DNA from: a virus
Taxonomy: Duplodnaviria; Caudoviricetes
Strand: one strand, 5' to 3'
Virus record (IMG/VR): IMGVR_UViG_3300022602_000095
Location: 1-62,503 of that record
DNA length: 62,503 bases
Shown here: positions 1 to 62,503 of the stretch, piece by piece
Layout: every line of letters starts with the position of its first letter
How positions within the stretch are numbered: the first letter of the stretch is position 1
Translations under genes and position numbers: made by a program
Notes under the pieces: model-generated
Database searches by the model: none
What the model saw: the letters and a program-made list of their open reading frames with translations, nothing else
What the model was told of the DNA's origin: nothing

Positions 1-23
1 CAAAACAATAATACACTATTCAC

Positions 24-248
24 ATGACAGTCAGTGAATTAATACAAAAATTACAAGCATTTGATCCTAATTTAGAGGTATATTGTAGCGGATATGAAGG
101 GGGTTATGATACCCCACAAGAGCCTTTCCAATCTCCTATGAAATTGAATGTACATAGTAAAGAGTTTTGGTACTATGGATTACACGAACTTCATAAAGTA
201 TCTGACACCGTACAACCTGATGCTGAAGCTGTAATCATTCCTAGGTAA
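24..248 (+). CDS. small early hypothetical protein
   Basis: ORF with TACACT -10-like box 6 nt before ATG; MTVSELIQKLQAFDP start is typical of small phage proteins. Confidence 0.7.
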   Translation: MTVSELIQKLQAFDPNLEVYCSGYEGGYDTPQEPFQSPMKLNVHSKEFWYYGLHELHKVSDTVQPDAEAVIIPR

Positions 249-249
249 T

Positions 250-480
250 ATGCTGCAATATATCTTTTGGTCTTCGGTTCTAGGTGGTGATGATAAACCT
301 GTTGTTCATCACGGTCATATCACTACCTCACCTCCTGTAGATCAAAGTAGTTGTATGCTTCTTTGTTTGATCTTCTTTGTTGTTATTCCTTTTTTAGTTA
401 TTGGTGTTCCTATTATAGCAATCTGGTGGGATATAAAGAAGCATCCTAATAAGCTTGTAAAGAGGGTAATAAAGAAATAA
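250..480 (+). CDS. small membrane protein
   Basis: Hydrophobic stretch LLCLIFFVVIPFLVIGVPIIAIWW then basic tail; TAATATG coupling to the previous gene. Confidence 0.65.
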   Translation: MLQYIFWSSVLGGDDKPVVHHGHITTSPPVDQSSCMLLCLIFFVVIPFLVIGVPIIAIWWDIKKHPNKLVKRVIKK

Positions 481-488
481 ATACTAAT

Positions 489-779
489 ATGATTGGCTTT
501 GATTTCCTTTTAGGCTGGATCATGTTTAACGTATGTTTAGTAGATCTTTTAGATCTTAGATACAACAAAGAACGTTATCTATATATCTTACCAACAATCT
601 GTATTTCATGGATTGGTAAAGGAAAGTCAACAATCTTTAGTTTAATCATCTCTTGGTTAAATCTTGAACTCAGTATCATAGCTGTTAACTTTGATTACTA
701 TTGCGATAAGCTTGAAGAGATAATTGAGTCTATGGATCTTCCTCCAGAAGCAAAAAAAGAAGAAGAAGATAAAGAATAA
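489..779 (+). CDS. hypothetical membrane-associated protein
   Basis: ORF with hydrophobic segments and an acidic C-terminus. Confidence 0.6.
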   Translation: MIGFDFLLGWIMFNVCLVDLLDLRYNKERYLYILPTICISWIGKGKSTIFSLIISWLNLELSIIAVNFDYYCDKLEEIIESMDLPPEAKKEEEDKE

Positions 780-855
780 TCTTGCCGGTCCCTACTATTC
801 TGTATATACTGAAAGAGTAAAATAAATCAACAACCCCAACCCCATAACGTTACCT

Positions 856-1029
856 ATGTCAACACAATCTATAATCGTCGCCGTTGTATCAGCCTTTAAC
901 ATCCTATTCTGTGTCTATGAAATGGGCAGAATGTCCGCTGGAGCTCCTATGTCTCTCTTCTCTGCAATTATAATTGCTATCATCTCAGTATTCACTCTAG
1001 CAGATGCCTTTAAGACACCTTCGAAGTAA
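856..1029 (+). CDS. 57-aa two-helix membrane peptide (not in ORF track)
   Basis: Hand-translated MSTQSIIVAVVSAFNILFCVYE...LFSAIIIAIISVFTLADAFKTPSK; follows the promoter at 782. Confidence 0.6.
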   Translation: MSTQSIIVAVVSAFNILFCVYEMGRMSAGAPMSLFSAIIIAIISVFTLADAFKTPSK

Positions 1030-1030
1030 T

Positions 1031-1288
1031 ATGAACCCTCTTGATAAAACGTTTGTAACTCGTGGTGAGTTTAAGCGAGCTCTTCGTCTTAAAGTATTCA
1101 AAGAGCTTCATATTGATTACAATGATCTACCTGATATTATCTGTATTGATGATCATTATTACGAAGGTATGGATGAGCGAGACGCTGTAATTGCTCTTGA
1201 GGGTATCATTGAAGATATCCAAGATGAACTAAACTATAAGCCTATTCATACAGTTAATGCTCCAACCTATACTTCAATCGATGAATAA
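1031..1288 (+). CDS. early hypothetical protein
   Basis: Start moved to ATG 1031 (TAATATG junction with the 856-1029 ORF). Confidence 0.65.
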   Translation: MNPLDKTFVTRGEFKRALRLKVFKELHIDYNDLPDIICIDDHYYEGMDERDAVIALEGIIEDIQDELNYKPIHTVNAPTYTSIDE

Positions 1289-1472
1289 AACTCCATTTGA
1301 TATTATTAAAGAATTCTACTCGAAAGACGCTTCGTTTCAAGCTAGAACTATAAAGTATGTGAAGGCGCAATTAAAGAAGCTTGGTTATGCTCGACCTAAC
1401 TCCGATCTTATTGATCGAACTATCGTAGAACTCTATTCGACTTGGTCAAAGAATAAGCTTGTGGTTTCCTAA
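1281..1472 (+). CDS. early hypothetical protein
   Basis: ATG 1281 overlaps the end of the previous gene. Confidence 0.6.
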   Translation: MNKTPFDIIKEFYSKDASFQARTIKYVKAQLKKLGYARPNSDLIDRTIVELYSTWSKNKLVVS

Positions 1473-1493
1473 TCCTGGTGCCATAATAAGAGT

Positions 1494-1715
1494 ATGAAAA
1501 ATAAATTCACTGCAAAAGAAATCAATAACTACAAGAGCTACGAAATCGTTCGTAAGTCCGGAGCCTATAATATGTTCTCTTCCCAGGCTCGTCTCTCTAC
1601 AGGCCTTACTAAAGAAGAGTACATTTTTGTAATGGAGAACTATGGAGAGCTGAAGGATGCCGCTGGAGCATTTGACGCCGATAGCTATCTTCTAAAGCAA
1701 ACCGATCATAGCTAA
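1494..1715 (+). CDS. DUF5049-like early protein
   Basis: VRKSGAYNMFS resembles the R.SG..NMF motif; leaderless MKNK start. Confidence 0.6.
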   Translation: MKNKFTAKEINNYKSYEIVRKSGAYNMFSSQARLSTGLTKEEYIFVMENYGELKDAAGAFDADSYLLKQTDHS

Positions 1716-1780
1716 AATGACTGTTGTTTATATATTATTAGCAATCGCTTTGATTTATTATATAAATCGTACAAAGTAAT

Positions 1781-1969
1781 ATGACATACCAAGACTTTAT
1801 AGATAAGATTCATCTTATCGGATGCTACAACGATCCCGTTAAACTTATGTCAATGCACACCAATGATGTGTTCAAGATTACAACCTGGCACGAAGCCAAA
1901 GAAGATGTTCCATACGAGAGTATTGAGAAAGGTCAGCTCATCTTTGATATCGAACTAAACAATTACTAA
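1781..1969 (+). CDS. early hypothetical protein
   Basis: ORF track; TAATATG junction. Confidence 0.6.
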   Translation: MTYQDFIDKIHLIGCYNDPVKLMSMHTNDVFKITTWHEAKEDVPYESIEKGQLIFDIELNNY

Positions 1970-1970
1970 T

Positions 1971-2180
1971 ATGGAAACAAAAGGTATAGCACTTTATATT
2001 AAATTCAACGGTCGTGGATGGTGTGTATGGCACGCTCCAGATGACGAACTCATCGCTATCCCCGAAGATGAGAAAGCCTTTACAGAGAATGATATGATCG
2101 ATCTACGAACTTATCTTTACAACGAAGGTTTCTTCGCTGACTTCTTTAAGAAGAAGTTAGATTTTCTCGACAACCTTTAA
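1971..2180 (+). CDS. early hypothetical protein
   Basis: ORF track; TAATATG junction. Confidence 0.65.
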   Translation: METKGIALYIKFNGRGWCVWHAPDDELIAIPEDEKAFTENDMIDLRTYLYNEGFFADFFKKKLDFLDNL

Positions 2181-2247
2181 TTTTATAGCAGTTCAACAGT
2201 AGAGTGTAGAGAGATTCTACACCCCGCCTTTTTTATTGCGGCATTTA

Positions 2248-2895
2248 TCAGTTGAACTGTTTCTCTTTTATATCACTACCGTCTATGGGTCTCGATAAAT
2301 TATCTACAGCCCAAAGAGGGCGCAGATTAGAGTAATGAAAGCATTCCTTTTGTTGTACAGGATCGGTTAAATCAAAAGTATTACAAGGTTTGATATGATC
2401 GACATGCCATCCTTTGTGAGAGTAATTTTCCCAGGACATTCCTGGAAGCCATAATGATTCGAGATGTTTTTTAAGCTCATTGAGTGTGCAACCTAAAAGA
2501 GTTAAAGTTGTTTGATTTTTAATTGCTTTTTGAGATTTTAATGCAGTGCTAACTCTCGATCTCTGTGTTTTTACTAATTTATATTGAAGATTGTTTTCAA
2601 ATCTAATTCGCTCACATGTATGTGCCTTTTCCTTGTTATTGCTATACCATTTTTTTGCATTAGCAATACATTTACTTTTATTTTTCTTCTGATATGATCG
2701 TACAGTTGTCAAGTGTTTCTCTTTATTTTCGCTATAGTATTGTCGTGTATCTGCTAGGCATTTATCACGATTTTTGTAATAATAATCAAGTGTAGCTTTA
2801 CTTCTCTTCTCTCTATTACGTTGATAGCTTAAACGATTAGCTAAACGTCTTTTCTCAATTTTAGAGAGTTCTTGTGTGGTATTATTTGTGTTCAT
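2248..2895 (-). CDS. HNH (endonuclease VII-like) homing endonuclease, paralogue A
   Basis: Helical YY..NK repeats then LLGC..EL..HLE..W.PGMSWENY..GWHVDHIKPC..FDL..CFHYSNL.PLW; start set at MNTNN (2895) by alignment with paralogue B and the upstream TATAAGTA late-type box. Confidence 0.8.
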   Translation of the reverse strand: MNTNNTTQELSKIEKRRLANRLSYQRNREKRSKATLDYYYKNRDKCLADTRQYYSENKEKHLTTVRSYQKKNKSKCIANAKKWYSNNKEKAHTCERIRFENNLQYKLVKTQRSRVSTALKSQKAIKNQTTLTLLGCTLNELKKHLESLWLPGMSWENYSHKGWHVDHIKPCNTFDLTDPVQQKECFHYSNLRPLWAVDNLSRPIDGSDIKEKQFN

Positions 2896-2910
2896 AGTAT
2901 ATATACTTAT

Positions 2911-2990
2911 ATCCCTAGGTGCGCTTTTGCATACAATCTGCAAAGGTATTTGTGTTCATAGTAAAACCAATGCACCTAGGGATTTTCTTA
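2911..2990 (+). ncRNA. putative structured RNA A: 12-bp outer stem, inner hairpin, 19-nt copy of the HNH start region, T-rich tail
   Basis: ATCCCTAGGTGC 2911-2922 pairs with 2972-2983; TTTGCA-TACAATC-TGCAAA 2926-2944; 2947-2963 is identical to 2883-2899. Confidence 0.55.
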
Positions 2991-3025
2991 TTGCAATTTC
3001 CTTCAGATTTCATCATAATGTATGC

Positions 3026-3241
3026 ATGAAGAATAAGAAAGAACCAATCAATGGAGCAATTATCGAAGCTGTCGACGTCCGCTCTGGAGTCCATCAGTAT
3101 GACCCACAGAACAAGACAGTTGTTGAGATCTCTTTCAAGGGATACAACAGCAATTACATTCAGGTAGTTGATATGAATACAGCACGCTCGTTGATGAACC
3201 AACTCAAAGAGATTCTTCCTCCTAACTATGTCAACCTTTAA
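3026..3241 (+). CDS. early hypothetical protein
   Basis: Start moved to MKNKKEP, 6 nt after the CATAAT of the promoter at 2991. Confidence 0.7.
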   Translation: MKNKKEPINGAIIEAVDVRSGVHQYDPQNKTVVEISFKGYNSNYIQVVDMNTARSLMNQLKEILPPNYVNL

Positions 3242-3500
3242 GAGAAAGTATTGGTATCCTATCTCAGTTGATATCGAGATAGGATTAACAAAGCTTCGTC
3301 GATTTGTTGATAAACTTTATCTGAAAGTCTGGCGATTTATTCTAGCATTCTGGATTGTTCTCTGTCTATCCTGGGGCTATCTAATGTTCATGCGTGACTA
3401 TAATCTTCTATCAAATCACGCAGATCTTGATGCTCCTTTCCAACCCTATTATACTAACTGGAACACCTATGGAGCCCCAGGTCAAGATCCTCCAAAATAA
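3228..3500 (+). CDS. small membrane protein
   Basis: One TM segment FILAFWIVLCLSWGYLMFM. Confidence 0.6.
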   Translation: MSTFKRKYWYPISVDIEIGLTKLRRFVDKLYLKVWRFILAFWIVLCLSWGYLMFMRDYNLLSNHADLDAPFQPYYTNWNTYGAPGQDPPK

Positions 3501-3538
3501 AGCTTGTAACTTCCTTTCAATCTAGCCATAATAAGAGT

Positions 3539-3892
3539 ATGAAAAATAAAGCAACTGCAATAAACAACAACGTAAATAAGAAAGCAATCCTAGAGTATAT
3601 GACTTGGTCATCTCCCTTGAACCAAGCTTTTATTATAGAAGCTCTAGGAAGAGATAACATTGAGTTTACTTATGAAGGCAAGGAGACTAATATCACAAAA
3701 GTGAAGCAAGCTATTAAACTCTTCGGTGCTGATCGAATTATGAATGCCCTTAAGTCCTATGCTTCGGAAGTTTGGAATGAAAAAGAGCTGCTTAAAAAGC
3801 AAATGAAAGGTTGTTTTATTAGTGCTGATGCCTGGATTCAGTGTGCTAATGAGGCTCTAAGACTTACAAGTTCGGAGAGGGTTTGGAGTTAA
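3539..3892 (+). CDS. early hypothetical protein
   Basis: Leaderless MKNK start after the promoter at 3504. Confidence 0.75.
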   Translation: MKNKATAINNNVNKKAILEYMTWSSPLNQAFIIEALGRDNIEFTYEGKETNITKVKQAIKLFGADRIMNALKSYASEVWNEKELLKKQMKGCFISADAWIQCANEALRLTSSERVWS

Positions 3893-3904
3893 TTTTTTTA
3901 CAAA

Positions 3905-4117
3905 ATGATCAATCTACAAACTTACGTTGATAAAGTCTGGGCGAGCTCCGATCGAGGTGAGAAGATTAAACACCTGACAGAGATGGTAAACGCATCTACT
4001 GCTAAAAAACTCACAAAGATTAAAACCCTTCGCGACATGACTCGTATGAGTAGTACTCAATTGGATTTCCTAGCAAGTAATTATTCAATGTCTGGAATTG
4101 GAATGAAAGTTATTTAA
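3905..4117 (+). CDS. early hypothetical protein
   Basis: ORF track. Confidence 0.65.
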   Translation: MINLQTYVDKVWASSDRGEKIKHLTEMVNASTAKKLTKIKTLRDMTRMSSTQLDFLASNYSMSGIGMKVI

Positions 4118-4134
4118 TATGATTAAGTACTTAG

Positions 4135-4311
4135 GTGAAGGAACAGCCTAAGTTAGAACAACTTGTAGAGATTTTAACCGTACAAGGAAAAGAACCGCGT
4201 AGTATTATTAGCATCCTTTGTTCTATAATTAAGCAGCAAATGATGTACGGTGGTACTTTAGAAGATAAGATTAACTTTCACATTGAAGAAGCCAAAAAAA
4301 GAAGCTTGTAA
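4135..4311 (+). CDS. 58-aa hypothetical protein (GTG start)
   Basis: Hand-translated ORF filling the gap; preceded by a TAAGTA late-like box. Confidence 0.5.
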   Translation: MKEQPKLEQLVEILTVQGKEPRSIISILCSIIKQQMMYGGTLEDKINFHIEEAKKRSL

Positions 4312-4314
4312 TTC

Positions 4315-5085
4315 TTAATATCTCTTCCCATTGTAAAACGATCCTTTTGAACAATTATCTTTACTCCAAAGCGGTTGAAGATTTGTGTAGTGAAAACATT
4401 GTTTTTGCTGTTCCTTATCGGTTAAATCAAACGAAACACAAGGTTTAATGTGATCAATATGCCATCCGTGTGACGTGTAATTATCCCAAGACATTCCTGG
4501 TAGCCAATGTTTTTCAAGATGTGTTCTCAACTCATTCAATGAACAACCAAGTAATGTCTCTATTCGTTTTGAGTGTGTATTGTTCGCTCTTTTAAGAGCC
4601 CCTCTAATTCTAGATCTACACTTTACAGATAGCTTGAATTGTATATCATTATGGTATCGATCAGTAAACCATGTATTGATCTTTTCTCTATTCTTTGTAC
4701 TCCATTCTTTAGCACGAACAATACACTGCTCTTTATTTCTTTGATAATAATCTCTGCTCTGTTGTGATTTTATATCTTTGTTTTCTTGATATAAATTCTT
4801 ACTTTTCTGCAATACAATATTTTTATTTTTTTGATAGTATTTTTTACATTTAATAGACAGTACATCTTTATTTTCTTGATAACGTATCTTGTGTTGTTGC
4901 AATATAGTATCTTTATTTTTGGTGTAGTATTGTTGTGTAGTTAATATACATCTCTCTTTATTATTCTCGTAGTAATTACGAGCTGCTCTTTTTCTCTTTT
5001 CTTTATTACGTTGATAGCTTAAACGATTAGCTAATCTTCTTTTCTCAATTTGAGATAGTTCTTGTGTAGTATTATCGTCCTTCAT
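4315..5085 (-). CDS. HNH (endonuclease VII-like) homing endonuclease, paralogue B
   Basis: Same architecture as 2248-2895 (GWHIDHIKPC...CFHYTNLQPLWSKDNCSKG); 31 identical nt at 5004-5034 vs 2814-2844; ATAAATA late box upstream. Confidence 0.8.
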   Translation of the reverse strand: MKDDNTTQELSQIEKRRLANRLSYQRNKEKRKRAARNYYENNKERCILTTQQYYTKNKDTILQQHKIRYQENKDVLSIKCKKYYQKNKNIVLQKSKNLYQENKDIKSQQSRDYYQRNKEQCIVRAKEWSTKNREKINTWFTDRYHNDIQFKLSVKCRSRIRGALKRANNTHSKRIETLLGCSLNELRTHLEKHWLPGMSWDNYTSHGWHIDHIKPCVSFDLTDKEQQKQCFHYTNLQPLWSKDNCSKGSFYNGKRY

Positions 5086-5100
5086 GCATAATTATTTATG

Positions 5101-5180
5101 TCTCCGAACGCTCTTTCCGTATACATTCTACGGATTGTGTAGTCCTTCATGCAGAAGATTCAGCGTTCGGAGATTTTTTT
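5101..5180 (+). ncRNA. putative structured RNA B: 12-bp outer stem, inner hairpin, 19-nt copy of the HNH start region, T7 tail
   Basis: TCTCCGAACGCT 5101-5112 pairs with 5162-5173; TCCGTA-TACATTC-TACGGA 5116-5134; 5142-5153 = 5077-5088 and 5135-5143 = 5062-5070. Confidence 0.55.
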
Positions 5181-5216
5181 ATTGCCGATTCATAATTTTT
5201 CCACCATAATGGTGTT

Positions 5217-5405
5217 ATGAAAAATAAAAACGAAGAATACATCGGTTGGATAGCTGATTACCTCCAGGACCTAGAATACAAGTACTCGGAGAGATCAATG
5301 GATCGAGAAAAGTTCCTGTTAGTTAATGAGATCTTGGAGACAATTCAGGAGAAGTATAGTGAGATGGTTCTAGGTATTCCTTCCGACCACGAAGAAGAAG
5401 CTTGA
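5217..5405 (+). CDS. early hypothetical protein
   Basis: Leaderless MKNK start. Confidence 0.7.
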   Translation: MKNKNEEYIGWIADYLQDLEYKYSERSMDREKFLLVNEILETIQEKYSEMVLGIPSDHEEEA

Positions 5406-5436
5406 AATTCCTTTTGAATTCCTTTATACTAATAGT

Positions 5437-5664
5437 ATGAAAAATAAAGAAAGAAAGACGTTCGAAGAAGTAATGACAGAGTATAAGACCCTCGGGGATA
5501 TGTTCCAGAGGATGGTTAGGAAGACTGCCTCATTGGAGTTAAAGGAATGGGGTGTAGAAGAGATAGGGTCATCGGATATTAACCATCAGATTGTTTCCCT
5601 CTATAACTCATATGGCGGGTTTGACGAGATTGTCCGTCATGGTTTGGATCTAGTTCGGAGTTAA
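5437..5664 (+). CDS. early hypothetical protein
   Basis: Leaderless MKNK start. Confidence 0.7.
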   Translation: MKNKERKTFEEVMTEYKTLGDMFQRMVRKTASLELKEWGVEEIGSSDINHQIVSLYNSYGGFDEIVRHGLDLVRS

Positions 5665-5671
5665 TATAACA

Positions 5672-5884
5672 ATGGAATACAAACTCATTCAATATAGAGA
5701 TAAGGATCTAAAGAAGTTCAATGATGATATCAATAAGCTTCTGAAGGATGGATGGACCTTACATGAAGATCTACGGATTATTACTATAGAACAAACCGAT
5801 GAAAAGGATGGTTATGTAGTTAATAGTCAGCAGCTACAGAAGGAAGAGGATAAACCCCAGCTTGGGTTTAATGTAAAGAAATAA
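5672..5884 (+). CDS. DUF1737-like small protein
   Basis: YKLI...FN..IN.LLKDGWTLH pattern. Confidence 0.5.
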   Translation: MEYKLIQYRDKDLKKFNDDINKLLKDGWTLHEDLRIITIEQTDEKDGYVVNSQQLQKEEDKPQLGFNVKK

Positions 5885-5924
5885 GAAGCTTGAAATTCCT
5901 TTTTGATTACTGTATTATACTAAT

Positions 5925-6191
5925 ATGAAAAAAGCTAAGATTGAGGATGTACTCAATACAATCTCCGAACTTAGTAGGAGGAGGGAAGAGAGAGATAATC
6001 CTTACCGTAAAGTAAACGAACTTCAATCTATTATAGGAAGTACAATCAATGGCGTATATCCTAGCCTTCAGGAAGCCATTAACATTAGATACAAGAAGAT
6101 TAAAGAAGAAGTTGATGGACTAAAACCTATTCGTAAACCTTTTAGTAGCGGGATGGAGGATGAGATGCTCGTAAGAGAGTATGATTGGTAA
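5925..6191 (+). CDS. early hypothetical protein
   Basis: Leaderless start after the promoter at 5890. Confidence 0.7.
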   Translation: MKKAKIEDVLNTISELSRRREERDNPYRKVNELQSIIGSTINGVYPSLQEAINIRYKKIKEEVDGLKPIRKPFSSGMEDEMLVREYDW

Positions 6192-6236
6192 TAGTAAAGC
6201 TTGAAATTCCTAATTAAATTCCAATAGAATAATAGT

Positions 6237-6437
6237 ATGAAAATTGAACTAGAGATCTCAAACGACGAGGTAAAAACAATCATCGAAGCATGTAAGGATC
6301 AAGGGATTGATGTTACTGTAGATGACGTGAAGGAACAGTTAGAGGAATGGTTTCATGCTACAGTAGAGGACTATAATGAACCGAGGATGGATGACATCAT
6401 TAGCTCCCTAATTGATCTAGCTGACAATCCTTCCTAA
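6237..6437 (+). CDS. acidic early hypothetical protein
   Basis: Leaderless start after the promoter at 6201. Confidence 0.7.
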   Translation: MKIELEISNDEVKTIIEACKDQGIDVTVDDVKEQLEEWFHATVEDYNEPRMDDIISSLIDLADNPS

Positions 6438-6605
6438 ATGAATTACGACGTTACCGTCTATGATCTAGAAGGAAATGAAGTAAAGAAGTTCTATAACTTC
6501 AATGATATAGACGCCACAAACATGTATAGTTACTACGTTACTAACGATGACTATGTAGTAAAAGTAAAAGAGACAGAGTTATTCTATAGTCAAAAAGACA
6601 GATAA
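6438..6605 (+). CDS. 55-aa hypothetical protein
   Basis: Hand-translated; TAAATG abutting the previous stop. Confidence 0.55.
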   Translation: MNYDVTVYDLEGNEVKKFYNFNDIDATNMYSYYVTNDDYVVKVKETELFYSQKDR

Positions 6606-7007
6606 AATAAGGAAAAAGAGTTAGTTTTAAGTAAAAAAATAAGAAAAGACTAAGAAAGTTAGTCTAGACTAACATTTATAGTATAAGACAACATAGTATC
6701 TTACGTAGAAGTACGAATAACTATTAGCCCTGATTAACTATTAAAAGCGCACGGATTCTACAGCCCCGTTGAGGGAGAAACTGAAGCACCTATACTAAAC
6801 AGACGTAGATAATAGAGAAAGAAATATAGAAATTCTATTGTTTCTCCGGAGAGAGTGAGTTCTAGTAAGTCCTGCGAGTATTAAGAGTAGTCCCTCCCCA
6901 CTCCCGGAAGCTCCAGCAGAAACTTTCCCGCGACCAAACTGCATCATCTACGGCAAAAACGGTTTTATTGTATTGCCGGTTCCTAGAAAAGCCCATATAC
7001 TGATCAT

Positions 7008-7217
7008 ATGAAGAATAAGAACTACTACGATCACTTCTGTGATTCTATCCTATCCCTAGACCCGAAGACCCGGTACGTTCTGCTTAAGGCAGCCTCTGCC
7101 GTTGTCCCGGACAATAACGCACTCTCCTATCTATGGAGTGCTTACCAGGACCTAGACAACTCACTTGGTATCTTTATTAGTGCTTTGTTAGATGAATCTA
7201 AACTCGCAATTGACTAA
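7008..7217 (+). CDS. early hypothetical protein
   Basis: Leaderless MKNK start. Confidence 0.7.
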   Translation: MKNKNYYDHFCDSILSLDPKTRYVLLKAASAVVPDNNALSYLWSAYQDLDNSLGIFISALLDESKLAID

Positions 7218-7454
7218 TACTGACATGAATGTAATATTAAAGATGTTTGGATATGAAGTCCGTAAACCTTCACTTCTTTTATTTTCGATGTTAGATTTTA
7301 CTAACGAAACTTACTTTCAAACAGTTCAGAGACATGGTCGAATCTCAGACTATTTAATTAAACACTAGTATGCAGGTACTTCTGGGAATCTACAAGCTGG
7401 AAATAAGAAAAGATTCCCATTGAAGTTCCTTTAAGATTCCCTCATACTCAGAGT

Positions 7455-7586
7455 ATGAAAATCAAGACATTCAGAATCGAGCTGAAGGAACCTCCGAAGG
7501 TACGCCAACCCTGGGCACCAGTAACTAGGAAGTTCAAGGACAGAACCAAATACAATCGTCGGGACTTTAAGCTTGTACATTCCTGA
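7455..7586 (+). CDS. 43-aa basic early peptide
   Basis: MKIKTFRIELKEPPKVRQPWAPVTRKFKDRTKYNRR..., 6 nt after the CATACT of promoter 7420. Confidence 0.6.
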   Translation: MKIKTFRIELKEPPKVRQPWAPVTRKFKDRTKYNRRDFKLVHS

Positions 7587-7607
7587 TCTTTGAGCCATAA
7601 TAATAGT

Positions 7608-7868
7608 ATGAAAAATAAAAACACACTGACACCCGAAGCCATCATCGCCATCGCCGGAGCCTACGACGATATCGTAGGTAAGATTTACGACGCTCTTAAC
7701 GAGCTGAAAGAGCTGATGGAGACACCCCAGTATAAAGAGGCTGTTAACATCATCGATACCGAAGATGAGGTATATGAAGAGGCAGCAGTAGCTGTTGAAG
7801 ACGCTTGTATGAGCGGTGAGTTTAGTTGCTTTATCCAAGACCTGGCTGAAGGATGGGCCAGGGAATAA
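7608..7868 (+). CDS. acidic early protein
   Basis: Start moved to MKNKNTL after promoter 7573; very Glu/Asp-rich. Confidence 0.7.
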   Translation: MKNKNTLTPEAIIAIAGAYDDIVGKIYDALNELKELMETPQYKEAVNIIDTEDEVYEEAAVAVEDACMSGEFSCFIQDLAEGWARE

Positions 7869-7870
7869 GG

Positions 7871-7919
7871 CTTGAAGTTCCAATCAAATTCCCTTATACT
7901 GAACGTATGAAAAATAAGA
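7871..7919 (+). repeat. 49-nt direct repeat copy 1 (promoter plus start codon)
   Basis: CTTGAAGTTCCAATCAAATTCCCTTATACTGA[A/T]CGTATGAAAAATAAGA; one mismatch to 8516-8564. Confidence 0.9.
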
Positions 7920-8008
7920 TCAACAATCCAATCAACCTCTGGGTTCTAGCAGCTACCTCGATCATCGTAGTCATTAATATCATCGCGTTCGCAACAATGC
8001 CCCGATAA
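7907..8008 (+). CDS. 33-aa single-TM early peptide
   Basis: MKNKINNPINLWVLAATSIIVVINIIAFATMPR after promoter 7872. Confidence 0.6.
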   Translation: MKNKINNPINLWVLAATSIIVVINIIAFATMPR

Positions 8009-8099
8009 AAAAGCTTGATCGTTCCTTTAAAAGAAGACATAATAAAAGAGTAGAATAAGTCAAACAACAACAACAAAAACAAACAACAACAAAACACAT

Positions 8100-8456
8100 A
8101 TGAAAAATAACAACGCAACTCCGATCGAAGTCATTGACTATCTCTGCGCATACTATGATCAATTTGGCAACTTGCCTGTTCCAGTCATTGAATGCCAGAT
8201 CTCCGGAACGGCCTATACGGCATTCGGAACTAATCTTAAAAACAAGATCGATCGCGCTGGCGGTATTAAGGAGCTTCTTACAACCTTTCAGGGACGTGGA
8301 GTAGCCAAAAAGGAGAAGAAAGCCGAAGTTAAGGCGACGGAGACTGAGAACGTTTCCGCTACGATTACTAAGCGTTCACGTCCTAGCCGTTCGAAGGCTG
8401 CCATTGCAGCTCGTATGGCTGAAAAGGCTACGGCTGAGGTTCAGATTGCAGAGTAG
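8100..8456 (+). CDS. early protein with Lys/Ala/Arg-rich C-terminus (possible nucleic-acid binding)
   Basis: ORF preceded by a CAA-rich leader and followed by a strong hairpin. Confidence 0.7.
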   Translation: MKNNNATPIEVIDYLCAYYDQFGNLPVPVIECQISGTAYTAFGTNLKNKIDRAGGIKELLTTFQGRGVAKKEKKAEVKATETENVSATITKRSRPSRSKAAIAARMAEKATAEVQIAE

Positions 8457-8476
8457 TTTCTGAGACGTAAGCGTAA

Positions 8477-8505
8477 GGGGGTGGTGGTAAAGGGCCATCA
8501 CCCCC
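8477..8505 (+). terminator. GC-rich hairpin, probable terminator or processing stem
   Basis: GGGGGTGGTGGT-AAAGG-GCCATCACCCCC, 12 bp with two G-U pairs; weak U tract. Confidence 0.55.
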
Positions 8506-8515
8506 ACATTATGTT

Positions 8516-8564
8516 CTTGAAGTTCCAATCAAATTCCCTTATACTGATCGTATGAAAAATAAGA
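8516..8564 (+). repeat. 49-nt direct repeat copy 2
   Basis: Matches 7871-7919 with one mismatch. Confidence 0.9.
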
Positions 8565-8809
8565 ACAACGTAACGAACAGAACGGTATCAGAGCTTGTAG
8601 ACCTCATTTGTGAGCTCCAGGAGAAGAAAGGTAATGGAGACTTCAAACATTCATATGCATTGGGTACCATTCAGGCCATCTTAGATTGGCACGTTAAGGG
8701 CTATACAACTGACCTTCAGGGAACGATTAACGATTCATATAACAATGTAAAGAAAGAGATGGATACTTTTGAACCGCTAACAGCAGTCACTGACTACCCA
8801 ACAGACTAA
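8552..8809 (+). CDS. early hypothetical protein
   Basis: Leaderless MKNK start. Confidence 0.7.
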   Translation: MKNKNNVTNRTVSELVDLICELQEKKGNGDFKHSYALGTIQAILDWHVKGYTTDLQGTINDSYNNVKKEMDTFEPLTAVTDYPTD

Positions 8810-8810
8810 T

Positions 8811-8882
8811 ATGAAGAAACGTTACATCATCTTATTCATCCTAGCTTTAATTACTATCAACTACCTAACTGACTCCTTCTAA
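8811..8882 (+). CDS. 23-aa single-TM peptide
   Basis: MKKRYIILFILALITINYLTDSF; TAATATG coupled. Confidence 0.45.
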   Translation: MKKRYIILFILALITINYLTDSF

Positions 8883-8883
8883 A

Positions 8884-8994
8884 ATGAATCCTTATCTACT
8901 CATCTTCATCCTTCTTCTAGCTATCCTTATCCTACCACTTCATGTTATAGTCCTGGCTGTACTCATTGCCTTGATTGTTAAAGCATTGGCATAA
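8884..8994 (+). CDS. 36-aa hydrophobic peptide
   Basis: MNPYLLIFILLLAILILPLHVIVLAVLIALIVKALA; starts 1 nt after the previous stop. Confidence 0.5.
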   Translation: MNPYLLIFILLLAILILPLHVIVLAVLIALIVKALA

Positions 8995-9366
8995 TTACTA
9001 TAGATGAATCAATTACAACAATTAGTTATAGACATAGAGAGAAAGAAGCTTCTGAAGGCATTGGACTATACGTCAGATGGATTGGTATATGATGGTGAGA
9101 TAGAAGCACTAATTCAAACGATGGTAGGTGTTCTAAAATCATGTCACTGTTCTAGAAACACCTAGTGGGGTTCTAGAACAGTGTGGGGGGATATAACCCA
9201 TAGTACGGGAATTTATAGATGTAGAAAAAAGGTTGTTGGGAGATAGGATGTGCATGGCCAAAATTTTGGGGAAAATTTTTTTTAGAATTTCCTATAAGGT
9301 TCCTATATAGGGGGGGATTTAGTAATATATAGGTTTTCCTGGGGATTACAAAACTAAGTATACTAT

Positions 9367-9462
9367 ATGAGATTATTCTTAGACATCTTCAATATTATTA
9401 TTATCTTCATTCTTACCGTTGTTCTATTATTAACTCTTTGGTACTACCCCGGTCCTAACTAA
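9367..9462 (+). CDS. 31-aa single-TM peptide
   Basis: TAAGTA-N6-ATG late-type start; MRLFLDIFNIIIIFILTVVLLLTLWYYPGPN. Confidence 0.45.
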   Translation: MRLFLDIFNIIIIFILTVVLLLTLWYYPGPN

Positions 9463-9559
9463 TGCCGTCTATAAGTCCGAGGTTATTAAGCATGGATGTG
9501 CCCATTGGGAGACGGATTTATCTGGTAATACAGAGTTTATCTGGAATAAATAATATTGT

Positions 9560-9694
9560 ATGCGTCTCAGGGAGCTCCACAAGATGTACAACATCTTGAT
9601 ATTCATCTTCATCTGGAACTTCATCTTTAATGTACTTGCCTGGCTTACCTGGATTGCTTACTACTTCTTTGATTACAGAGTACCTAGTCTGTAG
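9560..9694 (+). CDS. 44-aa single-TM peptide
   Basis: TAAATA-N7-ATG; ILIFIFIWNFIFNVLAWLTWIAYYFF. Confidence 0.45.
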   Translation: MRLRELHKMYNILIFIFIWNFIFNVLAWLTWIAYYFFDYRVPSL

Positions 9695-9730
9695 ATTTTT
9701 ATTTCCTTCATCCTTAATATACTGACATTC

Positions 9731-10003
9731 ATGGCAACAGTACTAATACCAGCACCACTCCGTAAACTAACCAACAACGTAGATACTGTATTTGTAGATG
9801 GATCTACGATCTTAGAGGTTATTGAGAACTTAGATTTCGGTTATCCTGGTATTCAAGAACGGATCTGTAATGAACACGGAGCCATTAGAAACTTTGTGAA
9901 CGTGTACCACAATGATGAGGATGTACGCTTTAAGTCCGGGCTCAGTACTGAGGTTAAGGATACTGATCTTATCTCTATAGTTCCTGCCATTGCCGGTGGT
10001 TAA
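9731..10003 (+). CDS. MoaD/ThiS-family ubiquitin-like sulfur carrier
   Basis: VLIPAPLRKLT...FVNVYHNDEDVRF...L.T.VKD.D.ISIVPAIAGG with C-terminal Gly-Gly. Confidence 0.9.
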   Translation: MATVLIPAPLRKLTNNVDTVFVDGSTILEVIENLDFGYPGIQERICNEHGAIRNFVNVYHNDEDVRFKSGLSTEVKDTDLISIVPAIAGG

Positions 10004-10065
10004 TAATTTTTTTTTTGTTTCCGGGCCGACTGGCGTTGAAGGGTAGGGTTAACTAAATAGCTTAG

Positions 10066-10306
10066 ATGAAGATGTTTAAAGCTTTTGTTGAAAGTTCACT
10101 AGAGAAGTATCATCATCATGCCAAGCATTCTAAAGCTGAAGCCGGCTATCAGGCACGTCCTTATAAAGGTCAGATCTGTAAGCTATGTACTATGTGGAGA
10201 CCTCCTAATGGGTGTACGGCTGTGAGTGGGTATAATAAACCCAAAGGGGTGGTGTGAGTGGTATAAACGCTCTAAGCTTCCGGCCGGGCATACTAAGGAA
10301 GGATAA
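10066..10306 (+). pseudogene. HiPIP-like (high-potential Fe-S) protein, frameshifted at GGG 10228-10230
   Basis: YQARPYKGQICKLCTMWRPPNGCTAVSG; removing one G gives IINPKGWCEWY and completes the 4-Cys motif. Confidence 0.65.
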
Positions 10307-10395
10307 GAATTTAAATCGTTCTAAAGCCGGGCCGGGCTCGAAGGCATGAAGGGTTCTGTGAAAAAAGAACCTTAGACTATAAATATTACTATAAT

Positions 10396-10953
10396 ATGAG
10401 TTCCCAGGATTTTCACCGCATTGACGAAGTCTATCACAATATCTATAGAAATAAGTTCCATAGAGAAGAACCTTTAATTCAAGAAGAAGACTCGATGTCT
10501 GAGGACGAAGAGTATCATGTTAAGGCCAAGGATCATGCTGAAGAAGCTGCTAAGGCCATCATGCACAAGCTTAAGCTCGAGTACGGTGATAAGTTTAATC
10601 CTGAGAAGGCAAAGGCCGCTGTTCAACACGCCTTGGGTTCAACCTCAGAGGATTGTGAAGAGTGGATGTTAAAACAGGACTACTCCCATACCCCCCAGCA
10701 GAAGAAAGGTTTAATTGATTACCTTAAGTCTGAAGATTCAGAAGAAACAGACCATAAGGCATATGATGATGCTAAGGCTGTAATTAAGCGTATTGGCAGC
10801 AAGATCGTTCATTGTCTTACCAATAGAAATAGTGACAATACATTTAAGAAGGAATTAGTACCAGTTGAGGCAACTCCTGAGAAGGCCCAATTTGTTATCT
10901 TTGATGAAGAGACAGAAAAGCCTTATAAGGTTTCTGTAGAGCTTGCCAAGTAA
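10396..10953 (+). CDS. acidic/His-rich late protein, probable internal head protein
   Basis: TATAAATA late promoter upstream; repeated EDxE blocks. Confidence 0.6.
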   Translation: MSSQDFHRIDEVYHNIYRNKFHREEPLIQEEDSMSEDEEYHVKAKDHAEEAAKAIMHKLKLEYGDKFNPEKAKAAVQHALGSTSEDCEEWMLKQDYSHTPQQKKGLIDYLKSEDSEETDHKAYDDAKAVIKRIGSKIVHCLTNRNSDNTFKKELVPVEATPEKAQFVIFDEETEKPYKVSVELAK

Positions 10954-10957
10954 AAAT

Positions 10958-11488
10958 ATGAATAACGATAGTAAACTTATTTTTGAAGCTTATAAGAAGA
11001 GACTTCAAGAAGAGGTATCAAAAGAGCTTACCATTGATACTATTAAGGATGCTATTGATACAACGCTTGAACCTTTCTGTGATTCAGGCATTAGCTTTAC
11101 ATCTGAAGGTAAAGTATCAAAGTATCTAGGTGATAAGAAGATAGCCCATTGGGAGGATGATGAGAATTACCGTAAAGCGGCAGCTCTCTTTGACGAGCTT
11201 GCTCAGAAGAGTTCAATGGCTGATAAGAATTTTTCATACGACCAGCATCCAGATGACGAGGAAGAGACACCGGAGTTTAAAGCTGCCATAGCCAAGCACA
11301 GAGAAGAGCTCAAGGCTAGAGGCTGGGAGCCTATGGAGCATGGTGGTTCAATAAAGAACCAAGGTGGTGATACACTCTTTTATTTCTGGAGTGGTGAGAG
11401 CTACTACAAAGGCGCTGCTTTAGAGAGTTCTATTAGAACAGCTAAAGAACACGGCTTTAAGAAAGTCGTATTAGTTCCTCAGGGCTAA
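10958..11488 (+). CDS. hypothetical late protein
   Basis: Start moved to MNNDSKLIFEAY, a motif shared with 13673. Confidence 0.6.
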   Translation: MNNDSKLIFEAYKKRLQEEVSKELTIDTIKDAIDTTLEPFCDSGISFTSEGKVSKYLGDKKIAHWEDDENYRKAAALFDELAQKSSMADKNFSYDQHPDDEEETPEFKAAIAKHREELKARGWEPMEHGGSIKNQGGDTLFYFWSGESYYKGAALESSIRTAKEHGFKKVVLVPQG

Positions 11489-11531
11489 TAATCCTGTTGA
11501 TATATTATAAGAAGTAATATATACTCTTCTT

Positions 11532-11810
11532 ATGTTGTATAAGAGTATATTAAGAGATATCTCAGGTGCAGTCATGGCTATCTCGTTCATGCTGTGTTAT
11601 TTACCACAGATTCTTAAGATTATTAAGACTCGTTCCTCTTCTGATATATCGCCTACTATGATCTTCTTAGGTCTTTCCGGTTATATATTTGGTATGATCT
11701 ATATGTTCCTTAATGTGTTCGGAACCTGGTGGTTCCTTAATTACCTGACCGGAATCATTAGTTCCTTGTTCCTTTTATACTATTGGTACAGGCACAGGAA
11801 CGGTTCCTAA
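11532..11810 (+). CDS. SemiSWEET/PQ-loop membrane transporter
   Basis: LPQILKIIKTRSSSDIS motif and three TM helices; TTGATA-17-TATACT-6-ATG. Confidence 0.8.
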   Translation: MLYKSILRDISGAVMAISFMLCYLPQILKIIKTRSSSDISPTMIFLGLSGYIFGMIYMFLNVFGTWWFLNYLTGIISSLFLLYYWYRHRNGS

Positions 11811-11893
11811 GGAACCTTTGTGCTAGGCTAATCATGTGACGAGGAACCTATACGTTTATATCAGCTTTAAACGTTCCGTGTAACTAGGCACCT

Positions 11894-12829
11894 TTATCTT
11901 GGTATAAAGATAGTATCGAAATTAACGTACAAGGTGGAACCTTGGGCACGAACACCTTCAAGAATTGCCTTTGGAGGAAGATTCTTAATGTGATTATCAT
12001 CTACAAGGTAATACTTTACATTACCATTTGCTAATACGTTAACGACATATCCACCATAACCGGGCTTTTTCTTGAGCTTTGTATCAAGGAATGCCTTAAG
12101 CATGGCAACAGCACCATCTTCTTGTGTAAAATTATTTGATGAAAGACCTAATCCATTTAATAACGTACTAATCTGATCGTAGACGCTCTTAATGGGAATG
12201 AAATTTGGCGCAACAGCTTTAAGCTGACTATTATCGTCCAATGTTTTTACTACTTGAAATGCTTGTTTGAGTTCTTCAGTATTGAATGTATCTAATGAAG
12301 GTGTGCGGCCGCCTTCATTAGTAGTTAAAAGATTACTAAAAAGAGTTTTGAGTCCAAATGCAATTGATAAGAGTTTGCGGTTTTCACTTTGGTTACCGAA
12401 TCTACCGATTCCCTTTGTACCTGTTGTGCCTTTTCTTTTTGACTCCGGATAGGATTTAACTTCCAAGCCAACGGTACCATTAAGACGTAAATCTGGATTA
12501 TCACTTTCACGTGTATCCTCTACACCAAAGCTACTTGACAAAAGCCAATATAAAGCAACCTCGCCATTACCAACACCCTTAGAACCAGCGGCATCAAGAT
12601 CATCACTACCTGCCTTTACAGGTGGGGCTATAGGGAAGAGCTTTCTAAAGCTATCCATATCACGAGGATCAACAGTGAAGCTAGTAAGCTTGCTATAATC
12701 ACCCTTAGGTGCTACAGATGGTATATTTGCAACTTGCTTTGGATCACCAAGGAGATACTTTGCTATTAATTGATTATATTGATCGGAGTTTTGAGATGCT
12801 TCTCTCAACACAAAGTCCTTAAAATTCAT
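11894..12829 (-). CDS. putative PD-(D/E)xK nuclease with capsid-targeting-like N-terminus
   Basis: MNFKDFVLRE start; GNGEVALYWL ... PDLRLNGTVGLEVKS catalytic-type motif. Confidence 0.55.
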   Translation of the reverse strand: MNFKDFVLREASQNSDQYNQLIAKYLLGDPKQVANIPSVAPKGDYSKLTSFTVDPRDMDSFRKLFPIAPPVKAGSDDLDAAGSKGVGNGEVALYWLLSSSFGVEDTRESDNPDLRLNGTVGLEVKSYPESKRKGTTGTKGIGRFGNQSENRKLLSIAFGLKTLFSNLLTTNEGGRTPSLDTFNTEELKQAFQVVKTLDDNSQLKAVAPNFIPIKSVYDQISTLLNGLGLSSNNFTQEDGAVAMLKAFLDTKLKKKPGYGGYVVNVLANGNVKYYLVDDNHIKNLPPKAILEGVRAQGSTLYVNFDTIFIPR

Positions 12830-12867
12830 ATATAAGTTATTTATACATCGAGCGTATAAATAATAGT

Positions 12868-13191
12868 ATGCTTAGAGATGCAAGAATGATTGCTGAGATT
12901 GCTTATAATAGTACCGATCCTATGTTACCTGGTCGTGGTATTGCGACGTCACAAACTATGCCTAATATGCCATCGGTAGCTAATGAAGAGCCTAAGAAGG
13001 AAGTTTCAAAGCAAGCAGTTAAAGATTGGATAAGACTTGAACCAGGTTTATATCCTATTGATACTGTACGTAAAGCTGATCATACAGCTCATACTATTCT
13101 TCAATTCATCTATTCTATTTGCGCCAGTCCTGATGCTGTTAATCGTGTATTAAAAACGATTAATAAAGCCTACAAGCAAGATCATAAGTAA
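12868..13191 (+). CDS. late hypothetical protein
   Basis: TATAAATA immediately upstream; MLRDARMIAE start. Confidence 0.6.
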   Translation: MLRDARMIAEIAYNSTDPMLPGRGIATSQTMPNMPSVANEEPKKEVSKQAVKDWIRLEPGLYPIDTVRKADHTAHTILQFIYSICASPDAVNRVLKTINKAYKQDHK

Positions 13192-13250
13192 AAGCTTGAC
13201 ACTTTAATCCATAGGCGTAAAATACCTATATAACCAAAGGATTAAATATT

Positions 13251-13460
13251 ATGAGTATGACGCTAAAAAATAAAGGTGTTAGTGCACCTGAAGAGAGAAA
13301 AGTAACAACCTTTATTACGTCAGATATGGTTATAGATCTCTATCTAAAAGCTAAAAAAGCAAAGGGTACTGAGAAGAAGATATTGATGGAAAGAGTTGTT
13401 TTCTTAAGTCAACACCTTAATCGGTATACCCCGCTTGTTCCGAGTCTTTATTCCGTTTAA
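13251..13460 (+). CDS. hypothetical protein
   Basis: TTGACA...TAAAAT promoter and AAGGA upstream. Confidence 0.6.
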   Translation: MSMTLKNKGVSAPEERKVTTFITSDMVIDLYLKAKKAKGTEKKILMERVVFLSQHLNRYTPLVPSLYSV

Positions 13461-13656
13461 ATTTTTCGTCATATTTTTTAACGATTTCGTCAATAACTCT
13501 TTTACGATTCTCGTTAAAGTGGTAACCACGACATTTTGGACAAAACGTTACTTCATATAAGGTCACGGTATCACAACCCTCACATACCTTATACCAAAAC
13601 CAAGTTGTTTTAATTTCTTGTTTAATATCCTCCAACGTAGGTTTTTCGGTGTTCAT
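13417..13656 (-). CDS. small zinc-ribbon protein
   Basis: CEGC...CPKC. Confidence 0.6.
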   Translation of the reverse strand: MNTEKPTLEDIKQEIKTTWFWYKVCEGCDTVTLYEVTFCPKCRGYHFNENRKRVIDEIVKKYDEKFKRNKDSEQAGYTD

Positions 13657-13672
13657 TTACTAAATAGTATAT

Positions 13673-14005
13673 ATGGTCAACGACATGTATGCCATCTTTG
13701 AATCGTATAAGCAGCTTAGAGAAGATCGAGCAGATTTAAGCGGTCTATCCACAGGTACAAATTTAAATGCTAATATTGATCATAATATTAGAAGCAATAT
13801 ACTCACCGGTGGTCAGGGTGCTACTCAGGATTATTCAGCCGGTGGCGGTGTAACGGCAGCGGGCGAAAATAATCAAGAACCAGCTTCTAAGGATATAGCT
13901 AAGATATTGAAGAGTTTAAATAAGTGTGCATACACTGCTGATTATAAACAAATGTTAGTTGATTGTATGCATCTTAGTAAGCTTATACAAAAGCTTATCA
14001 AATAA
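13673..14005 (+). CDS. late hypothetical protein
   Basis: TAAATA-N6-ATG; MVNDMYAIFESYKQLRE. Confidence 0.6.
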   Translation: MVNDMYAIFESYKQLREDRADLSGLSTGTNLNANIDHNIRSNILTGGQGATQDYSAGGGVTAAGENNQEPASKDIAKILKSLNKCAYTADYKQMLVDCMHLSKLIQKLIK

Positions 14006-14040
14006 TTTGATTTATAAAGCATTTATTGTATAATGCTTTG

Positions 14041-14514
14041 ATGGATACTATAACAAAGAATTTGGCTTGGACTGATATTTTCTATGGAGTTACTTCATTA
14101 GAAGAGCTTCTCAAGGGGGATAATTTTATCCCTGATGTTATTATTACTATTGGCCGAGGTGGTATGATCCCAGGTACCCTTCTTGCCTATCGCTTAGATG
14201 TAAAAATTGTACAAAACTTTTCTGTACAAACGTATAATGAAAAAAACGTAAAGTCGGGTTTTATTATCTCTATTCAGGAACCCGGTCATAGTCTAGCCCT
14301 TAAGCATCGTGATGACAAGATCTTAGTCGTTGATGATATTTCCGATGGCGGTTCGACTCTTGAGTATATTAAAAATGAATTAGCAACAAACTACGGACTC
14401 AATAATCTTCGCTTTGCTACCCTCTATACAAAACCTCATACCACGTTTGTACCTGATTATTACGTAACTGAATATCCAAATGATTCTTGGATTATATTTC
14501 CCTGGGAGGTTTAA
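14041..14514 (+). CDS. purine phosphoribosyltransferase (Gpt/Hpt-like)
   Basis: IGRGGMIPG, PRPP-binding loop ILVVDDISDGGSTL, WIIFPWE; start 6 nt after TATAAT. Confidence 0.9.
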   Translation: MDTITKNLAWTDIFYGVTSLEELLKGDNFIPDVIITIGRGGMIPGTLLAYRLDVKIVQNFSVQTYNEKNVKSGFIISIQEPGHSLALKHRDDKILVVDDISDGGSTLEYIKNELATNYGLNNLRFATLYTKPHTTFVPDYYVTEYPNDSWIIFPWEV

Positions 14515-14738
14515 TCCTTAAGAATAGAAGAAAGAATCTCTAAGAGTTTATTAGCATCCTTCTTCTTGAGAGTAAATTGTCTCTCTTTAGGCAAGAGATT
14601 ACCACCAATTGCTGATAGATTACTTGGAAACGTATCATTAATGTTACCAGTGGTCATGCCAATATCAGGACCAGTTTGAATGGTGTTTTGACTTTTTGGC
14701 GAGATATTAAAATCTTCTACTAACTTATTGAATTTCAT
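14511..14738 (-). CDS. small protein with capsid-targeting-like start
   Basis: MKFNKLVED start. Confidence 0.55.
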   Translation of the reverse strand: MKFNKLVEDFNISPKSQNTIQTGPDIGMTTGNINDTFPSNLSAIGGNLLPKERQFTLKKKDANKLLEILSSILKD

Positions 14739-15084
14739 TTTTAGGTTTAGGGTATTTTTTCTTTACAGCTTTACAAGCTTTAATATACTTATCAATTTGT
14801 TTATGATCATTCTTTACAATACCATCTATATAATCGTAGATAGAGGGATATGCTCGAGCTCGTAATACTTGATAGGGTACAACAGGTTCTATTTTTTCTA
14901 TAATATTCCAAACTTGTTCCTCTTCGTTAAATTGAAGCAATTCATTTTCTCTAGGACTACGCGTGGGTCTAACAGTAGTAGCGTTGGCTGGAACTAACCA
15001 TCTACCTGGTACTAGAGGATCGGCGTCGGCATCTTCTTCATACCAAAATAGCTTTGTATCAGGATGATAATTATATACTTTCAC
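14725..15084 (-). CDS. tail fibre assembly chaperone
   Basis: VYNYHPDT...ADPLVPGRWLVPANATTVRP; RARAYPSI..YIDG; directly downstream of the tail fibre. Confidence 0.75.
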   Translation of the reverse strand: MKVYNYHPDTKLFWYEEDADADPLVPGRWLVPANATTVRPTRSPRENELLQFNEEEQVWNIIEKIEPVVPYQVLRARAYPSIYDYIDGIVKNDHKQIDKYIKACKAVKKKYPKPKNEIQ

Positions 15085-15099
15085 TAGCTATATTATAGC

Positions 15100-17145
15100 T
15101 TAGTATTTGATACAGGCAAGAAGTGCTATATTTGTTGGGCGCGTTTCTGTACCACCAGCGATGTTTATTGAGATACCTGTATTATGTGGATTAGTTATAT
15201 GGCCAGGATCGTTAAGTGTAATACCGGTAGGGGTAATACTTGTTTTTGGATGGTTGGTTGTAGCTGTACCGCTCTGAGAATTTACATTACCTGCAGTAGG
15301 CGTTGAACTTACACCAAATGAAGCTGTTGAGTTGACACCAGCAAAACCTTCTACGTGATAATGACCGGGATCGGAAATTGTAATACCTGTGCCATTAACA
15401 GTGTGTATATGACCAGGATCCGAAACACCGTGTGTATGGCCAGCAAAACTATCATCTTGTGTTGTACCAATACCTCTTCCAGCGTCTATACTGCCGTTAT
15501 CAGCCCAACCACGAATAAATTGACCGCGTAGATCAGGTAAACGGAAGTTACTTGGACCATCACCGGGTTGCCACCAAATGGTATTGCCATTAGTTGCTTT
15601 TGGTAAGATATTAAAAAGGTTTTGATAATTAGTAATTGGCAACACTGCGCCATTTGCCTTTACCCAACCAGTTGGGGCTGTTGTTGTTGCAAAGAATGCA
15701 ACGCATCCTGGTGGTGCAGCTGCAACAGCAGATAGAGTAACATTATCTACTTGTGTATCAACATAATTTTTATTTGTTAATTCTGTCGAAATATTTGGTA
15801 CAGATGTAACAAATATTCTATTTGTTGAACTTAACGCACCTGTAATAGTTGCTCCGCCTGAAAGTGGTATGTAATTTGTTGATATTGTTGAATCAACATA
15901 TCCCTTTGTAACAAGTTCAGTTGAATTAACCGGTTGCGTGCTAGCTGTAAGATTACCGGTTAAGGTACTACCACTTAGTGATACAAATTTACTATCAACA
16001 TAAGCTTTATTTGTTACATCTGTGCCAACTGTTGGTGATCCAAGAGACGTAATGAGTGAGGCGCTTAAATTACCAAGTGCACTTATTGATCCGGTTGTGG
16101 TAAAGCTACCAGCTGCTGTTACACTACTACCAAGAGATACTGTGCCATTAACTGTTAAATTACCAGGACTTGTCAGGGTACCGCCTGTTAAAGCTAAAAA
16201 ATGTGAAGCAATATATGCAGGTGTTGTACAGGTATTAAATTGTGTTACATACCCTAGATTAACAACATCATATGTATTAACTGGCGTTACATCTGTAACG
16301 AGTCGCCCGCCATTAGCGTTAAGAGCGCTCAATACCCCAGTGAGACTGCTACCACTTACAGGAACATAGTTTGTTATAACAGGGGAGTTAATACTCAATG
16401 TTGTAGCATTAGTACTCAATATTGTACTACCTGTTGTTGTGAGAGTGATTGGACCTAAAGCAGACCCGGATGAATTTGTTTGGCCGAGAATCTGATTTTG
16501 ATTTATACGAACGTCTGTTATATTTCCAGTGTTATTTGTTATCTTAACGCTATTGGTAAGACCAGGTACAAGTAAATTATTACCTATACTCTGTGATTTA
16601 ATATTAAGTACAACACCAGCACCGCCACTTATTGTTGATGAAGATGTTGTTATGTTTGCGTTAAGATTACTAATACCGACAGCGTTTGGTTGTAAAGTTA
16701 ATTGTGACCCATTATAATTAAATTGATTTGGATTAATGTTTGTTGTGTTATATAGATGTGCTAAATTAGAGAGCGAGATATAGTTTGTTAAATTAGGTAC
16801 TGTACCATAAGTTGTAATACTTGAAACTGTATAAATAGATGTACTGGTTAGATCATAAACAATATCACCGATATTTGCTCCACTTAATTTATAAAAAGCT
16901 GCTGATGTAAGATTTGTTTGAGTGGAATTATTTGGATTAACAAAGCCACCTGAAAGAGCAGGTATTACACCGTAGTTAACAATACTGACAGGTATACCGC
17001 CAGGTGTAACGCCATCACCGATATACACGCGCTTTGTATCGATACTATATGATGGTTCACCTAGATATAAAGGTGCTGTACTTAAATTTATTCTTTGAGT
17101 ATCTGCACCACGACGGAATAGAATCTTAGTTAACGTGTTTGCCAT
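15100..17145 (-). CDS. tail fibre protein with tail-collar domain
   Basis: N-terminal RRG..GEP..DTKRVYIGDG; (F/Y)V.LSG.TLTG/TNK.YVD repeats; collar PPGCVAFFA..PTGW..FRLPDLRGQFIRG; HxH tip motifs; ETRP.N. Confidence 0.85.
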   Translation of the reverse strand: MANTLTKILFRRGADTQRINLSTAPLYLGEPSYSIDTKRVYIGDGVTPGGIPVSIVNYGVIPALSGGFVNPNNSTQTNLTSAAFYKLSGANIGDIVYDLTSTSIYTVSSITTYGTVPNLTNYISLSNLAHLYNTTNINPNQFNYNGSQLTLQPNAVGISNLNANITTSSSTISGGAGVVLNIKSQSIGNNLLVPGLTNSVKITNNTGNITDVRINQNQILGQTNSSGSALGPITLTTTGSTILSTNATTLSINSPVITNYVPVSGSSLTGVLSALNANGGRLVTDVTPVNTYDVVNLGYVTQFNTCTTPAYIASHFLALTGGTLTSPGNLTVNGTVSLGSSVTAAGSFTTTGSISALGNLSASLITSLGSPTVGTDVTNKAYVDSKFVSLSGSTLTGNLTASTQPVNSTELVTKGYVDSTISTNYIPLSGGATITGALSSTNRIFVTSVPNISTELTNKNYVDTQVDNVTLSAVAAAPPGCVAFFATTTAPTGWVKANGAVLPITNYQNLFNILPKATNGNTIWWQPGDGPSNFRLPDLRGQFIRGWADNGSIDAGRGIGTTQDDSFAGHTHGVSDPGHIHTVNGTGITISDPGHYHVEGFAGVNSTASFGVSSTPTAGNVNSQSGTATTNHPKTSITPTGITLNDPGHITNPHNTGISINIAGGTETRPTNIALLACIKY

Positions 17146-17207
17146 AATTAAGCTGTTTAATTATTTATCATAATTATATAAATTACCATATAATCATAAA
17201 TACTAAT

Positions 17208-17441
17208 ATGACTAAGTTATATTCAGCGGTTATATCTGGAAAAAATACAATATCTGTATTTGATGTTCAGAAAGGTATAACTAGCTATAAAATAAATCTT
17301 GGCGATGTTGAGATAGTGAATGGACCTGTTGTGACACAGGATAAATTAACTGTTGTTATTAAGACAAAACAAGGATTAATGCAAGGTAAGGTGTACTCTC
17401 TACCAAAAGGTATACTTTCCTATTCTTTTCAGATTAAATAA
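17208..17441 (+). CDS. late hypothetical beta-rich protein
   Basis: TAAATA-N5-ATG. Confidence 0.65.
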   Translation: MTKLYSAVISGKNTISVFDVQKGITSYKINLGDVEIVNGPVVTQDKLTVVIKTKQGLMQGKVYSLPKGILSYSFQIK

Positions 17442-17453
17442 CTTTAATAAAGT

Positions 17454-17846
17454 ATGCGCAATCTTTCAGTCAAGCCAGCAGAAATTAATAAGATAAAGGC
17501 AGATGTAGAGCATCTCTATAAAACTGTTTATCAGGGCAATGGTAAGCCATCTATTTTAAATCAAATAACAAGTATTGAGCACCGTCTAACTTCTTTAGAA
17601 GAAAAGCTCGATGCGAACTTTAAATCAATGGATAATGAAATGTCTTTAAAGTTTGATAATATTACTGATATTGTTAATGAGCGCTTTTCACATATATCAT
17701 ATCAAATATCACGAGAATTTGAAGTTGAGAAAGTGCATACTGCTGGTAAACATCAGCTTAAAGCAGGTTTGATTACAGCAATTATTGCGACAATAACAAC
17801 ATTCGGCGCTCTATTATTGAATCACCTCTTTGCAGCAGTACATTAG
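17454..17846 (+). CDS. coiled-coil protein with C-terminal TM helix (possibly lysis-related)
   Basis: Heptad pattern then LITAIIATITTFGALLL. Confidence 0.55.
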   Translation: MRNLSVKPAEINKIKADVEHLYKTVYQGNGKPSILNQITSIEHRLTSLEEKLDANFKSMDNEMSLKFDNITDIVNERFSHISYQISREFEVEKVHTAGKHQLKAGLITAIIATITTFGALLLNHLFAAVH

Positions 17847-17888
17847 TATAAGTTGATAAAACTATAATAAGTTATATAATGCTATTAT

Positions 17889-18425
17889 ATGACTTTAATT
17901 AATGTTGAATCCGCGCAAGAAGCTCTAAAGCTAGATAGTTTTAAATTTATACCCGCTGAAAAGTATCCATATAGTATTATAGGGTTTCAATTAAAGAATT
18001 TTTACGATCAGCAGCGAATTAAAATTAAATCAAAGTATCATACAAAAGATATTATTCATCCTCTACCTACATCAGACTCAACTGTAGCGTGTTTTAGAGG
18101 TATAAAAATCCTATTAAGAGAAAAATATAACCCTCTCATTGAACAGCTTGTAAAATTCAATACAATCCTATCCGATAAGATAGATATCGATGTTTATAGA
18201 AATTTACTCGAAGAGTACGATTTATCATGTTCTGATTGTTTCTCTTTCTTAAAGAAAGGCGTCTATCCAATTGACGGTAAGTGTCTATCTGATATATCAA
18301 ACATTGATATCACGCTCGATTCACTCTATGAGGATGCTTTTAATACAAAGAGTGTACCTGTATACCAATCATTTAGCAGTTTTACAATTTTTATTCTTTG
18401 TAACGAAACAATATTTAATAATTAA
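17889..18425 (+). CDS. hypothetical protein
   Basis: 178-aa ORF with TTGATA/TATAAT upstream. Confidence 0.65.
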   Translation: MTLINVESAQEALKLDSFKFIPAEKYPYSIIGFQLKNFYDQQRIKIKSKYHTKDIIHPLPTSDSTVACFRGIKILLREKYNPLIEQLVKFNTILSDKIDIDVYRNLLEEYDLSCSDCFSFLKKGVYPIDGKCLSDISNIDITLDSLYEDAFNTKSVPVYQSFSSFTIFILCNETIFNN

Positions 18426-18436
18426 TAAATATCTAT

Positions 18437-18619
18437 ATGACGTTTCTTATAGAGAACACTTTGCTCTATAAGAAATATATGGAAGAGAAAGCCCATATAC
18501 TTGAAAATAAATGGTATATGTCTGAACGCGCAGGTAAAGATGTAGGTTACGAAAGAGCTCTTCTCGATTGGATGTTAAATAAGAAAGAATATCTTAAGCA
18601 AGATAAGTCACTGCACTAG
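18437..18619 (+). CDS. DUF4032-like small protein
   Basis: HILENKWYMSERAGKDVGYERALLDW motif. Confidence 0.65.
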   Translation: MTFLIENTLLYKKYMEEKAHILENKWYMSERAGKDVGYERALLDWMLNKKEYLKQDKSLH

Positions 18620-21461
18620 GATCTTTTGCTACTTTGGTGCCACCAAAGTCATCATTTTCTACAGCAGCTAAACTACCCATAGCAAGCTGGCGAACCGCCA
18701 TGTGTGAACCTACTTCACCTTCGTCGTACTGATGTGTATGTTCCTTCATTACTGTACAATCAACATGTGCACCAGTTCCCATGTTAAGTATAGGAAATTT
18801 AGGTGCGCCACCGCTTGCAGGAATACTTGCAGCTTTATGTAGTAGTTGTACTTCGACTGGTGTAAGGCCGCGAATCGATATTGCATTTGAAGGATCGGAT
18901 GGTAATGGGCTTGAGATCGGCACTATTGGCGGTGTATATCCTGGTACAGTTTGTAATGTACCGGTAACACCTACTGGACCGGTTCCAGCTACGCAGAAAC
19001 CAGTTGGTGTAACAACAGGAATTGGCGCGACATTAGTTGAGAAAACTGGTGCTCCAAGATTACCTTTCCCAACAACATTACAAGTACCAGGTAGTATATA
19101 ACCAACAATAGTACCTGTTGGAACGAATCCTGTATATCTACCTGGATCTGTATAACCCATATGAACAGGTAATCCGACACCTGGCTGTAATTCATTAGTT
19201 AATAGGTCGACAATACCACCAGTATCCATTGGTATGCCCATACCTACACTCATATCGGAAGTAGGTCCTCCTCTTGTTACAACAGCGTCAGTTAAGCGTT
19301 TATGTTGAGGGGTGTCGGTAGACTGTGCTGTAAAATTACCTTCAACATGCATACCACCTTGTACAAAGATTCTACCTGTTATACCAATGTCACCGTCAAT
19401 TAATATCTGCTCACCGTTTCGTTGTTTAATATGTACAATGTCACCGGTTAAAGATAAACGTTTACCACCATCAATATTAACTTCATTAGCGCTACCAATA
19501 TTAACCTGTTCACCGGCAATATTAGTCATGGCACCTGAAATATTAACAACACCATATGATTTGAGATTTAGTCCACCTGCACCAACCAATACATTATACC
19601 GATTACATACATTCAGTGAATACGTACCACCAGGGAGATCATCGACCTGTACTTGTTCAATAAGTGGTGATGGTTTACGTATAACTAACGTAGCACCTGG
19701 ATGTACCTGGACATATGCTGGTTCCATCTTACCCTTAGGATCAACTCTTATAGCACCGAAATCATTCATTACAGTGCCGATTGTCTCTACTTTATGTTTA
19801 GTGATTTCAATGATCTCCGAACCACCTTGCCCCATCTGTGCTTCAATCTTAGCAAGTTTTGGTATTGCATCGATCATCATTTGTGGTAGGTCGATAGTTT
19901 TCTTCGTTTCAATCGCCCAAACACCATTAAATGAACTCGGACTCATGCCTGTGCCGCCGCAAGCCGGACAACTATGACCTGCAGGATAACCTGGTGCATT
20001 CTGTAATGTTGAGCCATCGTGCCCAGTCATTGGTGTATTTGCGCCAATGAGTAATGGTGAGCTAGCTTGAAAATTAATCAAACCTTTTACAACATTTGTT
20101 AATATACCAATACCAGCAGAGAAACTCGTAGGTATAACTCCTCTTACAGTTGTTGGTGAGAGATTGAGAAAATTAAACTTAGCTGTACCATCACCACCTA
20201 GATTACTAGTATCGGCAACATTTGATGAAACACCATACCCGGGTGCAAACGAATTATTAAGTGCAAGAGTTGTAGCACCACCTGCACATACTGGGCATAA
20301 CGCTGGGTTACCTGATTTAGCTTGACCGCTTCCATTAAGCTTTAATAACGATGCTACACTTTCGTGTATACCGTCTGTACGTCTGATATCAAATAACTGT
20401 TTTATATCAGCAATTGGATTCATTATAGTTTTCCATTGTTGATATAATGAATAATTTAAATCACCTACCTTACGGTAATGATCACCGGCTATAACATTAT
20501 CGTAGTCCCTTTGGGTAAATTCATTACGTGTACCACGAACAGTTTGAAACAAATCACCAAGAACAAGCTTTTGATCATTACCAGTAGCTAATTCAATATT
20601 AGCTTGATTATTAAATTCTTTAAATGAGCCTGAATAATGTGTAAGCTTTAGTAACTCACGATTATCAGTATTGACAAATGCTAGCGTACCACCCTTTTGA
20701 TTTATGACGTATTTGTTACGATATGTTTCAGCATTAATTGTACCGGAACCTGTAGATGTGTTCTCCCATTCCCCTGGATAGTCTAAACCTGGTTGACCTA
20801 TGGTTGCATCGAAGATGCTATTCCACTCTGTGGCACCATGTGTAGCACTAAAGACAACAGGCTTTAAAGGGTCACCGGCATTAAAGAAGACCCAAACATG
20901 TGAACCAACATTAGGTATTGCAAACGACCCTTTACCGCTATTACTATAACACTCTGGCGTATAATTATAACTTAATTTATTGACGTTATTAACGTTTGTT
21001 AGTTGTGGGTTATTGAAAGCATCACTTAAATTGACAGATGCCATGTCATATATATGACCTGGTTTTTCACCTATATTATCCGAATTTTGTACATAAGGGG
21101 TTGCACTACCACTTGTACCAAACAAATAACTAAAATTTGAACCATCGCTTGTCGTTGCTTGTTTGGTAGCAGCGTGATAACGACCAGCGCTCGACTCACC
21201 AATAATTGGTGATGCTACTTCTGCCCAAGGTAGGATTTGCTTAAGATCATCGAGAATATTTGTTAAATCGCTGCCAACATTACTTCCGATAAATTTAAAC
21301 ACTCTATCAACAGCAGGCTTGTTGTCGCTGTTCTCTGTCCAGTTCTTGTAAACAGTCGGTGTTATATGCGGTACAAAAACTTTAACACGTCCACGATATT
21401 GTGGATCGTTGTTCTGCACCACAATACCCATATAGTTGCCGTAATATTTTGGGTAATCCAT
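18594..21461 (-). CDS. gp5/VgrG-like baseplate hub and central spike protein
   Basis: G.VVQNNDP..RGRVKV..P OB-fold start, PNVGSHVWVFF.GDP..PV, beta-helix repeats, C-terminal HTH metal-binding tip. Confidence 0.8.
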   Translation of the reverse strand: MDYPKYYGNYMGIVVQNNDPQYRGRVKVFVPHITPTVYKNWTENSDNKPAVDRVFKFIGSNVGSDLTNILDDLKQILPWAEVASPIIGESSAGRYHAATKQATTSDGSNFSYLFGTSGSATPYVQNSDNIGEKPGHIYDMASVNLSDAFNNPQLTNVNNVNKLSYNYTPECYSNSGKGSFAIPNVGSHVWVFFNAGDPLKPVVFSATHGATEWNSIFDATIGQPGLDYPGEWENTSTGSGTINAETYRNKYVINQKGGTLAFVNTDNRELLKLTHYSGSFKEFNNQANIELATGNDQKLVLGDLFQTVRGTRNEFTQRDYDNVIAGDHYRKVGDLNYSLYQQWKTIMNPIADIKQLFDIRRTDGIHESVASLLKLNGSGQAKSGNPALCPVCAGGATTLALNNSFAPGYGVSSNVADTSNLGGDGTAKFNFLNLSPTTVRGVIPTSFSAGIGILTNVVKGLINFQASSPLLIGANTPMTGHDGSTLQNAPGYPAGHSCPACGGTGMSPSSFNGVWAIETKKTIDLPQMMIDAIPKLAKIEAQMGQGGSEIIEITKHKVETIGTVMNDFGAIRVDPKGKMEPAYVQVHPGATLVIRKPSPLIEQVQVDDLPGGTYSLNVCNRYNVLVGAGGLNLKSYGVVNISGAMTNIAGEQVNIGSANEVNIDGGKRLSLTGDIVHIKQRNGEQILIDGDIGITGRIFVQGGMHVEGNFTAQSTDTPQHKRLTDAVVTRGGPTSDMSVGMGIPMDTGGIVDLLTNELQPGVGLPVHMGYTDPGRYTGFVPTGTIVGYILPGTCNVVGKGNLGAPVFSTNVAPIPVVTPTGFCVAGTGPVGVTGTLQTVPGYTPPIVPISSPLPSDPSNAISIRGLTPVEVQLLHKAASIPASGGAPKFPILNMGTGAHVDCTVMKEHTHQYDEGEVGSHMAVRQLAMGSLAAVENDDFGGTKVAKDPSAVTYLA

Positions 21462-21497
21462 ACTTGATTTAATATTATTTACACATATAATCTGAAT

Positions 21498-22316
21498 ATG
21501 CTAATTAAAGTATCGCACGAATCTCCGATTTCTATACTGCAGACATCGACATTGTATAATGATTTTGACTATGCACTGGTACATTTATTTGAATCTCATC
21601 CAAAATACTATCAGTATTTTAAAACAGCGCGTGACGTATATAACCGTGAAGTTCTTCTTGATAACTCAATCTTTGAACTTGGATATGCATTTGATAGTGA
21701 TAAGTTCTTAGCTGCTGCTATCGACCTTAAACCGAACATGTTTATTGTTCCTGATGTACTTGAAAACAGTATGGAGACGGTCGAAAGCTTTCATCGCTGG
21801 TCAAAGGACGAGCTAATACGGCAGGTCAAAGATGAATGTATTACAAAAGCTATTGGTGCTGTACAAGGTAAAACATGGCAGCAATTAATTGATTGTTACA
21901 AGTACATGTCAGATAGCGCTGACATGATTGCGATAAGTTTTGATTTCTCATATTATGATTGTACTGGCGAGGGTAGTACACAGCTTGATCGGTGGTGCTC
22001 TGGTCGTCAGCGCTTTATTACTCAACTTATTGATAAAGGTATTTGGAACTGGGATAAGCCTCACCATCTCCTCGGATGTTCTTTAGCTAAGGAGTTTCGT
22101 TATTATGTAAATCATAATATTTTTAATATTGTAAGTTGTGATACAAGTAACCCGATTGTAGCAGCTCTTCATAATATGAAGTATGATGCTGACTACGGTC
22201 TTCCAACTAAACCGTCTACAAAGCTTGCCGATCTCATTGATCATCAAGTAACAAAAGATGAGATGGAGATTATTGATTATAATACTAAAATGTTTAAGAA
22301 GATCCTATGCAGATAG
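21498..22316 (+). CDS. dpdA: TGT-fold 7-deazaguanine transglycosylase, DpdA3-like
   Basis: LLDNSIFE, IVPDV, GAVQG, HHLLGC and SCDTS motifs of the TGT barrel; adjacent to formyltransferase and queF. Confidence 0.7.
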   Translation: MLIKVSHESPISILQTSTLYNDFDYALVHLFESHPKYYQYFKTARDVYNREVLLDNSIFELGYAFDSDKFLAAAIDLKPNMFIVPDVLENSMETVESFHRWSKDELIRQVKDECITKAIGAVQGKTWQQLIDCYKYMSDSADMIAISFDFSYYDCTGEGSTQLDRWCSGRQRFITQLIDKGIWNWDKPHHLLGCSLAKEFRYYVNHNIFNIVSCDTSNPIVAALHNMKYDADYGLPTKPSTKLADLIDHQVTKDEMEIIDYNTKMFKKILCR

Positions 22317-22912
22317 ACACTAATTGGGTAGCTTTTTTTAGTCGTAGTGGATCTGAAATAAATAATATTATTCATCATATTGGTAAATTACCTGCTGCAA
22401 TAATTACAAATCGTCAGAATGACGATGATTTGAATCCATCGTTAAAAGCATTAAGAGATAATAATAAACTTAATTGGATAGTTCTTCCAAAGAACCCTGA
22501 ACTAAAAGACTATAAGCAAGCACTTAAACAGTATACTGACCCATTGATAACTCTTCATGGCTTTCTAAGAATTATACCAAAAGATATTTGTAAAAAATAT
22601 AAAAATATATACAATCTACACCCTGGACTTATAACTGTATATCCAGAGCTCAAAGGTAAAGACCCGCAAATTAGAGCTATAGAGGCAGACCATAAGATAG
22701 CTGGTGCTGTTATTCATAAGGTTATACCGGCTGTCGATGAGGGTGAGATCGTTACTTCGCATGCCATCAATATACATGGACTTAGCAAAGATGAAGTTTT
22801 TAACAATCTACACTCACTAGGTAGTGTAATGTGGTATCAATTTTTTAAAGATTATGAGCATAGAAGAAATAGTAAAAACAATAGAGACACAGTATCCAGC
22901 GACTTGTACTGA
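22307..22912 (+). CDS. dpdN: PurN-like formyltransferase (DpdN-like preQ1 formyltransferase)
   Basis: FFSRSGS, LHGFLRIIP, NLHPGL, GAVIH.V..VDEGEI. Confidence 0.75.
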   Translation: MQIDTNWVAFFSRSGSEINNIIHHIGKLPAAIITNRQNDDDLNPSLKALRDNNKLNWIVLPKNPELKDYKQALKQYTDPLITLHGFLRIIPKDICKKYKNIYNLHPGLITVYPELKGKDPQIRAIEADHKIAGAVIHKVIPAVDEGEIVTSHAINIHGLSKDEVFNNLHSLGSVMWYQFFKDYEHRRNSKNNRDTVSSDLY

Positions 22913-23201
22913 ATTTAAAAAGATTCAGTACGAACATTATCTTACATTTTGTAAGAAGCAGTTTGATTATGGTCCGGGTAATATCTCTTTAGGATCATCG
23001 CTAAATACGGCAGAAGAGCGCAAGGCATCAATCTCAGCTATTGTTGTACGACTTAATGATAAACTACAACGATTGATTAATCTTGTTCTTAGAAAGAACA
23101 GCTTAGAATCTGCCAATGAGTCTGTATTTGACGCTTTTCTAGATACTGCTGTTTATAGTATTATTGCTGAGATTGTTAATCGTGGCAAGTGGGCGAAGTA
23201 G
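22854..23201 (+). CDS. DUF1599/Nmad1-like nucleotide-modification-associated protein (MazG-like helical fold)
   Basis: KKQFDYG..NI ... VRLNDKLQRL ... ESVFDAFLD.AVY. Confidence 0.7.
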   Translation: MSIEEIVKTIETQYPATCTEFKKIQYEHYLTFCKKQFDYGPGNISLGSSLNTAEERKASISAIVVRLNDKLQRLINLVLRKNSLESANESVFDAFLDTAVYSIIAEIVNRGKWAK

Positions 23202-23216
23202 AGCTATAATTATTAT

Positions 23217-23765
23217 ATGATTATAAGTTTTTCAGGTGTTCAGAGTTCAGGTAAGACTACTCTTTTAAAGGCTTGTAAGGAGATCTATAGCGATCGTTTT
23301 GAATTTGTTGATGAAGTAACAAGATTGGTTAAGCGTGAATTTAATGTACCTATCAACGAGCAAGGTACAGGTCTTACTCAGTGTCTGATTACTAATAAAC
23401 ATATTGAGAATGTATTAAAGCAAAGAGATAAAGATGTTATACTCGATCGTTGTATTCTTGATGGTTTATGCTATACAGGATATCTTCACTTGGAGGGTAG
23501 TGTACCTAAGTGGGTATTTGATTATACACAAAATGTTTTTAAAAGACTTATTAGTCAATATAATATAATTTTTTATACTGATCCTTATGACGTAGCTTTA
23601 ATTGATGATGGTGAAAGAAGTACGGATATTGATTTTAGAAATAGGATGATTGAGACATTTGAACAGGCTATTATTTCATATGGTGATTTATTAGAAAATA
23701 AACTCGTTCGACTAAAAGGAACAGTTGAAGAACGAATGGAAGCTATTAAAATAAAGCTACAATAA
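23217..23765 (+). CDS. P-loop nucleotide kinase (AAA_28/NadR-like)
   Basis: GVQSSGKTT, DRCILD, DDGERS. Confidence 0.8.
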   Translation: MIISFSGVQSSGKTTLLKACKEIYSDRFEFVDEVTRLVKREFNVPINEQGTGLTQCLITNKHIENVLKQRDKDVILDRCILDGLCYTGYLHLEGSVPKWVFDYTQNVFKRLISQYNIIFYTDPYDVALIDDGERSTDIDFRNRMIETFEQAIISYGDLLENKLVRLKGTVEERMEAIKIKLQ

Positions 23766-23767
23766 TT

Positions 23768-24685
23768 ATGACAACAAACTTAACTGATATTGCTTCTAAA
23801 ACTCTTGGTTCCTCAGCATCCTATGCTGTATACACTGAGCAGTTCGATCCATCGCTTCTTAATCCTATGCCTAGAATTCTTGCTCGTGAAGGGTGGGGTA
23901 TTAAGGGTGATGAGTTTGTAGGTTTTGATACGTGGCATTGTCATGAAGCTACATTCCTTCTTAATAATGGTTATCCTGTTGCTGGTACAATTAAATATGT
24001 TTATCCAGCTGATTCAGAGTTTATGGTAGAATCGAAGTCTGCCAAGCTCTATATGAACTCTTTCGATATGTGTAAGATGGGTGAGAACCTCAACGAGGCT
24101 ATTAAGAATTATGAACAGCAAATTACTACCGATCTCACTAATGTAATCGGAAAGCCTGTTAAAGTTAAATTCTTTCCTTCTGAATCAACAGGTATTTTTC
24201 CTCTAAGGGATTATCGAGATTTGTATGTAGAACTTGCTAATAAAGCTTCGCAAATTACAATTACAGATTATTCAGCTCAACAAGATCATTTAGAATTTTA
24301 TAAGATTCATCCTGAAGATAATAATCTAGTTAGTGATAAGTGGTTTACCAATGCCCTTCGCTCACGCTGCCGTCATACAAAGCAAAAAGATACAGGTGCT
24401 GCTTATGTTCATATTATTACAAAAAATGGTATGCGGGTAAAGCCTGAATCGCTCTTTAAGCAGATTGTAGCACTTCGTGAGGTTAATGAATTCCATGAAT
24501 TTTGTGCTGAGAAGCTTTTTACAAGTATTATGGCTCACGATGAGGTAGCAGACTGTGTAGTAACTCTTCTTTACTCACGACGTGGCTCACTCGATATTAA
24601 TCCCACACGTGCGAGTAGTAAGCATCTCCTACCTCTTATTCTCGGTGACGTAAATCACTATACAGAGAAGGCAATGGGACAGTAG
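23768..24685 (+). CDS. queF: 7-cyano-7-deazaguanine (preQ0) reductase, bimodular type
   Basis: QueF motif ESKSAKLYMNSF, LRSRC..T.Q.D, FHEFC, YSRRGSLDINP. Confidence 0.9.
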   Translation: MTTNLTDIASKTLGSSASYAVYTEQFDPSLLNPMPRILAREGWGIKGDEFVGFDTWHCHEATFLLNNGYPVAGTIKYVYPADSEFMVESKSAKLYMNSFDMCKMGENLNEAIKNYEQQITTDLTNVIGKPVKVKFFPSESTGIFPLRDYRDLYVELANKASQITITDYSAQQDHLEFYKIHPEDNNLVSDKWFTNALRSRCRHTKQKDTGAAYVHIITKNGMRVKPESLFKQIVALREVNEFHEFCAEKLFTSIMAHDEVADCVVTLLYSRRGSLDINPTRASSKHLLPLILGDVNHYTEKAMGQ

Positions 24686-24712
24686 TTTAGCTTGTTAGTT
24701 GTTGTTACAAAG

Positions 24713-24741
24713 AAAAAGCCCTAGCTAAGCTAGGGCTTTTT
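24713..24741. terminator. bidirectional intrinsic terminator
   Basis: AAAAAGCCCTAGC-TAA-GCTAGGGCTTTTT between convergent genes. Confidence 0.9.
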
Positions 24742-24764
24742 TAATTTAGTTTATTATCTTTTTA

Positions 24765-25274
24765 TTAACCGCACTGTGCCACAAGACGTGCGTGACCGGC
24801 TGTTGTACGTACAGCGTTTGATGAATTCAATGATGTTTCACTAGGATTTGTTGAAACAAAGAAGAAGTTATCAAGCTTTGAATTCTGTGTAGTATCAAAA
24901 ACTATAGTTGATGAGTTTCCAGAGAGGAAAAGATTTGTTGTAAGAAGATTAACATTATCAATATCATTGCTTACAGGGAAGATAATATTAAGGGTTACGC
25001 TTGAAATAGAAGTATTAAAAGTTGGTGATACGATATTACCTACATAGTTAACTGTTGTTGGGATTACTGAAGCGGAGCTTAATGATATAACAGCGCTACT
25101 TACACCGGTTTGTAAAGTAAGATAAGCAACATCATCGGTAAGAGCATTGCCAAGAGTTGTATTACTTAAGTTAAGTAGAATAGTTGCGCTTGCGCCAGTT
25201 GTGGCTGAAGAGTATGTATAACTGTTAACAGAAGCAATAGCTGGTGTAACGTTTAAGAGGGATTCGTATGCCAT
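24765..25274 (-). CDS. Ser/Thr-rich virion protein (decoration-like), paralogue 2
   Basis: MAYESLLNVTP...LDNFFF...VRTTAGHARL; TAAATA late promoter; downstream of the MCP. Confidence 0.6.
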   Translation of the reverse strand: MAYESLLNVTPAIASVNSYTYSSATTGASATILLNLSNTTLGNALTDDVAYLTLQTGVSSAVISLSSASVIPTTVNYVGNIVSPTFNTSISSVTLNIIFPVSNDIDNVNLLTTNLFLSGNSSTIVFDTTQNSKLDNFFFVSTNPSETSLNSSNAVRTTAGHARLVAQCG

Positions 25275-25304
25275 ATATTATTATTTATTCTTTGGTTGTT
25301 TTTT

Positions 25305-25814
25305 TTATCCAAGATAAGCCTGTATTCTTGCATTACCACCTGTTGTACGAACTTGAAATTTAGGATCCGGACTACCTGTTAAAAAGAAAAAATTGTCAAG
25401 GTTTGTTGTTTTTGTCGGATCTAGTACAAATGTAGATGCATTAGCTGAAAGACTTATCGATGTATTGGAGAGCTCCCTTCCAGGAAAGTTAAGAGTAATT
25501 GTAGCACTAGTATTAGCTAAGTAAGTTGATGTTGCAATAGTACCTGGAAAAAGCTGATTTGTTGTTAAAATAGAAGGTGAACTTAATGTCATGTTAATAC
25601 TATTTGCCGGGCTGCCAGATGATGCACTTAATGCATAACCTGTAGAATCAGGGTCTGTATTAAGAGTAATCTTACAAACCATATCGCCATATTTGTTTCC
25701 GAGTGTTGTACCAGAGATGCTCAATAAAAATATTGAGTCAAACCCTGAAGCAATAGCTGTACTATAAATGGTTGAAAGTGTTGGTGTAACTGTTAAAGCT
25801 GATTCGTATGCCAT
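25305..25814 (-). CDS. Ser/Thr-rich virion protein (decoration-like), paralogue 1
   Basis: MAYESALTVTP...LDNFFF...VRTTGGNARI. Confidence 0.6.
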   Translation of the reverse strand: MAYESALTVTPTLSTIYSTAIASGFDSIFLLSISGTTLGNKYGDMVCKITLNTDPDSTGYALSASSGSPANSINMTLSSPSILTTNQLFPGTIATSTYLANTSATITLNFPGRELSNTSISLSANASTFVLDPTKTTNLDNFFFLTGSPDPKFQVRTTGGNARIQAYLG

Positions 25815-25850
25815 ATACATTTATTTGTTCAGAGCATAATATATAAAAGG

Positions 25851-25878
25851 GAAAACCCGGTCTTTCGACCGGGTTTTC
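25851..25878 (-). terminator. terminator after the major capsid gene
   Basis: GAAAACCCGGTC-GAAA-GACCGGGTTTTC, a 12-bp stem with a GNRA loop on the minus strand. Confidence 0.85.
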
Positions 25879-25907
25879 TTTTTGATCTTTCGAGGATCGA
25901 ATACTTC

Positions 25908-27434
25908 TTAGAAGTAAACAGACTGAGTAGCAGGCGTAAATGCTGTACTGAGACCCTGAAGAATAATGACGTGGTAATAAAGATTCGCACCGAAGATGTT
26001 ATCTACAACGCCATAACGGGTTAATAGACCAACACGTGGTGAGAAATCGTTAGGACCGATGGTACGCTGAACCATTACAGGGATGTAAGGGCAGTAGATG
26101 ATACCAGTGTCATAGAACTCAGGCCCCTTGTAACCAAGGAGTGCGTAGTCAAGGCGTGTTGTACGAGTGCTATTGGCGGGGAAACCACCTTTACCACCGA
26201 AGTTACCTCCGGCGTTAGCCTCGAACTGTGCCTCTGTACGTGTGTCACGATAAACATTAAAACGACCGGCCAATGAGCCTACCTTTGCAACACCAACGGG
26301 CTGTGTATTTACTGAACCCTGTACTGGTACCCACTGGAATTCAGGGAGCATTTCTAGGATTGCGCAAACGCGAGGTGTACCAACTACGAAGTTGGCGGAA
26401 CCACGGCGGTTACGTACAGCGATACGATTAGCCTCAATGATGAGTCTCTGATAGAAGTCACGATTACGCTCAACGAGCCAACGACCATCGGCTGAAGCAG
26501 GATTCCAGATTGAGAAGCCTACGCCGTAACCGGCGTTAAGGGCTGTCTGAATCATACGGATGATCATTTCACGGTCGATTTCGGCCTGAAGCTCATATGA
26601 CATAGCATTTGTGAGCTCAGTATCGATATCGATACCGTTCATGTTCTTAAGATCCTGTTCAAGCTCAACGGACCAGCGAGCTGCAAGACGGCGTGTGCCG
26701 GCTTCAACTGCTGTCTTCTCAAAGCTGACGACGATCTGTGGGATGTTACTGCTTAACTCAAACTGGCTGAGTAATGCTGCAACGCCCTGATCTTCAACAG
26801 GAATGACGAAGGATGAACCTGCGCCTAAACCGGAGAGAGACTGTGAGCTCGCACCTGTGAAGGCTGTGTTGAGGTACTGATAACCTAATTCTGGGTTAGC
26901 TGAGAGGGCATTGTTTGCATTACCAGCATACTGTTGTGTGCTGGAAGCATCAAGGGAACCTGTCTGATAACCAAGTGAGGTTGGTTCGTACTTATAACGG
27001 AGTGCAAAAGCAAGACCGACTGGGCCACTCATTGGCTGAACACCAACAATCTCGTTTGTTATGAGTTCAGGGAATGTACGTCTGATCATCGGAATGAGGA
27101 TCTTAGGGAGACGAGCGTCACCGGAAGCATAAGCTGAATCGTTCTGTGATGGGAACTGATTGCCATATGAACCTGCGCCACCTGTTTCACCACCGAAAAC
27201 GCCACTACCTGCAACGCCGTAACCGCCAGCTGTGCCGCCGGATTGGTTTGAGGCCTCAAAGCACCACTTCTCTTGGTTCTCAAGGAGGATAGCGGTGTTT
27301 AAGCGTGTGTGGTCGTCTTCAATTGCGCGAACGTTGTTGGATGTGTAATCCAATACTGGACTCCACTTCTCAAGCAATGTACGCGCACTTCTCTCATCGA
27401 TGTAAGACTGTGAAGGACGGATTGATTTTGACAT
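25908..27434 (-). CDS. gp23: T4-like major capsid protein
   Basis: LLEKWSPVL, LLENQ, GVQPMSGPVGLAFALR, ELEQDLKNMNGID, EIDRE, GYKG..YD.G..YCPY. Confidence 0.97.
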   Translation of the reverse strand: MSKSIRPSQSYIDERSARTLLEKWSPVLDYTSNNVRAIEDDHTRLNTAILLENQEKWCFEASNQSGGTAGGYGVAGSGVFGGETGGAGSYGNQFPSQNDSAYASGDARLPKILIPMIRRTFPELITNEIVGVQPMSGPVGLAFALRYKYEPTSLGYQTGSLDASSTQQYAGNANNALSANPELGYQYLNTAFTGASSQSLSGLGAGSSFVIPVEDQGVAALLSQFELSSNIPQIVVSFEKTAVEAGTRRLAARWSVELEQDLKNMNGIDIDTELTNAMSYELQAEIDREMIIRMIQTALNAGYGVGFSIWNPASADGRWLVERNRDFYQRLIIEANRIAVRNRRGSANFVVGTPRVCAILEMLPEFQWVPVQGSVNTQPVGVAKVGSLAGRFNVYRDTRTEAQFEANAGGNFGGKGGFPANSTRTTRLDYALLGYKGPEFYDTGIIYCPYIPVMVQRTIGPNDFSPRVGLLTRYGVVDNIFGANLYYHVIILQGLSTAFTPATQSVYF

Positions 27435-27530
27435 AGTTTTAAAAAATTTCTTTCTTTTTGTCGACCTTATATTCTATTCAGGGGAATACCCTCAACAACA
27501 AATCTTCTATTCTTTAGAAGAAAATAAAAC

Positions 27531-28409
27531 TTAGTACTTATGAAGCTCGTTCAAGTAAAGATTGAATGCACGATCCTCACTTGCTGGAGTCTCAATAGAC
27601 TCCTCGATTACTGGGCGATCAACAGATGTAGTAACTGTTTCTTCCCTAGCTTCGGTAACAAGATTGTTGAGCCGCTCTTCTTCGGATTTGTCAAAAAGAC
27701 CAAGGGTATAATCAAAGTTTTCTGCGATAAATTTTGCGGACTTTGAACCCAACATCTTTCTCATGTAGGTCTTTCTGTCCTCATCAAGAGAGGAAATATT
27801 CTTCTCGAGAATCAAACTCGCATTGACTGTGTTTAGTTGCTCGGTCAATGTTGCAACCCGCTTATTAGCGGCTTCAAGCTGCTTGGCAGCTTCATCAATT
27901 CTTGTTTTACCGTCAACGACGGCATCACGAATACTCTCTTGGGCGAGAGCCATATCAACGGAAAGCATGTTGCGCATTTCATTAAGAACTGCTGCTGCAC
28001 GCTTATTGTTGACGGCCTCTTGAATTTCAGCTGCTGGGAGCTTCTCTTCAAGATAAAGTTCAAGGTAATTACTTACCTGGTCAATCATTTGATTTTTAAA
28101 ATCTGCAGCTTCTGTTGTAAGAGCTGTTTCATACTTCTCTACGATCTGCTTAAGCTTCTTTACACGATCAGCATCAAGAGCTGCAACAACTTTGTTGAGC
28201 TTGGCAACGTGATCAGCATCAATAGCTTCGATAAGAGTTTCAAGCTTACTAGCATAATCCTCATCCTGTTCATTGAGAGCTTTTTCAACGTGAAGTTTTA
28301 CTTTAGCGTCGACAGAAGCTTCATAGGCTGTTTCAATTTCCTTAAGAACGTCTTCAGTAAGAATGTCCTTAGTTGCTGCCTTGAGGAGTTCGGAGATATT
28401 ATTTTGCAT
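27531..28409 (-). CDS. gp22: prohead core scaffold protein
   Basis: Coiled-coil, V.NYLE motif, located between gp21 and gp23. Confidence 0.85.
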   Translation of the reverse strand: MQNNISELLKAATKDILTEDVLKEIETAYEASVDAKVKLHVEKALNEQDEDYASKLETLIEAIDADHVAKLNKVVAALDADRVKKLKQIVEKYETALTTEAADFKNQMIDQVSNYLELYLEEKLPAAEIQEAVNNKRAAAVLNEMRNMLSVDMALAQESIRDAVVDGKTRIDEAAKQLEAANKRVATLTEQLNTVNASLILEKNISSLDEDRKTYMRKMLGSKSAKFIAENFDYTLGLFDKSEEERLNNLVTEAREETVTTSVDRPVIEESIETPASEDRAFNLYLNELHKY

Positions 28410-28755
28410 AAATTGTTGAGTTTTTTACGGCCTTGTCTATTATTGCTTTGAGCTTGCTTTCGACTGTACCTTGTAAATACTTATCGGCTTGAGCGTAATT
28501 TTTTTGTGAAATTGACTTTAAAAAGTTAGCAATATTTGTTGATTCATTCTTTGCTTCTTCTTCATCAGCTTGATCCGCAACTTGAACCTTAATAGCTGTA
28601 GTTGATTTTGATGCTGCATTACCGAGTTGTTTCTTAAGATCCTGCAATTTTTTCTTCTTAGCAAGATCAGCGGGTTTACCTGCTGCCATATTTTTATTAA
28701 TATCTGTAGCAAGAGCATCGACTTGCTGCTGTAATGTTAATGTAGGATCTGCCAT
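28399..28755 (-). CDS. small prohead core-like protein
   Basis: Charged helical protein in the head operon. Confidence 0.5.
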   Translation of the reverse strand: MADPTLTLQQQVDALATDINKNMAAGKPADLAKKKKLQDLKKQLGNAASKSTTAIKVQVADQADEEEAKNESTNIANFLKSISQKNYAQADKYLQGTVESKLKAIIDKAVKNSTIYAK

Positions 28756-28773
28756 ATTATAATTTTATTTATA

Positions 28774-29436
28774 CTAGAGTTTAGATAAAAACGACAAGAT
28801 TTGCTCTTTTAGGAAAAAGGCAACATCGTGTTTGGGTAAACCGCGAATGCTCTTTTCAAAAGATTCATATACTTCTTCAAGTTTGCCGTCCATACCAAGA
28901 ACATATTGTTTTGATTCAAGAATACCGTTAACAAAAGCTTTAGGGCAACTCGGATCAGCAACACAATCAACAGCAATAAGACGCATTTCGTTTACACGAT
29001 TAATACCATCAGACTGCTCTTCAAGCTGACCAAGGGCACGACTTGACATACCAACCTTAACACCGTCGTTAATAAGTGATCGTACAATCTGACCAACAGG
29101 TGTTGATAATACAATTGATTCACCAATAATAATATTACCATCCTTACGTAAGGAAGTAACCATATGACAGGCTCTTTCAAGATCAACTTCTGCTGAAGCA
29201 GGATGATTTAATTCACCTAACGCGCGCTTTGGTATAACCATTTCCTGAACGTAACGATTAACTTCACGCTCCATATCAGACTCTGTATAGATTCTTTTGT
29301 TCTTATTAACTTCTTCGCAAGCCATATAAGGTCCACGAATTTTCATGATTGACTGGCCCTTTATATTTTTTTGCTCTTCGATATATTCGAACTGCTCTTC
29401 TGAGGCCGGTGTTTCAACTAGTAATCTAAGTGACAT
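28774..29436 (-). CDS. gp21: prohead protease
   Basis: NKNKRIY, ALGELNHP, GMSSRALG, DCVADPS...AFVNGILE. Confidence 0.95.
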   Translation of the reverse strand: MSLRLLVETPASEEQFEYIEEQKNIKGQSIMKIRGPYMACEEVNKNKRIYTESDMEREVNRYVQEMVIPKRALGELNHPASAEVDLERACHMVTSLRKDGNIIIGESIVLSTPVGQIVRSLINDGVKVGMSSRALGQLEEQSDGINRVNEMRLIAVDCVADPSCPKAFVNGILESKQYVLGMDGKLEEVYESFEKSIRGLPKHDVAFFLKEQILSFLSKL

Positions 29437-29459
29437 AAAGATATTTATTGTCCGAATAG

Positions 29460-29918
29460 TTATTTATCTATACCTAACTCTTTTTCTGTTAAAATTAAAA
29501 AGCTATAACCATATTTCTGACACCACTTTCTAGCAGCCTCCCATTTTGCTTGATTCTGTGCAAAGCGTGCGGTTTCGTAAACCATTGTCGACATACGCTT
29601 TCTACCTTTTACAGGTGCAATAGTTTGACCACTTGGTTTAATTTCTATGATGTATTTTTTTATTATATTGCTTTCTTTTATCGCTACAACACCATCAGTA
29701 TAGTAACGGTGTACCTTATGATCTAAAGGGCTTACGTAAGGTATAATAACAGCTTCTGATGCCCATTCTACAACATTAGGGTTATCATCTGCCCATCGAA
29801 AAAATTTTAACTCCCAGCCAGATCGATATACAGGTAATTCCTTACCAATATATTTTGATTTATTTTTTGGATTAAAGATGCCTTGCTTGAATTTACCTTT
29901 ACCGTTTAGAGGGATCAT
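29460..29918 (-). CDS. gp4: head completion protein (TnsA-like nuclease fold)
   Basis: P.NK.KY.G, YRSGWE, WASE..IPY.SP.D..HRYY.D, IEIKP, N.AKW.AA, ILTE. Confidence 0.9.
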   Translation of the reverse strand: MIPLNGKGKFKQGIFNPKNKSKYIGKELPVYRSGWELKFFRWADDNPNVVEWASEAVIIPYVSPLDHKVHRYYTDGVVAIKESNIIKKYIIEIKPSGQTIAPVKGRKRMSTMVYETARFAQNQAKWEAARKWCQKYGYSFLILTEKELGIDK

Positions 29919-29920
29919 AA

Positions 29921-31000
29921 TTAGCCAATGAAGAACATTGGTGGCGCACCATCACCAAAGCCTGTTGCGGCACCGGAGAATAATTTATCTTCAAGCTGTT
30001 TTTTCTCGTCTAAACCTTGATTTAGAAAGTCATTATAATTAATTGTACCGCCACCAAATAGCGAAGTATTGGCATACTTGCCACGTACACTACCAACAGC
30101 AATTTTACATAACGCTAAGGCATATTGAAACACCCACTGTTCTTTAATTACATCTCGAAGAGGTCTCTCAACATAGCAAGCTACCGTTCCCCAAAAATGA
30201 CTACCTGATCCTGGAGTACGTGGTGGTGGGTAAAAAACTAGAGTCTGTGTTCTGTCATCAAAAGTAAATGAACGACGAATTGCTAACATTTTCTCTCTGA
30301 CCTCTAACCAATTCTTTAAAGTGTACCAACTAATAAGATCAAATCCATAATTACCCATCGCATAACTAAAGTATGTTTGTTGTGCTAAGGTTTGCTCAAT
30401 TGTGAATAGAGTATTGACACCATCCGATGTACCTTCTTCAAAATTAAAAATATCAATAACTTTTCTATAATCCATTACATCATAATCAAAGCTATTAACT
30501 GTTTGTAGCTGACTATTGCTTGATGGTGTAAAGAGATTGGCAACAGTACTATTATAGTTGATAACACTTAAATAAGCTGTTGTCGTGAGAATTTGATTCT
30601 GGAAAATACCAGTTGTATATACACTAGAGAGAGCTGGTGATGCACTAAAGAAGCTAGCTGGTATCGATGACGTGGCAGCGTAAACAGTAGCTGACGGTAC
30701 GTTTGTACGGTTGAAGTATGGTGTTACACTGAATAGATCGTCTAATTTTATACCAACACCATCTTTATATAGATCAGAATTGAATACCAAATATTCCTCT
30801 GTATAACCTGCGAATTTAGTAAACATCTCACAAGCTATTGAAATGAATTCAAATAACTGATCTTGATGTATTTCAATATTGATCATTGGTGCACCGAGCG
30901 AACGTGTTATACGATCACCAAGACGACTAAATGATTGTATCTTACTTGTTAGATTAGTACTCTGAAAAGCTGATACTGGTAATACGGCGGAACAATCCAT
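29921..31000 (-). CDS. gp13: neck protein
   Basis: RSLGAPMINIEI, W..QYALA..K, GG.IN, PPMFFIG C-terminus. Confidence 0.85.
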   Translation of the reverse strand: MDCSAVLPVSAFQSTNLTSKIQSFSRLGDRITRSLGAPMINIEIHQDQLFEFISIACEMFTKFAGYTEEYLVFNSDLYKDGVGIKLDDLFSVTPYFNRTNVPSATVYAATSSIPASFFSASPALSSVYTTGIFQNQILTTTAYLSVINYNSTVANLFTPSSNSQLQTVNSFDYDVMDYRKVIDIFNFEEGTSDGVNTLFTIEQTLAQQTYFSYAMGNYGFDLISWYTLKNWLEVREKMLAIRRSFTFDDRTQTLVFYPPPRTPGSGSHFWGTVACYVERPLRDVIKEQWVFQYALALCKIAVGSVRGKYANTSLFGGGTINYNDFLNQGLDEKKQLEDKLFSGAATGFGDGAPPMFFIG

Positions 31001-31026
31001 ACTATTATTTATTAAGCTACAGGAGC

Positions 31027-32796
31027 TTAAGCTGTAGGAGTCTCAGGAGCTGGGGCAGCGGCTCCAGTTGTTTCAGGGACACCTGCTTCCTCAGGTGGAG
31101 CTTCTTCACCGCCAGTTGGTGCCGGTCCAAAGGCTGGCGGAGCACCTTCGCCACCTGGTGCACTACCTCCAATAGGAGCTGCACCACCACCACCACTAGC
31201 CAATGAACCAGCTTCACGCCAATCAGGTCCAGTGTTTTCGATCTGTGAAAGTTCCCATAAAAGCTCTTTATCTTTACGTAAGAACTCTCGATTAGCCATA
31301 ACTTCTGAATCCGTCCATCCAAGATATTTCTTTTGTGCGTATGTTTTTGAAACAAAGTCACTTTGTGTAATACTATTAAAGTTTTCAGCTCTTAGTTGAA
31401 ATTTCTGTTGCTCACGTAACTCATAAAAGTTTGTAGGTACGTTGAATGTTAGATCAATATGAGCGTCTCTGAGTTTCATCTCCTCATAGATACCTTTCAA
31501 CTTAAGATGTGTAATAAATCCACCCTTTAATCCTGATGCAAAGCGTTGTTGTTGACGAATAACAAATCGTGCAAATTTAAGCTCCTCTCTAAGAATGTCA
31601 GCACCATCTTTATATGGATCTTCAGGATTTAAGCGCGTTGAGGGTACTTTTAATGATTTGTAGAGCTTCTTAACAAAATACATTAAATCGGTTAATTCAC
31701 CGAGGTTTGCACCGCCTGCAAGCTGTGTCACAGAGGTACCTTCTGATCCCTGACGCTTGGCAAACCAAAAGCTATCAAGCATGGATTGTGGATTAAATTT
31801 CTGTACTGTAGCACCTTGATTTGCATCGTATGTACGCTTTGACCAATAGTTAGTCATTAATTTACGGAGGTAGGCCTCTGCTTTAGGCGGAGCCATATTA
31901 CCTACATCTACGTTAAAGACCAAACGCTCAGGGGCACGTACAAGACGGTATATGACAATTGCATCTTCAATTAAGCTTAGTTGACGATACGCACGACGTG
32001 CATTCTCAATAAATGGAAGTCGTAGATTTTTATTTTCATTCCAAATACCAGAATTAATATAAGTCACCTGATTAATATCCATTGGTATTAATTCTGTTCT
32101 TGCTATCTTACCAGGATTCTTTGCATCGTAAATTGGCTTACGGAGTAAGTATCCTTTTACGATCATATTCTGTACATTCTCAAATACAGGATCAATGACA
32201 TCTGAAGGAATTGAAATAACACCAAGTATACCTTCTTTAGGATGGTTTTTGTGAATTATATGTTCCCAGTATATTTCAGCATCAACAAGCATCTGACGCA
32301 CATACTCCCACCCTTTATGCTCAAGATCAAAATAGCTAATATATTTTTGAAATTCTTTTTTAATTTTATTTTTTTGTATTTCGGATAAACCTGTATCAAC
32401 AAAACTTAATTTAACGATTTCACCCTGATCATCTTTATTAATAAATTCATCACAAATTTCATCCAATGCATCAGCAACTTCAGAATATGCAGCCATGACT
32501 CGGTAGTCCATGAGACGACGACCTTTATCTGGCTGGATATTAGCATACATGAAATCATGATAATCTTTATTTTGCAAAATACTTGCATATTGATCATCAG
32601 TCATCGAGATCGATGATGATACTGACTGTCGTGTAAGCGCCCCTATTCTATCTGTACCTTTACCGTAGAAGACTTCGTATTTCGGATTTAATGCTTTAAT
32701 CTTATCATTAACATCATAAGATTGGTATGGGAGTTTAGATGATACATATTTCATCAACTCCCGTCCAAAAGTACTTTCTCTATTTGAATCTACCAT
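31027..32796 (-). CDS. gp20: portal vertex protein
   Basis: YR.MA...EV.DA..EI, QL.LIEDAIVIYRLVRAPER.VF.VDVGNM, LYKSLKVP.RL, REELKF. Confidence 0.97.
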   Translation of the reverse strand: MVDSNRESTFGRELMKYVSSKLPYQSYDVNDKIKALNPKYEVFYGKGTDRIGALTRQSVSSSISMTDDQYASILQNKDYHDFMYANIQPDKGRRLMDYRVMAAYSEVADALDEICDEFINKDDQGEIVKLSFVDTGLSEIQKNKIKKEFQKYISYFDLEHKGWEYVRQMLVDAEIYWEHIIHKNHPKEGILGVISIPSDVIDPVFENVQNMIVKGYLLRKPIYDAKNPGKIARTELIPMDINQVTYINSGIWNENKNLRLPFIENARRAYRQLSLIEDAIVIYRLVRAPERLVFNVDVGNMAPPKAEAYLRKLMTNYWSKRTYDANQGATVQKFNPQSMLDSFWFAKRQGSEGTSVTQLAGGANLGELTDLMYFVKKLYKSLKVPSTRLNPEDPYKDGADILREELKFARFVIRQQQRFASGLKGGFITHLKLKGIYEEMKLRDAHIDLTFNVPTNFYELREQQKFQLRAENFNSITQSDFVSKTYAQKKYLGWTDSEVMANREFLRKDKELLWELSQIENTGPDWREAGSLASGGGGAAPIGGSAPGGEGAPPAFGPAPTGGEEAPPEEAGVPETTGAAAPAPETPTA

Positions 32797-32838
32797 AGGT
32801 CAACACTATTACTTAATACCTATTTATTATATTACCAA

Positions 32839-33645
32839 TTATAAATACGTATTCGTATTAGCATTTGATGATGTATATGCTATTGGTCCTATAATCTGTG
32901 GATATGCATATGTTGAAACTGTATCAACCGTTGTAAATTCGGTAGCGGTAAGCTGATTAACAGATGTTAATAATTCAGTTGCATAGAAGTTACTATCAAT
33001 GTAGAAAACATTACCAACAGGATTTTGAGTAGCAGGAAATAACCAGCCCTTAATTGTAAAGGCTGTGTCGCCGACAATTTTATACTTCTCAGTCGGTTGT
33101 ATATCAGTAGGATAGGATAAATTAACATCACCGCTCCATAGCACCTCACTACGTATCTCTTGTGGTATAGAAAATCCCTGAGGTGATAAATCAGTAGGAA
33201 CCTTCCATGAAAGTATAATATATGGATTGTTATACGGTATAAAATTTGATAAAATCTGGTCCATATCAGATTGAAACTTAGTCATGATGGACATGTTTAT
33301 TGAAATATTAACAGGTACCGGGCTGTTATAGTGAATAGATGAAGATCCTTGATTTGTATCATTTGTTCCAGTTGCAAAGTAGTAGCCGTTAATTTTATTG
33401 AATACTCGTGACTCGTCTCGGCTTATATTGCCTATACTGATAGAGATTACAGGCACAGTTATATTTTGTGCTAAATTAACTAAATCGTATAGTACACGCT
33501 GTTTAGGAGCATAAACATATCGTACCTGTACTTTATTTTGTACGACTCTATTATTATCGTATCTATTAATTATTACATCATCAAACGCAGTTACAAATTG
33601 CGTTATTAGATCTTTTATCTCAAAGTGATATGTTTGATTTTTAAT
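32839..33645 (-). CDS. gp15: tail sheath stabiliser / tail terminator (probable ATT start)
   Basis: Frame extends 63 codons above the GTG at 33456 (YHFEIKDLITQF...VRYVYAPK), bounded by an in-frame TAA at 33667-33669; SPVPVNI, DQIL.NF.PY. Confidence 0.8.
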   Translation of the reverse strand: MKNQTYHFEIKDLITQFVTAFDDVIINRYDNNRVVQNKVQVRYVYAPKQRVLYDLVNLAQNITVPVISISIGNISRDESRVFNKINGYYFATGTNDTNQGSSSIHYNSPVPVNISINMSIMTKFQSDMDQILSNFIPYNNPYIILSWKVPTDLSPQGFSIPQEIRSEVLWSGDVNLSYPTDIQPTEKYKIVGDTAFTIKGWLFPATQNPVGNVFYIDSNFYATELLTSVNQLTATEFTTVDTVSTYAYPQIIGPIAYTSSNANTNTYL

Positions 33646-33669
33646 ATGAAATCCTCCTATATTTATTTA

Positions 33670-35298
33670 TCAATGAATACGATCGATAAAATATTTAGGA
33701 AGCTTAGATTTCGCTCTCTTTACAACGTTTATAAAATTACCATCAAGAATATATGTAGTAGAGAAATCATTCTTATTACGAGTAGCACGGCCTGATGCTT
33801 GTACAACGGAGTTAAGCATTTTATTCTCATACCATTCTTTGTCAAGTTCAAATAATTTTTTAATTCTCTTTGATCCTAGCGAAAGAAAAGGTAGTTTTAC
33901 AATTATTTGAAAACGCGCCAAATCATCTTTAAGATCTATACCATAAACAAGAGATGGTGAAACTAATACTGTAGGCTTATCACTTATACAATGTAATTGA
34001 AGAATATCTTCGTTAGTAGAGTTTGTATCCCTATAAAGATATCGATCGTTACCTAGTCTCTCTTTTATAAAAGTTGTAATGATATTTGTATGGGTATGGA
34101 TGATACCCTTATCATCTTTATGATGTTCAGCAATTTGTTTAATCTGCTCACACATACCTGGTAACATACTCTGTAATGTATTATAACTAGGTTTATATTT
34201 TGATGAAATATAGATTGGTGATTTTTCAGGGTCAAACGTACTATCTACTTCAACATATTCATAATCAGTTATACCAAGTGATTTAGCAAAATGTTTATGA
34301 TCAATAATTGTCGCTGACATTAATACAATTCTTTCACCATAATTAAAAATATACTTTGAAAGTGTATTAGCTCTTAAAGGTGTTAAGATGACACGCTTGG
34401 AATCTATATCTACAACAAACTCACAACCCTGCCAGTGTGCGCTAATAATAGTTAATGAACGATGAATATTCTTTAAAAATTGATATTTTATTTTTTCTGC
34501 TTGGGTTATCTGTTTTTGTCTCTTACTAGTTTTATTGAGAAATACACTTAGTTCATTAGTTACATTTTCAATAAGATTATTAATCCATACTAGCGCTCTA
34601 TTGTTATTATCAGTCACGAGAACCTCACACGGTATTCCATTCTGTGATAATTTATCGTAGTTTATTTCAACTGAGAATTGTCGTATAAGTTCATCTTCAA
34701 GCTCCGATGCTTCGTCACAGATCAAAAAGTTTTTACGCTTAACATGACCTGGCAACGACAAAAACATCTTATAATTTAAAACAGAAGATTTTGATAATAG
34801 GGCTTCGTTTCTTGCCGTATAATAAGGGCATCTGTTTTCGCTCCAGCAAGAGTCTCTTAATGCAGGTGAAAAAGTACAAGGTGCTAACTCAACATCATAG
34901 TTATTGTCAATATCACAGGTATAGTTTGTCTTTCCCTTGAGAGTGGTATTATCGTTGAATAATTCTTGATACTGATCCTGTAAAGATTTAGTTATTGTGA
35001 GAGTAAATGTACCGGAAGAAGGTTCATCTTTGCATTCTTGTTCATACAAATAATTGCCTTCAAAGTCCATCTTAAAGGCATCATAGCTACGAATTAGTTG
35101 TGTAAATGTATCACTTGGTTCTTTACCTATATTAGCAAGTGTTTTGGCTATAAAGCTTTTACCCGACCCAGTAGGTGCACAGCAAATAACAAACTTTTTA
35201 CCGCTACTAAAGGCTTTATCTATTCTATTAATTACATCGACTTGTAGTTTACTAGGTGTAAACCCATCTGGAAATTGCGAAATGAGACTTGTTAGCAC
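33670..35298 (-). CDS. DinG/XPD-family SF2 helicase
   Basis: APTGSGKS, LQDQY, Cys cluster, DEAS, MSAT, GIDL, QASGRATR. Confidence 0.9.
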   Translation of the reverse strand: MLTSLISQFPDGFTPSKLQVDVINRIDKAFSSGKKFVICCAPTGSGKSFIAKTLANIGKEPSDTFTQLIRSYDAFKMDFEGNYLYEQECKDEPSSGTFTLTITKSLQDQYQELFNDNTTLKGKTNYTCDIDNNYDVELAPCTFSPALRDSCWSENRCPYYTARNEALLSKSSVLNYKMFLSLPGHVKRKNFLICDEASELEDELIRQFSVEINYDKLSQNGIPCEVLVTDNNNRALVWINNLIENVTNELSVFLNKTSKRQKQITQAEKIKYQFLKNIHRSLTIISAHWQGCEFVVDIDSKRVILTPLRANTLSKYIFNYGERIVLMSATIIDHKHFAKSLGITDYEYVEVDSTFDPEKSPIYISSKYKPSYNTLQSMLPGMCEQIKQIAEHHKDDKGIIHTHTNIITTFIKERLGNDRYLYRDTNSTNEDILQLHCISDKPTVLVSPSLVYGIDLKDDLARFQIIVKLPFLSLGSKRIKKLFELDKEWYENKMLNSVVQASGRATRNKNDFSTTYILDGNFINVVKRAKSKLPKYFIDRIH

Positions 35299-35315
35299 AT
35301 ATACAGTATAATGGC

Positions 35316-35663
35316 TCAGCTGAAGCTTGCAATAACCTTTTTATTAAAAAATTTTGACGTCTTGAGTAATTTAATTGCATTAGTCTGTTCCTTTATACTA
35401 TTGTTGGATAAACAAAACGCATCGAGAGTATAGTCAAATTCAACAATATTGTCTCTAGCGGTAATACCAAATGGGTATGGAAGTTCGTATAATATTTTCT
35501 TATTTTCTTTTTCTAATCCAAGAAGTATAAATATACAGAAAAAATCTTTAATACAAAAGAGCTGTAATTTACCTTGCTTGATAACTTTATTATCAATTGA
35601 AAATGTTACTTTCAAGAGATGTAAAGGTTTTATAATTTGTTCTATTTCTTCTATAGATGTCAT
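35316..35663 (-). CDS. hypothetical protein
   Basis: ORF overlapping neighbours in the operon. Confidence 0.6.
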   Translation of the reverse strand: MTSIEEIEQIIKPLHLLKVTFSIDNKVIKQGKLQLFCIKDFFCIFILLGLEKENKKILYELPYPFGITARDNIVEFDYTLDAFCLSNNSIKEQTNAIKLLKTSKFFNKKVIASFS

Positions 35664-36043
35664 GAGTTCATTAAGCTTATTTTTTGCGCTGCTGATAGGG
35701 TAGCAAGCTTTTCATTAAAGTATTTCCAAAACGTTTGATTTGCAGGTATTATTTGAATAAGATCGCAAGCTACCATATTAACACATCGATAGTCCTGCAT
35801 AAAGATATCCCATGTTATTATTAAGTCTTTTGAGGTAGGGTCAAATTTCGGTACTCTAGTAGCTCGCTTATAGTTAAGAGCTAGACGACCTTCGGGACTA
35901 TTAAGGAGGGCAAGCGAGTTCGTGCAAAGCATTCTTCTTGTTAAAGAAGAATTTACTTTTGGACGACGACGATTAAACTTAATTTCGACGACGTTGTTTA
36001 GTAGTAGACTTTTTAAGGTTGGCAGCGACGCTTTCATTATCAT
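35660..36043 (-). CDS. SH3/WYL-like small phage protein
   Basis: VEIKF.RR...RRMLCT...ITWDI...YR pattern. Confidence 0.45.
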   Translation of the reverse strand: MIMKASLPTLKSLLLNNVVEIKFNRRRPKVNSSLTRRMLCTNSLALLNSPEGRLALNYKRATRVPKFDPTSKDLIITWDIFMQDYRCVNMVACDLIQIIPANQTFWKYFNEKLATLSAAQKISLMNS

Positions 36044-36446
36044 CTCCTCTTAGTGAGCAAATACCGAAAATACGCTGCTCATTTAAAAATATACCTTTCT
36101 TAAGAGTTCCGTAATTATCAATATCAATATTTGCAACTGGTATACCAAGATTGTTAGGAAAGCAAACATAATCGCCAACCTTTGCATATTTTACATTAGG
36201 TCCCGCTAGAATTACTTCACCAATTCTCCATGCTTTTGTATCAGTATTAACAGGTACATGAAGCCCGTTGCGTATAATACTTGAACCATCTTCTGTCTCA
36301 TCAACAAATGTACAAAGAAGAATATCATCAAGTACTTGTTTTAAGTTATAACCGTAGAATACAGAATTAAATGAATTCTTCGGAAGTGCAGAAAAGTCAA
36401 TTAAGCTTTTCGGTAAAGGACCTAGCATATCAATATCAGCAACCAT
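35979..36446 (-). CDS. GroES-like co-chaperonin (gp31 analogue)
   Basis: GEVILAGPNV...KVGDYV.FP...FLNEQRIFG. Confidence 0.75.
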   Translation of the reverse strand: MVADIDMLGPLPKSLIDFSALPKNSFNSVFYGYNLKQVLDDILLCTFVDETEDGSSIIRNGLHVPVNTDTKAWRIGEVILAGPNVKYAKVGDYVCFPNNLGIPVANIDIDNYGTLKKGIFLNEQRIFGICSLRGDDNESVAANLKKSTTKQRRRN

Positions 36447-36452
36447 ATACGT

Positions 36453-36827
36453 TTAATTAGATAGACTTTCTTTAAATGCAATGTAATGATTAATTTCTCT
36501 TTGAGAAAGTTCTAAATTACTTGCTATCATTTTTATATCATTGTTCTCTTCTTTCTTTTTTTCATCTTTAGTTTTCTTAATATATGAAATACGACGTGAA
36601 GATACCTTAGGCATTACTGCAACAAACAAATTATATAACTCTTTCTTTTCATCAAAGATGCCAAGATACTTGTTTATTATGTTACTAAACGTCGCAACCG
36701 ATGGTGAATACATACTACACCATCGGTTGAGCATAAATGGTGAGAATTCTCCTTCTTCATCGACAGTATTTAAACAAGTTTTCTTTTTAGTAAAGAGAAC
36801 ACTTGATATAAAATCAAATATCGTCAT
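36453..36827 (-). CDS. gp62: clamp loader small subunit
   Basis: IFDFISS, FSPFMLNRWCS, YIKK motifs. Confidence 0.65.
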   Translation of the reverse strand: MTIFDFISSVLFTKKKTCLNTVDEEGEFSPFMLNRWCSMYSPSVATFSNIINKYLGIFDEKKELYNLFVAVMPKVSSRRISYIKKTKDEKKKEENNDIKMIASNLELSQREINHYIAFKESLSN

Positions 36828-37705
36828 ATTGTATATGGATTATAATTGCTATCTATATTGCTATCAATTAAACAGTAATAATTTTTACGGTATTCTCTGT
36901 ATTGTTTAATTTTATTTTGTTTCTGTAATTGTTGCAATATACCCTGTACTTTATATTTTCCATTATTAATATTAAATTGTGTACACAGTTTATTACAAAT
37001 ATCGCGCGCAGTTTGGCTTTTATTCACTGTAATTAAATTTAAAATAATGCTTTCAAAAGAAAAATTAGGTTGAACGTATCGTATATCATTATAGCCAAAG
37101 CTATACATTTTAATTTTATTTTGCTCTATTAGTATTTTAATTCGTTTTTTATAAACAGAGGCGGTACAACTTCTATTAAGAATTTCTGGTATCTCAGCAG
37201 CTTTTACCCATTTGTTTTGTTTGAGATACTTCAAAATCTGCTTATTGTCTTTTTCATATAATTTCAACATGTTATCTGCTCGCGCAGTAACGCGGTTCAA
37301 AATCGTCTGCTGACTTTGCTTATATTCTCCTTTTTTACCTTTATTCCAAGCAGATCTACCCTTTAGACTCTCTGACAGTTTCCTACGTGTATGTTTACCT
37401 AATTTACCGTTTTTACCTCCTTCTCTTATATTACAGTATACAGGATCGACTAGTGCATTACTAGATAAAATCCAGTTTTTTTCGGCAGCATTTAATGCAT
37501 CTACATCATTACAGTATTGTAATATCTTTCTTTTCCAACATCCTCTATATTTCTTATTATAGAATCTTTTTATAAAGATAGCGCCAGACCCAATATAACC
37601 GTCATCGACTGTACCTATATGTTGACCAATATATTTTTTATGTATAATTGCTTTCGGGTGCGTATTTTCCCAGAGATATATAAAACCATAATAATTATCA
37701 CCCAT
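36824..37705 (-). CDS. GIY-YIG (Seg-like) homing endonuclease with NUMOD3 motif
   Basis: GFIYLW...KYIGQH...DGYIGSG; TRRKLSESLKG..AWNKG. Confidence 0.85.
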   Translation of the reverse strand: MGDNYYGFIYLWENTHPKAIIHKKYIGQHIGTVDDGYIGSGAIFIKRFYNKKYRGCWKRKILQYCNDVDALNAAEKNWILSSNALVDPVYCNIREGGKNGKLGKHTRRKLSESLKGRSAWNKGKKGEYKQSQQTILNRVTARADNMLKLYEKDNKQILKYLKQNKWVKAAEIPEILNRSCTASVYKKRIKILIEQNKIKMYSFGYNDIRYVQPNFSFESIILNLITVNKSQTARDICNKLCTQFNINNGKYKVQGILQQLQKQNKIKQYREYRKNYYCLIDSNIDSNYNPYTI

Positions 37706-37732
37706 AATATTATTTATGCTATGGGTGATAAT
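37694..37732 (-). promoter_or_regulatory. 13-bp hairpin sequestering the endonuclease start codon, with a late promoter in the loop
   Basis: ATTATCACCCATA / TATGGGTGATAAT perfect inverted repeat; loop reads GCATAAATAATAT on the minus strand. Confidence 0.85.
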
Positions 37733-37744
37733 ATTTTTATAAAA

Positions 37745-38332
37745 TTATGCTATTGTAATCTTACAGGACGCAAGAAAGATATCTTCAACCATTCCATAAA
37801 AGACTTCAATAACGTCTTTCATAAACTGCTCTGTCTCGGAATCACCGAGTTTAGTTGAGAAAGCAAATGCCGGTGCTTTCTTACCTGCTTCGATATTAAT
37901 GCCAGTGTGACCAAGAGCTACATTATTTTTTGAATACGTAATACTCACACTACACTTACCTTTCATTTGTGTTACACCACCTTGATTGTGCTCTTTATGT
38001 ACCATAAGATCATCACCATCTACCTCAATCGGAGCTTTAAGATACTTAGCACTAAGGATATTGGCAATCTGTGTATTAAGAAGTCGTTGGAACGCGACAG
38101 CGCCGAAAGGATCTAAGTTAGGAATCTCCCAGCAAAAGTTAATAGCATCATCACTATAGATATAGTCAGCATTCAGAATATCTTCATTATCAATCATTCC
38201 TTCAGCTTCTACTTTCATAGGGGCTCGAAATGCTACAATATTTCCAATTGGAAGGGTATTTTTACGAAAATGCTTATAAGCAAAGCGTGAGTGAATGAGG
38301 TCGCCGTCGTAGATAGGTACATTAATAATCAT
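37745..38332 (-). CDS. DUF366-like protein (BPL/LplA-like fold)
   Basis: YDG, IVAFRAP, MID.ED, FQRL, DGDDL, SVSI and HTGINI motifs. Confidence 0.7.
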   Translation of the reverse strand: MIINVPIYDGDLIHSRFAYKHFRKNTLPIGNIVAFRAPMKVEAEGMIDNEDILNADYIYSDDAINFCWEIPNLDPFGAVAFQRLLNTQIANILSAKYLKAPIEVDGDDLMVHKEHNQGGVTQMKGKCSVSITYSKNNVALGHTGINIEAGKKAPAFAFSTKLGDSETEQFMKDVIEVFYGMVEDIFLASCKITIA

Positions 38333-38390
38333 ACTATGATTGTATAATGTATGATTGTATTATTCAAGTTTGATTTTTACTTTTTAAATA

Positions 38391-39011
38391 TTATTTTTTT
38401 GAATAAAAAGCGTCACAAGCGACTTTTGTAATAAACTTATAGCCATGCTTTATTAAAAGCTCATCTATTAAATCAGGCTCATAATTAATTTCAACGCTTA
38501 TCAGATCAATTTCTGTTTTATCAAAATCAACACTTCTTAAAATCGGTAACTCTGAACCTTCTGTATCGATTGACAAATAATCAATTTTTGTGATTTTTTC
38601 ATCATTAAGAATTTGTTGCAATGTTTTACACTTTACTTTAACTGTTGAGGATGTACCACCATACCGCAAGTGCTCGGCGTTAACTCTTTCTCTATGTCTA
38701 GGATCATAATTATCAACAAGCCCGCTTAACATATTAGCTTCCCACGAACCTTCGATAGTTAAAAAATCTAATTCACCTTCTTTATCAGAGATTGCGTATT
38801 CAAGACAGGTACAGCCTCTATTGGCTTGAAGTTGCTTAAACATCGTTGGATGTGCTTCAATACATACACCTTTCCAATTATACTGTTTTTCGAGTATAAT
38901 AGTATTAGACCGTGTTACACCATCGTTGGCGCCAATATCTACATAAAAGAGATTACTTTGATCTTGTATATTTGAAAAATATGAGACTGTGAATTCAGGA
39001 GGTTGCTGCAT
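38391..39011 (-). CDS. FkbM-family methyltransferase
   Basis: VDIGANDG..SNT, W.G.CIE, IDYLSIDTEGSE. Confidence 0.9.
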   Translation of the reverse strand: MQQPPEFTVSYFSNIQDQSNLFYVDIGANDGVTRSNTIILEKQYNWKGVCIEAHPTMFKQLQANRGCTCLEYAISDKEGELDFLTIEGSWEANMLSGLVDNYDPRHRERVNAEHLRYGGTSSTVKVKCKTLQQILNDEKITKIDYLSIDTEGSELPILRSVDFDKTEIDLISVEINYEPDLIDELLIKHGYKFITKVACDAFYSKK

Positions 39012-39033
39012 AATATATCTAGTTTAGTATATA

Positions 39034-39879
39034 TTATATATCAAAATGCTTTTTTAATTGCAAAGTATTAAAATAATCTTCAAGGTATATTTCTGCCCCT
39101 TGTGGATTGAATAAGAGAGATTCTTGTGTAATATCACTAAACTCTATAAAATTAATCGATTGACTCAATTCTGGGTACAGGTAAGTCATTTCCTGAGTTA
39201 TTTGCTGTATCGGTATACAGCCGAGTTTTAATGCCTCATAAAAACGTAAGTTTAAAAACTTACCAGTACCGAGTGGGTTCAGTATAAATTTATATTGATT
39301 TAATTTTGTTAAAAATTCATTATAGGTATATCTGCGATCTGACACAATAATATCTATAGGTAAGTCTGAACTACGTGCACTTTCTAATACTTGTCTACGT
39401 GTAGGATAATATTCGTTTACCTGACCGATGAATAATATTCTATCTAATTTTTCTACATTTGCAGCTTGTAAATAGGTATCCTTCGAAAGAAATTGTTTGT
39501 TTATTGCGGTATGACCTAAAATTGCAGCGTCATCTATATCACTTACTAGTTGTACGAGATTATTAATCGATTCAAGTTTTCGCTGATGATCGGCGTTCCA
39601 TGGAAAACTTGAACTAAAGATTTTCTCAAAATTAAATACTAATGTTTTAATATTCAGATTATTAAGTTGATTTATAAATGCATCGTTCTTCCAAATCGCT
39701 ACACAAGGTATGTGATGTTCATCAACAATAATTAAATGTGTTATATCGTTAAGATCATTTATAGAAGTTACATTTTTTATAAATTCTCTTCCAAGATAAT
39801 TATATAATGCTAGTCTAAAATTATTAAAAAGACTATGCCCGACAATTTCAATATCATCAACGCATAAAAGACCGTACAT
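39034..39879 (-). CDS. GT-B glycosyltransferase-like protein
   Basis: ILFIGQ, KFILNP.G..LNLRFYEAL..GCIPI. Confidence 0.7.
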   Translation of the reverse strand: MYGLLCVDDIEIVGHSLFNNFRLALYNYLGREFIKNVTSINDLNDITHLIIVDEHHIPCVAIWKNDAFINQLNNLNIKTLVFNFEKIFSSSFPWNADHQRKLESINNLVQLVSDIDDAAILGHTAINKQFLSKDTYLQAANVEKLDRILFIGQVNEYYPTRRQVLESARSSDLPIDIIVSDRRYTYNEFLTKLNQYKFILNPLGTGKFLNLRFYEALKLGCIPIQQITQEMTYLYPELSQSINFIEFSDITQESLLFNPQGAEIYLEDYFNTLQLKKHFDI

Positions 39880-39882
39880 ATA

Positions 39883-40584
39883 TTATTTTTGTAGTAGTAT
39901 CCATGTTATAACAGGGTTATGAATTTCATTAATTCCAGGATTTGATAATTGATTATAGTCGGACCATCCCGGGTTACGCGTCCACAATTTGACAAGGTAT
40001 TCTGCATTACCCCACTGACCTGCCTCACATATTTTGAAACCTGCTTGATAAGATACTGCAACTAATCCCATAGGAGTAAATCCGGTAAAGTGATGAAACG
40101 GTTCACTATGAGGAGCGTTACACGCCGGGACGTTAATATAAAGATAACCACCTTCTTTCATATGGTTGTGGATATTAGTTAGGCATTGATAAGGATTATA
40201 GATATGCTCAAGTGTTTGGTGTAGACAAACAAAATCATAATCTGTACGAGGAAGCTTTAACTGGTGTAAATCATAATTAACAGTATCAGCCATATAATCG
40301 AAATTATGTAACGTCTTAATTCTATTACCTAGATACTCAATCTCTGGATCATCTTCACCATTAAAGATTAATAAATCATTAATTTGAAAATTATATTTTT
40401 CAATATATCTTTCAAATTCTAAAAGCGAGATAACGCGTGGAAAATCTTTTCCATCCCATTTCCATTTTTTATTGTTCTTATGTATAGGTAGAGGATTATA
40501 TCTATTTGTAAAGTCTGATGTGTAATTAACTTTTACAAATTGCTCATATAACTCAACGATCTTGTCATGTGATAGTACCAACAT
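39883..40584 (-). CDS. class I SAM-dependent methyltransferase-like protein
   Basis: YDFV...QTLEHIYNP...MKEGGYLYI.VP. Confidence 0.75.
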   Translation of the reverse strand: MLVLSHDKIVELYEQFVKVNYTSDFTNRYNPLPIHKNNKKWKWDGKDFPRVISLLEFERYIEKYNFQINDLLIFNGEDDPEIEYLGNRIKTLHNFDYMADTVNYDLHQLKLPRTDYDFVCLHQTLEHIYNPYQCLTNIHNHMKEGGYLYINVPACNAPHSEPFHHFTGFTPMGLVAVSYQAGFKICEAGQWGNAEYLVKLWTRNPGWSDYNQLSNPGINEIHNPVITWILLQK

Positions 40585-40594
40585 TAGTTTTATT

Positions 40595-41446
40595 TTATAT
40601 CAAGCTCTTCCAATAATCTAGGTGTAATTGTTGAATATCTGCTACATTAAACTGCTTTAAATTTGCGAGTAGAAAATCCTCTGTTACGGTATTCCAATCA
40701 TCAATAAACAAAATTGGTAAGTCACTATACTGATTAAAACACGGGTGTCGTTTTACAACTGGTATAGTTTTAAAATACAAACATTCCCAAACTCGATGAC
40801 AATCGACGCCGTTACCAGGTGGACTAATAACAAACATACTTTGAGCTAGTTTTACGAAGTAATCTTGCTGGTTACAGTGAGGTGACATTAGTATATTGTT
40901 TTTTGTCGTAATTTGATCAATCATTGATCGTTCAGAAAAATTTGTATTAATATCAAAATTTTTGAAAACAAGAATCTCTTTGTTGATATTTGTTTCCATA
41001 ATATGCTTTATTAGTGTAACGTTTCCGTGCGGGTATTGTTGATTACCAAGACCAATCGGTAAAGATATTAACTTCTCATGTATAAAGTACACATTTTGAC
41101 TAAACCACTTTATTACCCTATCATCATTTAAAAAGCTTAGATGCCTCTCTGCAAATCCAAGATCTGAATTATGTGATATAAAGATATATTGTCCCTTTAA
41201 CAACGGAAAGATGGTATTAAAAAATTTATCTAACGTCCATGTATTGACAAATATCTTTTTAATATTTGACATATCTGGTAATACTGTAGTATTACTATCG
41301 TAATAAAAAACATTATAATTATTATTACGCTGCTGATCTCTTACAAAGCCGCATTCACTTTCACCGTTATTATTACCAATAGGTATAAAGCTAATGTCAG
41401 CTAAAGCTTGAAACCTCTCACCGGATATAAAATTTTCTACATCCAT
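40595..41446 (-). CDS. exostosin/GT47-like glycosyltransferase
   Basis: SHNSD, LPIGLGN, FVISPPGNGVDCHRVWECL. Confidence 0.75.
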   Translation of the reverse strand: MDVENFISGERFQALADISFIPIGNNNGESECGFVRDQQRNNNYNVFYYDSNTTVLPDMSNIKKIFVNTWTLDKFFNTIFPLLKGQYIFISHNSDLGFAERHLSFLNDDRVIKWFSQNVYFIHEKLISLPIGLGNQQYPHGNVTLIKHIMETNINKEILVFKNFDINTNFSERSMIDQITTKNNILMSPHCNQQDYFVKLAQSMFVISPPGNGVDCHRVWECLYFKTIPVVKRHPCFNQYSDLPILFIDDWNTVTEDFLLANLKQFNVADIQQLHLDYWKSLI

Positions 41447-42201
41447 GATGAGTGCCATAGATGTACACAGATACTTTCATTTTCTATGTAATTATTATAT
41501 GATGAGCCTTTTATCTGATCACGAGCAAAATTTGGATATGCATAAAAGAATGAAACTGGTAATGCAACAATTGCTTCCACATTTTTATATTCGTTAAAAA
41601 ATTTATTACCCATGTACCAAGGCCCTGTTGTATTAAACACATGCTCACATTGTCTGCTATCTTGAATATTAGACATGACAATATCGTTAAGCGATTTAAT
41701 GAGAGCGTTATCCCTTGTACTACCTATCAAACCATTAAACATTGTAGGTTCACTATCATAAGCAATACCTGTAAAAAAATCTAAATGTAATAGTGATTCA
41801 AATGACTTAACACCAACAAAATCTGTATCGAGATAAATACCACCAAACTGCTCAAGTAAGGCGTATCTTAAAATATCTGATTTTTGTCCAAAGTTAGTAC
41901 ATTTATCAAATATTTCTTTATTTTTAAATTTAAGTGTTTGAACATCCTTATCAGTCCATAGTATATGTTTAAAGGACGGATTAGTTGCTTTAATAGACTC
42001 AACTAATTCTACTATCACCGGAGGTGGTGTACTACCGAGCCATACTTGGTGTATTATCTTCGGTATCTTTTGTATACCTGTATCGTGGTCGCAGTTATAT
42101 AAATTTTCAAGAATATTCCATTTTTCTTTTTCTTTTAAAGATGTATAACCACTACTATTTTTCATAGCTTGTGAAAATGAAACGTTGTTAAATTTTGTCA
42201 T
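41437..42201 (-). CDS. GT32 (DXD) glycosyltransferase
   Basis: IPKIIHQVWLG, KSDILRY..L..FGGIYLDTD, HLWHSSW. Confidence 0.9.
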   Translation of the reverse strand: MTKFNNVSFSQAMKNSSGYTSLKEKEKWNILENLYNCDHDTGIQKIPKIIHQVWLGSTPPPVIVELVESIKATNPSFKHILWTDKDVQTLKFKNKEIFDKCTNFGQKSDILRYALLEQFGGIYLDTDFVGVKSFESLLHLDFFTGIAYDSEPTMFNGLIGSTRDNALIKSLNDIVMSNIQDSRQCEHVFNTTGPWYMGNKFFNEYKNVEAIVALPVSFFYAYPNFARDQIKGSSYNNYIENESICVHLWHSSWM

Positions 42202-42211
42202 AAATATAAAA

Positions 42212-43060
42212 TTACTTTGTCTGTAATATTCTCAATATTTGCTTAGATACAGCATTAAGTGTAAAGTAATTATTGTAAATGGATTTACCTACTTCGAGCA
42301 TTTGTTGTATCTGGTTATTATTAATACCTTTGATAATAGTTTTAATATTAGAGAGTTCTGATATATGTATTAGAACACTAAACTCACTCCAGTTAATCTC
42401 GTCACTAAACGGAAACCATTCTTTATCATATATTATAATAGGTATGGATCCAAGCTGCATAACTTCATATAATCTAAAACTCTGAGCACCATATCCACGT
42501 GGGCAAAGTGTGAATATAGACTGTTTTGTAATATTAATAAATTCTTTTAATCGTGAAGGTTGTACTTGACTTGTCCAATTTTGTGGTGAAAAGTATATAT
42601 CCTTATCATCTTTAAGTTGATGGTATATTTGCTCTCGTAAAGAACCGGGAATTACCGAACCTACAAATGAACATAAAATATTTTTTTCATGTGTAATCTC
42701 CTGCTCATTTAACCTCGAACATACAAGAGGAATAGGTATGCCGTTTTTATTACCACCAGCTTCAAAGCTTATTGTACCTTCTGGTAAACGTTCTGTTACG
42801 GCATCATCGTGTTGTGAAACAGTAAAATACTTTGCTGATGGTAATGCGTTTAGATAATGCTGTATAAGATGTCTATTTTCATTATTATTATAAACATTAG
42901 TCCAAAAAATTGGTATATATGTGTATCCTGTTTTATCAAACTCTTGCTTTTGCTTAATATAAAACTTATAGAAATATTCTTCAAGATAATCACCTACGTG
43001 GTATGGTGGATATACCGGGTATTTTGCTTGTGGTCGTAGTAGTTTGAAATCGTAAACCAT
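42212..43060 (-). CDS. exostosin/GT47-like glycosyltransferase
   Basis: SFVGS, FTLCPRGYG..SFRLYE.M..GSIPI; start moved to MVYDF, 6 nt after TATAAT. Confidence 0.85.
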   Translation of the reverse strand: MVYDFKLLRPQAKYPVYPPYHVGDYLEEYFYKFYIKQKQEFDKTGYTYIPIFWTNVYNNNENRHLIQHYLNALPSAKYFTVSQHDDAVTERLPEGTISFEAGGNKNGIPIPLVCSRLNEQEITHEKNILCSFVGSVIPGSLREQIYHQLKDDKDIYFSPQNWTSQVQPSRLKEFINITKQSIFTLCPRGYGAQSFRLYEVMQLGSIPIIIYDKEWFPFSDEINWSEFSVLIHISELSNIKTIIKGINNNQIQQMLEVGKSIYNNYFTLNAVSKQILRILQTK

Positions 43061-43067
43061 TGTGGTA

Positions 43068-43829
43068 TTATAATATAAATTTTTCTGAAAAGCCAAAGTT
43101 AAAATATAAGTCAACATCTTTCGACGAAGGTTCAATAAACCATAGTCCTCGTTCTCTACTAAATGGAAATATTATTCGCTTATGATCACCAAGAAACGCT
43201 GCCATCCACGAGTATGAAGATTGTGATATAGCAATGTTTTCGCTTTCTAATAATGTTTTAAAGTCGTACATTCCCCTATCATCGCAAGTATGTTCAAATT
43301 TACTCACATACCCTTCAGAATTTAGCTTACAACCTTCACTCAATAAACGCTGCACGGTTTCACAGTTTGAATTATCCGTTACTATAATAATATCACTATA
43401 ATTAGTACTTTTTATTAAATTCAAATAGAATTCATAACCTAAGAAAGCATTAATTTGTGTGTAGTCTGTTTCGCGTATATGTACGATTAATTTATTCGTA
43501 TTTTGGATAGTGCTTGGTCTTACGAATAAGTTACGTAACACATCTCTATATTCAATATAATACTCCGCACGTTGAAGAAAGCTGTTTATTACTATATCAC
43601 GATCTGTTTCTAGAAGTTCATTAAGATCAACATAATTATCACCGTAGTTTTTAGTATAGATGGGATTTATAGGCTGTAGAGTGGTTGTCTTACCTATAAT
43701 ATTAAAATTCGGTATATCATCAGAATATACTTCACAGTTTTTTAATGTTGCTAAGATATGACCGAACGCATATTGAAACATTCTATTTCCCATTCTTCCC
43801 CATTGATCATATTGAATGAATATACTCAT
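43068..43829 (-). CDS. GT11 alpha-1,2-fucosyltransferase-like protein
   Basis: GRMGNRMFQYA, HIRETDY, SSYSWMAAFL. Confidence 0.85.
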   Translation of the reverse strand: MSIFIQYDQWGRMGNRMFQYAFGHILATLKNCEVYSDDIPNFNIIGKTTTLQPINPIYTKNYGDNYVDLNELLETDRDIVINSFLQRAEYYIEYRDVLRNLFVRPSTIQNTNKLIVHIRETDYTQINAFLGYEFYLNLIKSTNYSDIIIVTDNSNCETVQRLLSEGCKLNSEGYVSKFEHTCDDRGMYDFKTLLESENIAISQSSYSWMAAFLGDHKRIIFPFSRERGLWFIEPSSKDVDLYFNFGFSEKFIL

Positions 43830-44740
43830 TGAGTGTATTTTAACAACAAATATCTAGTAAAGCCAGGAGGGCAAATAAACTGCTCGTATGTTTGCCTTAT
43901 TCTACTCTGCATTGATATATATTCATTGTATGAAATTTTATTCCAAAAATTATTAATACTGTTATTAATGTCTTCAATATTTTTAACTCGGATGCAAATT
44001 GAATCCCAATCAATCATATCCTCGCACGGTAATACGATATCTGTGTCTACAATGACTGGTACACGACCTAGAGATATTGTTTCATACAAACGATAAGAAA
44101 AATTACCTGCACCTCTACAACATAATACAAGATCGCTTGTATTAATATTGTCAATATAATCCTCGCGTAACTGTAGATCGTGTATACGACCTCCCCAAAA
44201 ATTATTTCTTATTATAAAACTCGTTTCAATATCGGAATTTTTTTTAAGTTGTGTTATAGCTTTCTGTCGTATATGATGTGTAAAAGCTCCACAAAAACTT
44301 ACTGTAGGTTTAATATTTTTTGGTCTCAAAGATAGTCTCTCCTGTGTACCAAAATCTTCACTCCAAGCAGGAAATGAATATTCGTTATCTTTTTGTTTGC
44401 TCTTATAAAGAGATGTACGATATAAATTTACACACTTCGGAAGCGCTGCCGGTCTATCATTATCATCGTTATAAAAAGCCAAGATCGGCTTGTTATATTG
44501 ATTTGCCAATTGAATAGTATTACTAATATCAGTATCGAGTTTATTATGATAAACTAAAACATCAGCATCTTCAATATCTGCTTCTTGTATAAAGAATGAA
44601 ATCGATTGTATCCAATATTCAGCATTTTTAAAATCTTTATTTTCTTTAATAATACGTTTATCAAAAAACGGTGTTAATAAAAATTGCTCAGAAACAAAAG
44701 AAGAAAAGTCAAGATTTGATCTATCGAACCAGATTTTCAT
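43826..44740 (-). CDS. exostosin/GT47-like glycosyltransferase
   Basis: VSFCG, LCCRGAGNFSYRLYETISLGRVPV. Confidence 0.85.
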   Translation of the reverse strand: MKIWFDRSNLDFSSFVSEQFLLTPFFDKRIIKENKDFKNAEYWIQSISFFIQEADIEDADVLVYHNKLDTDISNTIQLANQYNKPILAFYNDDNDRPAALPKCVNLYRTSLYKSKQKDNEYSFPAWSEDFGTQERLSLRPKNIKPTVSFCGAFTHHIRQKAITQLKKNSDIETSFIIRNNFWGGRIHDLQLREDYIDNINTSDLVLCCRGAGNFSYRLYETISLGRVPVIVDTDIVLPCEDMIDWDSICIRVKNIEDINNSINNFWNKISYNEYISMQSRIRQTYEQFICPPGFTRYLLLKYTQ

Positions 44741-45387
44741 ATACTATCTTTAATAAGCTGCATTAACTTAAGTTTATTCGATGTACCCTTTACATAATTA
44801 GCATGATGTAGAATTATATTTGAAGGTGGTACGATAGGTGTTACATTATCCCATATATGTGTCCCATCATTATTGTTAAAAAAATTACCTATTGTAAAAT
44901 ATTTTTCTTTATCAAGTAGTTTGTATTTAACAATATTTTTATATTCATTCATTGCGACTTGATCGTTCACAAGATATCTAAAGTTTTGTTTTATCTTTTT
45001 AAATAACTGTTGTGTATTATCGTTGCTTTTACATGCAAAAAAACCAGCACATAATGAATCACAGTCATTCTGACATACTAAATCTACATCATTGAGCTCT
45101 AATTTTATATCTTCTAAGAAAGGTTTAAAGAATTGTATGTCACAATCTGCAAAAATAAACCAATTATTTTTATTTTCCTCTAACGCTAATAATATAATAT
45201 CGAGCTTGATATCCATTGACTCAAGCCAACCCTGTGACATGAACAATCCATCTTTTGTTGTTTGTTTATGATACGCACCTCTTATACCGATATCATCTTC
45301 ACTGTAAATTTTACGAAGTGATGATTTGAAATACTCATCATACATCACTTTGTGACTATCACTATAGTGAGTATATATCTTAATCAT
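44737..45387 (-). CDS. nucleotide-diphospho-sugar transferase (GT77-like)
   Basis: FIFADCDI, CAGFF, NDQ, HHANY. Confidence 0.8.
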   Translation of the reverse strand: MIKIYTHYSDSHKVMYDEYFKSSLRKIYSEDDIGIRGAYHKQTTKDGLFMSQGWLESMDIKLDIILLALEENKNNWFIFADCDIQFFKPFLEDIKLELNDVDLVCQNDCDSLCAGFFACKSNDNTQQLFKKIKQNFRYLVNDQVAMNEYKNIVKYKLLDKEKYFTIGNFFNNNDGTHIWDNVTPIVPPSNIILHHANYVKGTSNKLKLMQLIKDSI

Positions 45388-46145
45388 TAGTCTAAAGCTA
45401 TTGTACTACCTTGTGTATCAACGACACTCCAATTAGGTTTCACATTTAGATAAGCTGCAAGCAATTTAACATCTTTGATACGCTCATCAACAAGATCAAA
45501 CCAAAGCTTGTCACTAATTTTATTAACGTCGGCGACTGCCATTCTTTCAGCAGTATTATCACGCTTATCCTTACCAAGAACCCAATGACGATGTTCGATC
45601 ATAATATCACCGCGATATACTAATCGATCGAATGCACTGAATACCTGGTGCAGCCATTGATCTACCCAATTAATCTTAAATTCTTCGCGCATAAAGCGAC
45701 CGAGAACCTCAGCATATTTTCTATGACAGAATAGATTTACAGCGAGCTTTGCTCCATGACAATCATCATTACAATGAACGGCTTTGATTTTATCAACCGG
45801 TCCATTTACAGTAAATTCTTTTATTATCTCAAGATCCCAATTTGGTGTACGGAAAACCATATCGTCACCAATCATTGATATGATTTCTTCAGTTGAGTTA
45901 TCAACACATATATTCCACATCTTACCAAGCCCAATAAACTTACCATCATTGTTAATATCAACAATTTTTACACAAGGAATAGCGCTTGCAACTTTATATA
46001 TCATTTCTCGTGTTGGATCATCTTTATCGACACCGAAGTAAATATTGACGTTATTAATATCACTAACTGTAGTAATGATTGATGTGAGAAGAGTTAGTCT
46101 TCTGTTCATTCGTTCTCTAGACGGTACTAGTATTGCAATTTTCAT
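45387..46145 (-). CDS. GT2-like glycosyltransferase
   Basis: IAILVPSRER, IGDDMVF. Confidence 0.75.
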   Translation of the reverse strand: MKIAILVPSRERMNRRLTLLTSIITTVSDINNVNIYFGVDKDDPTREMIYKVASAIPCVKIVDINNDGKFIGLGKMWNICVDNSTEEIISMIGDDMVFRTPNWDLEIIKEFTVNGPVDKIKAVHCNDDCHGAKLAVNLFCHRKYAEVLGRFMREEFKINWVDQWLHQVFSAFDRLVYRGDIMIEHRHWVLGKDKRDNTAERMAVADVNKISDKLWFDLVDERIKDVKLLAAYLNVKPNWSVVDTQGSTIALD

Positions 46146-46921
46146 ATATAGATTGATGTTTGATTAGGGTTAAAATAAAGTGAAGCTGTAGCCATGTTAG
46201 ATATTGGGTGTATAAAGTATTGGCCCTTTGAAAGCATATAAACTTCTAAATAGTTGTTCAAAGCATCTTCCTCTGTGCCGGGTAAAAAATGTGGTTCTTC
46301 ATCTGTTACAAAATTAGTGCGCCTTGTTTGAGGATTATATATACAACGTTTATACCGTTCAACAAATTTATTTAAATCATATATATTATCTACAGCTAAG
46401 CAAAGATAGGTTTCCTCATCGAAATTTTTATCAATATTATTGAAATAATCCTCTAATGAGGGTAAAGTGCCATTTGTTTGCTCACACCTTAATCGTTCAT
46501 TTCTTTTTAAAATACTAATAATTTTTTTGCCTGCAAGAGATTTAAAAGTATTGTTTAATATATCAATTTTTTGTTTTAATTTTTCGTTTGGTGAAAAATA
46601 CGATAATGTTTTGTTGAGGTTAATTCGCCACTCGTTATCATTACTATTGTAGTAATTACTAACATTATTGCCTGTAAATTCTTGTTGTGTATATTCTTCT
46701 AGTGTTATAATTTTTGTAATTGACTTTTTATTGTCATATACTTGAAAGAGTTTGCCAAACACCTCGCCGCAATTATATGCGAAAGCTCCATATGGCTGAC
46801 CGTATAAATCCCAGACTATTCTACATACATTGGGATTATCTTTTAAAAAGGTAGTTACCTTATTAAAATTTGAAAAAAAGCCACCTTCGTGATGCTTGAC
46901 TACGAGTTGAATATTATCCAT
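46142..46921 (-). CDS. O-fucosyltransferase/NodZ-like GT-B protein
   Basis: GGFFSNF start, LAVD, E...LSK...FI...SNM. Confidence 0.6.
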   Translation of the reverse strand: MDNIQLVVKHHEGGFFSNFNKVTTFLKDNPNVCRIVWDLYGQPYGAFAYNCGEVFGKLFQVYDNKKSITKIITLEEYTQQEFTGNNVSNYYNSNDNEWRINLNKTLSYFSPNEKLKQKIDILNNTFKSLAGKKIISILKRNERLRCEQTNGTLPSLEDYFNNIDKNFDEETYLCLAVDNIYDLNKFVERYKRCIYNPQTRRTNFVTDEEPHFLPGTEEDALNNYLEVYMLSKGQYFIHPISNMATASLYFNPNQTSIYI

Positions 46922-47759
46922 TTGCTTTTAATTTAAGTTGTTTAACAATATCAATAACCTTTTCCTTACTTACATATGGTGGTTGATTTGGATAATGACC
47001 GTGTTTTTTAAGATAAAGCTCACGACCGCCGTAGACATTTTTTTGCCATTGCTCAGATTGGTTCGCAATAGATGAATTATCAATAGCACCTGGCGCTTCT
47101 GTTAACAGCTCATGACTATTAGCCAAATCTGCAAACCACCAAAAAGGAGGGTGATAACCTGCTTTAATAATACAATATGTATGATCCACGTGTTCCCAGG
47201 CATTATAAAATTGTTCATCAATATACCCGATTTTATTAATAATTTCTCTTGTAAAGAATGAAAACATGGCAACTGTATGTTCATACAGAGCTATTTTACA
47301 GGTCTTATAATCCAGAATCATCTTCGGGTTTGGTTCAGTATCCTGATCTAATAAATGACGATTATGTAAATCAAAGTCTTGGATCTTTTGCTTACGATTG
47401 AAAGGTGAACCTGGGCCGTAATTAAAATGGTGTATACCAGAAACTTTATATGCTTCTATATATTGTTTAAAAACGGATTGATCTTTGATAATCATATCAT
47501 CCTCAATAATAAAGAAATAATCACAATCTTTAGCAACTAACTCTTTAAGAGCTATATTTTTTGCTTTACCAACACCAGTTCTGCCAGATGTTTTAATAAT
47601 ATTACCATCAAATACTGTTTTCGCAGTATCTTCATTACCATCATCAACGACGACAAGTGTATTGATACCTGTTTCTTCTATATTAACAGAAGCAATCAAA
47701 CTTTTTAAATACTCCGGCCTATCACATGTAACTATTCCTACTCCTATTTTTTCAGTCAT
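46914..47759 (-). CDS. GT2-family glycosyltransferase
   Basis: IVTCDRPEYL, VVVDDG, KAKN, IEDD, IGYIDEQF, WEHVD. Confidence 0.9.
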   Translation of the reverse strand: MTEKIGVGIVTCDRPEYLKSLIASVNIEETGINTLVVVDDGNEDTAKTVFDGNIIKTSGRTGVGKAKNIALKELVAKDCDYFFIIEDDMIIKDQSVFKQYIEAYKVSGIHHFNYGPGSPFNRKQKIQDFDLHNRHLLDQDTEPNPKMILDYKTCKIALYEHTVAMFSFFTREIINKIGYIDEQFYNAWEHVDHTYCIIKAGYHPPFWWFADLANSHELLTEAPGAIDNSSIANQSEQWQKNVYGGRELYLKKHGHYPNQPPYVSKEKVIDIVKQLKLKANG

Positions 47760-47795
47760 ATGGTTAATCCATATATATTACTATAAATACTATCG

Positions 47796-48686
47796 ATGGC
47801 AACAAATCCTACCAATAGTACTACAGTAAGTATTTTAAACTTACCACAAGCTCAGCTTGCAACAGCTACTGATAACCTTGTATTACAAACAACTAATGGT
47901 ACGCAGATCATTTCTTTTCAAAACTTTAATGTTGTGAAGACAGATATTAATGGTAATGCTACAGTTGTGGGAGACCTTTCCGGTAATAACGCAACGTTTA
48001 TTGGTGGTATTAATACTGTAACATTAACAGCTTCGCAATACTACACAACAGGTGGACAGAAAGGATACAACCCACCACTGCCTGGTATTAACTACTACGA
48101 TAGTTTTACAATTGCTAATGGTTTAATTGTTAGCGCTATACCAACAAGTGTTGATTATATCAACAATCCTATTTATACGACTCTCAATACACAAATTACA
48201 GGTCTTTCATCAACTTTTAATTCCCAATTAACATCAATATCTGCAACACTGAATACGCAGCTAACGGCTATGTCCAGCTACGTTACAACACAGCTTCAAG
48301 CAGCAACAGCTAGCTATGGTACACAGCTCAATACACTTACAAGTTATTCAACGGGTATATACGATGCTACTGTCAATGCATCTATACAGCCTGCAGCTAA
48401 TGGCTCCTTAAGTGGTGTTATTGTCCCATTTACAAATTTCTTTAATGGGTTGCCGTTAGGTATAAATCAAATTATACCATCAGACTTTATTTTATCACCT
48501 GCTGCAACTACTGTAGCACAAGCTACTGCCTACTATGCTGCAGCACCATTTATTGCGCAGGGTAGTATTTCTTCTATTAACGGTGGTACAGGGTTACAAG
48601 TAACAGTCAGTGCAGCTAATATTGTTTCAGCACAGTTACCAATTAACGTAAGACTACTTGTATCGTACAACGCGGCACCGCATTAA
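47796..48686 (+). CDS. Ser/Thr/Asn-rich virion fibre-like protein
   Basis: TATAAATA late promoter; I.NLP...N-terminal motif; central coiled-coil LNTQ(I/L)T repeats. Confidence 0.55.
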   Translation: MATNPTNSTTVSILNLPQAQLATATDNLVLQTTNGTQIISFQNFNVVKTDINGNATVVGDLSGNNATFIGGINTVTLTASQYYTTGGQKGYNPPLPGINYYDSFTIANGLIVSAIPTSVDYINNPIYTTLNTQITGLSSTFNSQLTSISATLNTQLTAMSSYVTTQLQAATASYGTQLNTLTSYSTGIYDATVNASIQPAANGSLSGVIVPFTNFFNGLPLGINQIIPSDFILSPAATTVAQATAYYAAAPFIAQGSISSINGGTGLQVTVSAANIVSAQLPINVRLLVSYNAAPH

Positions 48687-49444
48687 TCTACGGTTTCATC
48701 ACCTAGGGTTTTAGCACGTACAATATTTGTACGGAATTTCTCTTCCTGAAGTTCAGCAGACTGAACTTCCTTTTGATCACCCATAAGCTTAGCAATAAGA
48801 TCGAGATTCTTTGAATCTAAAACACTTGTTTCCTCTACAACCGCTTTACCTTCTGCATCAATATAAAATTCAACCATAGCAATACGTTCTTCTCTTGTAC
48901 CAAATACTTCAATAATAGGTGGCCGATCTTCATCTGGAAAAAATGGTGAGGCACCAGTACGAGTATAACTATATTCAATAGCTTTGAATATATTGTCAAT
49001 CTCTTTAATATAGTCTTCCTCTATATTACGTGTATCACGTGCTTCTTTTGGAATAGGTGAGAATTTAGTAATAGGTGTAAAGAATATGATATCTAATGAA
49101 TGCATCGTTTCTTTAACGAGTGGTATACATTTCTGTATAAACTCATCACTAATAATCTTGTTATCCTTTGCATTAGCCCATAGAGAATATACAAGATTAT
49201 CTAAAGCACAGCGATCGAAAAGTACAAAATCATCTTTAGATGTTTTTTGAATATCATCTAAAAGACAATTTAGAATCTTCCATTGCCCTTCCTCGGTAAC
49301 GTCCTTATTAAGAGGTATATTTTCTGTTTTAATTGCAGTACGATACGATTCTTCAGACCGTTTGTACATTGGCCATTTTTTAATAATATCATCAATTAAT
49401 GTACTCTTACCCTGACAAGCTGAACCGGAGATTGCAATACGCAT
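48683..49444 (-). CDS. P-loop nucleotide kinase (AAA_28-like), second copy
   Basis: GSACQGKST, DRCALD. Confidence 0.8.
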   Translation of the reverse strand: MRIAISGSACQGKSTLIDDIIKKWPMYKRSEESYRTAIKTENIPLNKDVTEEGQWKILNCLLDDIQKTSKDDFVLFDRCALDNLVYSLWANAKDNKIISDEFIQKCIPLVKETMHSLDIIFFTPITKFSPIPKEARDTRNIEEDYIKEIDNIFKAIEYSYTRTGASPFFPDEDRPPIIEVFGTREERIAMVEFYIDAEGKAVVEETSVLDSKNLDLIAKLMGDQKEVQSAELQEEKFRTNIVRAKTLGDETVD

Positions 49445-49474
49445 ATGCTTTATTTAGCTTAAATTAATAATTTA

Positions 49475-50251
49475 TCAAACTCGTAATGCCTTATCCCAAA
49501 TTACCAGCTGTAGACGTGGGCTAAAATTAACGCAGAGTGCTTTTGCATATTCAGCAACAGTTGCAGCTTTTTCTGTATGTTCGGCGCGGGAACCGCAGCA
49601 AGGCATAAACCAGATGCGGTTAAGTGGTATATTGATACCTTCTTTATCGTCAACATATTTGCGCCAAATTTCTTCAATATCCTCAGAGCGGTTAATAACA
49701 AACTTAAATCCAGATTTATATTTTACATGCCAGCGCAAAACTTCAGGTACATATGTTTTATCCTCAGGATCACCGTTAGAAATAAGTTTTGGTGATGTAG
49801 TAAAAGTTGCACCATATATACCATTAACGTGGTCCTTCGGATGTAACCAGCGAGCGTCTGGTGTGATTGTAGCATTAGTCTCAAAATCAATACGTGGTAT
49901 GAAATTATACCGCTCAGTAAATTTTCTAATAAAGTTTAACAAAGGTGTCTGTCGGAGCATTGGTTCACCGCCTGTTAATTTAAGTATAGCACCGTACCGT
50001 AAGTGTTCAATAAAACCGTGTTGCTCATAAAAAGCAAACATCTCATCAAATGTATATTTATTTTTCTTAGACCATGAAATATATGAATCGCACCCGTGAG
50101 GTGAATCCGTGGATGAGAAGCCTTTGCACGTAAGGTTGCAGCCAAATAATCTCAAAAAAACTGAGGGTTTACCTACATGTTCACCTTCCCCTTCTACTGT
50201 GAGAAATCCTGGTCCATCATCACTAATAAGTAAATAATCTTGTTCATCCAT
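49475..50251 (-). CDS. queE: 7-carboxy-7-deazaguanine synthase (radical SAM)
   Basis: T.EGEG..G.PSVFLRL.GCNL.C, TGGEP, ETN, SPK, SPRL. Confidence 0.9.
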   Translation of the reverse strand: MDEQDYLLISDDGPGFLTVEGEGEHVGKPSVFLRLFGCNLTCKGFSSTDSPHGCDSYISWSKKNKYTFDEMFAFYEQHGFIEHLRYGAILKLTGGEPMLRQTPLLNFIRKFTERYNFIPRIDFETNATITPDARWLHPKDHVNGIYGATFTTSPKLISNGDPEDKTYVPEVLRWHVKYKSGFKFVINRSEDIEEIWRKYVDDKEGINIPLNRIWFMPCCGSRAEHTEKAATVAEYAKALCVNFSPRLQLVIWDKALRV

Positions 50252-50252
50252 A

Positions 50253-50891
50253 TTACTGTATTATAATAGAATAAAAATCGCTTGCAAGCATTTCCTTCGA
50301 TGGATTCGAATTATACTGCATGCGATAGACCTTCCATCCAGCTTGTTTTAATATTTTATCTCTTTTTTTATCAGGTGTTCTTATTGTTTTTTGATTTAAT
50401 TTATGCCAATACATTCCATCATATTCAATGTTTATTTTTAATTCAGGTATAGCTATATCAAGGTATATTTTATGATCATCTTTAATTTTAAATTCATAAT
50501 CTAATATAGCGGTCGGAAATTTATGTAATACTATTTCATATAATAATCTTTGTGGTTTACTAATACGTTTAGCAAATTTTCTAATATTATTTTTCTTCAA
50601 CCATTTACTTCGCTTTTGTTTCATTTCTGTTGCTTTACTTCCATATAATTGTTCATATGTTTTACCGCGTGAGTGACCTGCAACAGATTTAAATCCTTTA
50701 GCTCTAGAGTGATTATTGTTTTGCTTTAACTTCGATAATATATTTGACTCATTAAATATACGAACTATCTTCAATACGGTAGGCCAACTTAATTTTATTT
50801 TTTTAGCTATTTGTGTAGTCGAAAATCCGTGCACTATTAATGTACAAATAATTTTATAATCATTTTTATATTTTTTAGTATAATCTACCAT
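50253..50891 (-). CDS. DUF559/Vsr-like homing endonuclease with N-terminal HTH
   Basis: GKTYEQLYG, LDIAIP..KINIEYDG.YWH, D.KRD..L..AGWKV; own TATAAATA promoter. Confidence 0.8.
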   Translation of the reverse strand: MVDYTKKYKNDYKIICTLIVHGFSTTQIAKKIKLSWPTVLKIVRIFNESNILSKLKQNNNHSRAKGFKSVAGHSRGKTYEQLYGSKATEMKQKRSKWLKKNNIRKFAKRISKPQRLLYEIVLHKFPTAILDYEFKIKDDHKIYLDIAIPELKINIEYDGMYWHKLNQKTIRTPDKKRDKILKQAGWKVYRMQYNSNPSKEMLASDFYSIIIQ

Positions 50892-50995
50892 ATATGCTTA
50901 TTTATAATTCGACCCTGTATTGTATAGAATAAATTATAATTTAATGTTTAATTGTCTTACATAAATCAAGGCTCAAATTGATTAAATAATTGTAG

Positions 50996-51823
50996 ATGAA
51001 AAAGAAGAAGGCTACGAAAGTAGCCCCACCATCGGGTGCCATCTCGGTTGAAAAACCAGCTGACACATCACTATACGTAGCCCAAAGAGAAAAAATTGAT
51101 TTCACTCTTAATGTTCGAGAGCTTCCTTGGACAGATAAGCAAAAAGAAATTATAAATTTATTTCTTGATAAGAATACAAAGTTAATGATTCTCAAGGGTC
51201 CAGCTGGTACATCAAAGACTATTCTTTCAATGTATCTTGGCTTACAACTTCTTAATATGAAGAAAGTATCAGATATTGTACTTGTACGTTCAGCCGTTGA
51301 AAGCTCTGATTCAAAACTTGGCTATCTTCCTGGCGATATTAATGAAAAGGTTAATGTATATATGACACCTTTCAATGAGAAGTTTTCTGAGCTTATCGTT
51401 GAGCCACAAATTCACCGTTTACATAAGGATAACCGCATTACAATCTGTCCGATTAATTTTGCACGAGGTCTTCACTTTGCTGTTAAATTCGTATGTTGTG
51501 ATGAGAGTCAAAATTTGACAATTCGTGAATTACAAACTTTATTTACACGTATGGGTGAATTTAGTAAAATGATTATATGCGGTGATCCGGATCAGTCAGA
51601 CTTACCTTACGGTAAGTCAGGCTTTAATACTGTATATAAGGCTTTCGATAACGACGATGCTAAATTACATGGTGTACATTGTGTAGAGCTAACTGAGGAT
51701 CATATCGTTCGTTCTGAACTCTGCCGTTATGTAACGCATATATTTAAAGGCATTATGCCTGTTACAAATACAAAGGAAACTAACGGTAAAGATTACAGAC
51801 CGTCAGACTCTAAATTTCATTAA
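50996..51823 (+). CDS. phoH: PhoH-family ATPase
   Basis: GPAGTSKT, LGYLPGD, DESQN, TRMGE, GDPDQSD, IVRS. Confidence 0.95.
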   Translation: MKKKKATKVAPPSGAISVEKPADTSLYVAQREKIDFTLNVRELPWTDKQKEIINLFLDKNTKLMILKGPAGTSKTILSMYLGLQLLNMKKVSDIVLVRSAVESSDSKLGYLPGDINEKVNVYMTPFNEKFSELIVEPQIHRLHKDNRITICPINFARGLHFAVKFVCCDESQNLTIRELQTLFTRMGEFSKMIICGDPDQSDLPYGKSGFNTVYKAFDNDDAKLHGVHCVELTEDHIVRSELCRYVTHIFKGIMPVTNTKETNGKDYRPSDSKFH

Positions 51824-52214
51824 GAGATTTTAGCTCTTCAAGTGCTCGTAATACAGCATCGTTAGCTTGATGTATATCATCACTTGATTGATCTTTAATT
51901 ATAGGTGTAAAGTTAGTATTCACTTTACTATCTGGTATAAGGTTATGTTCAGCAGCTACTTTAGATAGTGTTGCTTGGAGCTGATGTATAAGAGGATCAG
52001 GCTCTCTTTCAATGAGAGAGCTTGGATTTAAATTTGTAGATAATCTTGTTACAGCAACACTACCAACGGGTTTAACCTGGGTATTATAAATGTCACCAAG
52101 CTTTTGATTGTTATTAACAATTGAATCAATAAATTCAGGAGCAAATTTACCTTGTATTTTAAAATGATCCGATATTTCACCGCCATACTGCTGTTGCAGT
52201 GTTTCAGCGTTCAT
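51810..52214 (-). CDS. hypothetical protein
   Basis: ORF overlapping the queD stop. Confidence 0.6.
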   Translation of the reverse strand: MNAETLQQQYGGEISDHFKIQGKFAPEFIDSIVNNNQKLGDIYNTQVKPVGSVAVTRLSTNLNPSSLIEREPDPLIHQLQATLSKVAAEHNLIPDSKVNTNFTPIIKDQSSDDIHQANDAVLRALEELKSLNEI

Positions 52215-52897
52215 CGTCCCCAGCTAGTACCGCCAAAGAAATTTGAATAACCTGATGTTACAGGGTTACGTAATGGTACCGGGCCATTTTTTGGCTTGTC
52301 AGGTGATGACGGTGCTGGAGGAGTTTCAATAGGATATAAAATTTGTTCAGTAGCTTGATGTTGTGGTTCAGTATTGACTGCATCAATAGGTGTAGCTTCT
52401 ATAGGTGTTGTATATGTCGATTGAATCGGTGTAGTATAACTTGTTGAATATGTAACCGGACGCTGTTCGCCGTAAATAGCAGAATTTGCTTCATGTTCAA
52501 ATACTTCAACTTTTTCAACCCAACACCGATCACCATAATTATTTTTAAGCCATGTTGTAGCTGCTTTAAAGCAAAATTCAGCAGTCTTTTCAATACCTAC
52601 AGAATCCATAATGCGAAGGTCACATCCTCCCATATTGTGTAAGTGTTGAAATATTTCAAGCAATGGATCATCACTCGCAACACATAATGTGTGATCAAAT
52701 TGATGTTGTAGTTCAGCCTTTAATGTTTTAAGACTAGCGAAGTCAACAACCCAGTTTTTTTCATCAAGTGATGATGCTGAAAAATAAAATTTAGCTAATA
52801 ATTGATACCCGTGAATTTTTGAACAATGTGAAGTAGCTCTCCATTGTCTAAAGGCACAAGATCCAAGTTCGATAAGTTTAGTACTCTGATAACTCAT
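52211..52897 (-). CDS. queD: 6-carboxy-5,6,7,8-tetrahydropterin synthase with Pro/Thr-rich C-terminal extension
   Basis: SHCSKIHGY, WVVDF, FDH, E...NSA. Confidence 0.9.
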   Translation of the reverse strand: MSYQSTKLIELGSCAFRQWRATSHCSKIHGYQLLAKFYFSASSLDEKNWVVDFASLKTLKAELQHQFDHTLCVASDDPLLEIFQHLHNMGGCDLRIMDSVGIEKTAEFCFKAATTWLKNNYGDRCWVEKVEVFEHEANSAIYGEQRPVTYSTSYTTPIQSTYTTPIEATPIDAVNTEPQHQATEQILYPIETPPAPSSPDKPKNGPVPLRNPVTSGYSNFFGGTSWGR

Positions 52898-53028
52898 AAA
52901 GATAGTATGTCTCGGAAAAAACAGAAATCAACAGGAAAATTATATAAAAAAAAAATAACTCTCTACCGTCCCTTCTCTCAAATCCTATATTCTCTATTAG
53001 TTATTCTTGGTAAAAAATAAATCAACTA

Positions 53029-53223
53029 TTAGAGTAGAATTTTTAGCAAATTATTTACAACCTGATCAAAACTCTCATGCGCGTGTTTGCTTATTTCTAT
53101 GGCTGCAATACGCTTTCTAGCCTTTTCTTTCGATGCGGAAGCACCTGGTACAGTATGCATCTTACCATTCTTTTTATAACGAACTTTGTAACCTGCTTTG
53201 GATTTTTGAATATTGTATGGCAT
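53029..53223 (-). CDS. small basic protein
   Basis: MPYNIQKSK...KEKARKRIAAIEISK. Confidence 0.6.
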   Translation of the reverse strand: MPYNIQKSKAGYKVRYKKNGKMHTVPGASASKEKARKRIAAIEISKHAHESFDQVVNNLLKILL

Positions 53224-53225
53224 AA

Positions 53226-54068
53226 TTATCTTCTTCTATTTACTGGTGATTTACTATGCAATGGATGTGATGGTAAATTCATTTCTGTTTCATCTTTCTT
53301 CGTTGGCGGCTTAACGGGTACACCAGCCTTTGTCTGTGTAGCACCTTTTGTTATAGGTACAGCCGGTATCGTAGCTTTAGAAGGTTGAGTTGAAGGTTGT
53401 GGTATTTGTGTAGTTACTGCAGGTGTTTGTTGGGTAGTAGGCGTTACTGTATTACCTTGTTGTAGATCTATATTATCCGGTTCATTATACACATCTTGAG
53501 CTATCCTATTGAGATCAGAGCTTCTAATCGATGGCATTCCTTTTTTTATTATCGTATCAATTTCTTCAACCGTCTTTGCATCTTTTATCTTTGATTTAAC
53601 AGAAGGGATCAATTTTTGTCCATATCTATCATTAAGTTTTTCTCTGTACTTACTTACAAAAACTTCCTGTTCTTTTTCTCTTTCGTACGATTGACCGTAT
53701 TGACGAATAGTATTACTTGCTTTTTGAGGTGCACCAGTAATTGCTTTACCGGTACTTGCCACTGCACCCCCAACATTTGAAACAGCGCCACCGACTTTAT
53801 TCGCTAAAGCTGCACCTTGCGTACCGCCAAGGGCACCGTATACTTTACCAGCACCTTGAATCACCTTACCGGCTAATTGACCTAATTTACCTAATCCTTG
53901 AATAGTTCGACCTGGTACTTGAGCTACACCCTTAATAGCTCCTTTAGCCATTTTTTTACCTATAGGCTTTTTTGCAGCTGCATTACCGGCACGTTTTGCA
54001 GCATTAACATAATCACTTAATGTACCTTCGTTGAGTACGAGCTCAGCTAAATCGTTAAAATTATTCAT
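53226..54068 (-). CDS. Gly/Ala/Lys-rich putative internal head protein
   Basis: MNNFNDLAELVLNEG capsid-targeting-like start; amphipathic GA repeats. Confidence 0.6.
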   Translation of the reverse strand: MNNFNDLAELVLNEGTLSDYVNAAKRAGNAAAKKPIGKKMAKGAIKGVAQVPGRTIQGLGKLGQLAGKVIQGAGKVYGALGGTQGAALANKVGGAVSNVGGAVASTGKAITGAPQKASNTIRQYGQSYEREKEQEVFVSKYREKLNDRYGQKLIPSVKSKIKDAKTVEEIDTIIKKGMPSIRSSDLNRIAQDVYNEPDNIDLQQGNTVTPTTQQTPAVTTQIPQPSTQPSKATIPAVPITKGATQTKAGVPVKPPTKKDETEMNLPSHPLHSKSPVNRRR

Positions 54069-54489
54069 TGGCTATATAATATTTATAAAGTTGAACTATC
54101 TCTTCTTCCGATAGACCTCTATCTTTAAGGAAAAACTCTACATCGTCGATTGATTCAGCAGCATGAAGCTGCTGTATAAGAGGTTCATCAATTGCAACAT
54201 CGAGAGCTAATATAATAAATTCCTTTAGCGCGTTTAAGTTATCGTTAATGTTTACGTATTGGGATAAATGTTGATTTGGTACATCCATAACAGTCATACT
54301 ACCGTCAGAATTAGGTGATATAACAAGTACTTTTGTAAGTTCTTGATCTTCAGCAAGTACATACCCTTCATATCCATTACATTTCGTTAAATCCTCAGCA
54401 ACGTTCACTGAAGCAGGGTCAACTCTAATACGCACTTTCTTAAGAGATACTTTTTGTAAACTCTCTAAAATGATCTTATCATACTTCAT
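54061..54489 (-). CDS. hypothetical protein
   Basis: MKYDKIILES start; GYEGYVL.E. Confidence 0.6.
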   Translation of the reverse strand: MKYDKIILESLQKVSLKKVRIRVDPASVNVAEDLTKCNGYEGYVLAEDQELTKVLVISPNSDGSMTVMDVPNQHLSQYVNINDNLNALKEFIILALDVAIDEPLIQQLHAAESIDDVEFFLKDRGLSEEEIVQLYKYYIANE

Positions 54490-54537
54490 CGCTATTATTT
54501 ATGTTGAACTAGATTAAGCTGCTAGTATAATATGGTT

Positions 54538-55188
54538 ATGTCTGAATATACAAAAGTTGTTAAGCTTAAAGAAGCTAACGGTAATCATCCACGTACAGAA
54601 GATGAAAAGAGGGCTATTATTGAAAAGGCTGCAGCAGCATACGAAGTTTACCTCGATGCTCTTGGATTCGAGTGGCGTAATGATCCTAATAGCTCTGGTA
54701 CCCCACTTAGAGTAGCTAAAGCATTTGTTAATGATCTAGCTGCTGGATGTTATGAAAATCCTCCTAAGATTACATCGTTTCCAAGTAACGGGTATGATGG
54801 TATGGTATTTCAAGGAGGTATTCCTGTCAAATCAATGTGCAGTCATCACCATTTAGCGTTTACAGGGGTTGCGCACGTTGCATATATCCCATCAAAAGAA
54901 GGTCGAGTAATTGGTCTTTCAAAGCTTAATCGTATTGTAGAGCATTATGCTCGTAGACCTCAGATTCAAGAGTCGATGACAGTACAGATTCATACAGCTA
55001 TTAATGATGTATGCGAATTAAATGACGGTGTGGCAGTGGTAGTAAGCGCTACCCATACCTGCGCGTGTTTACGTGGAGTAAAGCATGATGGTTGCGAGAT
55101 GAAGACATCTAAGCTTTCCGGTGACTTCCTTGATGATGCAGCAACAAGGGCAGAGTTTTATAACTTTGTTGCTGATATGAAAAGCTAA
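54538..55188 (+). CDS. folE: GTP cyclohydrolase I
   Basis: TP.RVAKA, SMCSHH, GLSKLNR, RRPQIQE, HTCAC.RG; start 6 nt after TATAAT. Confidence 0.95.
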   Translation: MSEYTKVVKLKEANGNHPRTEDEKRAIIEKAAAAYEVYLDALGFEWRNDPNSSGTPLRVAKAFVNDLAAGCYENPPKITSFPSNGYDGMVFQGGIPVKSMCSHHHLAFTGVAHVAYIPSKEGRVIGLSKLNRIVEHYARRPQIQESMTVQIHTAINDVCELNDGVAVVVSATHTCACLRGVKHDGCEMKTSKLSGDFLDDAATRAEFYNFVADMKS

Positions 55189-55595
55189 ACACCCTGCTTT
55201 ACATCTACTAAAGCGTTGAGCCGTTTAATAAACGGCTCTCCTATTAATATTTGCTGTTCATTATCAGCGCGATCAGCTATACTAAAAGTGATATCTTTAT
55301 AATGTTTATTCTTTAAAGTAATATCGAATACAACCGTTGGGCGGCTCTCGATGTTACCACTACCAATATTAATATCAATATTGCCAGTGCAAGGGAGTGT
55401 AATTTTTTTATCATTAATAGTAGTAAAGGTTACGGTATCATCTCCGTTGTGTTTAATGTCTACACCGTGTAGTACATTATAAGCTTCATTACCACTATCT
55501 ATCTTAGCAACAACAGATCCAATCCCATCTATTGTTATATATTCTGTAACTCCAAGAATAGGTCTACTTTGTGTAAAGTCTTTAAATGTTTTCAT
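55185..55595 (-). CDS. RimK-associated retropepsin-like protease
   Basis: AKIDSGN, ESRP.V, F.IADR, LIG; MKTFKDF start. Confidence 0.8.
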   Translation of the reverse strand: MKTFKDFTQSRPILGVTEYITIDGIGSVVAKIDSGNEAYNVLHGVDIKHNGDDTVTFTTINDKKITLPCTGNIDINIGSGNIESRPTVVFDITLKNKHYKDITFSIADRADNEQQILIGEPFIKRLNALVDVKQGV

Positions 55596-55601
55596 ATAAA
55601 A

Positions 55602-55850
55602 TTATTTTTTCTTCCAGGAAATTCTTTTTGAACTCTTTTTCTTGTTCTTACTACTGTTACACATTGCCATTGTTGGGCGACATGCTGGGTACCCGCGTCT
55701 CTTCTCACCTTTCTGTCTACCACAAGGTTTACCCGTCTTGCAATCTACCCATCCCTTACCATGATTACGTGCAAACCAGCCATGGAGACCTTCTTTCTTT
55801 TCCTTCTCAAAGCCTTCTAATATAAGATTGACTAGGTTATCGAATTTCAT
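55602..55850 (-). CDS. small Cys-containing basic protein
   Basis: GL.GWF...GWVDC.TG.PCGR...YPACRP. Confidence 0.7.
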   Translation of the reverse strand: MKFDNLVNLILEGFEKEKKEGLHGWFARNHGKGWVDCKTGKPCGRQKGEKRRGYPACRPTMAMCNSSKNKKKSSKRISWKKK

Positions 55851-55999
55851 TTCTTTTTCCAGATCTTACCTTGGCGACATTTTACTACAGCACCGGACTT
55901 ATAAGCTGATGTTTTACTACCGTATACTGCATCAGCTCTACGTAAACAACGATCACGCTTAACCTTTTTTTCGGTAAGAAATTGCTTGAAAGTTAGCAT
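55847..55999 (-). CDS. 50-aa basic peptide (not in ORF track)
   Basis: MLTFKQFLTEKKVKRDRCLRRADAVYGSKTSAYKSGAVVKCRQGKIWKKK; overlaps both neighbours. Confidence 0.7.
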   Translation of the reverse strand: MLTFKQFLTEKKVKRDRCLRRADAVYGSKTSAYKSGAVVKCRQGKIWKKK

Positions 56000-56304
56000 T
56001 TCCATCTCCTTCTTGCTGCGCAACCACGTGTATTTTTACCTGCACAACCACCAGCTGGTATCCAGGCTCTACTTCTAGCACAAAAACTCTTTCTACGCTT
56101 TGAAGCCTTTGATCCCTTCTTAACTTTACCTGTTACAGGTGCTTTAAGATGAGATCCAGTCGCACGATTATATTTCGCTCTACCTTTAGCTGTTAAGCCA
56201 CCACCACGACTTACAGGTAATTTTTCACCTCGTTTAATTGAAAGGCTGAGTCCATTCTTTTCTTCCAATACTTCAATGAAGCGCGATTCAAACAAACTTT
56301 GCAT
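55993..56304 (-). CDS. small Cys-containing basic protein (DUF6321-like)
   Basis: GGLTAKGRAKYNR.TG..LKAPV...RRKSFCAR...RRWKC. Confidence 0.75.
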   Translation of the reverse strand: MQSLFESRFIEVLEEKNGLSLSIKRGEKLPVSRGGGLTAKGRAKYNRATGSHLKAPVTGKVKKGSKASKRRKSFCARSRAWIPAGGCAGKNTRGCAARRRWKC

Positions 56305-56339
56305 ATTATTATTTATCAGAAGAATAAATATATTTACAT

Positions 56340-56957
56340 ATGGCTCTTAATTTTATCGATGATATTAATGCTCTCTACGTTAACAGAGTATTCTTAAAGG
56401 AAAATGTTGGTTCAGGTACTGGTCCGAACGTTGACGGTCCATCTGAAGGTAAAGCTGAAGATTACGAAGCACCACATAGAGATTGTTTATGTACAGGTGA
56501 TAGTAATGAATGTTCATGTGAGCACGAAGAAGACGAGATGGTATTTGCGCCAACAAATAAAACAAAAGAAGGTGAATACCCTGAAGATAGTGAGCACAAA
56601 CATCATGAATCAAATGCATATATGGCCAAACAACAGCTTTACAGAACTGTTAAGATGGCATCAATGTTACATGATATTATTAAAGATGAGGAAGAACTTG
56701 AACCTTGGATGGCTGCAAAGATTACTCAAGCTTTCGACGACTTAAATTCAATTTTTGGTTACAAGGACTATCAGCATTTTAGAGATCAAATTGATCACGA
56801 TATGGAGATAGAAGAAAAAACAGAGCACGATCTATATAAGAGTATAGATCAGGGCGGTGAATCGTTGATTAATAAAATCAAAGAAATGATGCGTGGTCAG
56901 TCGAAAGAAAAAGTTGAGACAGCTGTTTACGGTATGATCAAGATGCTCGAAGCTTAA
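56340..56957 (+). CDS. acidic late protein, probable head component
   Basis: MAKQQL...LEPWMAAKIT motif; TAAATA promoter. Confidence 0.6.
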   Translation: MALNFIDDINALYVNRVFLKENVGSGTGPNVDGPSEGKAEDYEAPHRDCLCTGDSNECSCEHEEDEMVFAPTNKTKEGEYPEDSEHKHHESNAYMAKQQLYRTVKMASMLHDIIKDEEELEPWMAAKITQAFDDLNSIFGYKDYQHFRDQIDHDMEIEEKTEHDLYKSIDQGGESLINKIKEMMRGQSKEKVETAVYGMIKMLEA

Positions 56958-56958
56958 T

Positions 56959-57576
56959 TTATTTCAAATTCTTTCTTATATCATCAAAAAGAACTCTTGC
57001 CTCATCTTCAGGCATCCCTGTAGGTAAAATCTTTTTAAACGCTGTAAAATCTCCTAGTTTAGCCAAATTACGTGCTTTGGTAGCGCTTATTCCCGACGCA
57101 TCATCACTATCTGGATCACGGTTCTCACCAGCTACAGCTGTCTTAAAGCTTGTTAAATTTAAACGCTTTTCAGGATCTGGATTATTAATATATTTGTTAA
57201 ATAAAGCATCATACTCAGCTGCACGGTCACTACCACAAACAAGTGTTAAATCTTGATAACCACTATCAATTAAGAATTGCACAGCGTCAAAGATTGTTTT
57301 AATTTTATCCGAATCAATAAAATTAACTTGCGGCAATGTAGCATTCAAAGCTTTCATCTTATCTGAATACGGAATAGGGTTCTTTTTTGCATCTTGAGTC
57401 TTTGTAACAACTACAAAGGTATCTGCTTTCTCCTGTCTTCCTACTTCAACAGCTTTTGCTATTAATAATTCATGTCCAAGAGTAGGTGGATTCATTCTAC
57501 CAAAAACAAATACAGCTTTTGTATTTGTCGGCTTAATATCAGAAATAATCTTCTCAACAAGTGTTTTAAAGCTCAT
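56959..57576 (-). CDS. HIGH-family cytidylyl/nucleotidyltransferase
   Basis: FGRMNPPTLGH, KNP, GSDR, ISAT..R; start moved to MSFKTLVE. Confidence 0.85.
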   Translation of the reverse strand: MSFKTLVEKIISDIKPTNTKAVFVFGRMNPPTLGHELLIAKAVEVGRQEKADTFVVVTKTQDAKKNPIPYSDKMKALNATLPQVNFIDSDKIKTIFDAVQFLIDSGYQDLTLVCGSDRAAEYDALFNKYINNPDPEKRLNLTSFKTAVAGENRDPDSDDASGISATKARNLAKLGDFTAFKKILPTGMPEDEARVLFDDIRKNLK

Positions 57577-57577
57577 A

Positions 57578-58693
57578 TTATGATCCAAATTTTTCTGCAC
57601 CTGCCTCACCACCACCAACACCATATGGTGCACCTACAAAAATTGTTTTATTATTTGTTATGGGATCTGGGTATCCTGAATAATCATCATCTCCTAATAA
57701 TGCATTAGTACTTGTCATGCCTTCAAGTTCTTCATCATCTTCTCTTTCTTGAGCTCCAAATTTCGAGCTCATGAAATGCGGACTATTTACCTTAAACATT
57801 AGATCGCCAGCCTTAATAACATATCCCTCAATATCACCAAGAAGACCTTCAGTCTTAAGAAGATTATTAACAATCTTTGTATACATCTGTTTTTGTATAG
57901 GTAAAAGCTTTTCATTAATCTTAGATTCAAGTTCTTTTCTACGCTGAACAAGCTTGTTGCGACCAGGTCCACCAATAGCAATTTGATCTTTTAACTCCGT
58001 TAGTTCCTGTTCTATCTTAGTTAAATTACTAAGAGCCTTCTGTGCATTTAGTAATTCAGGTCTAAGATCAATTGAATGAAAAACATTAACGTTAGGTAAA
58101 ATAAATTTTACCTCCTTATCATTAATAGATGTTAGTTTCTTGATGATCGAAGCGGCATTAGTACCCTCTTCTCCTTGTACATTAATAACAATAAATGTCG
58201 ACCAAGTACCTAATCTATCCTTATTATATTGTGCAACAACAAAACTTACTTTTCCGGAATTAGGATCTGCTTCGAGTGCATTAGGTGAATAGAGCCATTC
58301 AAGTTGAACAGTAACATTATGCTTACCGATAATTGGACTAATTAAATGCTTAATGCGTTCAAAGCTATTCATAAACGCCTGGCGAGCTGGTGGATATTTA
58401 ATAGCAGTTATAAAATCTTCAGGTTTATATACTTTACCTGAATAGCTTGAGCGTACAAAAAATCCATTCTCGTCATTGCCAACCTTAAGAGCCATACCGT
58501 CAACTTTCTCTGTTACAGTTGAATTCTCAGGTGTAATCATTCCCTTGTTTTGCTGTAAATAGCTAACAAAGCGTTTAAAGTTATCTATACTCATTGAGTA
58601 TAACTCCGGCTTATTTTGGGAATAAAGATGTTGGATACCTACTCTATCACCCTCTTTTGGTGCTTCTGTTAAAAATTGTTTAAATGTAATCAT
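57578..58693 (-). CDS. ATP-dependent ligase-like nucleotidyltransferase
   Basis: I.HL, TEKVDG (KxDG), EGYVI..FK motifs; MITFKQFLTE start. Confidence 0.65.
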   Translation of the reverse strand: MITFKQFLTEAPKEGDRVGIQHLYSQNKPELYSMSIDNFKRFVSYLQQNKGMITPENSTVTEKVDGMALKVGNDENGFFVRSSYSGKVYKPEDFITAIKYPPARQAFMNSFERIKHLISPIIGKHNVTVQLEWLYSPNALEADPNSGKVSFVVAQYNKDRLGTWSTFIVINVQGEEGTNAASIIKKLTSINDKEVKFILPNVNVFHSIDLRPELLNAQKALSNLTKIEQELTELKDQIAIGGPGRNKLVQRRKELESKINEKLLPIQKQMYTKIVNNLLKTEGLLGDIEGYVIKAGDLMFKVNSPHFMSSKFGAQEREDDEELEGMTSTNALLGDDDYSGYPDPITNNKTIFVGAPYGVGGGEAGAEKFGS

Positions 58694-59385
58694 AAAAATG
58701 TATGTCCTGTTGTTACTTCTGCGTCTTTTACAATTTCCTTCGCCTGAGCAGAGCCATATATTTGTACAAGCTTCTTAGTAATTGTCTGTATATTATTTAA
58801 ATCTTTAGCAGTAGAATTTTTATCAAAAATTGCTTTTGCAATTATATCAGGATCTCTAGAGATGAGTTGTTTTGTTTCTCTACTGAATAGACCGTTTGTC
58901 GATAACGTAAGTCCTTTATGTTTAGCTATAGCTGATAAAAGGATATTTCTATCCCTACCCTTAAAGGGAACTTGTTCATTAGCTGCATAAAAGAATTTAA
59001 GATACTCAGGATCGTCATGGAACATAAAATCTACCTGTACAAAATTACCTGTCATCTTACCTTCTTTATTCCAAACTGGCGATAAGAAGTGTACTGATAC
59101 TCCTGATTTTTTTGTGCCTATAATATCGTTATTATTTTTTTTCCAGAATTCTTGCAATTTACTCTCCAAGGTTGCCTTACTAATAGTTTTTGCATCAACA
59201 ACAAGATCTATATCGCCAGAATCAGCAGCTCTGCCTGTTGTACCAAGCATATTATTTAAAAGTGGAAGACCGGTAATTCTCTCAAGATGCCGTACTGTGG
59301 GTACGACGTCTTCACGAGATATACGGCCTGTATCTGTAAATACATTGCCACCTTCTTTTAAAATATATGACTTAAAGGTTAACAT
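58690..59385 (-). CDS. Pol-beta-superfamily nucleotidyltransferase
   Basis: EGGNVF, LGTTG...SGDIDL, VQVDFM, KG..RNILL. Confidence 0.75.
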   Translation of the reverse strand: MLTFKSYILKEGGNVFTDTGRISREDVVPTVRHLERITGLPLLNNMLGTTGRAADSGDIDLVVDAKTISKATLESKLQEFWKKNNNDIIGTKKSGVSVHFLSPVWNKEGKMTGNFVQVDFMFHDDPEYLKFFYAANEQVPFKGRDRNILLSAIAKHKGLTLSTNGLFSRETKQLISRDPDIIAKAIFDKNSTAKDLNNIQTITKKLVQIYGSAQAKEIVKDAEVTTGHTFL

Positions 59386-59824
59386 CAGTCTTTAAGTAAG
59401 GATCTTGCTTATTCATGGCCGCAAGTATCTGCTTATATTTGTTTATAAAGTTACCCGTATTAATACTATTGATAAACTTCTTAACATTAATATTATCCAA
59501 TCTTTCAGGATTATCAGCATACATTTCGTTTTGTTTAATAGCAGCTTCTAAGGCTGTCTGCATTGGAAATGCATTTTCTGCTGTAATATCTGTTCTATAA
59601 ATTTCATCCAAAGCACCTGGTGGAAAAGTCATTGCAGCTGCTTTTGATAAAAGATTAACAAGCCCTACATAACCCTCAGGAGCAACTTGCGCTACGGTAT
59701 TATCGGTAGGTGCTGGTGCATTAGGATCAGGCGCTGTAGCATCAGGCGCTGCAGCATCAGCTGATGTGTCATCTGCTTCATTAAGAACTGACCATTCCTT
59801 GTTAATTTTATCGATAAATTTCAT
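59372..59824 (-). CDS. hypothetical late protein
   Basis: TAAATA-N6-ATG; VLNEA followed by an Ala/Pro linker. Confidence 0.6.
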   Translation of the reverse strand: MKFIDKINKEWSVLNEADDTSADAAAPDATAPDPNAPAPTDNTVAQVAPEGYVGLVNLLSKAAAMTFPPGALDEIYRTDITAENAFPMQTALEAAIKQNEMYADNPERLDNINVKKFINSINTGNFINKYKQILAAMNKQDPYLKTDVNL

Positions 59825-59840
59825 CGTAAGTATTTAGTAT

Positions 59841-60416
59841 CTATACATAGATAAGTTGCTTTGTTTTGAGTTGTTCAAAGTACTTCTCACTTAGAAATGT
59901 TAATTCATTACGTTTAACGAAATTCTTAACTCTTGCAAATGTATAATATGATCTAATAAAGCTTTTCTCCCAAGCAAAATTACGAATACGCTCAATGAGT
60001 TCTACAACATCACCGTTACGTTTTGTATATAAATGATTGATTAAATTAAATTCAATATTTTCATAACCATATATGCTTATTGGTAGAAGTTTAGCCAGCT
60101 GTAATGCAGCTCTATCAACGTATCTTTCAATTTGTTGTTTGTCAAAATATTGTATGATACGAGTATTTGAAAGATCTAATTGTATAGATTTAAGAATAAC
60201 AATACGTTCTTTTGATTTTAAAGAGAGCAAATATTCACAAGTACCGTGAAAGATGTGATGATATAGAAGTTTCTTAATATCTTTAGTGATTTTCTTCGAT
60301 GTAAGAAGCTGATATTTTGCAAGATCATTAATAAAATCAATCTCTATAGTGCTAAAGATTGACTCAAAACTTATTAATCTAAGATTAAACTGATTAAATG
60401 TACAACTCTCAATCAC
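59841..60416 (-). CDS. hypothetical protein
   Basis: GTG start 6 nt after TATAAT. Confidence 0.6.
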   Translation of the reverse strand: MIESCTFNQFNLRLISFESIFSTIEIDFINDLAKYQLLTSKKITKDIKKLLYHHIFHGTCEYLLSLKSKERIVILKSIQLDLSNTRIIQYFDKQQIERYVDRAALQLAKLLPISIYGYENIEFNLINHLYTKRNGDVVELIERIRNFAWEKSFIRSYYTFARVKNFVKRNELTFLSEKYFEQLKTKQLIYV

Positions 60417-60431
60417 TAATTCATTATAACA

Positions 60432-60857
60432 CTATAAATTATAATTTGCAAGCTCTTGTTTTGGAGCTTTTCCTATTCTTACATTACATATACCATTATA
60501 ATAATCATCTCTTAAAAGTACATCTTCACCTAGCTGTTCTTTTATTTCATAATAAGCTAACGCCCATTTAGAGTTACAAGTACGTAGAATCTTAAAAATA
60601 AATTTATCTTTACCGTGCTTTATTATATCCGCATTTAATTCATTAGATGAACTGGTATATGTCTTCCAATCAGATTCTTTGTGTTCAATACGACTATTTT
60701 TCCTACCCTTAAGAGGCTTGCGTTTTATACGGCTTGTACATTGCTTCTTACCGATGTATTTCTTATTATTAACAGTATTAACAATCAAATAAATAAAACC
60801 AAAGGTATCTTCTGTTATAACAACACCTTCATTCAATAACCAATGACCACTATCCAT
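60432..60857 (-). CDS. GIY-YIG-like nuclease (conserved T4-like family)
   Basis: GFIYLI.N..N.KKYIGKK, ESDWK.Y.SS, YYN. Confidence 0.8.
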   Translation of the reverse strand: MDSGHWLLNEGVVITEDTFGFIYLIVNTVNNKKYIGKKQCTSRIKRKPLKGRKNSRIEHKESDWKTYTSSSNELNADIIKHGKDKFIFKILRTCNSKWALAYYEIKEQLGEDVLLRDDYYNGICNVRIGKAPKQELANYNL

Positions 60858-60868
60858 GTAGATAGTTA

Positions 60869-61114
60869 TTACACACCTGATAAACGTCTACGTTTAATAG
60901 GTACTTTAACTTTTTTCTTTCTACCTGTCGCCTTAGCACCTAATATAGCAGGCATTCTTGCGTCCCCAGGTGCATAAGCATTATCATTTTGTGAAGGAAA
61001 TTGATTTCCATAATTACCTGATGTTACAGGTCCTGTTACCGCGCCAGCGCCTCCTGCAATGTTGGCAGCCATTTCAGCTAAAAGTCTATCTACAAGTGTA
61101 TTGAAATTGCTCAT
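60869..61114 (-). CDS. small protein containing a copy of the gp23 N-arm motif
   Basis: YGNQFPSQNDNAYAPGDARMPAIL vs gp23 YGNQFPSQNDSAYASGDARLPKIL. Confidence 0.75.
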   Translation of the reverse strand: MSNFNTLVDRLLAEMAANIAGGAGAVTGPVTSGNYGNQFPSQNDNAYAPGDARMPAILGAKATGRKKKVKVPIKRRRLSGV

Positions 61115-61144
61115 TGATTTTTTAAGTACCTTATACTATATTTA

Positions 61145-61540
61145 ATGTTAATGCTTGAGGATTATATCAAAGAATTAGAGGAAGATCTTAAGATTAATGA
61201 ATTAAATCTTAAGGACTATCAGCTTCGTTTACCTGCTATTAAACACAAATGGACAGGTAGAATGATTCGTCTTAAGTCTCTCATCAATAATCTTAAGAAG
61301 CAAAAAGATAAAATTAAATCTGATATTATGTCAGAGATTGATCATACTAGTGCTGTTAAATTAACTCAGCCTGTTATAGCTGCTACTGCTGATAAGCACA
61401 GTAAAATACAGGATATTAATAAACAAATTCAAGATGCTGAGCTAATTGTTGAACTTTTAGAACGCTCTGAAAAGACGTTAAGTAGTTGCTCATATGATAT
61501 ATCAAATATCATAAAGATTATGCAGCTTGAAACGACATGA
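61145..61540 (+). CDS. uvsY: recombination mediator
   Basis: DLKI...L...P..KHKW, coiled coil, YDI.NII; directly upstream of uvsW. Confidence 0.75.
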   Translation: MLMLEDYIKELEEDLKINELNLKDYQLRLPAIKHKWTGRMIRLKSLINNLKKQKDKIKSDIMSEIDHTSAVKLTQPVIAATADKHSKIQDINKQIQDAELIVELLERSEKTLSSCSYDISNIIKIMQLETT

Positions 61541-62503
61541 TAAAGTTTGATTACGACGAGAAAAAAAAGCTTGGTATTATCTCAGGAGAGATGTTTGATG
61601 AGATACGTGAGCATTTCTCAGTAAAAAATGAAGCAGCACATTTTATGCGTCGCCGAGGGCGCTTTATGCCTTCAAGAACTTACGCTATCACACCGACAGG
61701 AAGGTTTGAACCCTGTCTATATACAGAAATAAAGAAATTCTTAACTAGTGTACAGTACGTTGGTGAGATTGAATACAGTAAAGGTGTATTTGAGCAAGTT
61801 GTACCAGCAAGACATGGTTGGCATCAACAGTTAGATTTTAAAAATGAGATTTTACCTCTTAAACTTGAATTAAGAGACTACCAGGAAGAGATTGTAAAAA
61901 CATGTTTGTTTAACGGTAGAGGTACAATAATTTTAGCTACAGCAGGGGGTAAGACTCTTACATCAGCATCATTGATATCAAAAGTATACCAGCTTTATAT
62001 GTCTCCATATAATAAACAAAATTTTAAATGTCTGTTTATTGTACCTGATCGAGGACTTGCGTCTCAGACTTATCAAGATTTTATTGATTACGGTGTACCA
62101 TTTAGTGTATCAAAATGGACAGGTGACGATGATTTAGATTTATCATCAAATGTAATTGTTTCAAATCTTGGTATCTTACAAAGCAAAAATAGTAACTTAG
62201 AATGGCTTGCAGATATTGACCTGCTTATTGTTGATGAATGCTTGCGTTCAAATACACTCATAACAACTGATAAGGGATACAAAAAAATACAAGATATTAA
62301 AGTTGGGGATATAGTTAAGTCATATAACTGTATTACACACAAGGAAGAGTTAAAACCCGTAATCAACACATGGAAGAATTTGATTAAAAGTAATTCTTAT
62401 ACATATTTTTTAGAGATAGAGCTTGAAAATGGGTCTCTTATACAAGTTACTCCAAATCATAAAATATATACAAGCCGCGGCATGGTTAGAGCTGATGAGC
62501 TCA
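61537..62503 (+). CDS. uvsW: UvsW-like SF2 helicase (partial, runs off window), intein-containing
   Basis: Hand-translated: LRDYQ, ATAGGKT, IVP..L..Q, LIVDE; no stop before the window end. Confidence 0.9.
   Translation, partial: MIKFDYDEKKKLGIISGEMFDEIREHFSVKNEAAHFMRRRGRFMPSRTYAITPTGRFEPCLYTEIKKFLTSVQYVGEIEYSKGVFEQVVPARHGWHQQLDFKNEILPLKLELRDYQEEIVKTCLFNGRGTIILATAGGKTLTSASLISKVYQLYMSPYNKQNFKCLFIVPDRGLASQTYQDFIDYGVPFSVSKWTGDDDLDLSSNVIVSNLGILQSKNSNLEWLADIDLLIVDECLRSNTLITTDKGYKKIQDIKVGDIVKSYNCITHKEELKPVINTWKNLIKSNSYTYFLEIELENGSLIQVTPNHKIYTSRGMVRADEL
62239..62503 (+). mobile_element. intein (N-terminal part) inserted in the helicase DExH motif
   Basis: DE|CLRSNTLITTDKG.KKIQDIKVGD.V block A; IQVTPNHKIYT block B. 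Confidence 0.9.

Follow-up and report, generated by a model that had tools for sequence, protein, structure and literature searches.

Organization of the gene cassette

The window, which is the whole stretch of DNA analyzed here (62,503 nucleotides; IMG/VR record IMGVR_UViG_3300022602_000095), is a genome fragment estimated by CheckV to be 29% complete. Five open reading frames on the plus strand occupy positions 21498–24685, in agreement with the five tightly linked genes of a preliminary description of this DNA. They are dpdA3 (ORF1; 21498–22316; 272 aa), predicted to encode a minimal TGT-fold guanine transglycosylase; dpdN (ORF2; 22307–22912; 201 aa), encoding a PurN-like formyltransferase; a DUF1599/Nmad1 gene (ORF3; 22854–23201; 115 aa); a P-loop kinase gene of the AAA_28 or thymidylate-kinase-like type (ORF4; 23217–23765; 182 aa); and queF (ORF5; 23768–24685; 305 aa), encoding a divergent bimodular preQ0 reductase. 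The first two pairs of adjoining genes overlap, by 10 and 59 nt, and the next two are separated by 15 and 2 nt. The cassette is surrounded by structural genes, and the precursor genes lie around 25–33 kb away. It is conserved in the 39 IMG/VR loci of a first scan. We take it to be the module by which a large phage, so far uncultured, modifies its DNA.

A GC-rich hairpin of 14 pairs followed by a T run, between convergent genes, is a likely two-way terminator (24712–24742, assigned to neither strand). This strong hairpin bears out the terminator proposed earlier. The proposed sigma70-like promoter was not supported. The hexamer pair TTGATT-16-TATAAT (21464–21491, plus strand; 10/12 matches) is inside a divergent intergenic region of 36 nt, and its −10 element ends 6 nt upstream of the ATG. 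Such pairs are not above chance (17 sites in the region vs 16.0 ± 4.4 in shuffles), and this one is doubtful as a promoter.

DpdA3 is a reduced TGT-type barrel

ORF1 gave no match in Pfam but matched phrog_19058 (E 1.4e-54). By tblastn, over 94–95% of its length, it is 44% identical both to the protein annotated as DpdA in Flavobacterium phage immuto (E 1e-58) and to gp056 of Campylobacter phage CP220 (E 2e-50). The AF2 model (pLDDT 96.4) has a TGT-type TIM-barrel fold: the top Foldseek matches are all TGT (E 1.7e-8), and the VIA alignment to the Z. mobilis enzyme has a Z of 18.2 with an rmsd of 3.0 Å over 234 residues, at 12% sequence identity to TGT. Residues D55, D86, and D215 are invariant among 68 DpdA3 sequences. 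D215 and the HLLG motif pair with Asp256 and Leu236 of bacterial DpdA (PDB ID: 7UI4, tag offset allowed) in a weak profile match (E 0.27), which places the D-x-S/T-x-P motif on the nucleophile Asp256. The equivalence of D55 and D86 was assigned by motif and spacing only. DpdA3 thus appears to keep the catalytic triad of general acid, base-recognition Asp, and nucleophile. The earlier identification as DpdA3 is upheld by the homology to DpdA3 of phages with 7-deazaguanine DNA, the fold, and the triad. The gene co-occurs in the window with the 7-deazaguanine synthesis genes for FolE, QueD, QueE, and QueF, and two natural DpdA3–DpdN fusions were found (P0127 and P0183).

Bacterial DpdA and TGT share the barrel, the three Asp residues, and the two motifs with DpdA3. 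These canonical enzymes also have a CxCx2Cx22H zinc site and a large β8/α8 insertion (Ins8). In DpdA3, the C.C..C part of the zinc motif is present in 0/68 sequences. Only 57 residues follow the nucleophile (median 57, range 54–75, n=68), whereas 102 do so in the DpdA of phage 9g. The relevant passages of PMC10164549 describe the region past the nucleophile in TGT and bacterial DpdA (Ins8; 128 residues in DpdA, pinned by Zn) as binding the RNA or DNA helix. As judged from the predicted model, DpdA3 is without most of this nucleic-acid-binding insertion. DpdA1 of the 9g type also has no CxCxxC motif (0/15) and is as acidic as DpdA3. It acts on DNA, so the loss of the zinc site does not split DNA-acting enzymes from others.

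DpdN, QueF, and the kinases

DpdN matches Formyl_trans_N (PF00551; E 4.4e-14, 53.1 bits vs a cut-off of 26.1) and is 43% identical to gp204 of immuto (YP_010114479; 178 aa, E 7e-44). Among PDB entries it best matches GAR transformylases (E 1.6e-8), with which its NLHPGL and VDEG motifs pair. Residues N103, H105, and D144, which by PurN numbering we take to be the catalytic Asn-His-Asp positions, are shared by at least 95% of the 58 homologues compared. PurN proper (GAR transformylase) was considered and rejected, with a TIGR00639 score of 52.3 bits under the equivalog cut-off of 150.1. The PurN-like identity given earlier is supported by the domain, the orthology to immuto, and the adjacency to dpdA3. 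We regard DpdN as the putative enzyme that transfers a formyl group to the aminomethyl group of preQ1 (as base, as nucleotide, or in DNA); for the DpdN of immuto this activity is likewise putative (Cui et al. 2023, PMC10516641).

Both QueF domains are present in ORF5 above their cut-offs (QueF_N, PF14819, E 1.3e-23, 83.9 bits; QueF, PF14489, E 1.4e-8, 35.2 bits). Its TIGR03138 score of 178.8 bits does not reach the equivalog cut-off of 293.45, and we therefore call it a divergent QueF. The motif E88-S-K-S-x-K-L-Y95 and C201, presumably the QueF motif and the catalytic cysteine, are found in no less than 95% of the 82 homologues compared. The two domains, the motif, and the cysteine agree with the earlier naming of this gene.

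ORF4 matches AAA_28 (E 3.2e-12, 47.4 bits vs 27) and the ‘thymidylate kinase’ family phrog_2107 (E 4.4e-25). It is 37% identical to gp057 of CP220 and 33% to gp203 of immuto, and it weakly matches the thymidylate kinase of Aquifex, DR motif included. The conserved residues (G7, G12, K13, T15, R36, D77, R78, R134, R141, and R173) include a Walker A motif (G7-x4-G12-K13-T), a DR motif (D77-R78), and LID arginines (R134 and R141), as in P-loop kinases. Thymidylate kinase proper was rejected (PF02223, 21.1 vs 27; TIGR00041, 20.2 vs 83.25). The earlier identification of the gene as a kinase is thereby supported. A paralogue of 253 aa, also of the AAA_28 family, adjoins queE (48683–49444, minus strand).

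The DUF1599/Nmad1 protein

The match of ORF3 itself to DUF1599 is weak (E 0.044, 14.6 bits vs a cut-off of 25). Its homologues (50–53% identity) carry PF07659, and 26/30 of its Atlas matches are DUF1599 clusters; by transitive homology, it is probably a DUF1599/Nmad1 member. Residues E89, D93, and D97 are invariant. The preliminary description had called this 115-aa protein MazG-like, and no fold or profile link to that effect was found. Foldseek matches all stayed above an E of 0.001 (the best reached 1.6, and 2p06 and 2gta came up weakly, at a probability of about 0.5), the best VIA match (Z 7.3) was to generic helices, and hhalign comparisons with two MazG-clan proteins and PF18909 proteins were not significant (E 0.71, 0.36, and 0.086). 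Searches of the window and of its 91%-complete relative for MazG, PRA-PH, HD, and PF18909 genes found none. This leaves the DUF1599 protein as the sole remaining candidate in the clade for a dGTP-hydrolysis step, a role that it may have.

Precursor genes

The folE gene for GTP cyclohydrolase I (54532–55188, plus strand; E 8e-49), a queD gene of the PTPS family (52211–52897, minus strand; E 2e-17), and a divergent candidate queE for 7-carboxy-7-deazaguanine synthase (49475–50251, minus strand; 23% identity to the QueE of immuto) were all located in the window, as had been noted earlier. The QueE candidate matches Fer4_12 (E 3.6e-5) and gave no match to the Radical_SAM Pfam family; its NCBIfam matches are QueE models in 5/5 cases (best E 2e-9), all below the cut-off. 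The preliminary description had not seen queC and suggested looking for it in the rest of the genome. QueC was likewise not found within the window by us, and it is present in 3/3 long contigs of close relatives (around 50 kb from dpdA3 in one, G001).

The window also encodes a 6-oxopurine phosphoribosyltransferase of the xanthine/guanine type (14026–14514, plus strand; Pribosyltran E 2e-19), whose best NCBIfam match is xanthine phosphoribosyltransferase (E 1.2e-23, below the cut-off). Homologues are near dpdA3 in most loci and also within the queuosine cluster of immuto. In the clade of the window, the gene is several kb from dpdA3.

Genes that accompany dpdA3 in other phages

The neighbors of dpdA3 were clustered without bias in 123 loci with a called DpdA3 (of 125 examined), which form 20 DpdA3 groups (70% single linkage). 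No neighbor family is as common as the kinase. It is found by HMM within ±5 genes in 16/20 groups, or in 17/20 when the Walker A protein of Bacillus phage BSTP12 is included; in three of the 20 groups (L036–L039 with L043; L117; L112) it is absent within this range. DpdN and QueF are each present in 10/20 groups. Because the neighbors themselves served to build the kinase HMM, weight is given only to recurrence across groups and to independent Pfam calls. Such Pfam calls place a P-loop kinase beside DpdA3 or a DpdA3-like protein in CP220, CC_R7, Chryseobacterium phage MA9V-3, and Cellulophaga phage phiST (CGPG_00066; AAA_18, E 9.4e-7). Thus, the pair is present in each of the three phages for which full substitution is reported, and their end products differ (dADG, dDG, and fdPreQ1). 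In a control of 17 DpdA1 loci of the phage 9g type (278 genes, a single lineage), a kinase match turned up once, marginally (E 0.001), and no small protein carried a Walker A motif at its N terminus.

Nucleotide-hydrolyzing families recur in and around these cassettes. A PF18909 gene lies between dpdN and the kinase gene in three groups (E 3.5e-19 and 3.6e-22), the slot held by Nmad1 in the window. A member of this family converts dATP, dUTP, and dGTP into dNMPs, according to the relevant passages of PMC12884076. MazG is found near the cassette of phiST and PRA-PH near that of immuto, and in one locus (L031) an inorganic pyrophosphatase gene (E 5.4e-49) separates the kinase gene from queF. The HD plus AAA_33 architecture of CP220 gp055 is that of HD-Pnk end-healing enzymes, and gp055 need therefore not be a dGTPase.

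Comparison with known systems

The closest described system is that of immuto, whose DNA no longer shows a dG peak and contains fdPreQ1, as stated in the main text of Cui et al. 2023 (PMC10516641). The order dpdA3-dpdN-kinase-queF is common to both phages (DpdA3 44%, DpdN 43%, kinase 33%, and QueF 37.5% identity), which strengthens the earlier link to the fdPreQ1 of a Flavobacterium phage. FolE, QueD, QueE, and the phosphoribosyltransferase are shared as well. The two differ in that the window has DUF1599/Nmad1 between dpdN and the kinase gene, whereas immuto has PRA-PH, of the MazG clan, two genes upstream; the precursor genes, distant here, are adjacent in immuto. Virion DNA of the present phage very probably carries fdPreQ1 or a close derivative.

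CP220 (dADG) and phiST (dDG), for which the main text of Cui et al. 2023 (PMC10516641) reports complete replacement of G, share with the window the DpdA3(-like) gene and its adjoining P-loop kinase. Both have a gene of the NTP phosphohydrolase type within three genes (HD-AAA_33 in CP220, MazG in phiST). They differ in having neither DpdN nor QueF; their pathways end earlier, at other 7-deazaguanines. The phiST DpdA3 was not found at E ≤ 5 by tblastn with the DpdA3 of the window and is too distant for this search.

Phage T4 rewrites its pool before replication with a dCTPase, a dCMP hydroxymethylase, and a dNMP kinase. T4 and the S-2L/PurZ phages (MazZ, DatZ, DUF5664, DmtZ) combine a hydrolase from dNTP to dNMP, an enzyme that changes the base of the dNMP, and a kinase. 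The present cassette resembles these sets, and PF18909 (DUF5664) itself is common to the S-2L/PurZ phages and some DpdA3 cassettes. It differs in that the putative exchange enzyme has a TGT fold rather than being NDT or thymidylate-synthase-like, and its hydrolase slot is held by DUF1599, a candidate only.

A possible route through free nucleotides

In what follows we infer all substrates, whether formylation or exchange comes first, and what DUF1599 does. PreQ1 would be made by the QueF of the cassette, with the FolE, QueD, and QueE encoded in the window and a QueC encoded outside it, and DpdN would formylate the aminomethyl group of preQ1. dGTP would be hydrolyzed to dGMP by PF18909, MazG, or PRA-PH in sister cassettes and perhaps by DUF1599 here. 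DpdA3, as a stripped-down TGT barrel, would act on the deoxynucleotide and put preQ1 or formyl-preQ1 in place of its guanine. The adjacent kinase would phosphorylate the product, the second kinase or host Ndk would complete the triphosphate, and the phage polymerase would incorporate it. The freed guanine would be salvaged by the phosphoribosyltransferase toward GTP, the starting material of the pathway. G in the phage DNA would end up replaced by 2′-deoxy-7-(formylamino)methyl-7-deazaguanosine (fdPreQ1).

We give about an even chance to a base swap at the nucleotide level, before replication. The preliminary description had proposed this, partly on account of the MazG-like Nmad protein. The likeness to MazG was not supported; the DpdA3–kinase pair, the dNTP-pyrophosphatase families in or beside sister cassettes, and the reduced DpdA3 fold speak indirectly for the proposal. 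Against it, dNMP kinases are common phage equipment, and all characterized members of the TGT/DpdA superfamily, to our knowledge, act on polynucleotides. Base exchange on a dNMP has a precedent in a fully substituted phage, DmtZ, as described in PMC12884076.

The same product could be reached as Cui et al. 2023 (PMC10516641) propose in their main text, with DpdA3 as a highly efficient DNA-guanine transglycosylase that puts preQ1 or formyl-preQ1 in place of G in newly replicated DNA. DpdN would then formylate the free base or DNA-borne preQ1, and the kinase, the NTP pyrophosphatases, and the phosphoribosyltransferase would be passengers of the module that supply nucleotides, or GTP for FolE. 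This is a distinct possibility. The TGT fold and Asp triad are conserved; bacterial DpdA (relevant passages of PMC10164549) and phage DpdA1 and DpdA2 (PMC6884629) act on DNA, in the case of 9g DpdA1 without a CxCxxC motif. Three of the 20 DpdA3 lineages have no nearby kinase, and one GTP is spent per G replaced, which makes purine-supply genes useful regardless. However, this account gives no specific reason for a kinase beside DpdA3 in 16–17 of 20 lineages and absent from DpdA1 loci, and it leaves the dATP/dGTP diphosphohydrolase and the inorganic pyrophosphatase within cassettes unexplained. The loss of most of the helix-binding Ins8 also counts against it. Among fully substituted phages, it would be unusual to reach complete replacement through an exchange made on finished DNA. 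As the main text of Cui et al. 2023 (PMC10516641) reports, attempts to show DpdA3 activity failed in the authors’ E. coli model of DNA modification; the word ‘kinase’ has 0 occurrences in that text. The earlier statement that the exchange step is not settled in print still holds.

The phosphoribosyltransferase could instead join the 7-deazaguanine base to PRPP. The kinase would then form the diphosphate, which ribonucleotide reductase would convert to the deoxy form for insertion by the polymerase; DpdA3 would do something else, for instance proofread G left in DNA or act on tRNA. The linkage of a xanthine/guanine-type phosphoribosyltransferase to dpdA3 in many loci, its place inside the immuto queuosine cluster, and a ribonucleotide reductase large subunit around 3.5 kb from dpdA3 in one locus (L034) are consistent with this. 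We consider it unlikely. Guanine salvage accounts equally well for the enzyme, whose acceptance of 7-substituted 7-deazaguanines is an assumption and whose gene is not close to dpdA3 in the clade of the window, and the gene common to every phage known with these bases is DpdA3 in the main text of Cui et al. 2023 (PMC10516641). It is more improbable still that the phage DNA is unmodified and the genes serve to increase or change the queuosine-type modification of host or phage tRNA. QueF, FolE, QueD, and QueE are enzymes of the tRNA-queuosine pathway, and this role was raised for phages without a recognized DpdA (PMC6884629). However, orthologous cassettes belong to phages with proven DNA substitution, DpdA3 is without most of the tRNA-binding insertion, and queuosine synthesis has no place for a formyltransferase or a kinase.

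If the route through free nucleotides is true, the guanine swap precedes replication, unlike in the published route, where it takes place on finished DNA.

The DpdA3 cassette and its expected product

Five ORFs on the plus strand occupy positions 21498–24685, with neighbors that overlap or are separated by gaps of at most 15 nt. A 14-pair, GC-rich hairpin and a T run follow 3′ of the cassette (24712–24742). The ORF calls and this hairpin confirm the five linked genes and the terminator of the preliminary description. The sigma70-like promoter that it had placed before them could not be upheld. The pattern is present at 21464–21491, but 17 such sites were found against 16.0 ± 4.4 in shuffled sequence, and the match is therefore not counted as evidence.

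ORF1 (dpdA3, 21498–22316) has no match in Pfam or NCBIfam; the name DpdA3 for proteins of this type was given by Cui et al. 2023 (PMC10516641). ORF2 (dpdN, 22307–22912) contains Formyl_trans_N, with GAR transformylases as its nearest matches. The N-x-H and D positions are retained, and identity to the DpdN of Flavobacterium phage immuto is 43%. ORF3 (22854–23201) encodes a 115-aa protein assigned to DUF1599/Nmad1 by transitive homology. ORF4 (23217–23765) encodes a P-loop kinase of the AAA_28 type; its DR motif resembles that of thymidylate kinases, and it has LID arginines. The product of ORF5 (queF, 23768–24685) is a bimodular QueF of divergent sequence that retains both the QueF motif and the conserved Cys. 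In the window, the last part of dpdN overlaps the beginning of Nmad1 (22854–22912). The overlap is about 50–60 nt in several related loci (L006, L008, L010, L011, and others), and the two genes merely abut in L005 and L016. A divergent 955-aa tail/baseplate-like gene flanks the cassette on one side and convergent capsid-region genes on the other. The GC content is 0.47 at 26001–28000, over a 508-aa capsid-like gene, and 0.31–0.40 elsewhere. A megablast search with the cassette found no match among 50,697 phage records.

The precursor genes lie elsewhere in the window: folE at 54532–55188, queD at 52211–52897, and a divergent queE at 49475–50251. QueE gave no match in a Radical_SAM Pfam search and was recognized by other means. 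It is adjoined on the minus strand (48683–49444) by a second AAA_28 kinase paralogue that is extended by about 100 aa at its C-terminus; Campylobacter phages also have two places that match the kinase. A xanthine/guanine-type phosphoribosyltransferase is encoded at 14026–14514. No QueC was found in the window, which CheckV estimates to be 29% complete. Three long contigs from close relatives were examined, and each of them has QueC, in one case (G001) about 50 kb from dpdA3. Its absence from the window is most simply explained by the end of the fragment. The preliminary description, in which folE, queD, and queE were seen and queC was not, is borne out. Also near the precursor genes (50253–51823, 57578–58693, and 46914–47759) are a REase-like/DUF559 protein, PhoH, an RNA-ligase-like protein, and a family 2 glycosyltransferase. 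Minus-strand ORFs of 250–300 aa form a long run at about 36.8–47.7 kb.

Phage immuto has the same gene order, dpdA3-dpdN-kinase-queF. In its DNA the dG peak is gone, and 2′-deoxy-7-(formylamino)methyl-7-deazaguanosine (fdPreQ1) was identified against a synthetic standard (Cui et al. 2023, PMC10516641). The cassette is kept across 39 IMG/VR loci found with the protein from the window, and two natural proteins (P0127 and P0183) are DpdA3-DpdN fusions. On the strength of this gene order, conservation, and fusion, the DNA of this phage very probably contains fdPreQ1. The cassette itself adds one more uncultured member to the published fdPreQ1/DpdA3 system.

A P-loop kinase accompanies DpdA3

We pooled the window, 39 and 79 IMG/VR loci, and six isolate phages; at least 13 contigs are present twice. 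Of the 544 relatives confirmed in the second IMG/VR scan, only the best 80 were retained, and the sample is therefore biased toward closer relatives. Genes were called crudely, and all 1935 proteins were clustered regardless of function. A DpdA3 gene was called in 123 of the 125 loci, and these proteins form 20 groups at 70% single linkage.

The kinase is the commonest neighbor family within three genes of DpdA3 (12 groups, BLAST cluster). Within five genes, an HMM finds it in 16 of the 20 groups, or 17 if the Walker-A protein next to the gene of Bacillus phage BSTP12 is counted. The same search finds DpdN in 10 groups, QueF in 10, and Nmad1 in 2. There are 114 kinase matches among the 1935 genes. 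Of the 113 in loci with a called DpdA3, 112 are either the gene directly upstream of it or among the five genes that follow downstream. Because the HMM was built from these neighbors, the weight rests on the recurrence across divergent groups and on independent Pfam calls. These are AAA_28 in CC_R7 and AAA_18 in Chryseobacterium phage MA9V-3. CGPG_00066, beside the DpdA3 of phiST (L053:10382–10861), also matches the AAA_18 P-loop kinases (E 9.4e-7); Cui et al. 2023 (PMC10516641) describe its function as unknown and report no homologues of it in other 7-deazaguanine phages. CP220, phiST, and immuto, the three phages reported to be fully substituted, each have a kinase beside DpdA3 despite their different bases. 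Relatives of the kinase in the window occur in 25 of the 50,697 phage records, namely 21 Campylobacter or immuto phages and four Streptomyces phages.

As a control, we took 17 loci around DpdA1 of the phage 9g type, which acts on DNA and modifies it partially. Among their 278 genes, which represent one DpdA1 lineage only, there is one marginal kinase match, and none encodes a small protein with Walker A at its N-terminus.

Three of the 20 DpdA3 lineages are without a nearby kinase. One of them is a clade (L039:8933–13677; also L036, L037, L038, and L043) with no adjacent kinase, DpdN, or QueF. The neighbors here are a sulfotransferase, a T4 endoV-like pyrimidine-dimer glycosylase, a 2OG-Fe(II) oxygenase, and a phosphoribosyltransferase, and this clade may have a different chemistry. 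In 32 loci (a subset of L090–L132, e.g. L122:6001–6780 and downstream) the order is dpdA3-kinase-queF, with a DpdA3 56–62% identical to that of the window and with no dpdN or Nmad1 within five genes. This gene content predicts plain dPreQ1 genomes, possibly with full substitution.

Pyrophosphatases and the DUF1599/Nmad1 protein

The slot between dpdN and the kinase, filled by DUF1599 in the window, holds a PF18909 protein in three DpdA3 groups (L092/L093, L030/L110, and L108/L109). PF18909 is annotated as "dATP/dGTP diphosphohydrolase, N-terminal", and the matches have E values of 3.5e-19 and 3.6e-22. One member, the DUF5664 protein of Arthrobacter phage Wayne, produces dNMPs from dATP, dUTP, and dGTP, and a fusion of DUF5664 with DUF550 acts as a dGTP/dATP pyrophosphohydrolase (Poubanne et al. 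2026, PMC12884076). A MazG lies three genes from DpdA3 in phiST, and a PRA-PH two genes upstream in immuto. At L031:12230–12742, the gene between the kinase and queF encodes an inorganic pyrophosphatase (E 5.4e-49). A cupin protein is encoded between dpdA3 and dpdN at L100:6804–7253.

No MazG, PRA-PH, HD, or PF18909 protein was found in the window or in three relatives, one of them 91% complete; the PF18909 search is weak, as no control genome matched. DUF1599 is therefore the remaining candidate for the pyrophosphatase of this clade, if the clade needs such an activity. The argument is one from position. The preliminary description had identified the five products as DpdA3, DpdN, an Nmad protein, a kinase, and QueF, and these assignments stand. 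Its term "MazG-like" for the 115-aa protein could not be supported, since neither fold nor profile comparisons gave a link. Foldseek found no match in the PDB at E ≤ 0.001, and the best VIA (wide) matches, at Z 7.3, are generic helical hairpins. The family profile has 0 matches among PDB sequences. With hhalign, the E values against the immuto PRA-PH, the phiST MazG, and the PF18909 proteins are 0.71, 0.36, and 0.086. A predicted complex of DpdA3 with the 115-aa protein scored 0.00, which speaks neither for nor against binding.

Several DpdA3 proteins are long forms. P0136 ends in a domain that, on visual inspection, resembles GNAT; an acyltransferase replacing DpdN could lead to other N-acyl preQ1 bases. 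P0152 has an N-terminal extension (317 aa), P0166 a NUMOD3 motif, probably an endonuclease insertion, and P0269 a DUF3310 at the C-terminus. The tail of P0209 is weakly like Nmad1. The 115-aa family aligns with this C-terminus at E 5e-4 and 31% probability, only a hint of a possible DpdA3-Nmad1 fusion. The same comparison with P0269 gave nothing.

Structure model of DpdA3

The AlphaFold2 model of DpdA3, based on an alignment of 68 diverse relatives, has a pLDDT of 96.4. All of the top structural matches to this model are tRNA-guanine transglycosylases (Foldseek E 1.7e-8; VIA Z 18.2, rmsd 3.0 Å over 234 residues). D55, D86, and D215 are invariant. A phmmer search of PDB sequences gave nothing meaningful, and the sole match of the family profile is the bacterial DpdA 7UI4 (E 0.27). 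In this alignment, HHLLG and D215-T-S-x-P fall on the segment of Leu236 and the nucleophile Asp256, allowing for a tag offset.

In TGT and bacterial DpdA, the nucleophile is followed by Ins8, which runs along the RNA or DNA helix. The insertion in DpdA comprises 128 residues, is pinned by a CxCx2Cx22H Zn site, and bears the essential Phe265 (Gedara et al. 2023, PMC10164549). DpdA3 has 57 residues after D215 (median 57, range 54–75, n = 68), and the 9g DpdA has 102 after the corresponding Asp, which was assigned by motif. After strand 8, the DpdA3 model has just a pair of short helices and the helix that closes the barrel. The shortened C-terminal part, as modeled, would fit a small substrate. 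This is no proof, because the 9g-type DpdA1 likewise is without the Cys motif and is similar in overall charge. CxCxxC is found in 0 of 68 DpdA3 and in 0 of 15 9g-type DpdA1; it sets DpdA3 apart from TGT and bacterial DpdA only and was dropped as a discriminator. We also dropped the pI and net charge as a proxy for nucleic acid binding (median pI 5.56 for DpdA3 versus 5.66 for the DNA-acting 9g-type DpdA1).

Route of base exchange

The preliminary description had proposed a pre-replicative route. This is not established, but it is backed by the conserved DpdA3-kinase-pyrophosphatase neighborhood and by the truncated fold. In such a route, dGTP would be hydrolyzed to dGMP, and DpdA3 would replace the guanine of the deoxynucleotide with preQ1 or formyl-preQ1 by the same double displacement as TGT. 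The adjacent kinase, and then the second kinase or the host Ndk, would convert the product to a triphosphate for insertion by the polymerase. The phosphoribosyltransferase would send the freed guanine back to the GMP/GTP pool that feeds FolE. The fusion proteins say only that exchange and formylation are coupled, not in which order they occur. The exchange of a base on a dNMP has a precedent in DmtZ of the 2-aminoadenine phages (PMC12884076), and a modified-dGTP route was once proposed for Campylobacter phages (Crippen et al. 2019, as cited by Hutinet et al. 2019, PMC6884629). We regard the chances of the nucleotide-level route as even. Just short of even, we would place the fuller reading, in which DpdA3 is a transglycosylase of deoxynucleotides rather than DNA. 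It would be a TGT barrel without the helix-binding insertion that exchanges guanine for a 7-deazaguanine on dGMP, dG, or dGTP, fed by a dGTP pyrophosphatase and followed by a dedicated kinase. G would be replaced completely through the dNTP pool, and DUF1599/Nmad1 would be a new dGTP-clearing or nucleotide-handling component.

The published alternative, in which DpdA3 acts on replicated DNA and the extra genes have supply functions, is a lesser but real possibility. The post-replicative view was proposed for DpdA3 by Cui et al. 2023 (PMC10516641), and a 2025 paper restates it as textbook knowledge. In the literature collection that we searched, we found no paper that connects DpdA3 or 7-deazaguanine with a kinase, with dGMP, or with a dNTP route. 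Cui et al. 2023 (PMC10516641) do not use the word kinase in their main text. Several points count against the nucleotide-level reading. We know of no enzyme of the TGT family that acts on a mononucleotide, dNMP kinases are common phage genes, and some DpdA3 lineages are without a nearby kinase. Likewise, gp055 of CP220 (HD + AAA_33) is a protein that we take to resemble the end-healing HD-Pnk enzymes rather than a dGTPase. DpdA3 or DpdA3-like modules often abut a DNA polymerase gene, as in CC_R7 (L051:4363–9465; queC-dpdA3like-kinase-polymerase), BSTP12 (L049:3336–6692; P-loop-dpdA3like-polymerase I), and immuto (L001:9001–15143). This cannot separate the two routes, because the DpdA1 of phage 9g is also near a polymerase.

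The family-wide comparison indicates that the DpdA3 module includes the kinase and a changing set of dNTP pyrophosphatases. A nucleotide-level route, if true, would explain why replacement is complete in DpdA3 phages only. It may also account for the inactivity of DpdA3 in the DNA-modification test in E. coli (Cui et al. 2023, PMC10516641). The exchange would be a new reaction for the TGT superfamily and would give enzymatic access to 7-substituted 7-deaza-dGTPs, which are useful reagents. DpdA3 proteins form 1344 clusters at 50% identity, and the deoxynucleotide reading, if true, would apply to a large and widespread group of phages.

Follow-up and report, generated by a model that had tools for sequence, protein, structure and literature searches.

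What does a bacteriophage gain by encoding, far from the gene of its major capsid protein (MCP), a small separate protein that repeats one segment of that capsid protein? The question is raised by an 81-residue ORF in an uncultured virus of the Caudoviricetes (IMG/VR record IMGVR_UViG_3300022602_000095), of which the whole stretch of 62,503 nucleotides was analysed and is referred to here as the window. An earlier note on this DNA, made from the sequence without database searches, had drawn attention to the likeness of the ORF to the N-terminal arm of the MCP (gp23 in phage T4), and had suggested that its product occupies the binding groove of the arm at symmetry-mismatched sites, tethers DNA to the inner shell, or serves as a decoy for a capsid-sensing defence protein.

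The phage record and its head genes

The 62.5-kb record, with an estimated completeness of 29%, represents an uncultured, distant T4-like phage. Its MCP, a Gp23-family protein of 508 residues encoded at 25908..27434 on the minus strand (Pfam PF07068 over residues 110-482, E 5.4e-86; phrog_138, E 3.5e-81), matches the T4 gp23 chains of the PDB with E 4.5e-30; among cultured phages its best matches are cyanomyophage MCPs, and identity does not exceed 32.8%. It belongs to a head block that also contains a portal gene, head-completion genes, a prohead protease of the gp21 type (28774..29436, minus strand; phrog_207 head maturation protease, E 1.2e-51), a 118-residue ORF and, between protease and MCP, a scaffold-like ORF of 292 residues (27531..28409, minus strand). 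The protease is the presumed processing enzyme in what follows. The scaffold-like assignment is based on position and sequence: the PHROG search gave no match for this protein, which has 49 homologues at the same position in relatives, and carries 16 (L/I)xE sites, as would be expected if the specificity of the protease is T4-like. No gp24-like vertex paralogue was found in five related records, of which one is 91% and another 88% complete. Fold prediction of the MCP from a 54-row alignment yielded a mean pLDDT of 42.7 and was unusable. Seven DNA sequencing runs contain part of the stretch (at most 0.30 of its words), and no RNA run is listed.

A conserved family of small genes

The 81-residue ORF (60869..61114, minus strand, ATG start, stop codon included; protein P0001) reads exactly as first described, and is a real conserved gene. 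A word-indexed search yielded 61 small homologues (66-96 residues) at E <= 0.01 from 63 candidates, and a profile of 40 homologues, run against 1.84 billion representative proteins, retrieved 179 clusters at E <= 1e-3, including 38 at E <= 1e-10; nearly all of these clusters are 60-100 residues long and were matched over their whole length. Five members (P0008, P0009, P0013, P0024 and P0037) are encoded on contigs of 209-219 kb. Comparison with seven relatives revealed purifying selection, with dN/dS of 0.07-0.19 at dS of 0.8-2.4, synonymous sites being saturated. No model in Pfam (E <= 1) or PHROGs matches P0001, and in the ESM Atlas the protein matches unnamed viral clusters only; it is predicted to be disordered, the Atlas model having a pLDDT of 0.30. 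Interrogation of 50,697 deposited phage records with the small-gene locus (blastn) and with P0001 and the family members P0168 and P0106 (tblastn) gave no real match, and the family HMM retrieved nothing from nine cultured T4-like genomes (T4, KVP40, HTVC008M and six cyanophage-type records); applied to its own window as a positive control, the same HMM recovered both the small gene and the MCP. A literature search, conducted mostly at the level of listings, found no description of an MCP arm encoded by a gene of its own. This large and conserved family is undescribed, and is without a match in the cultured phages examined.

Some members are longer. Among 20 of these that were scanned, seven contain DUF5661 and one a GNAT domain, on either side of the small-protein module, and the remaining 12 have no Pfam match. 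From their sequences, the DUF5661 and GNAT members are apparent fusions of the module to other domains, and its attachment at either end is as would be expected of a portable, head-associated module.

Extent of the homology to the capsid protein

The likeness to gp23 that had first been reported holds: the 24-residue stretch quoted is identical to the MCP at 20 positions, and the two genes lie 33.8 kb apart. BLASTP aligns residues 32-58 of the small protein with MCP residues 87-113 at 21 of 27 identities (E 2e-13, as a single comparison). When all six frames were searched for the start of the motif, it occurred in two places only, this ORF (Y35, nt 61012) and the MCP ORF (Y90, nt 27167); likewise, comparison of the small protein with the whole 62.5-kb record matched only itself and the MCP place (E 8.7e-11). 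The codons have indeed diverged, synonymous sites between the two genes being saturated. Over the shared stretch 48 of 72 nucleotides are identical and the same codon is used for eight of the 20 identical residues, and in six further genome pairs an identical codon encodes between 4 and 9 of ~20 identical residues. The small gene has a GC3 of 0.20, and the MCP gene one of 0.45. With so few codons in common over the seven pairs (4-9 of ~20), we reject a recent conversion of one copy by the other, and the likeness is maintained at the level of protein.

The leader, Gly-rich linker and Lys/Arg tail that the earlier note had recognized around this core are all present, and its assignment to the N-terminal arm stands; only the extent quoted was too short. 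Alignment of a 122-sequence family alignment with 59 MCPs (hhalign; probability 99.1%, E 9.2e-19) pairs residues 11-81 of the small protein with MCP residues 58-125 (27060..27263, minus strand), from the Glu of ..CFE to ..IPMIRRTFPELI. In this parent segment the core motif is Y90-L113 (nt 27096-27167). The corresponding part of the small protein consists of residues 15-58 (60941..61072, minus strand), comprising the Gly-rich linker and the MCP-like core (Y35-L58, nt 60941-61012) and aligned by hhalign with MCP 58-113, and of residues 59-81 (60872..60940, minus strand), a Lys/Arg-rich tract followed by VPIKRR.., which parallels MCP IPMIRRTFPEL. The profile alignment pairs PIKRR with MCP PMIRR and shows the Lys-rich tract as an insertion between MCP ...PKIL and IPMIRR.... 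Family members such as P0106, P0168 and P0175 retain the MCP-like ending RRTFPET/RRTLPET and have the basic tract relocated to the C-terminus. The core GNQFPSQND.AYAPGDAR.P is nearly invariant among 40 near relatives, and the net charge of residues 15-81 is +9 in the window protein, with a median of +8 over 115 family members.

In T4 terms, phmmer aligns MCP residues 18-155 with gp23 7-139, and the copied segment would correspond roughly to T4 gp23 residues 60-106, an approximate equivalence at the level of residues, given low confidence of the alignment in the Gly-rich part. [quoted passage not shown] The N-fist, 25 residues long, is in contact with four subunits, and the arms move from inside the head to its outer surface (PMC9958956, in the excerpt available). 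The segment copied here is like the T4 N-fist/N-arm (66 to ~105) in its position within the MCP, its Gly-rich composition, its flexibility and its start at the maturation cleavage site; it differs in existing a second time as a separate gene, with a leader of its own and a poly-Lys insertion. Homology with the MCP stops at MCP residue 125, and the Pfam Gp23 domain starts at 110. Lacking the HK97-fold body (P, A and I domains), the small protein is not a member of the Gp23 family but a paralogue of the arm only. By these alignments it is a free copy of the mobile MCP segment, roughly equivalent to the N-fist/N-arm, and probably the product of a partial duplication within the MCP gene.

Correspondence between each copy and its cognate capsid protein

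Whether the motif varies together with gp23 across relatives had been posed as a check in the earlier note. In 17 records with both genes, compared along the part of the alignment between the Glu and PKIL, small proteins are 52.6% identical to the cognate MCP and 48.6% to other MCPs (permutation p 0.0005, in a permutation that ignores relatedness); within the 14 genomes of the near clade the values are 55.7% and 54.2% (p 0.013). The tracking is weak but significant, and the comparison between clades crosses over: small proteins of the near clade share 54% of residues with near-clade MCPs and 37% with the MCPs of G033 and G034; in these latter genomes, the only two of the second clade, the small proteins share 42% with MCPs of their own clade and 36% with those of the near clade. 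The form of the motif follows the same division, with GNQFPSQND in both genes of the near clade and a (T/A)D(S/T)YA form in both genes of G033 and G034. At the G/N position before the Asp of GDAR, small protein and MCP agree in 11 of 13 genomes (three N/N, eight G/G), disagree in G017 and G024, and are unscored in G006.

The correspondence has exceptions. Homologues without the motif, which the earlier note had named as evidence against its reading, were encountered in part: three of the 17 genomes (G006, G022 and G030) encode a small protein from which most of the motif has gone, while their MCP retains it, and in further members such as P0033 and P0035-P0037 the GDAR..P part is replaced. The extended motif GNQFPSQND.AYAPGDARLPK is absent from T4 gp23 and from six cyanomyophage MCPs, and the cultured genomes examined have no small gene, so that the two features co-occur at the level of clades.

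The leader and its presumed processing

Residues 1-14 (MSNFNTLVDRLLAE; 61073..61114, minus strand) have, in the family alignment and in comparison with T4, the form of a capsid-targeting propeptide with an L-x-E site at its end. Of the 122 aligned sequences, 114 have F4, 91 have L, I, F or Y at position 7, 107 have L/M/I at P3, and 93 have Glu at P1; scored independently of the alignment, [LI]xE occurs within residues 6-26 in 103 of them. In the window protein, residues 11-14 read LLAE and contain its sole (L/I)xE site, with none in the mature part. Among T4 leaders, IPII and IPIII begin MKTYQEFIAE, and IPI begins MKTFKEF, with ..ITE at residue 19; in the present family, P0101, P0205, P0077 and P0184 begin MKTFK(E/D/Q)(F/Y), variants of the MKTFKEFIQE type occur, and P0101 has seven of ten residues in common with the T4 IPII/IPIII leader. 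As set out in the available excerpt of PMC9026906, gp21 cuts after L/I-X-E, propeptides of 10-19 residues direct the T4 internal proteins to the core, positions 4 and 7 of this capsid-targeting sequence (CTS) are important for targeting and 8 and 10 for processing, and the CTS alone is sufficient for targeting.

Similar starts, judged by eye over the first 11-16 residues, are found in otherwise unrelated ORFs of the window (53226-54068, 55602-55850, 55993-56304, 59372-59824 and 58690-59385), the first of which has its leader conserved in two orthologues. A strict leader pattern matched three of 108 window ORF starts and one of 266 internal Met positions (p 0.07). It may be that one kind of leader is common to several unrelated ORFs of the window, a suggestion that derives in part from the looser matches made by eye.

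Several known head proteins provide standards of comparison. T4 IPI, IPII, IPIII and Alt resemble the small protein in a short propeptide whose position 4 is aromatic, whose position 7 is hydrophobic and whose end is L/I-x-E, in a basic mature part, in a gene outside the head block, and in the presence of a gp21-type protease in the phage; beyond the leader, no sequence relation exists between the T4 internal proteins and the small protein. They differ from it in that the leader alone is common to them and they vary from phage to phage (PMC3012670), whereas the small protein is conserved, is encoded at a fixed position and has a mature part that copies the MCP arm. With its propeptide, its L/I-X-E site and a protease encoded in the same record, the small protein would be classed, as far as sequence goes, with the CTS-bearing internal head proteins of the T4 type. 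The minor head protein and protease inhibitor Inh also starts with a Y-I-A-E element and has 226 residues with an acidic first half; neither Inh nor Hoc shows any likeness to the mature part of the small protein. Decoration or cement proteins of the Soc type provide no better fit, the small protein being predicted to be disordered, having a propeptide-like leader and matching no decoration family in PHROGs or Pfam.

Gene neighbourhood and upstream motifs

Loci were compared for 58 distinct family genes from IMG/VR, 54 of which have sufficient flank; the search for related loci used a 7-row alignment, and many of its matches were MCP N-termini, not small genes. A uvsY-like homologue lies divergently upstream of the small gene in all 58; in the window it occupies 61145..61540 on the plus strand (phrog_231, E 9.2e-10; Pfam UvsY, E 0.0025, below the Pfam cut-off). 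Downstream by 11 nt, a gene for a SegE-like GIY-YIG protein of 141 residues (60432..60857, minus strand; Pfam PF19835, E 3.6e-30) is probably co-transcribed with the small gene, and a homologue is next on the same strand in 47 of the 54 loci. The window thus has the order RNA-ligase-like gene, three ORFs, SegE-like gene and small gene, facing uvsY and a uvsW-like helicase gene; in T4 the order is rnlB, 24.2, 24.3, hoc and inh, facing segE and uvsW, then uvsY. The small gene occupies a map position comparable to that of T4 hoc/inh, between an RNA ligase gene and segE/uvsW/uvsY.

The late promoter of T4 is TATAAATA, and that of cyanophages CTAAATA. A similar heptamer, TTAAATA (61139..61145, minus strand), lies 25-31 nt upstream of the small gene's start codon and overlaps the start codon of uvsY on the opposite strand. 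A motif of the form [ACT]TAAATA is present within 45 nt upstream in 53 of the 58 family genes, compared with a frequency of 2.6% in 45-mers drawn at random from these loci, and 23 of the 58 have the ATAAATA variant. The head genes of the window have NATAAATA-type motifs 12-20 nt upstream. Given this distribution, TTAAATA may act as a late promoter, and late transcription of the small gene is likely but not certain: the window motif is TTAAATA and not the ATAAATA of the head genes, and a perfect extended -10 (TGATATAAT) is located at -55, so that the gene could instead be transcribed early or in the middle period.

A processed internal head protein as the favoured reading

We give about an even chance to the reading that the 81-residue protein is a T4-like internal protein of the head core, processed by the protease, in which the MCP-like segment has the same partner as the MCP arm. 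The protein would be made late, and its 14-residue leader would carry it into the prohead's scaffolding core in the manner of the T4 capsid-targeting sequence; the gp21-type protease would then cut after Glu14 to leave a basic (+9), probably unfolded peptide of 67 residues. Packaging and cleavage are steps that we infer. The mature peptide would have two parts, a copy of the MCP segment between the maturation site and the start of the ordered body (the N-fist/N-arm equivalent), and a poly-Lys tract inserted into it. The MCP sequence might have been kept in the copy on account of a partner common to it and the MCP arm (the scaffold core in one version, the subunits of the shell in the other), and the basic tract may lie on the packaged DNA. 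The CTS alone suffices for targeting in T4, and the copied arm therefore needs a role of its own.

We counted in favour of this reading the limitation of the homology to MCP 58-125, the T4-type leader, the encoded protease together with the (L/I)xE sites of the scaffold-like protein, the similar starts of other window ORFs, the basic mature part, the late-type motif in 53 of 58 genes, the hoc/inh-like position, the clade-wise tracking of the MCP and the apparent module fusions. Counted against it were the separate role that the copied arm requires; the small excess of ORF starts over control positions under the strict leader pattern; the TTAAATA form of the upstream motif and the extended -10 at -55; the N-fists of T4, which end on the outside after expansion, perhaps beyond the reach of a free internal peptide (PMC9958956, from the excerpt available); the loss of most of the motif in three of 17 paired genomes; and the constant SegE-like neighbour (47 of 54 loci), which could point to a role in DNA metabolism. 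Prediction of a complex of the MCP body (residues 126-508), the scaffold-like protein and the small protein, with an alignment for each, gave a score of 0.00 with a mark of 0.32, in a three-chain design unlike that for which the tool was calibrated, and speaks neither for nor against binding.

Alternative readings

The most substantial competitor, the main idea of the earlier note, which we nevertheless regard as unlikely, keeps the processed peptide in the shell, where it would fill the lattice position of an MCP N-fist/N-arm at places where none is available, such as near the portal, perhaps pinning DNA through its Lys tract, and so act as a brace in trans and not as a mobile internal protein. 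It accords with an end of the small protein exactly where the ordered body of the MCP would begin (L106 being the first ordered residue in T4; PMC9546572, excerpt), and with contacts of the T4 N-fist to four subunits, which make the segment a binding element in its own right (PMC9958956, excerpt). The core is, moreover, conserved as strongly in the small protein as in the MCP itself and tracks the cognate clade, and the Lys tract forms a loop between two MCP-like pieces, or stands at the very end (P0106). T4 arms, however, move to the outer surface, where a Lys tract meets no DNA (PMC9958956, excerpt), and the motif has been lost in some lineages. The small gene also lacks the codon bias of the MCP gene (GC3 0.20 vs 0.45), although copy number cannot be read from GC3. 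With no gp24-like vertex protein in the five related records (91% and 88% complete among them), vertices are probably built with the MCP's own arms, which weakens an explanation through vacant sites. A bolder form of this idea, to which we give slightly less credence, is that the cleaved peptide follows the route of the MCP N-terminus during expansion, so that its arm copy locks into the lattice and its poly-Lys loop and RR-x-x-P base stay bound to DNA on the inner face; it could then be a rivet that couples genome to shell, or a filler of arm sites around the symmetry-mismatched portal.

Doubtful to a further degree is a regulator of core assembly comparable to T4 gp67 and gp68, which would compete or pair with the N-terminal segment of the MCP on the scaffold core, influence the geometry of the shell or the timing of arm release, and then be cut and mostly expelled. 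T4 gp67 has 80 residues, close to the 81 found here, and gp67 and gp68 are acidic. Both are core proteins processed by gp21 (PMC9958956 and PMC9026906, excerpts), and the MCP segment probably touches the scaffold and is the place where head-length mutations map (PMC9546572, excerpt); a shared sequence would then mean competition for one site. On the other side, gp67 and gp68 are degraded to peptides, whereas the small protein has one site and its mature part no internal (L/I)xE, and retention on DNA is suggested by the strongly basic tract. Nothing in T4 is matched by the family HMM; the small protein is therefore no homologue of gp67, gp68 or any other T4 core protein.

We consider it improbable that the protein is an injected or cytoplasmic decoy, a harmless copy of a sensed epitope that titrates a capsid-sensing host defence. 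Direct sensing of capsids by a defence system is reportedly the subject of one study. The Gol region, which we take to be T4 gp23 93-122, maps mostly to ELITNEIVGVQPM.., which is absent from the small protein; at most the first few Gol residues would be present in it. The small protein overlaps the start of the most conserved MCP block. As described in the available excerpt of PMC3014915, the Gol region, 29 residues of T4 gp23, activates Lit when bound to EF-Tu; it belongs to the same conserved N-terminal part of the MCP. The T4 internal proteins are anti-defence proteins (PMC3012670), and to that extent a defence-directed function has precedent, but anti-defence genes are usually patchy in distribution and the position of the small gene is fixed across deep divergence (58 of 58 loci).

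The neighbouring gene suggests a different association, very improbable in our estimation, in which the basic small protein supplies DNA binding or control to a nuclease that has no tail of its own. The two genes adjoin on one strand in 47 of 54 loci (11 nt apart in the window), their neighbours are recombination genes, and the SegE-like GIY-YIG protein, with 141 residues against 205 in T4 SegE, aligns over the catalytic domain only and lacks a DNA-binding tail; yet the small gene occurs without the nuclease in seven of 54 loci, and homology to the MCP, the head-targeting leader and the late-type motif are left unexplained. A dead duplication remnant or chance ORF, as might be imagined from a small, low-complexity product of predicted disorder (pLDDT 0.30) beside a homing-endonuclease-like gene, is ruled out by dN/dS of 0.07-0.19 at saturated dS, the 179 clusters, the fixed position, and the conservation of start, leader and core.

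Implications for head assembly

An internal head protein of the T4 kind, matured by the prohead protease and carrying a copy of the MCP arm, is the reading that we prefer, and the family bears on matters that are described as open for T4 itself in the available excerpts of PMC9958956 and PMC9546572, namely how proteins of the scaffolding core are chosen and what partner the N-terminal segment of the MCP has before expansion. The small protein is a natural 'minimal' protein, with little beyond a targeting leader, a cleavage site and the MCP segment, and is kept over a large uncultured clade; this combination makes it a handle for pulling down the partner of the segment and for testing recognition of the N-fist and arm. 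Apparent fusions of the module to DUF5661 and GNAT domains raise the possibility of a second, MCP-derived route by which cargo is loaded into heads. Were the protein to act as a capsid arm in trans, it would be the first case of a capsid-protein arm that has a second, free-standing gene whose product is matured by a protease. The family also shows that a portion of a capsid gene can undergo duplication and be retained as an independent gene under shared constraint.

Fusions of the arm-like module

Among 20 long members of the small-protein family that were scanned, the arm-like module, the segment copied from the N-terminal arm of the major capsid protein (MCP), appears joined to a DUF5661 domain in seven and to a GNAT domain in one. 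Fusion architectures were recorded for family members P0095, P0122, P0127, P0151, P0157, P0159, P0179 and P0162. At L235 and L255, two of the loci bearing family genes, the module is joined to domains that have no assigned family, and it lies at one or the other end of the protein.

Capsid genes and candidate internal head proteins

Five further ORFs of the window, all on the minus strand (53226-54068, 55602-55850, 55993-56304, 58690-59385 and 59372-59824), encode an N-terminus with an aromatic residue near position 4 followed by an L-x-E site, a type of leader in common with that of the small protein. Their mature portions are unrelated and mostly without a family. The five are candidate internal head proteins; the first, 53226-54068, also carries TATAAATA at -19. 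Directly downstream of the MCP gene lie two paralogous ORFs rich in Ser, Thr and Asn, of 169 and 171 aa (24765-25274 and 25305-25820, minus strand), which returned no PHROG match and could encode decoration proteins. When the related IMG/VR records G002, G004, G006, G013 and G022 were searched with PF07068, each gave a single gene of the Gp23 family. No gp24-like vertex paralogue turned up in any of them, even in one whose estimated completeness is 91%.

Genomic setting of the small gene

Genes resembling those for a cytidylyltransferase, an RNA ligase and QueD occur near the small-gene locus (56959-58693 and 52211-52897, minus strand). The RNA-ligase-like gene, whose match at an E-value of 4e-5 falls short of the Pfam cut-off, aids comparison of map position with T4 rnlB. 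In a uvsW-like helicase (ResIII/DEAD; 61537-62502, plus strand), a Hint/intein-like start (CLRSNTLITTDKG..) breaks the sequence immediately past the D-E-C motif. This element, truncated by the window end, matches several Pfam models of the Hint clan at E-values of 3.5e-6 to 8e-5, none of which reaches the cut-off of its model.

Elsewhere, at 1400-9000 on the plus strand, many short ORFs follow copies of a sigma-70-like sequence, AAGCTTG.AA..TTCC.. with a -10 of the TATACT/CATAAT type after it, about 8 nt ahead of the ATG; these repeated elements are probably the phage's early promoters. For 60300-61700, 0.23-0.30 of sampled words were present in three DNA runs from three studies, labelled as lake-water or freshwater metagenomes, which offers only a lead as to habitat.

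A SegE-like gene paired with the small gene

A SegE-like GIY-YIG gene (60432-60857, minus strand; 141 aa), with homologues also at family loci L151, L233 and L255, encodes the catalytic domain alone, lacking a DNA-binding tail, and is 25% identical to T4 SegE across that domain. The gene does not occur sporadically: a homologue lies downstream of the small gene at 47 of 54 loci that span deep divergence. Homing endonucleases are not usually paired so steadily with a neighbour, which hints that this nuclease has been domesticated.
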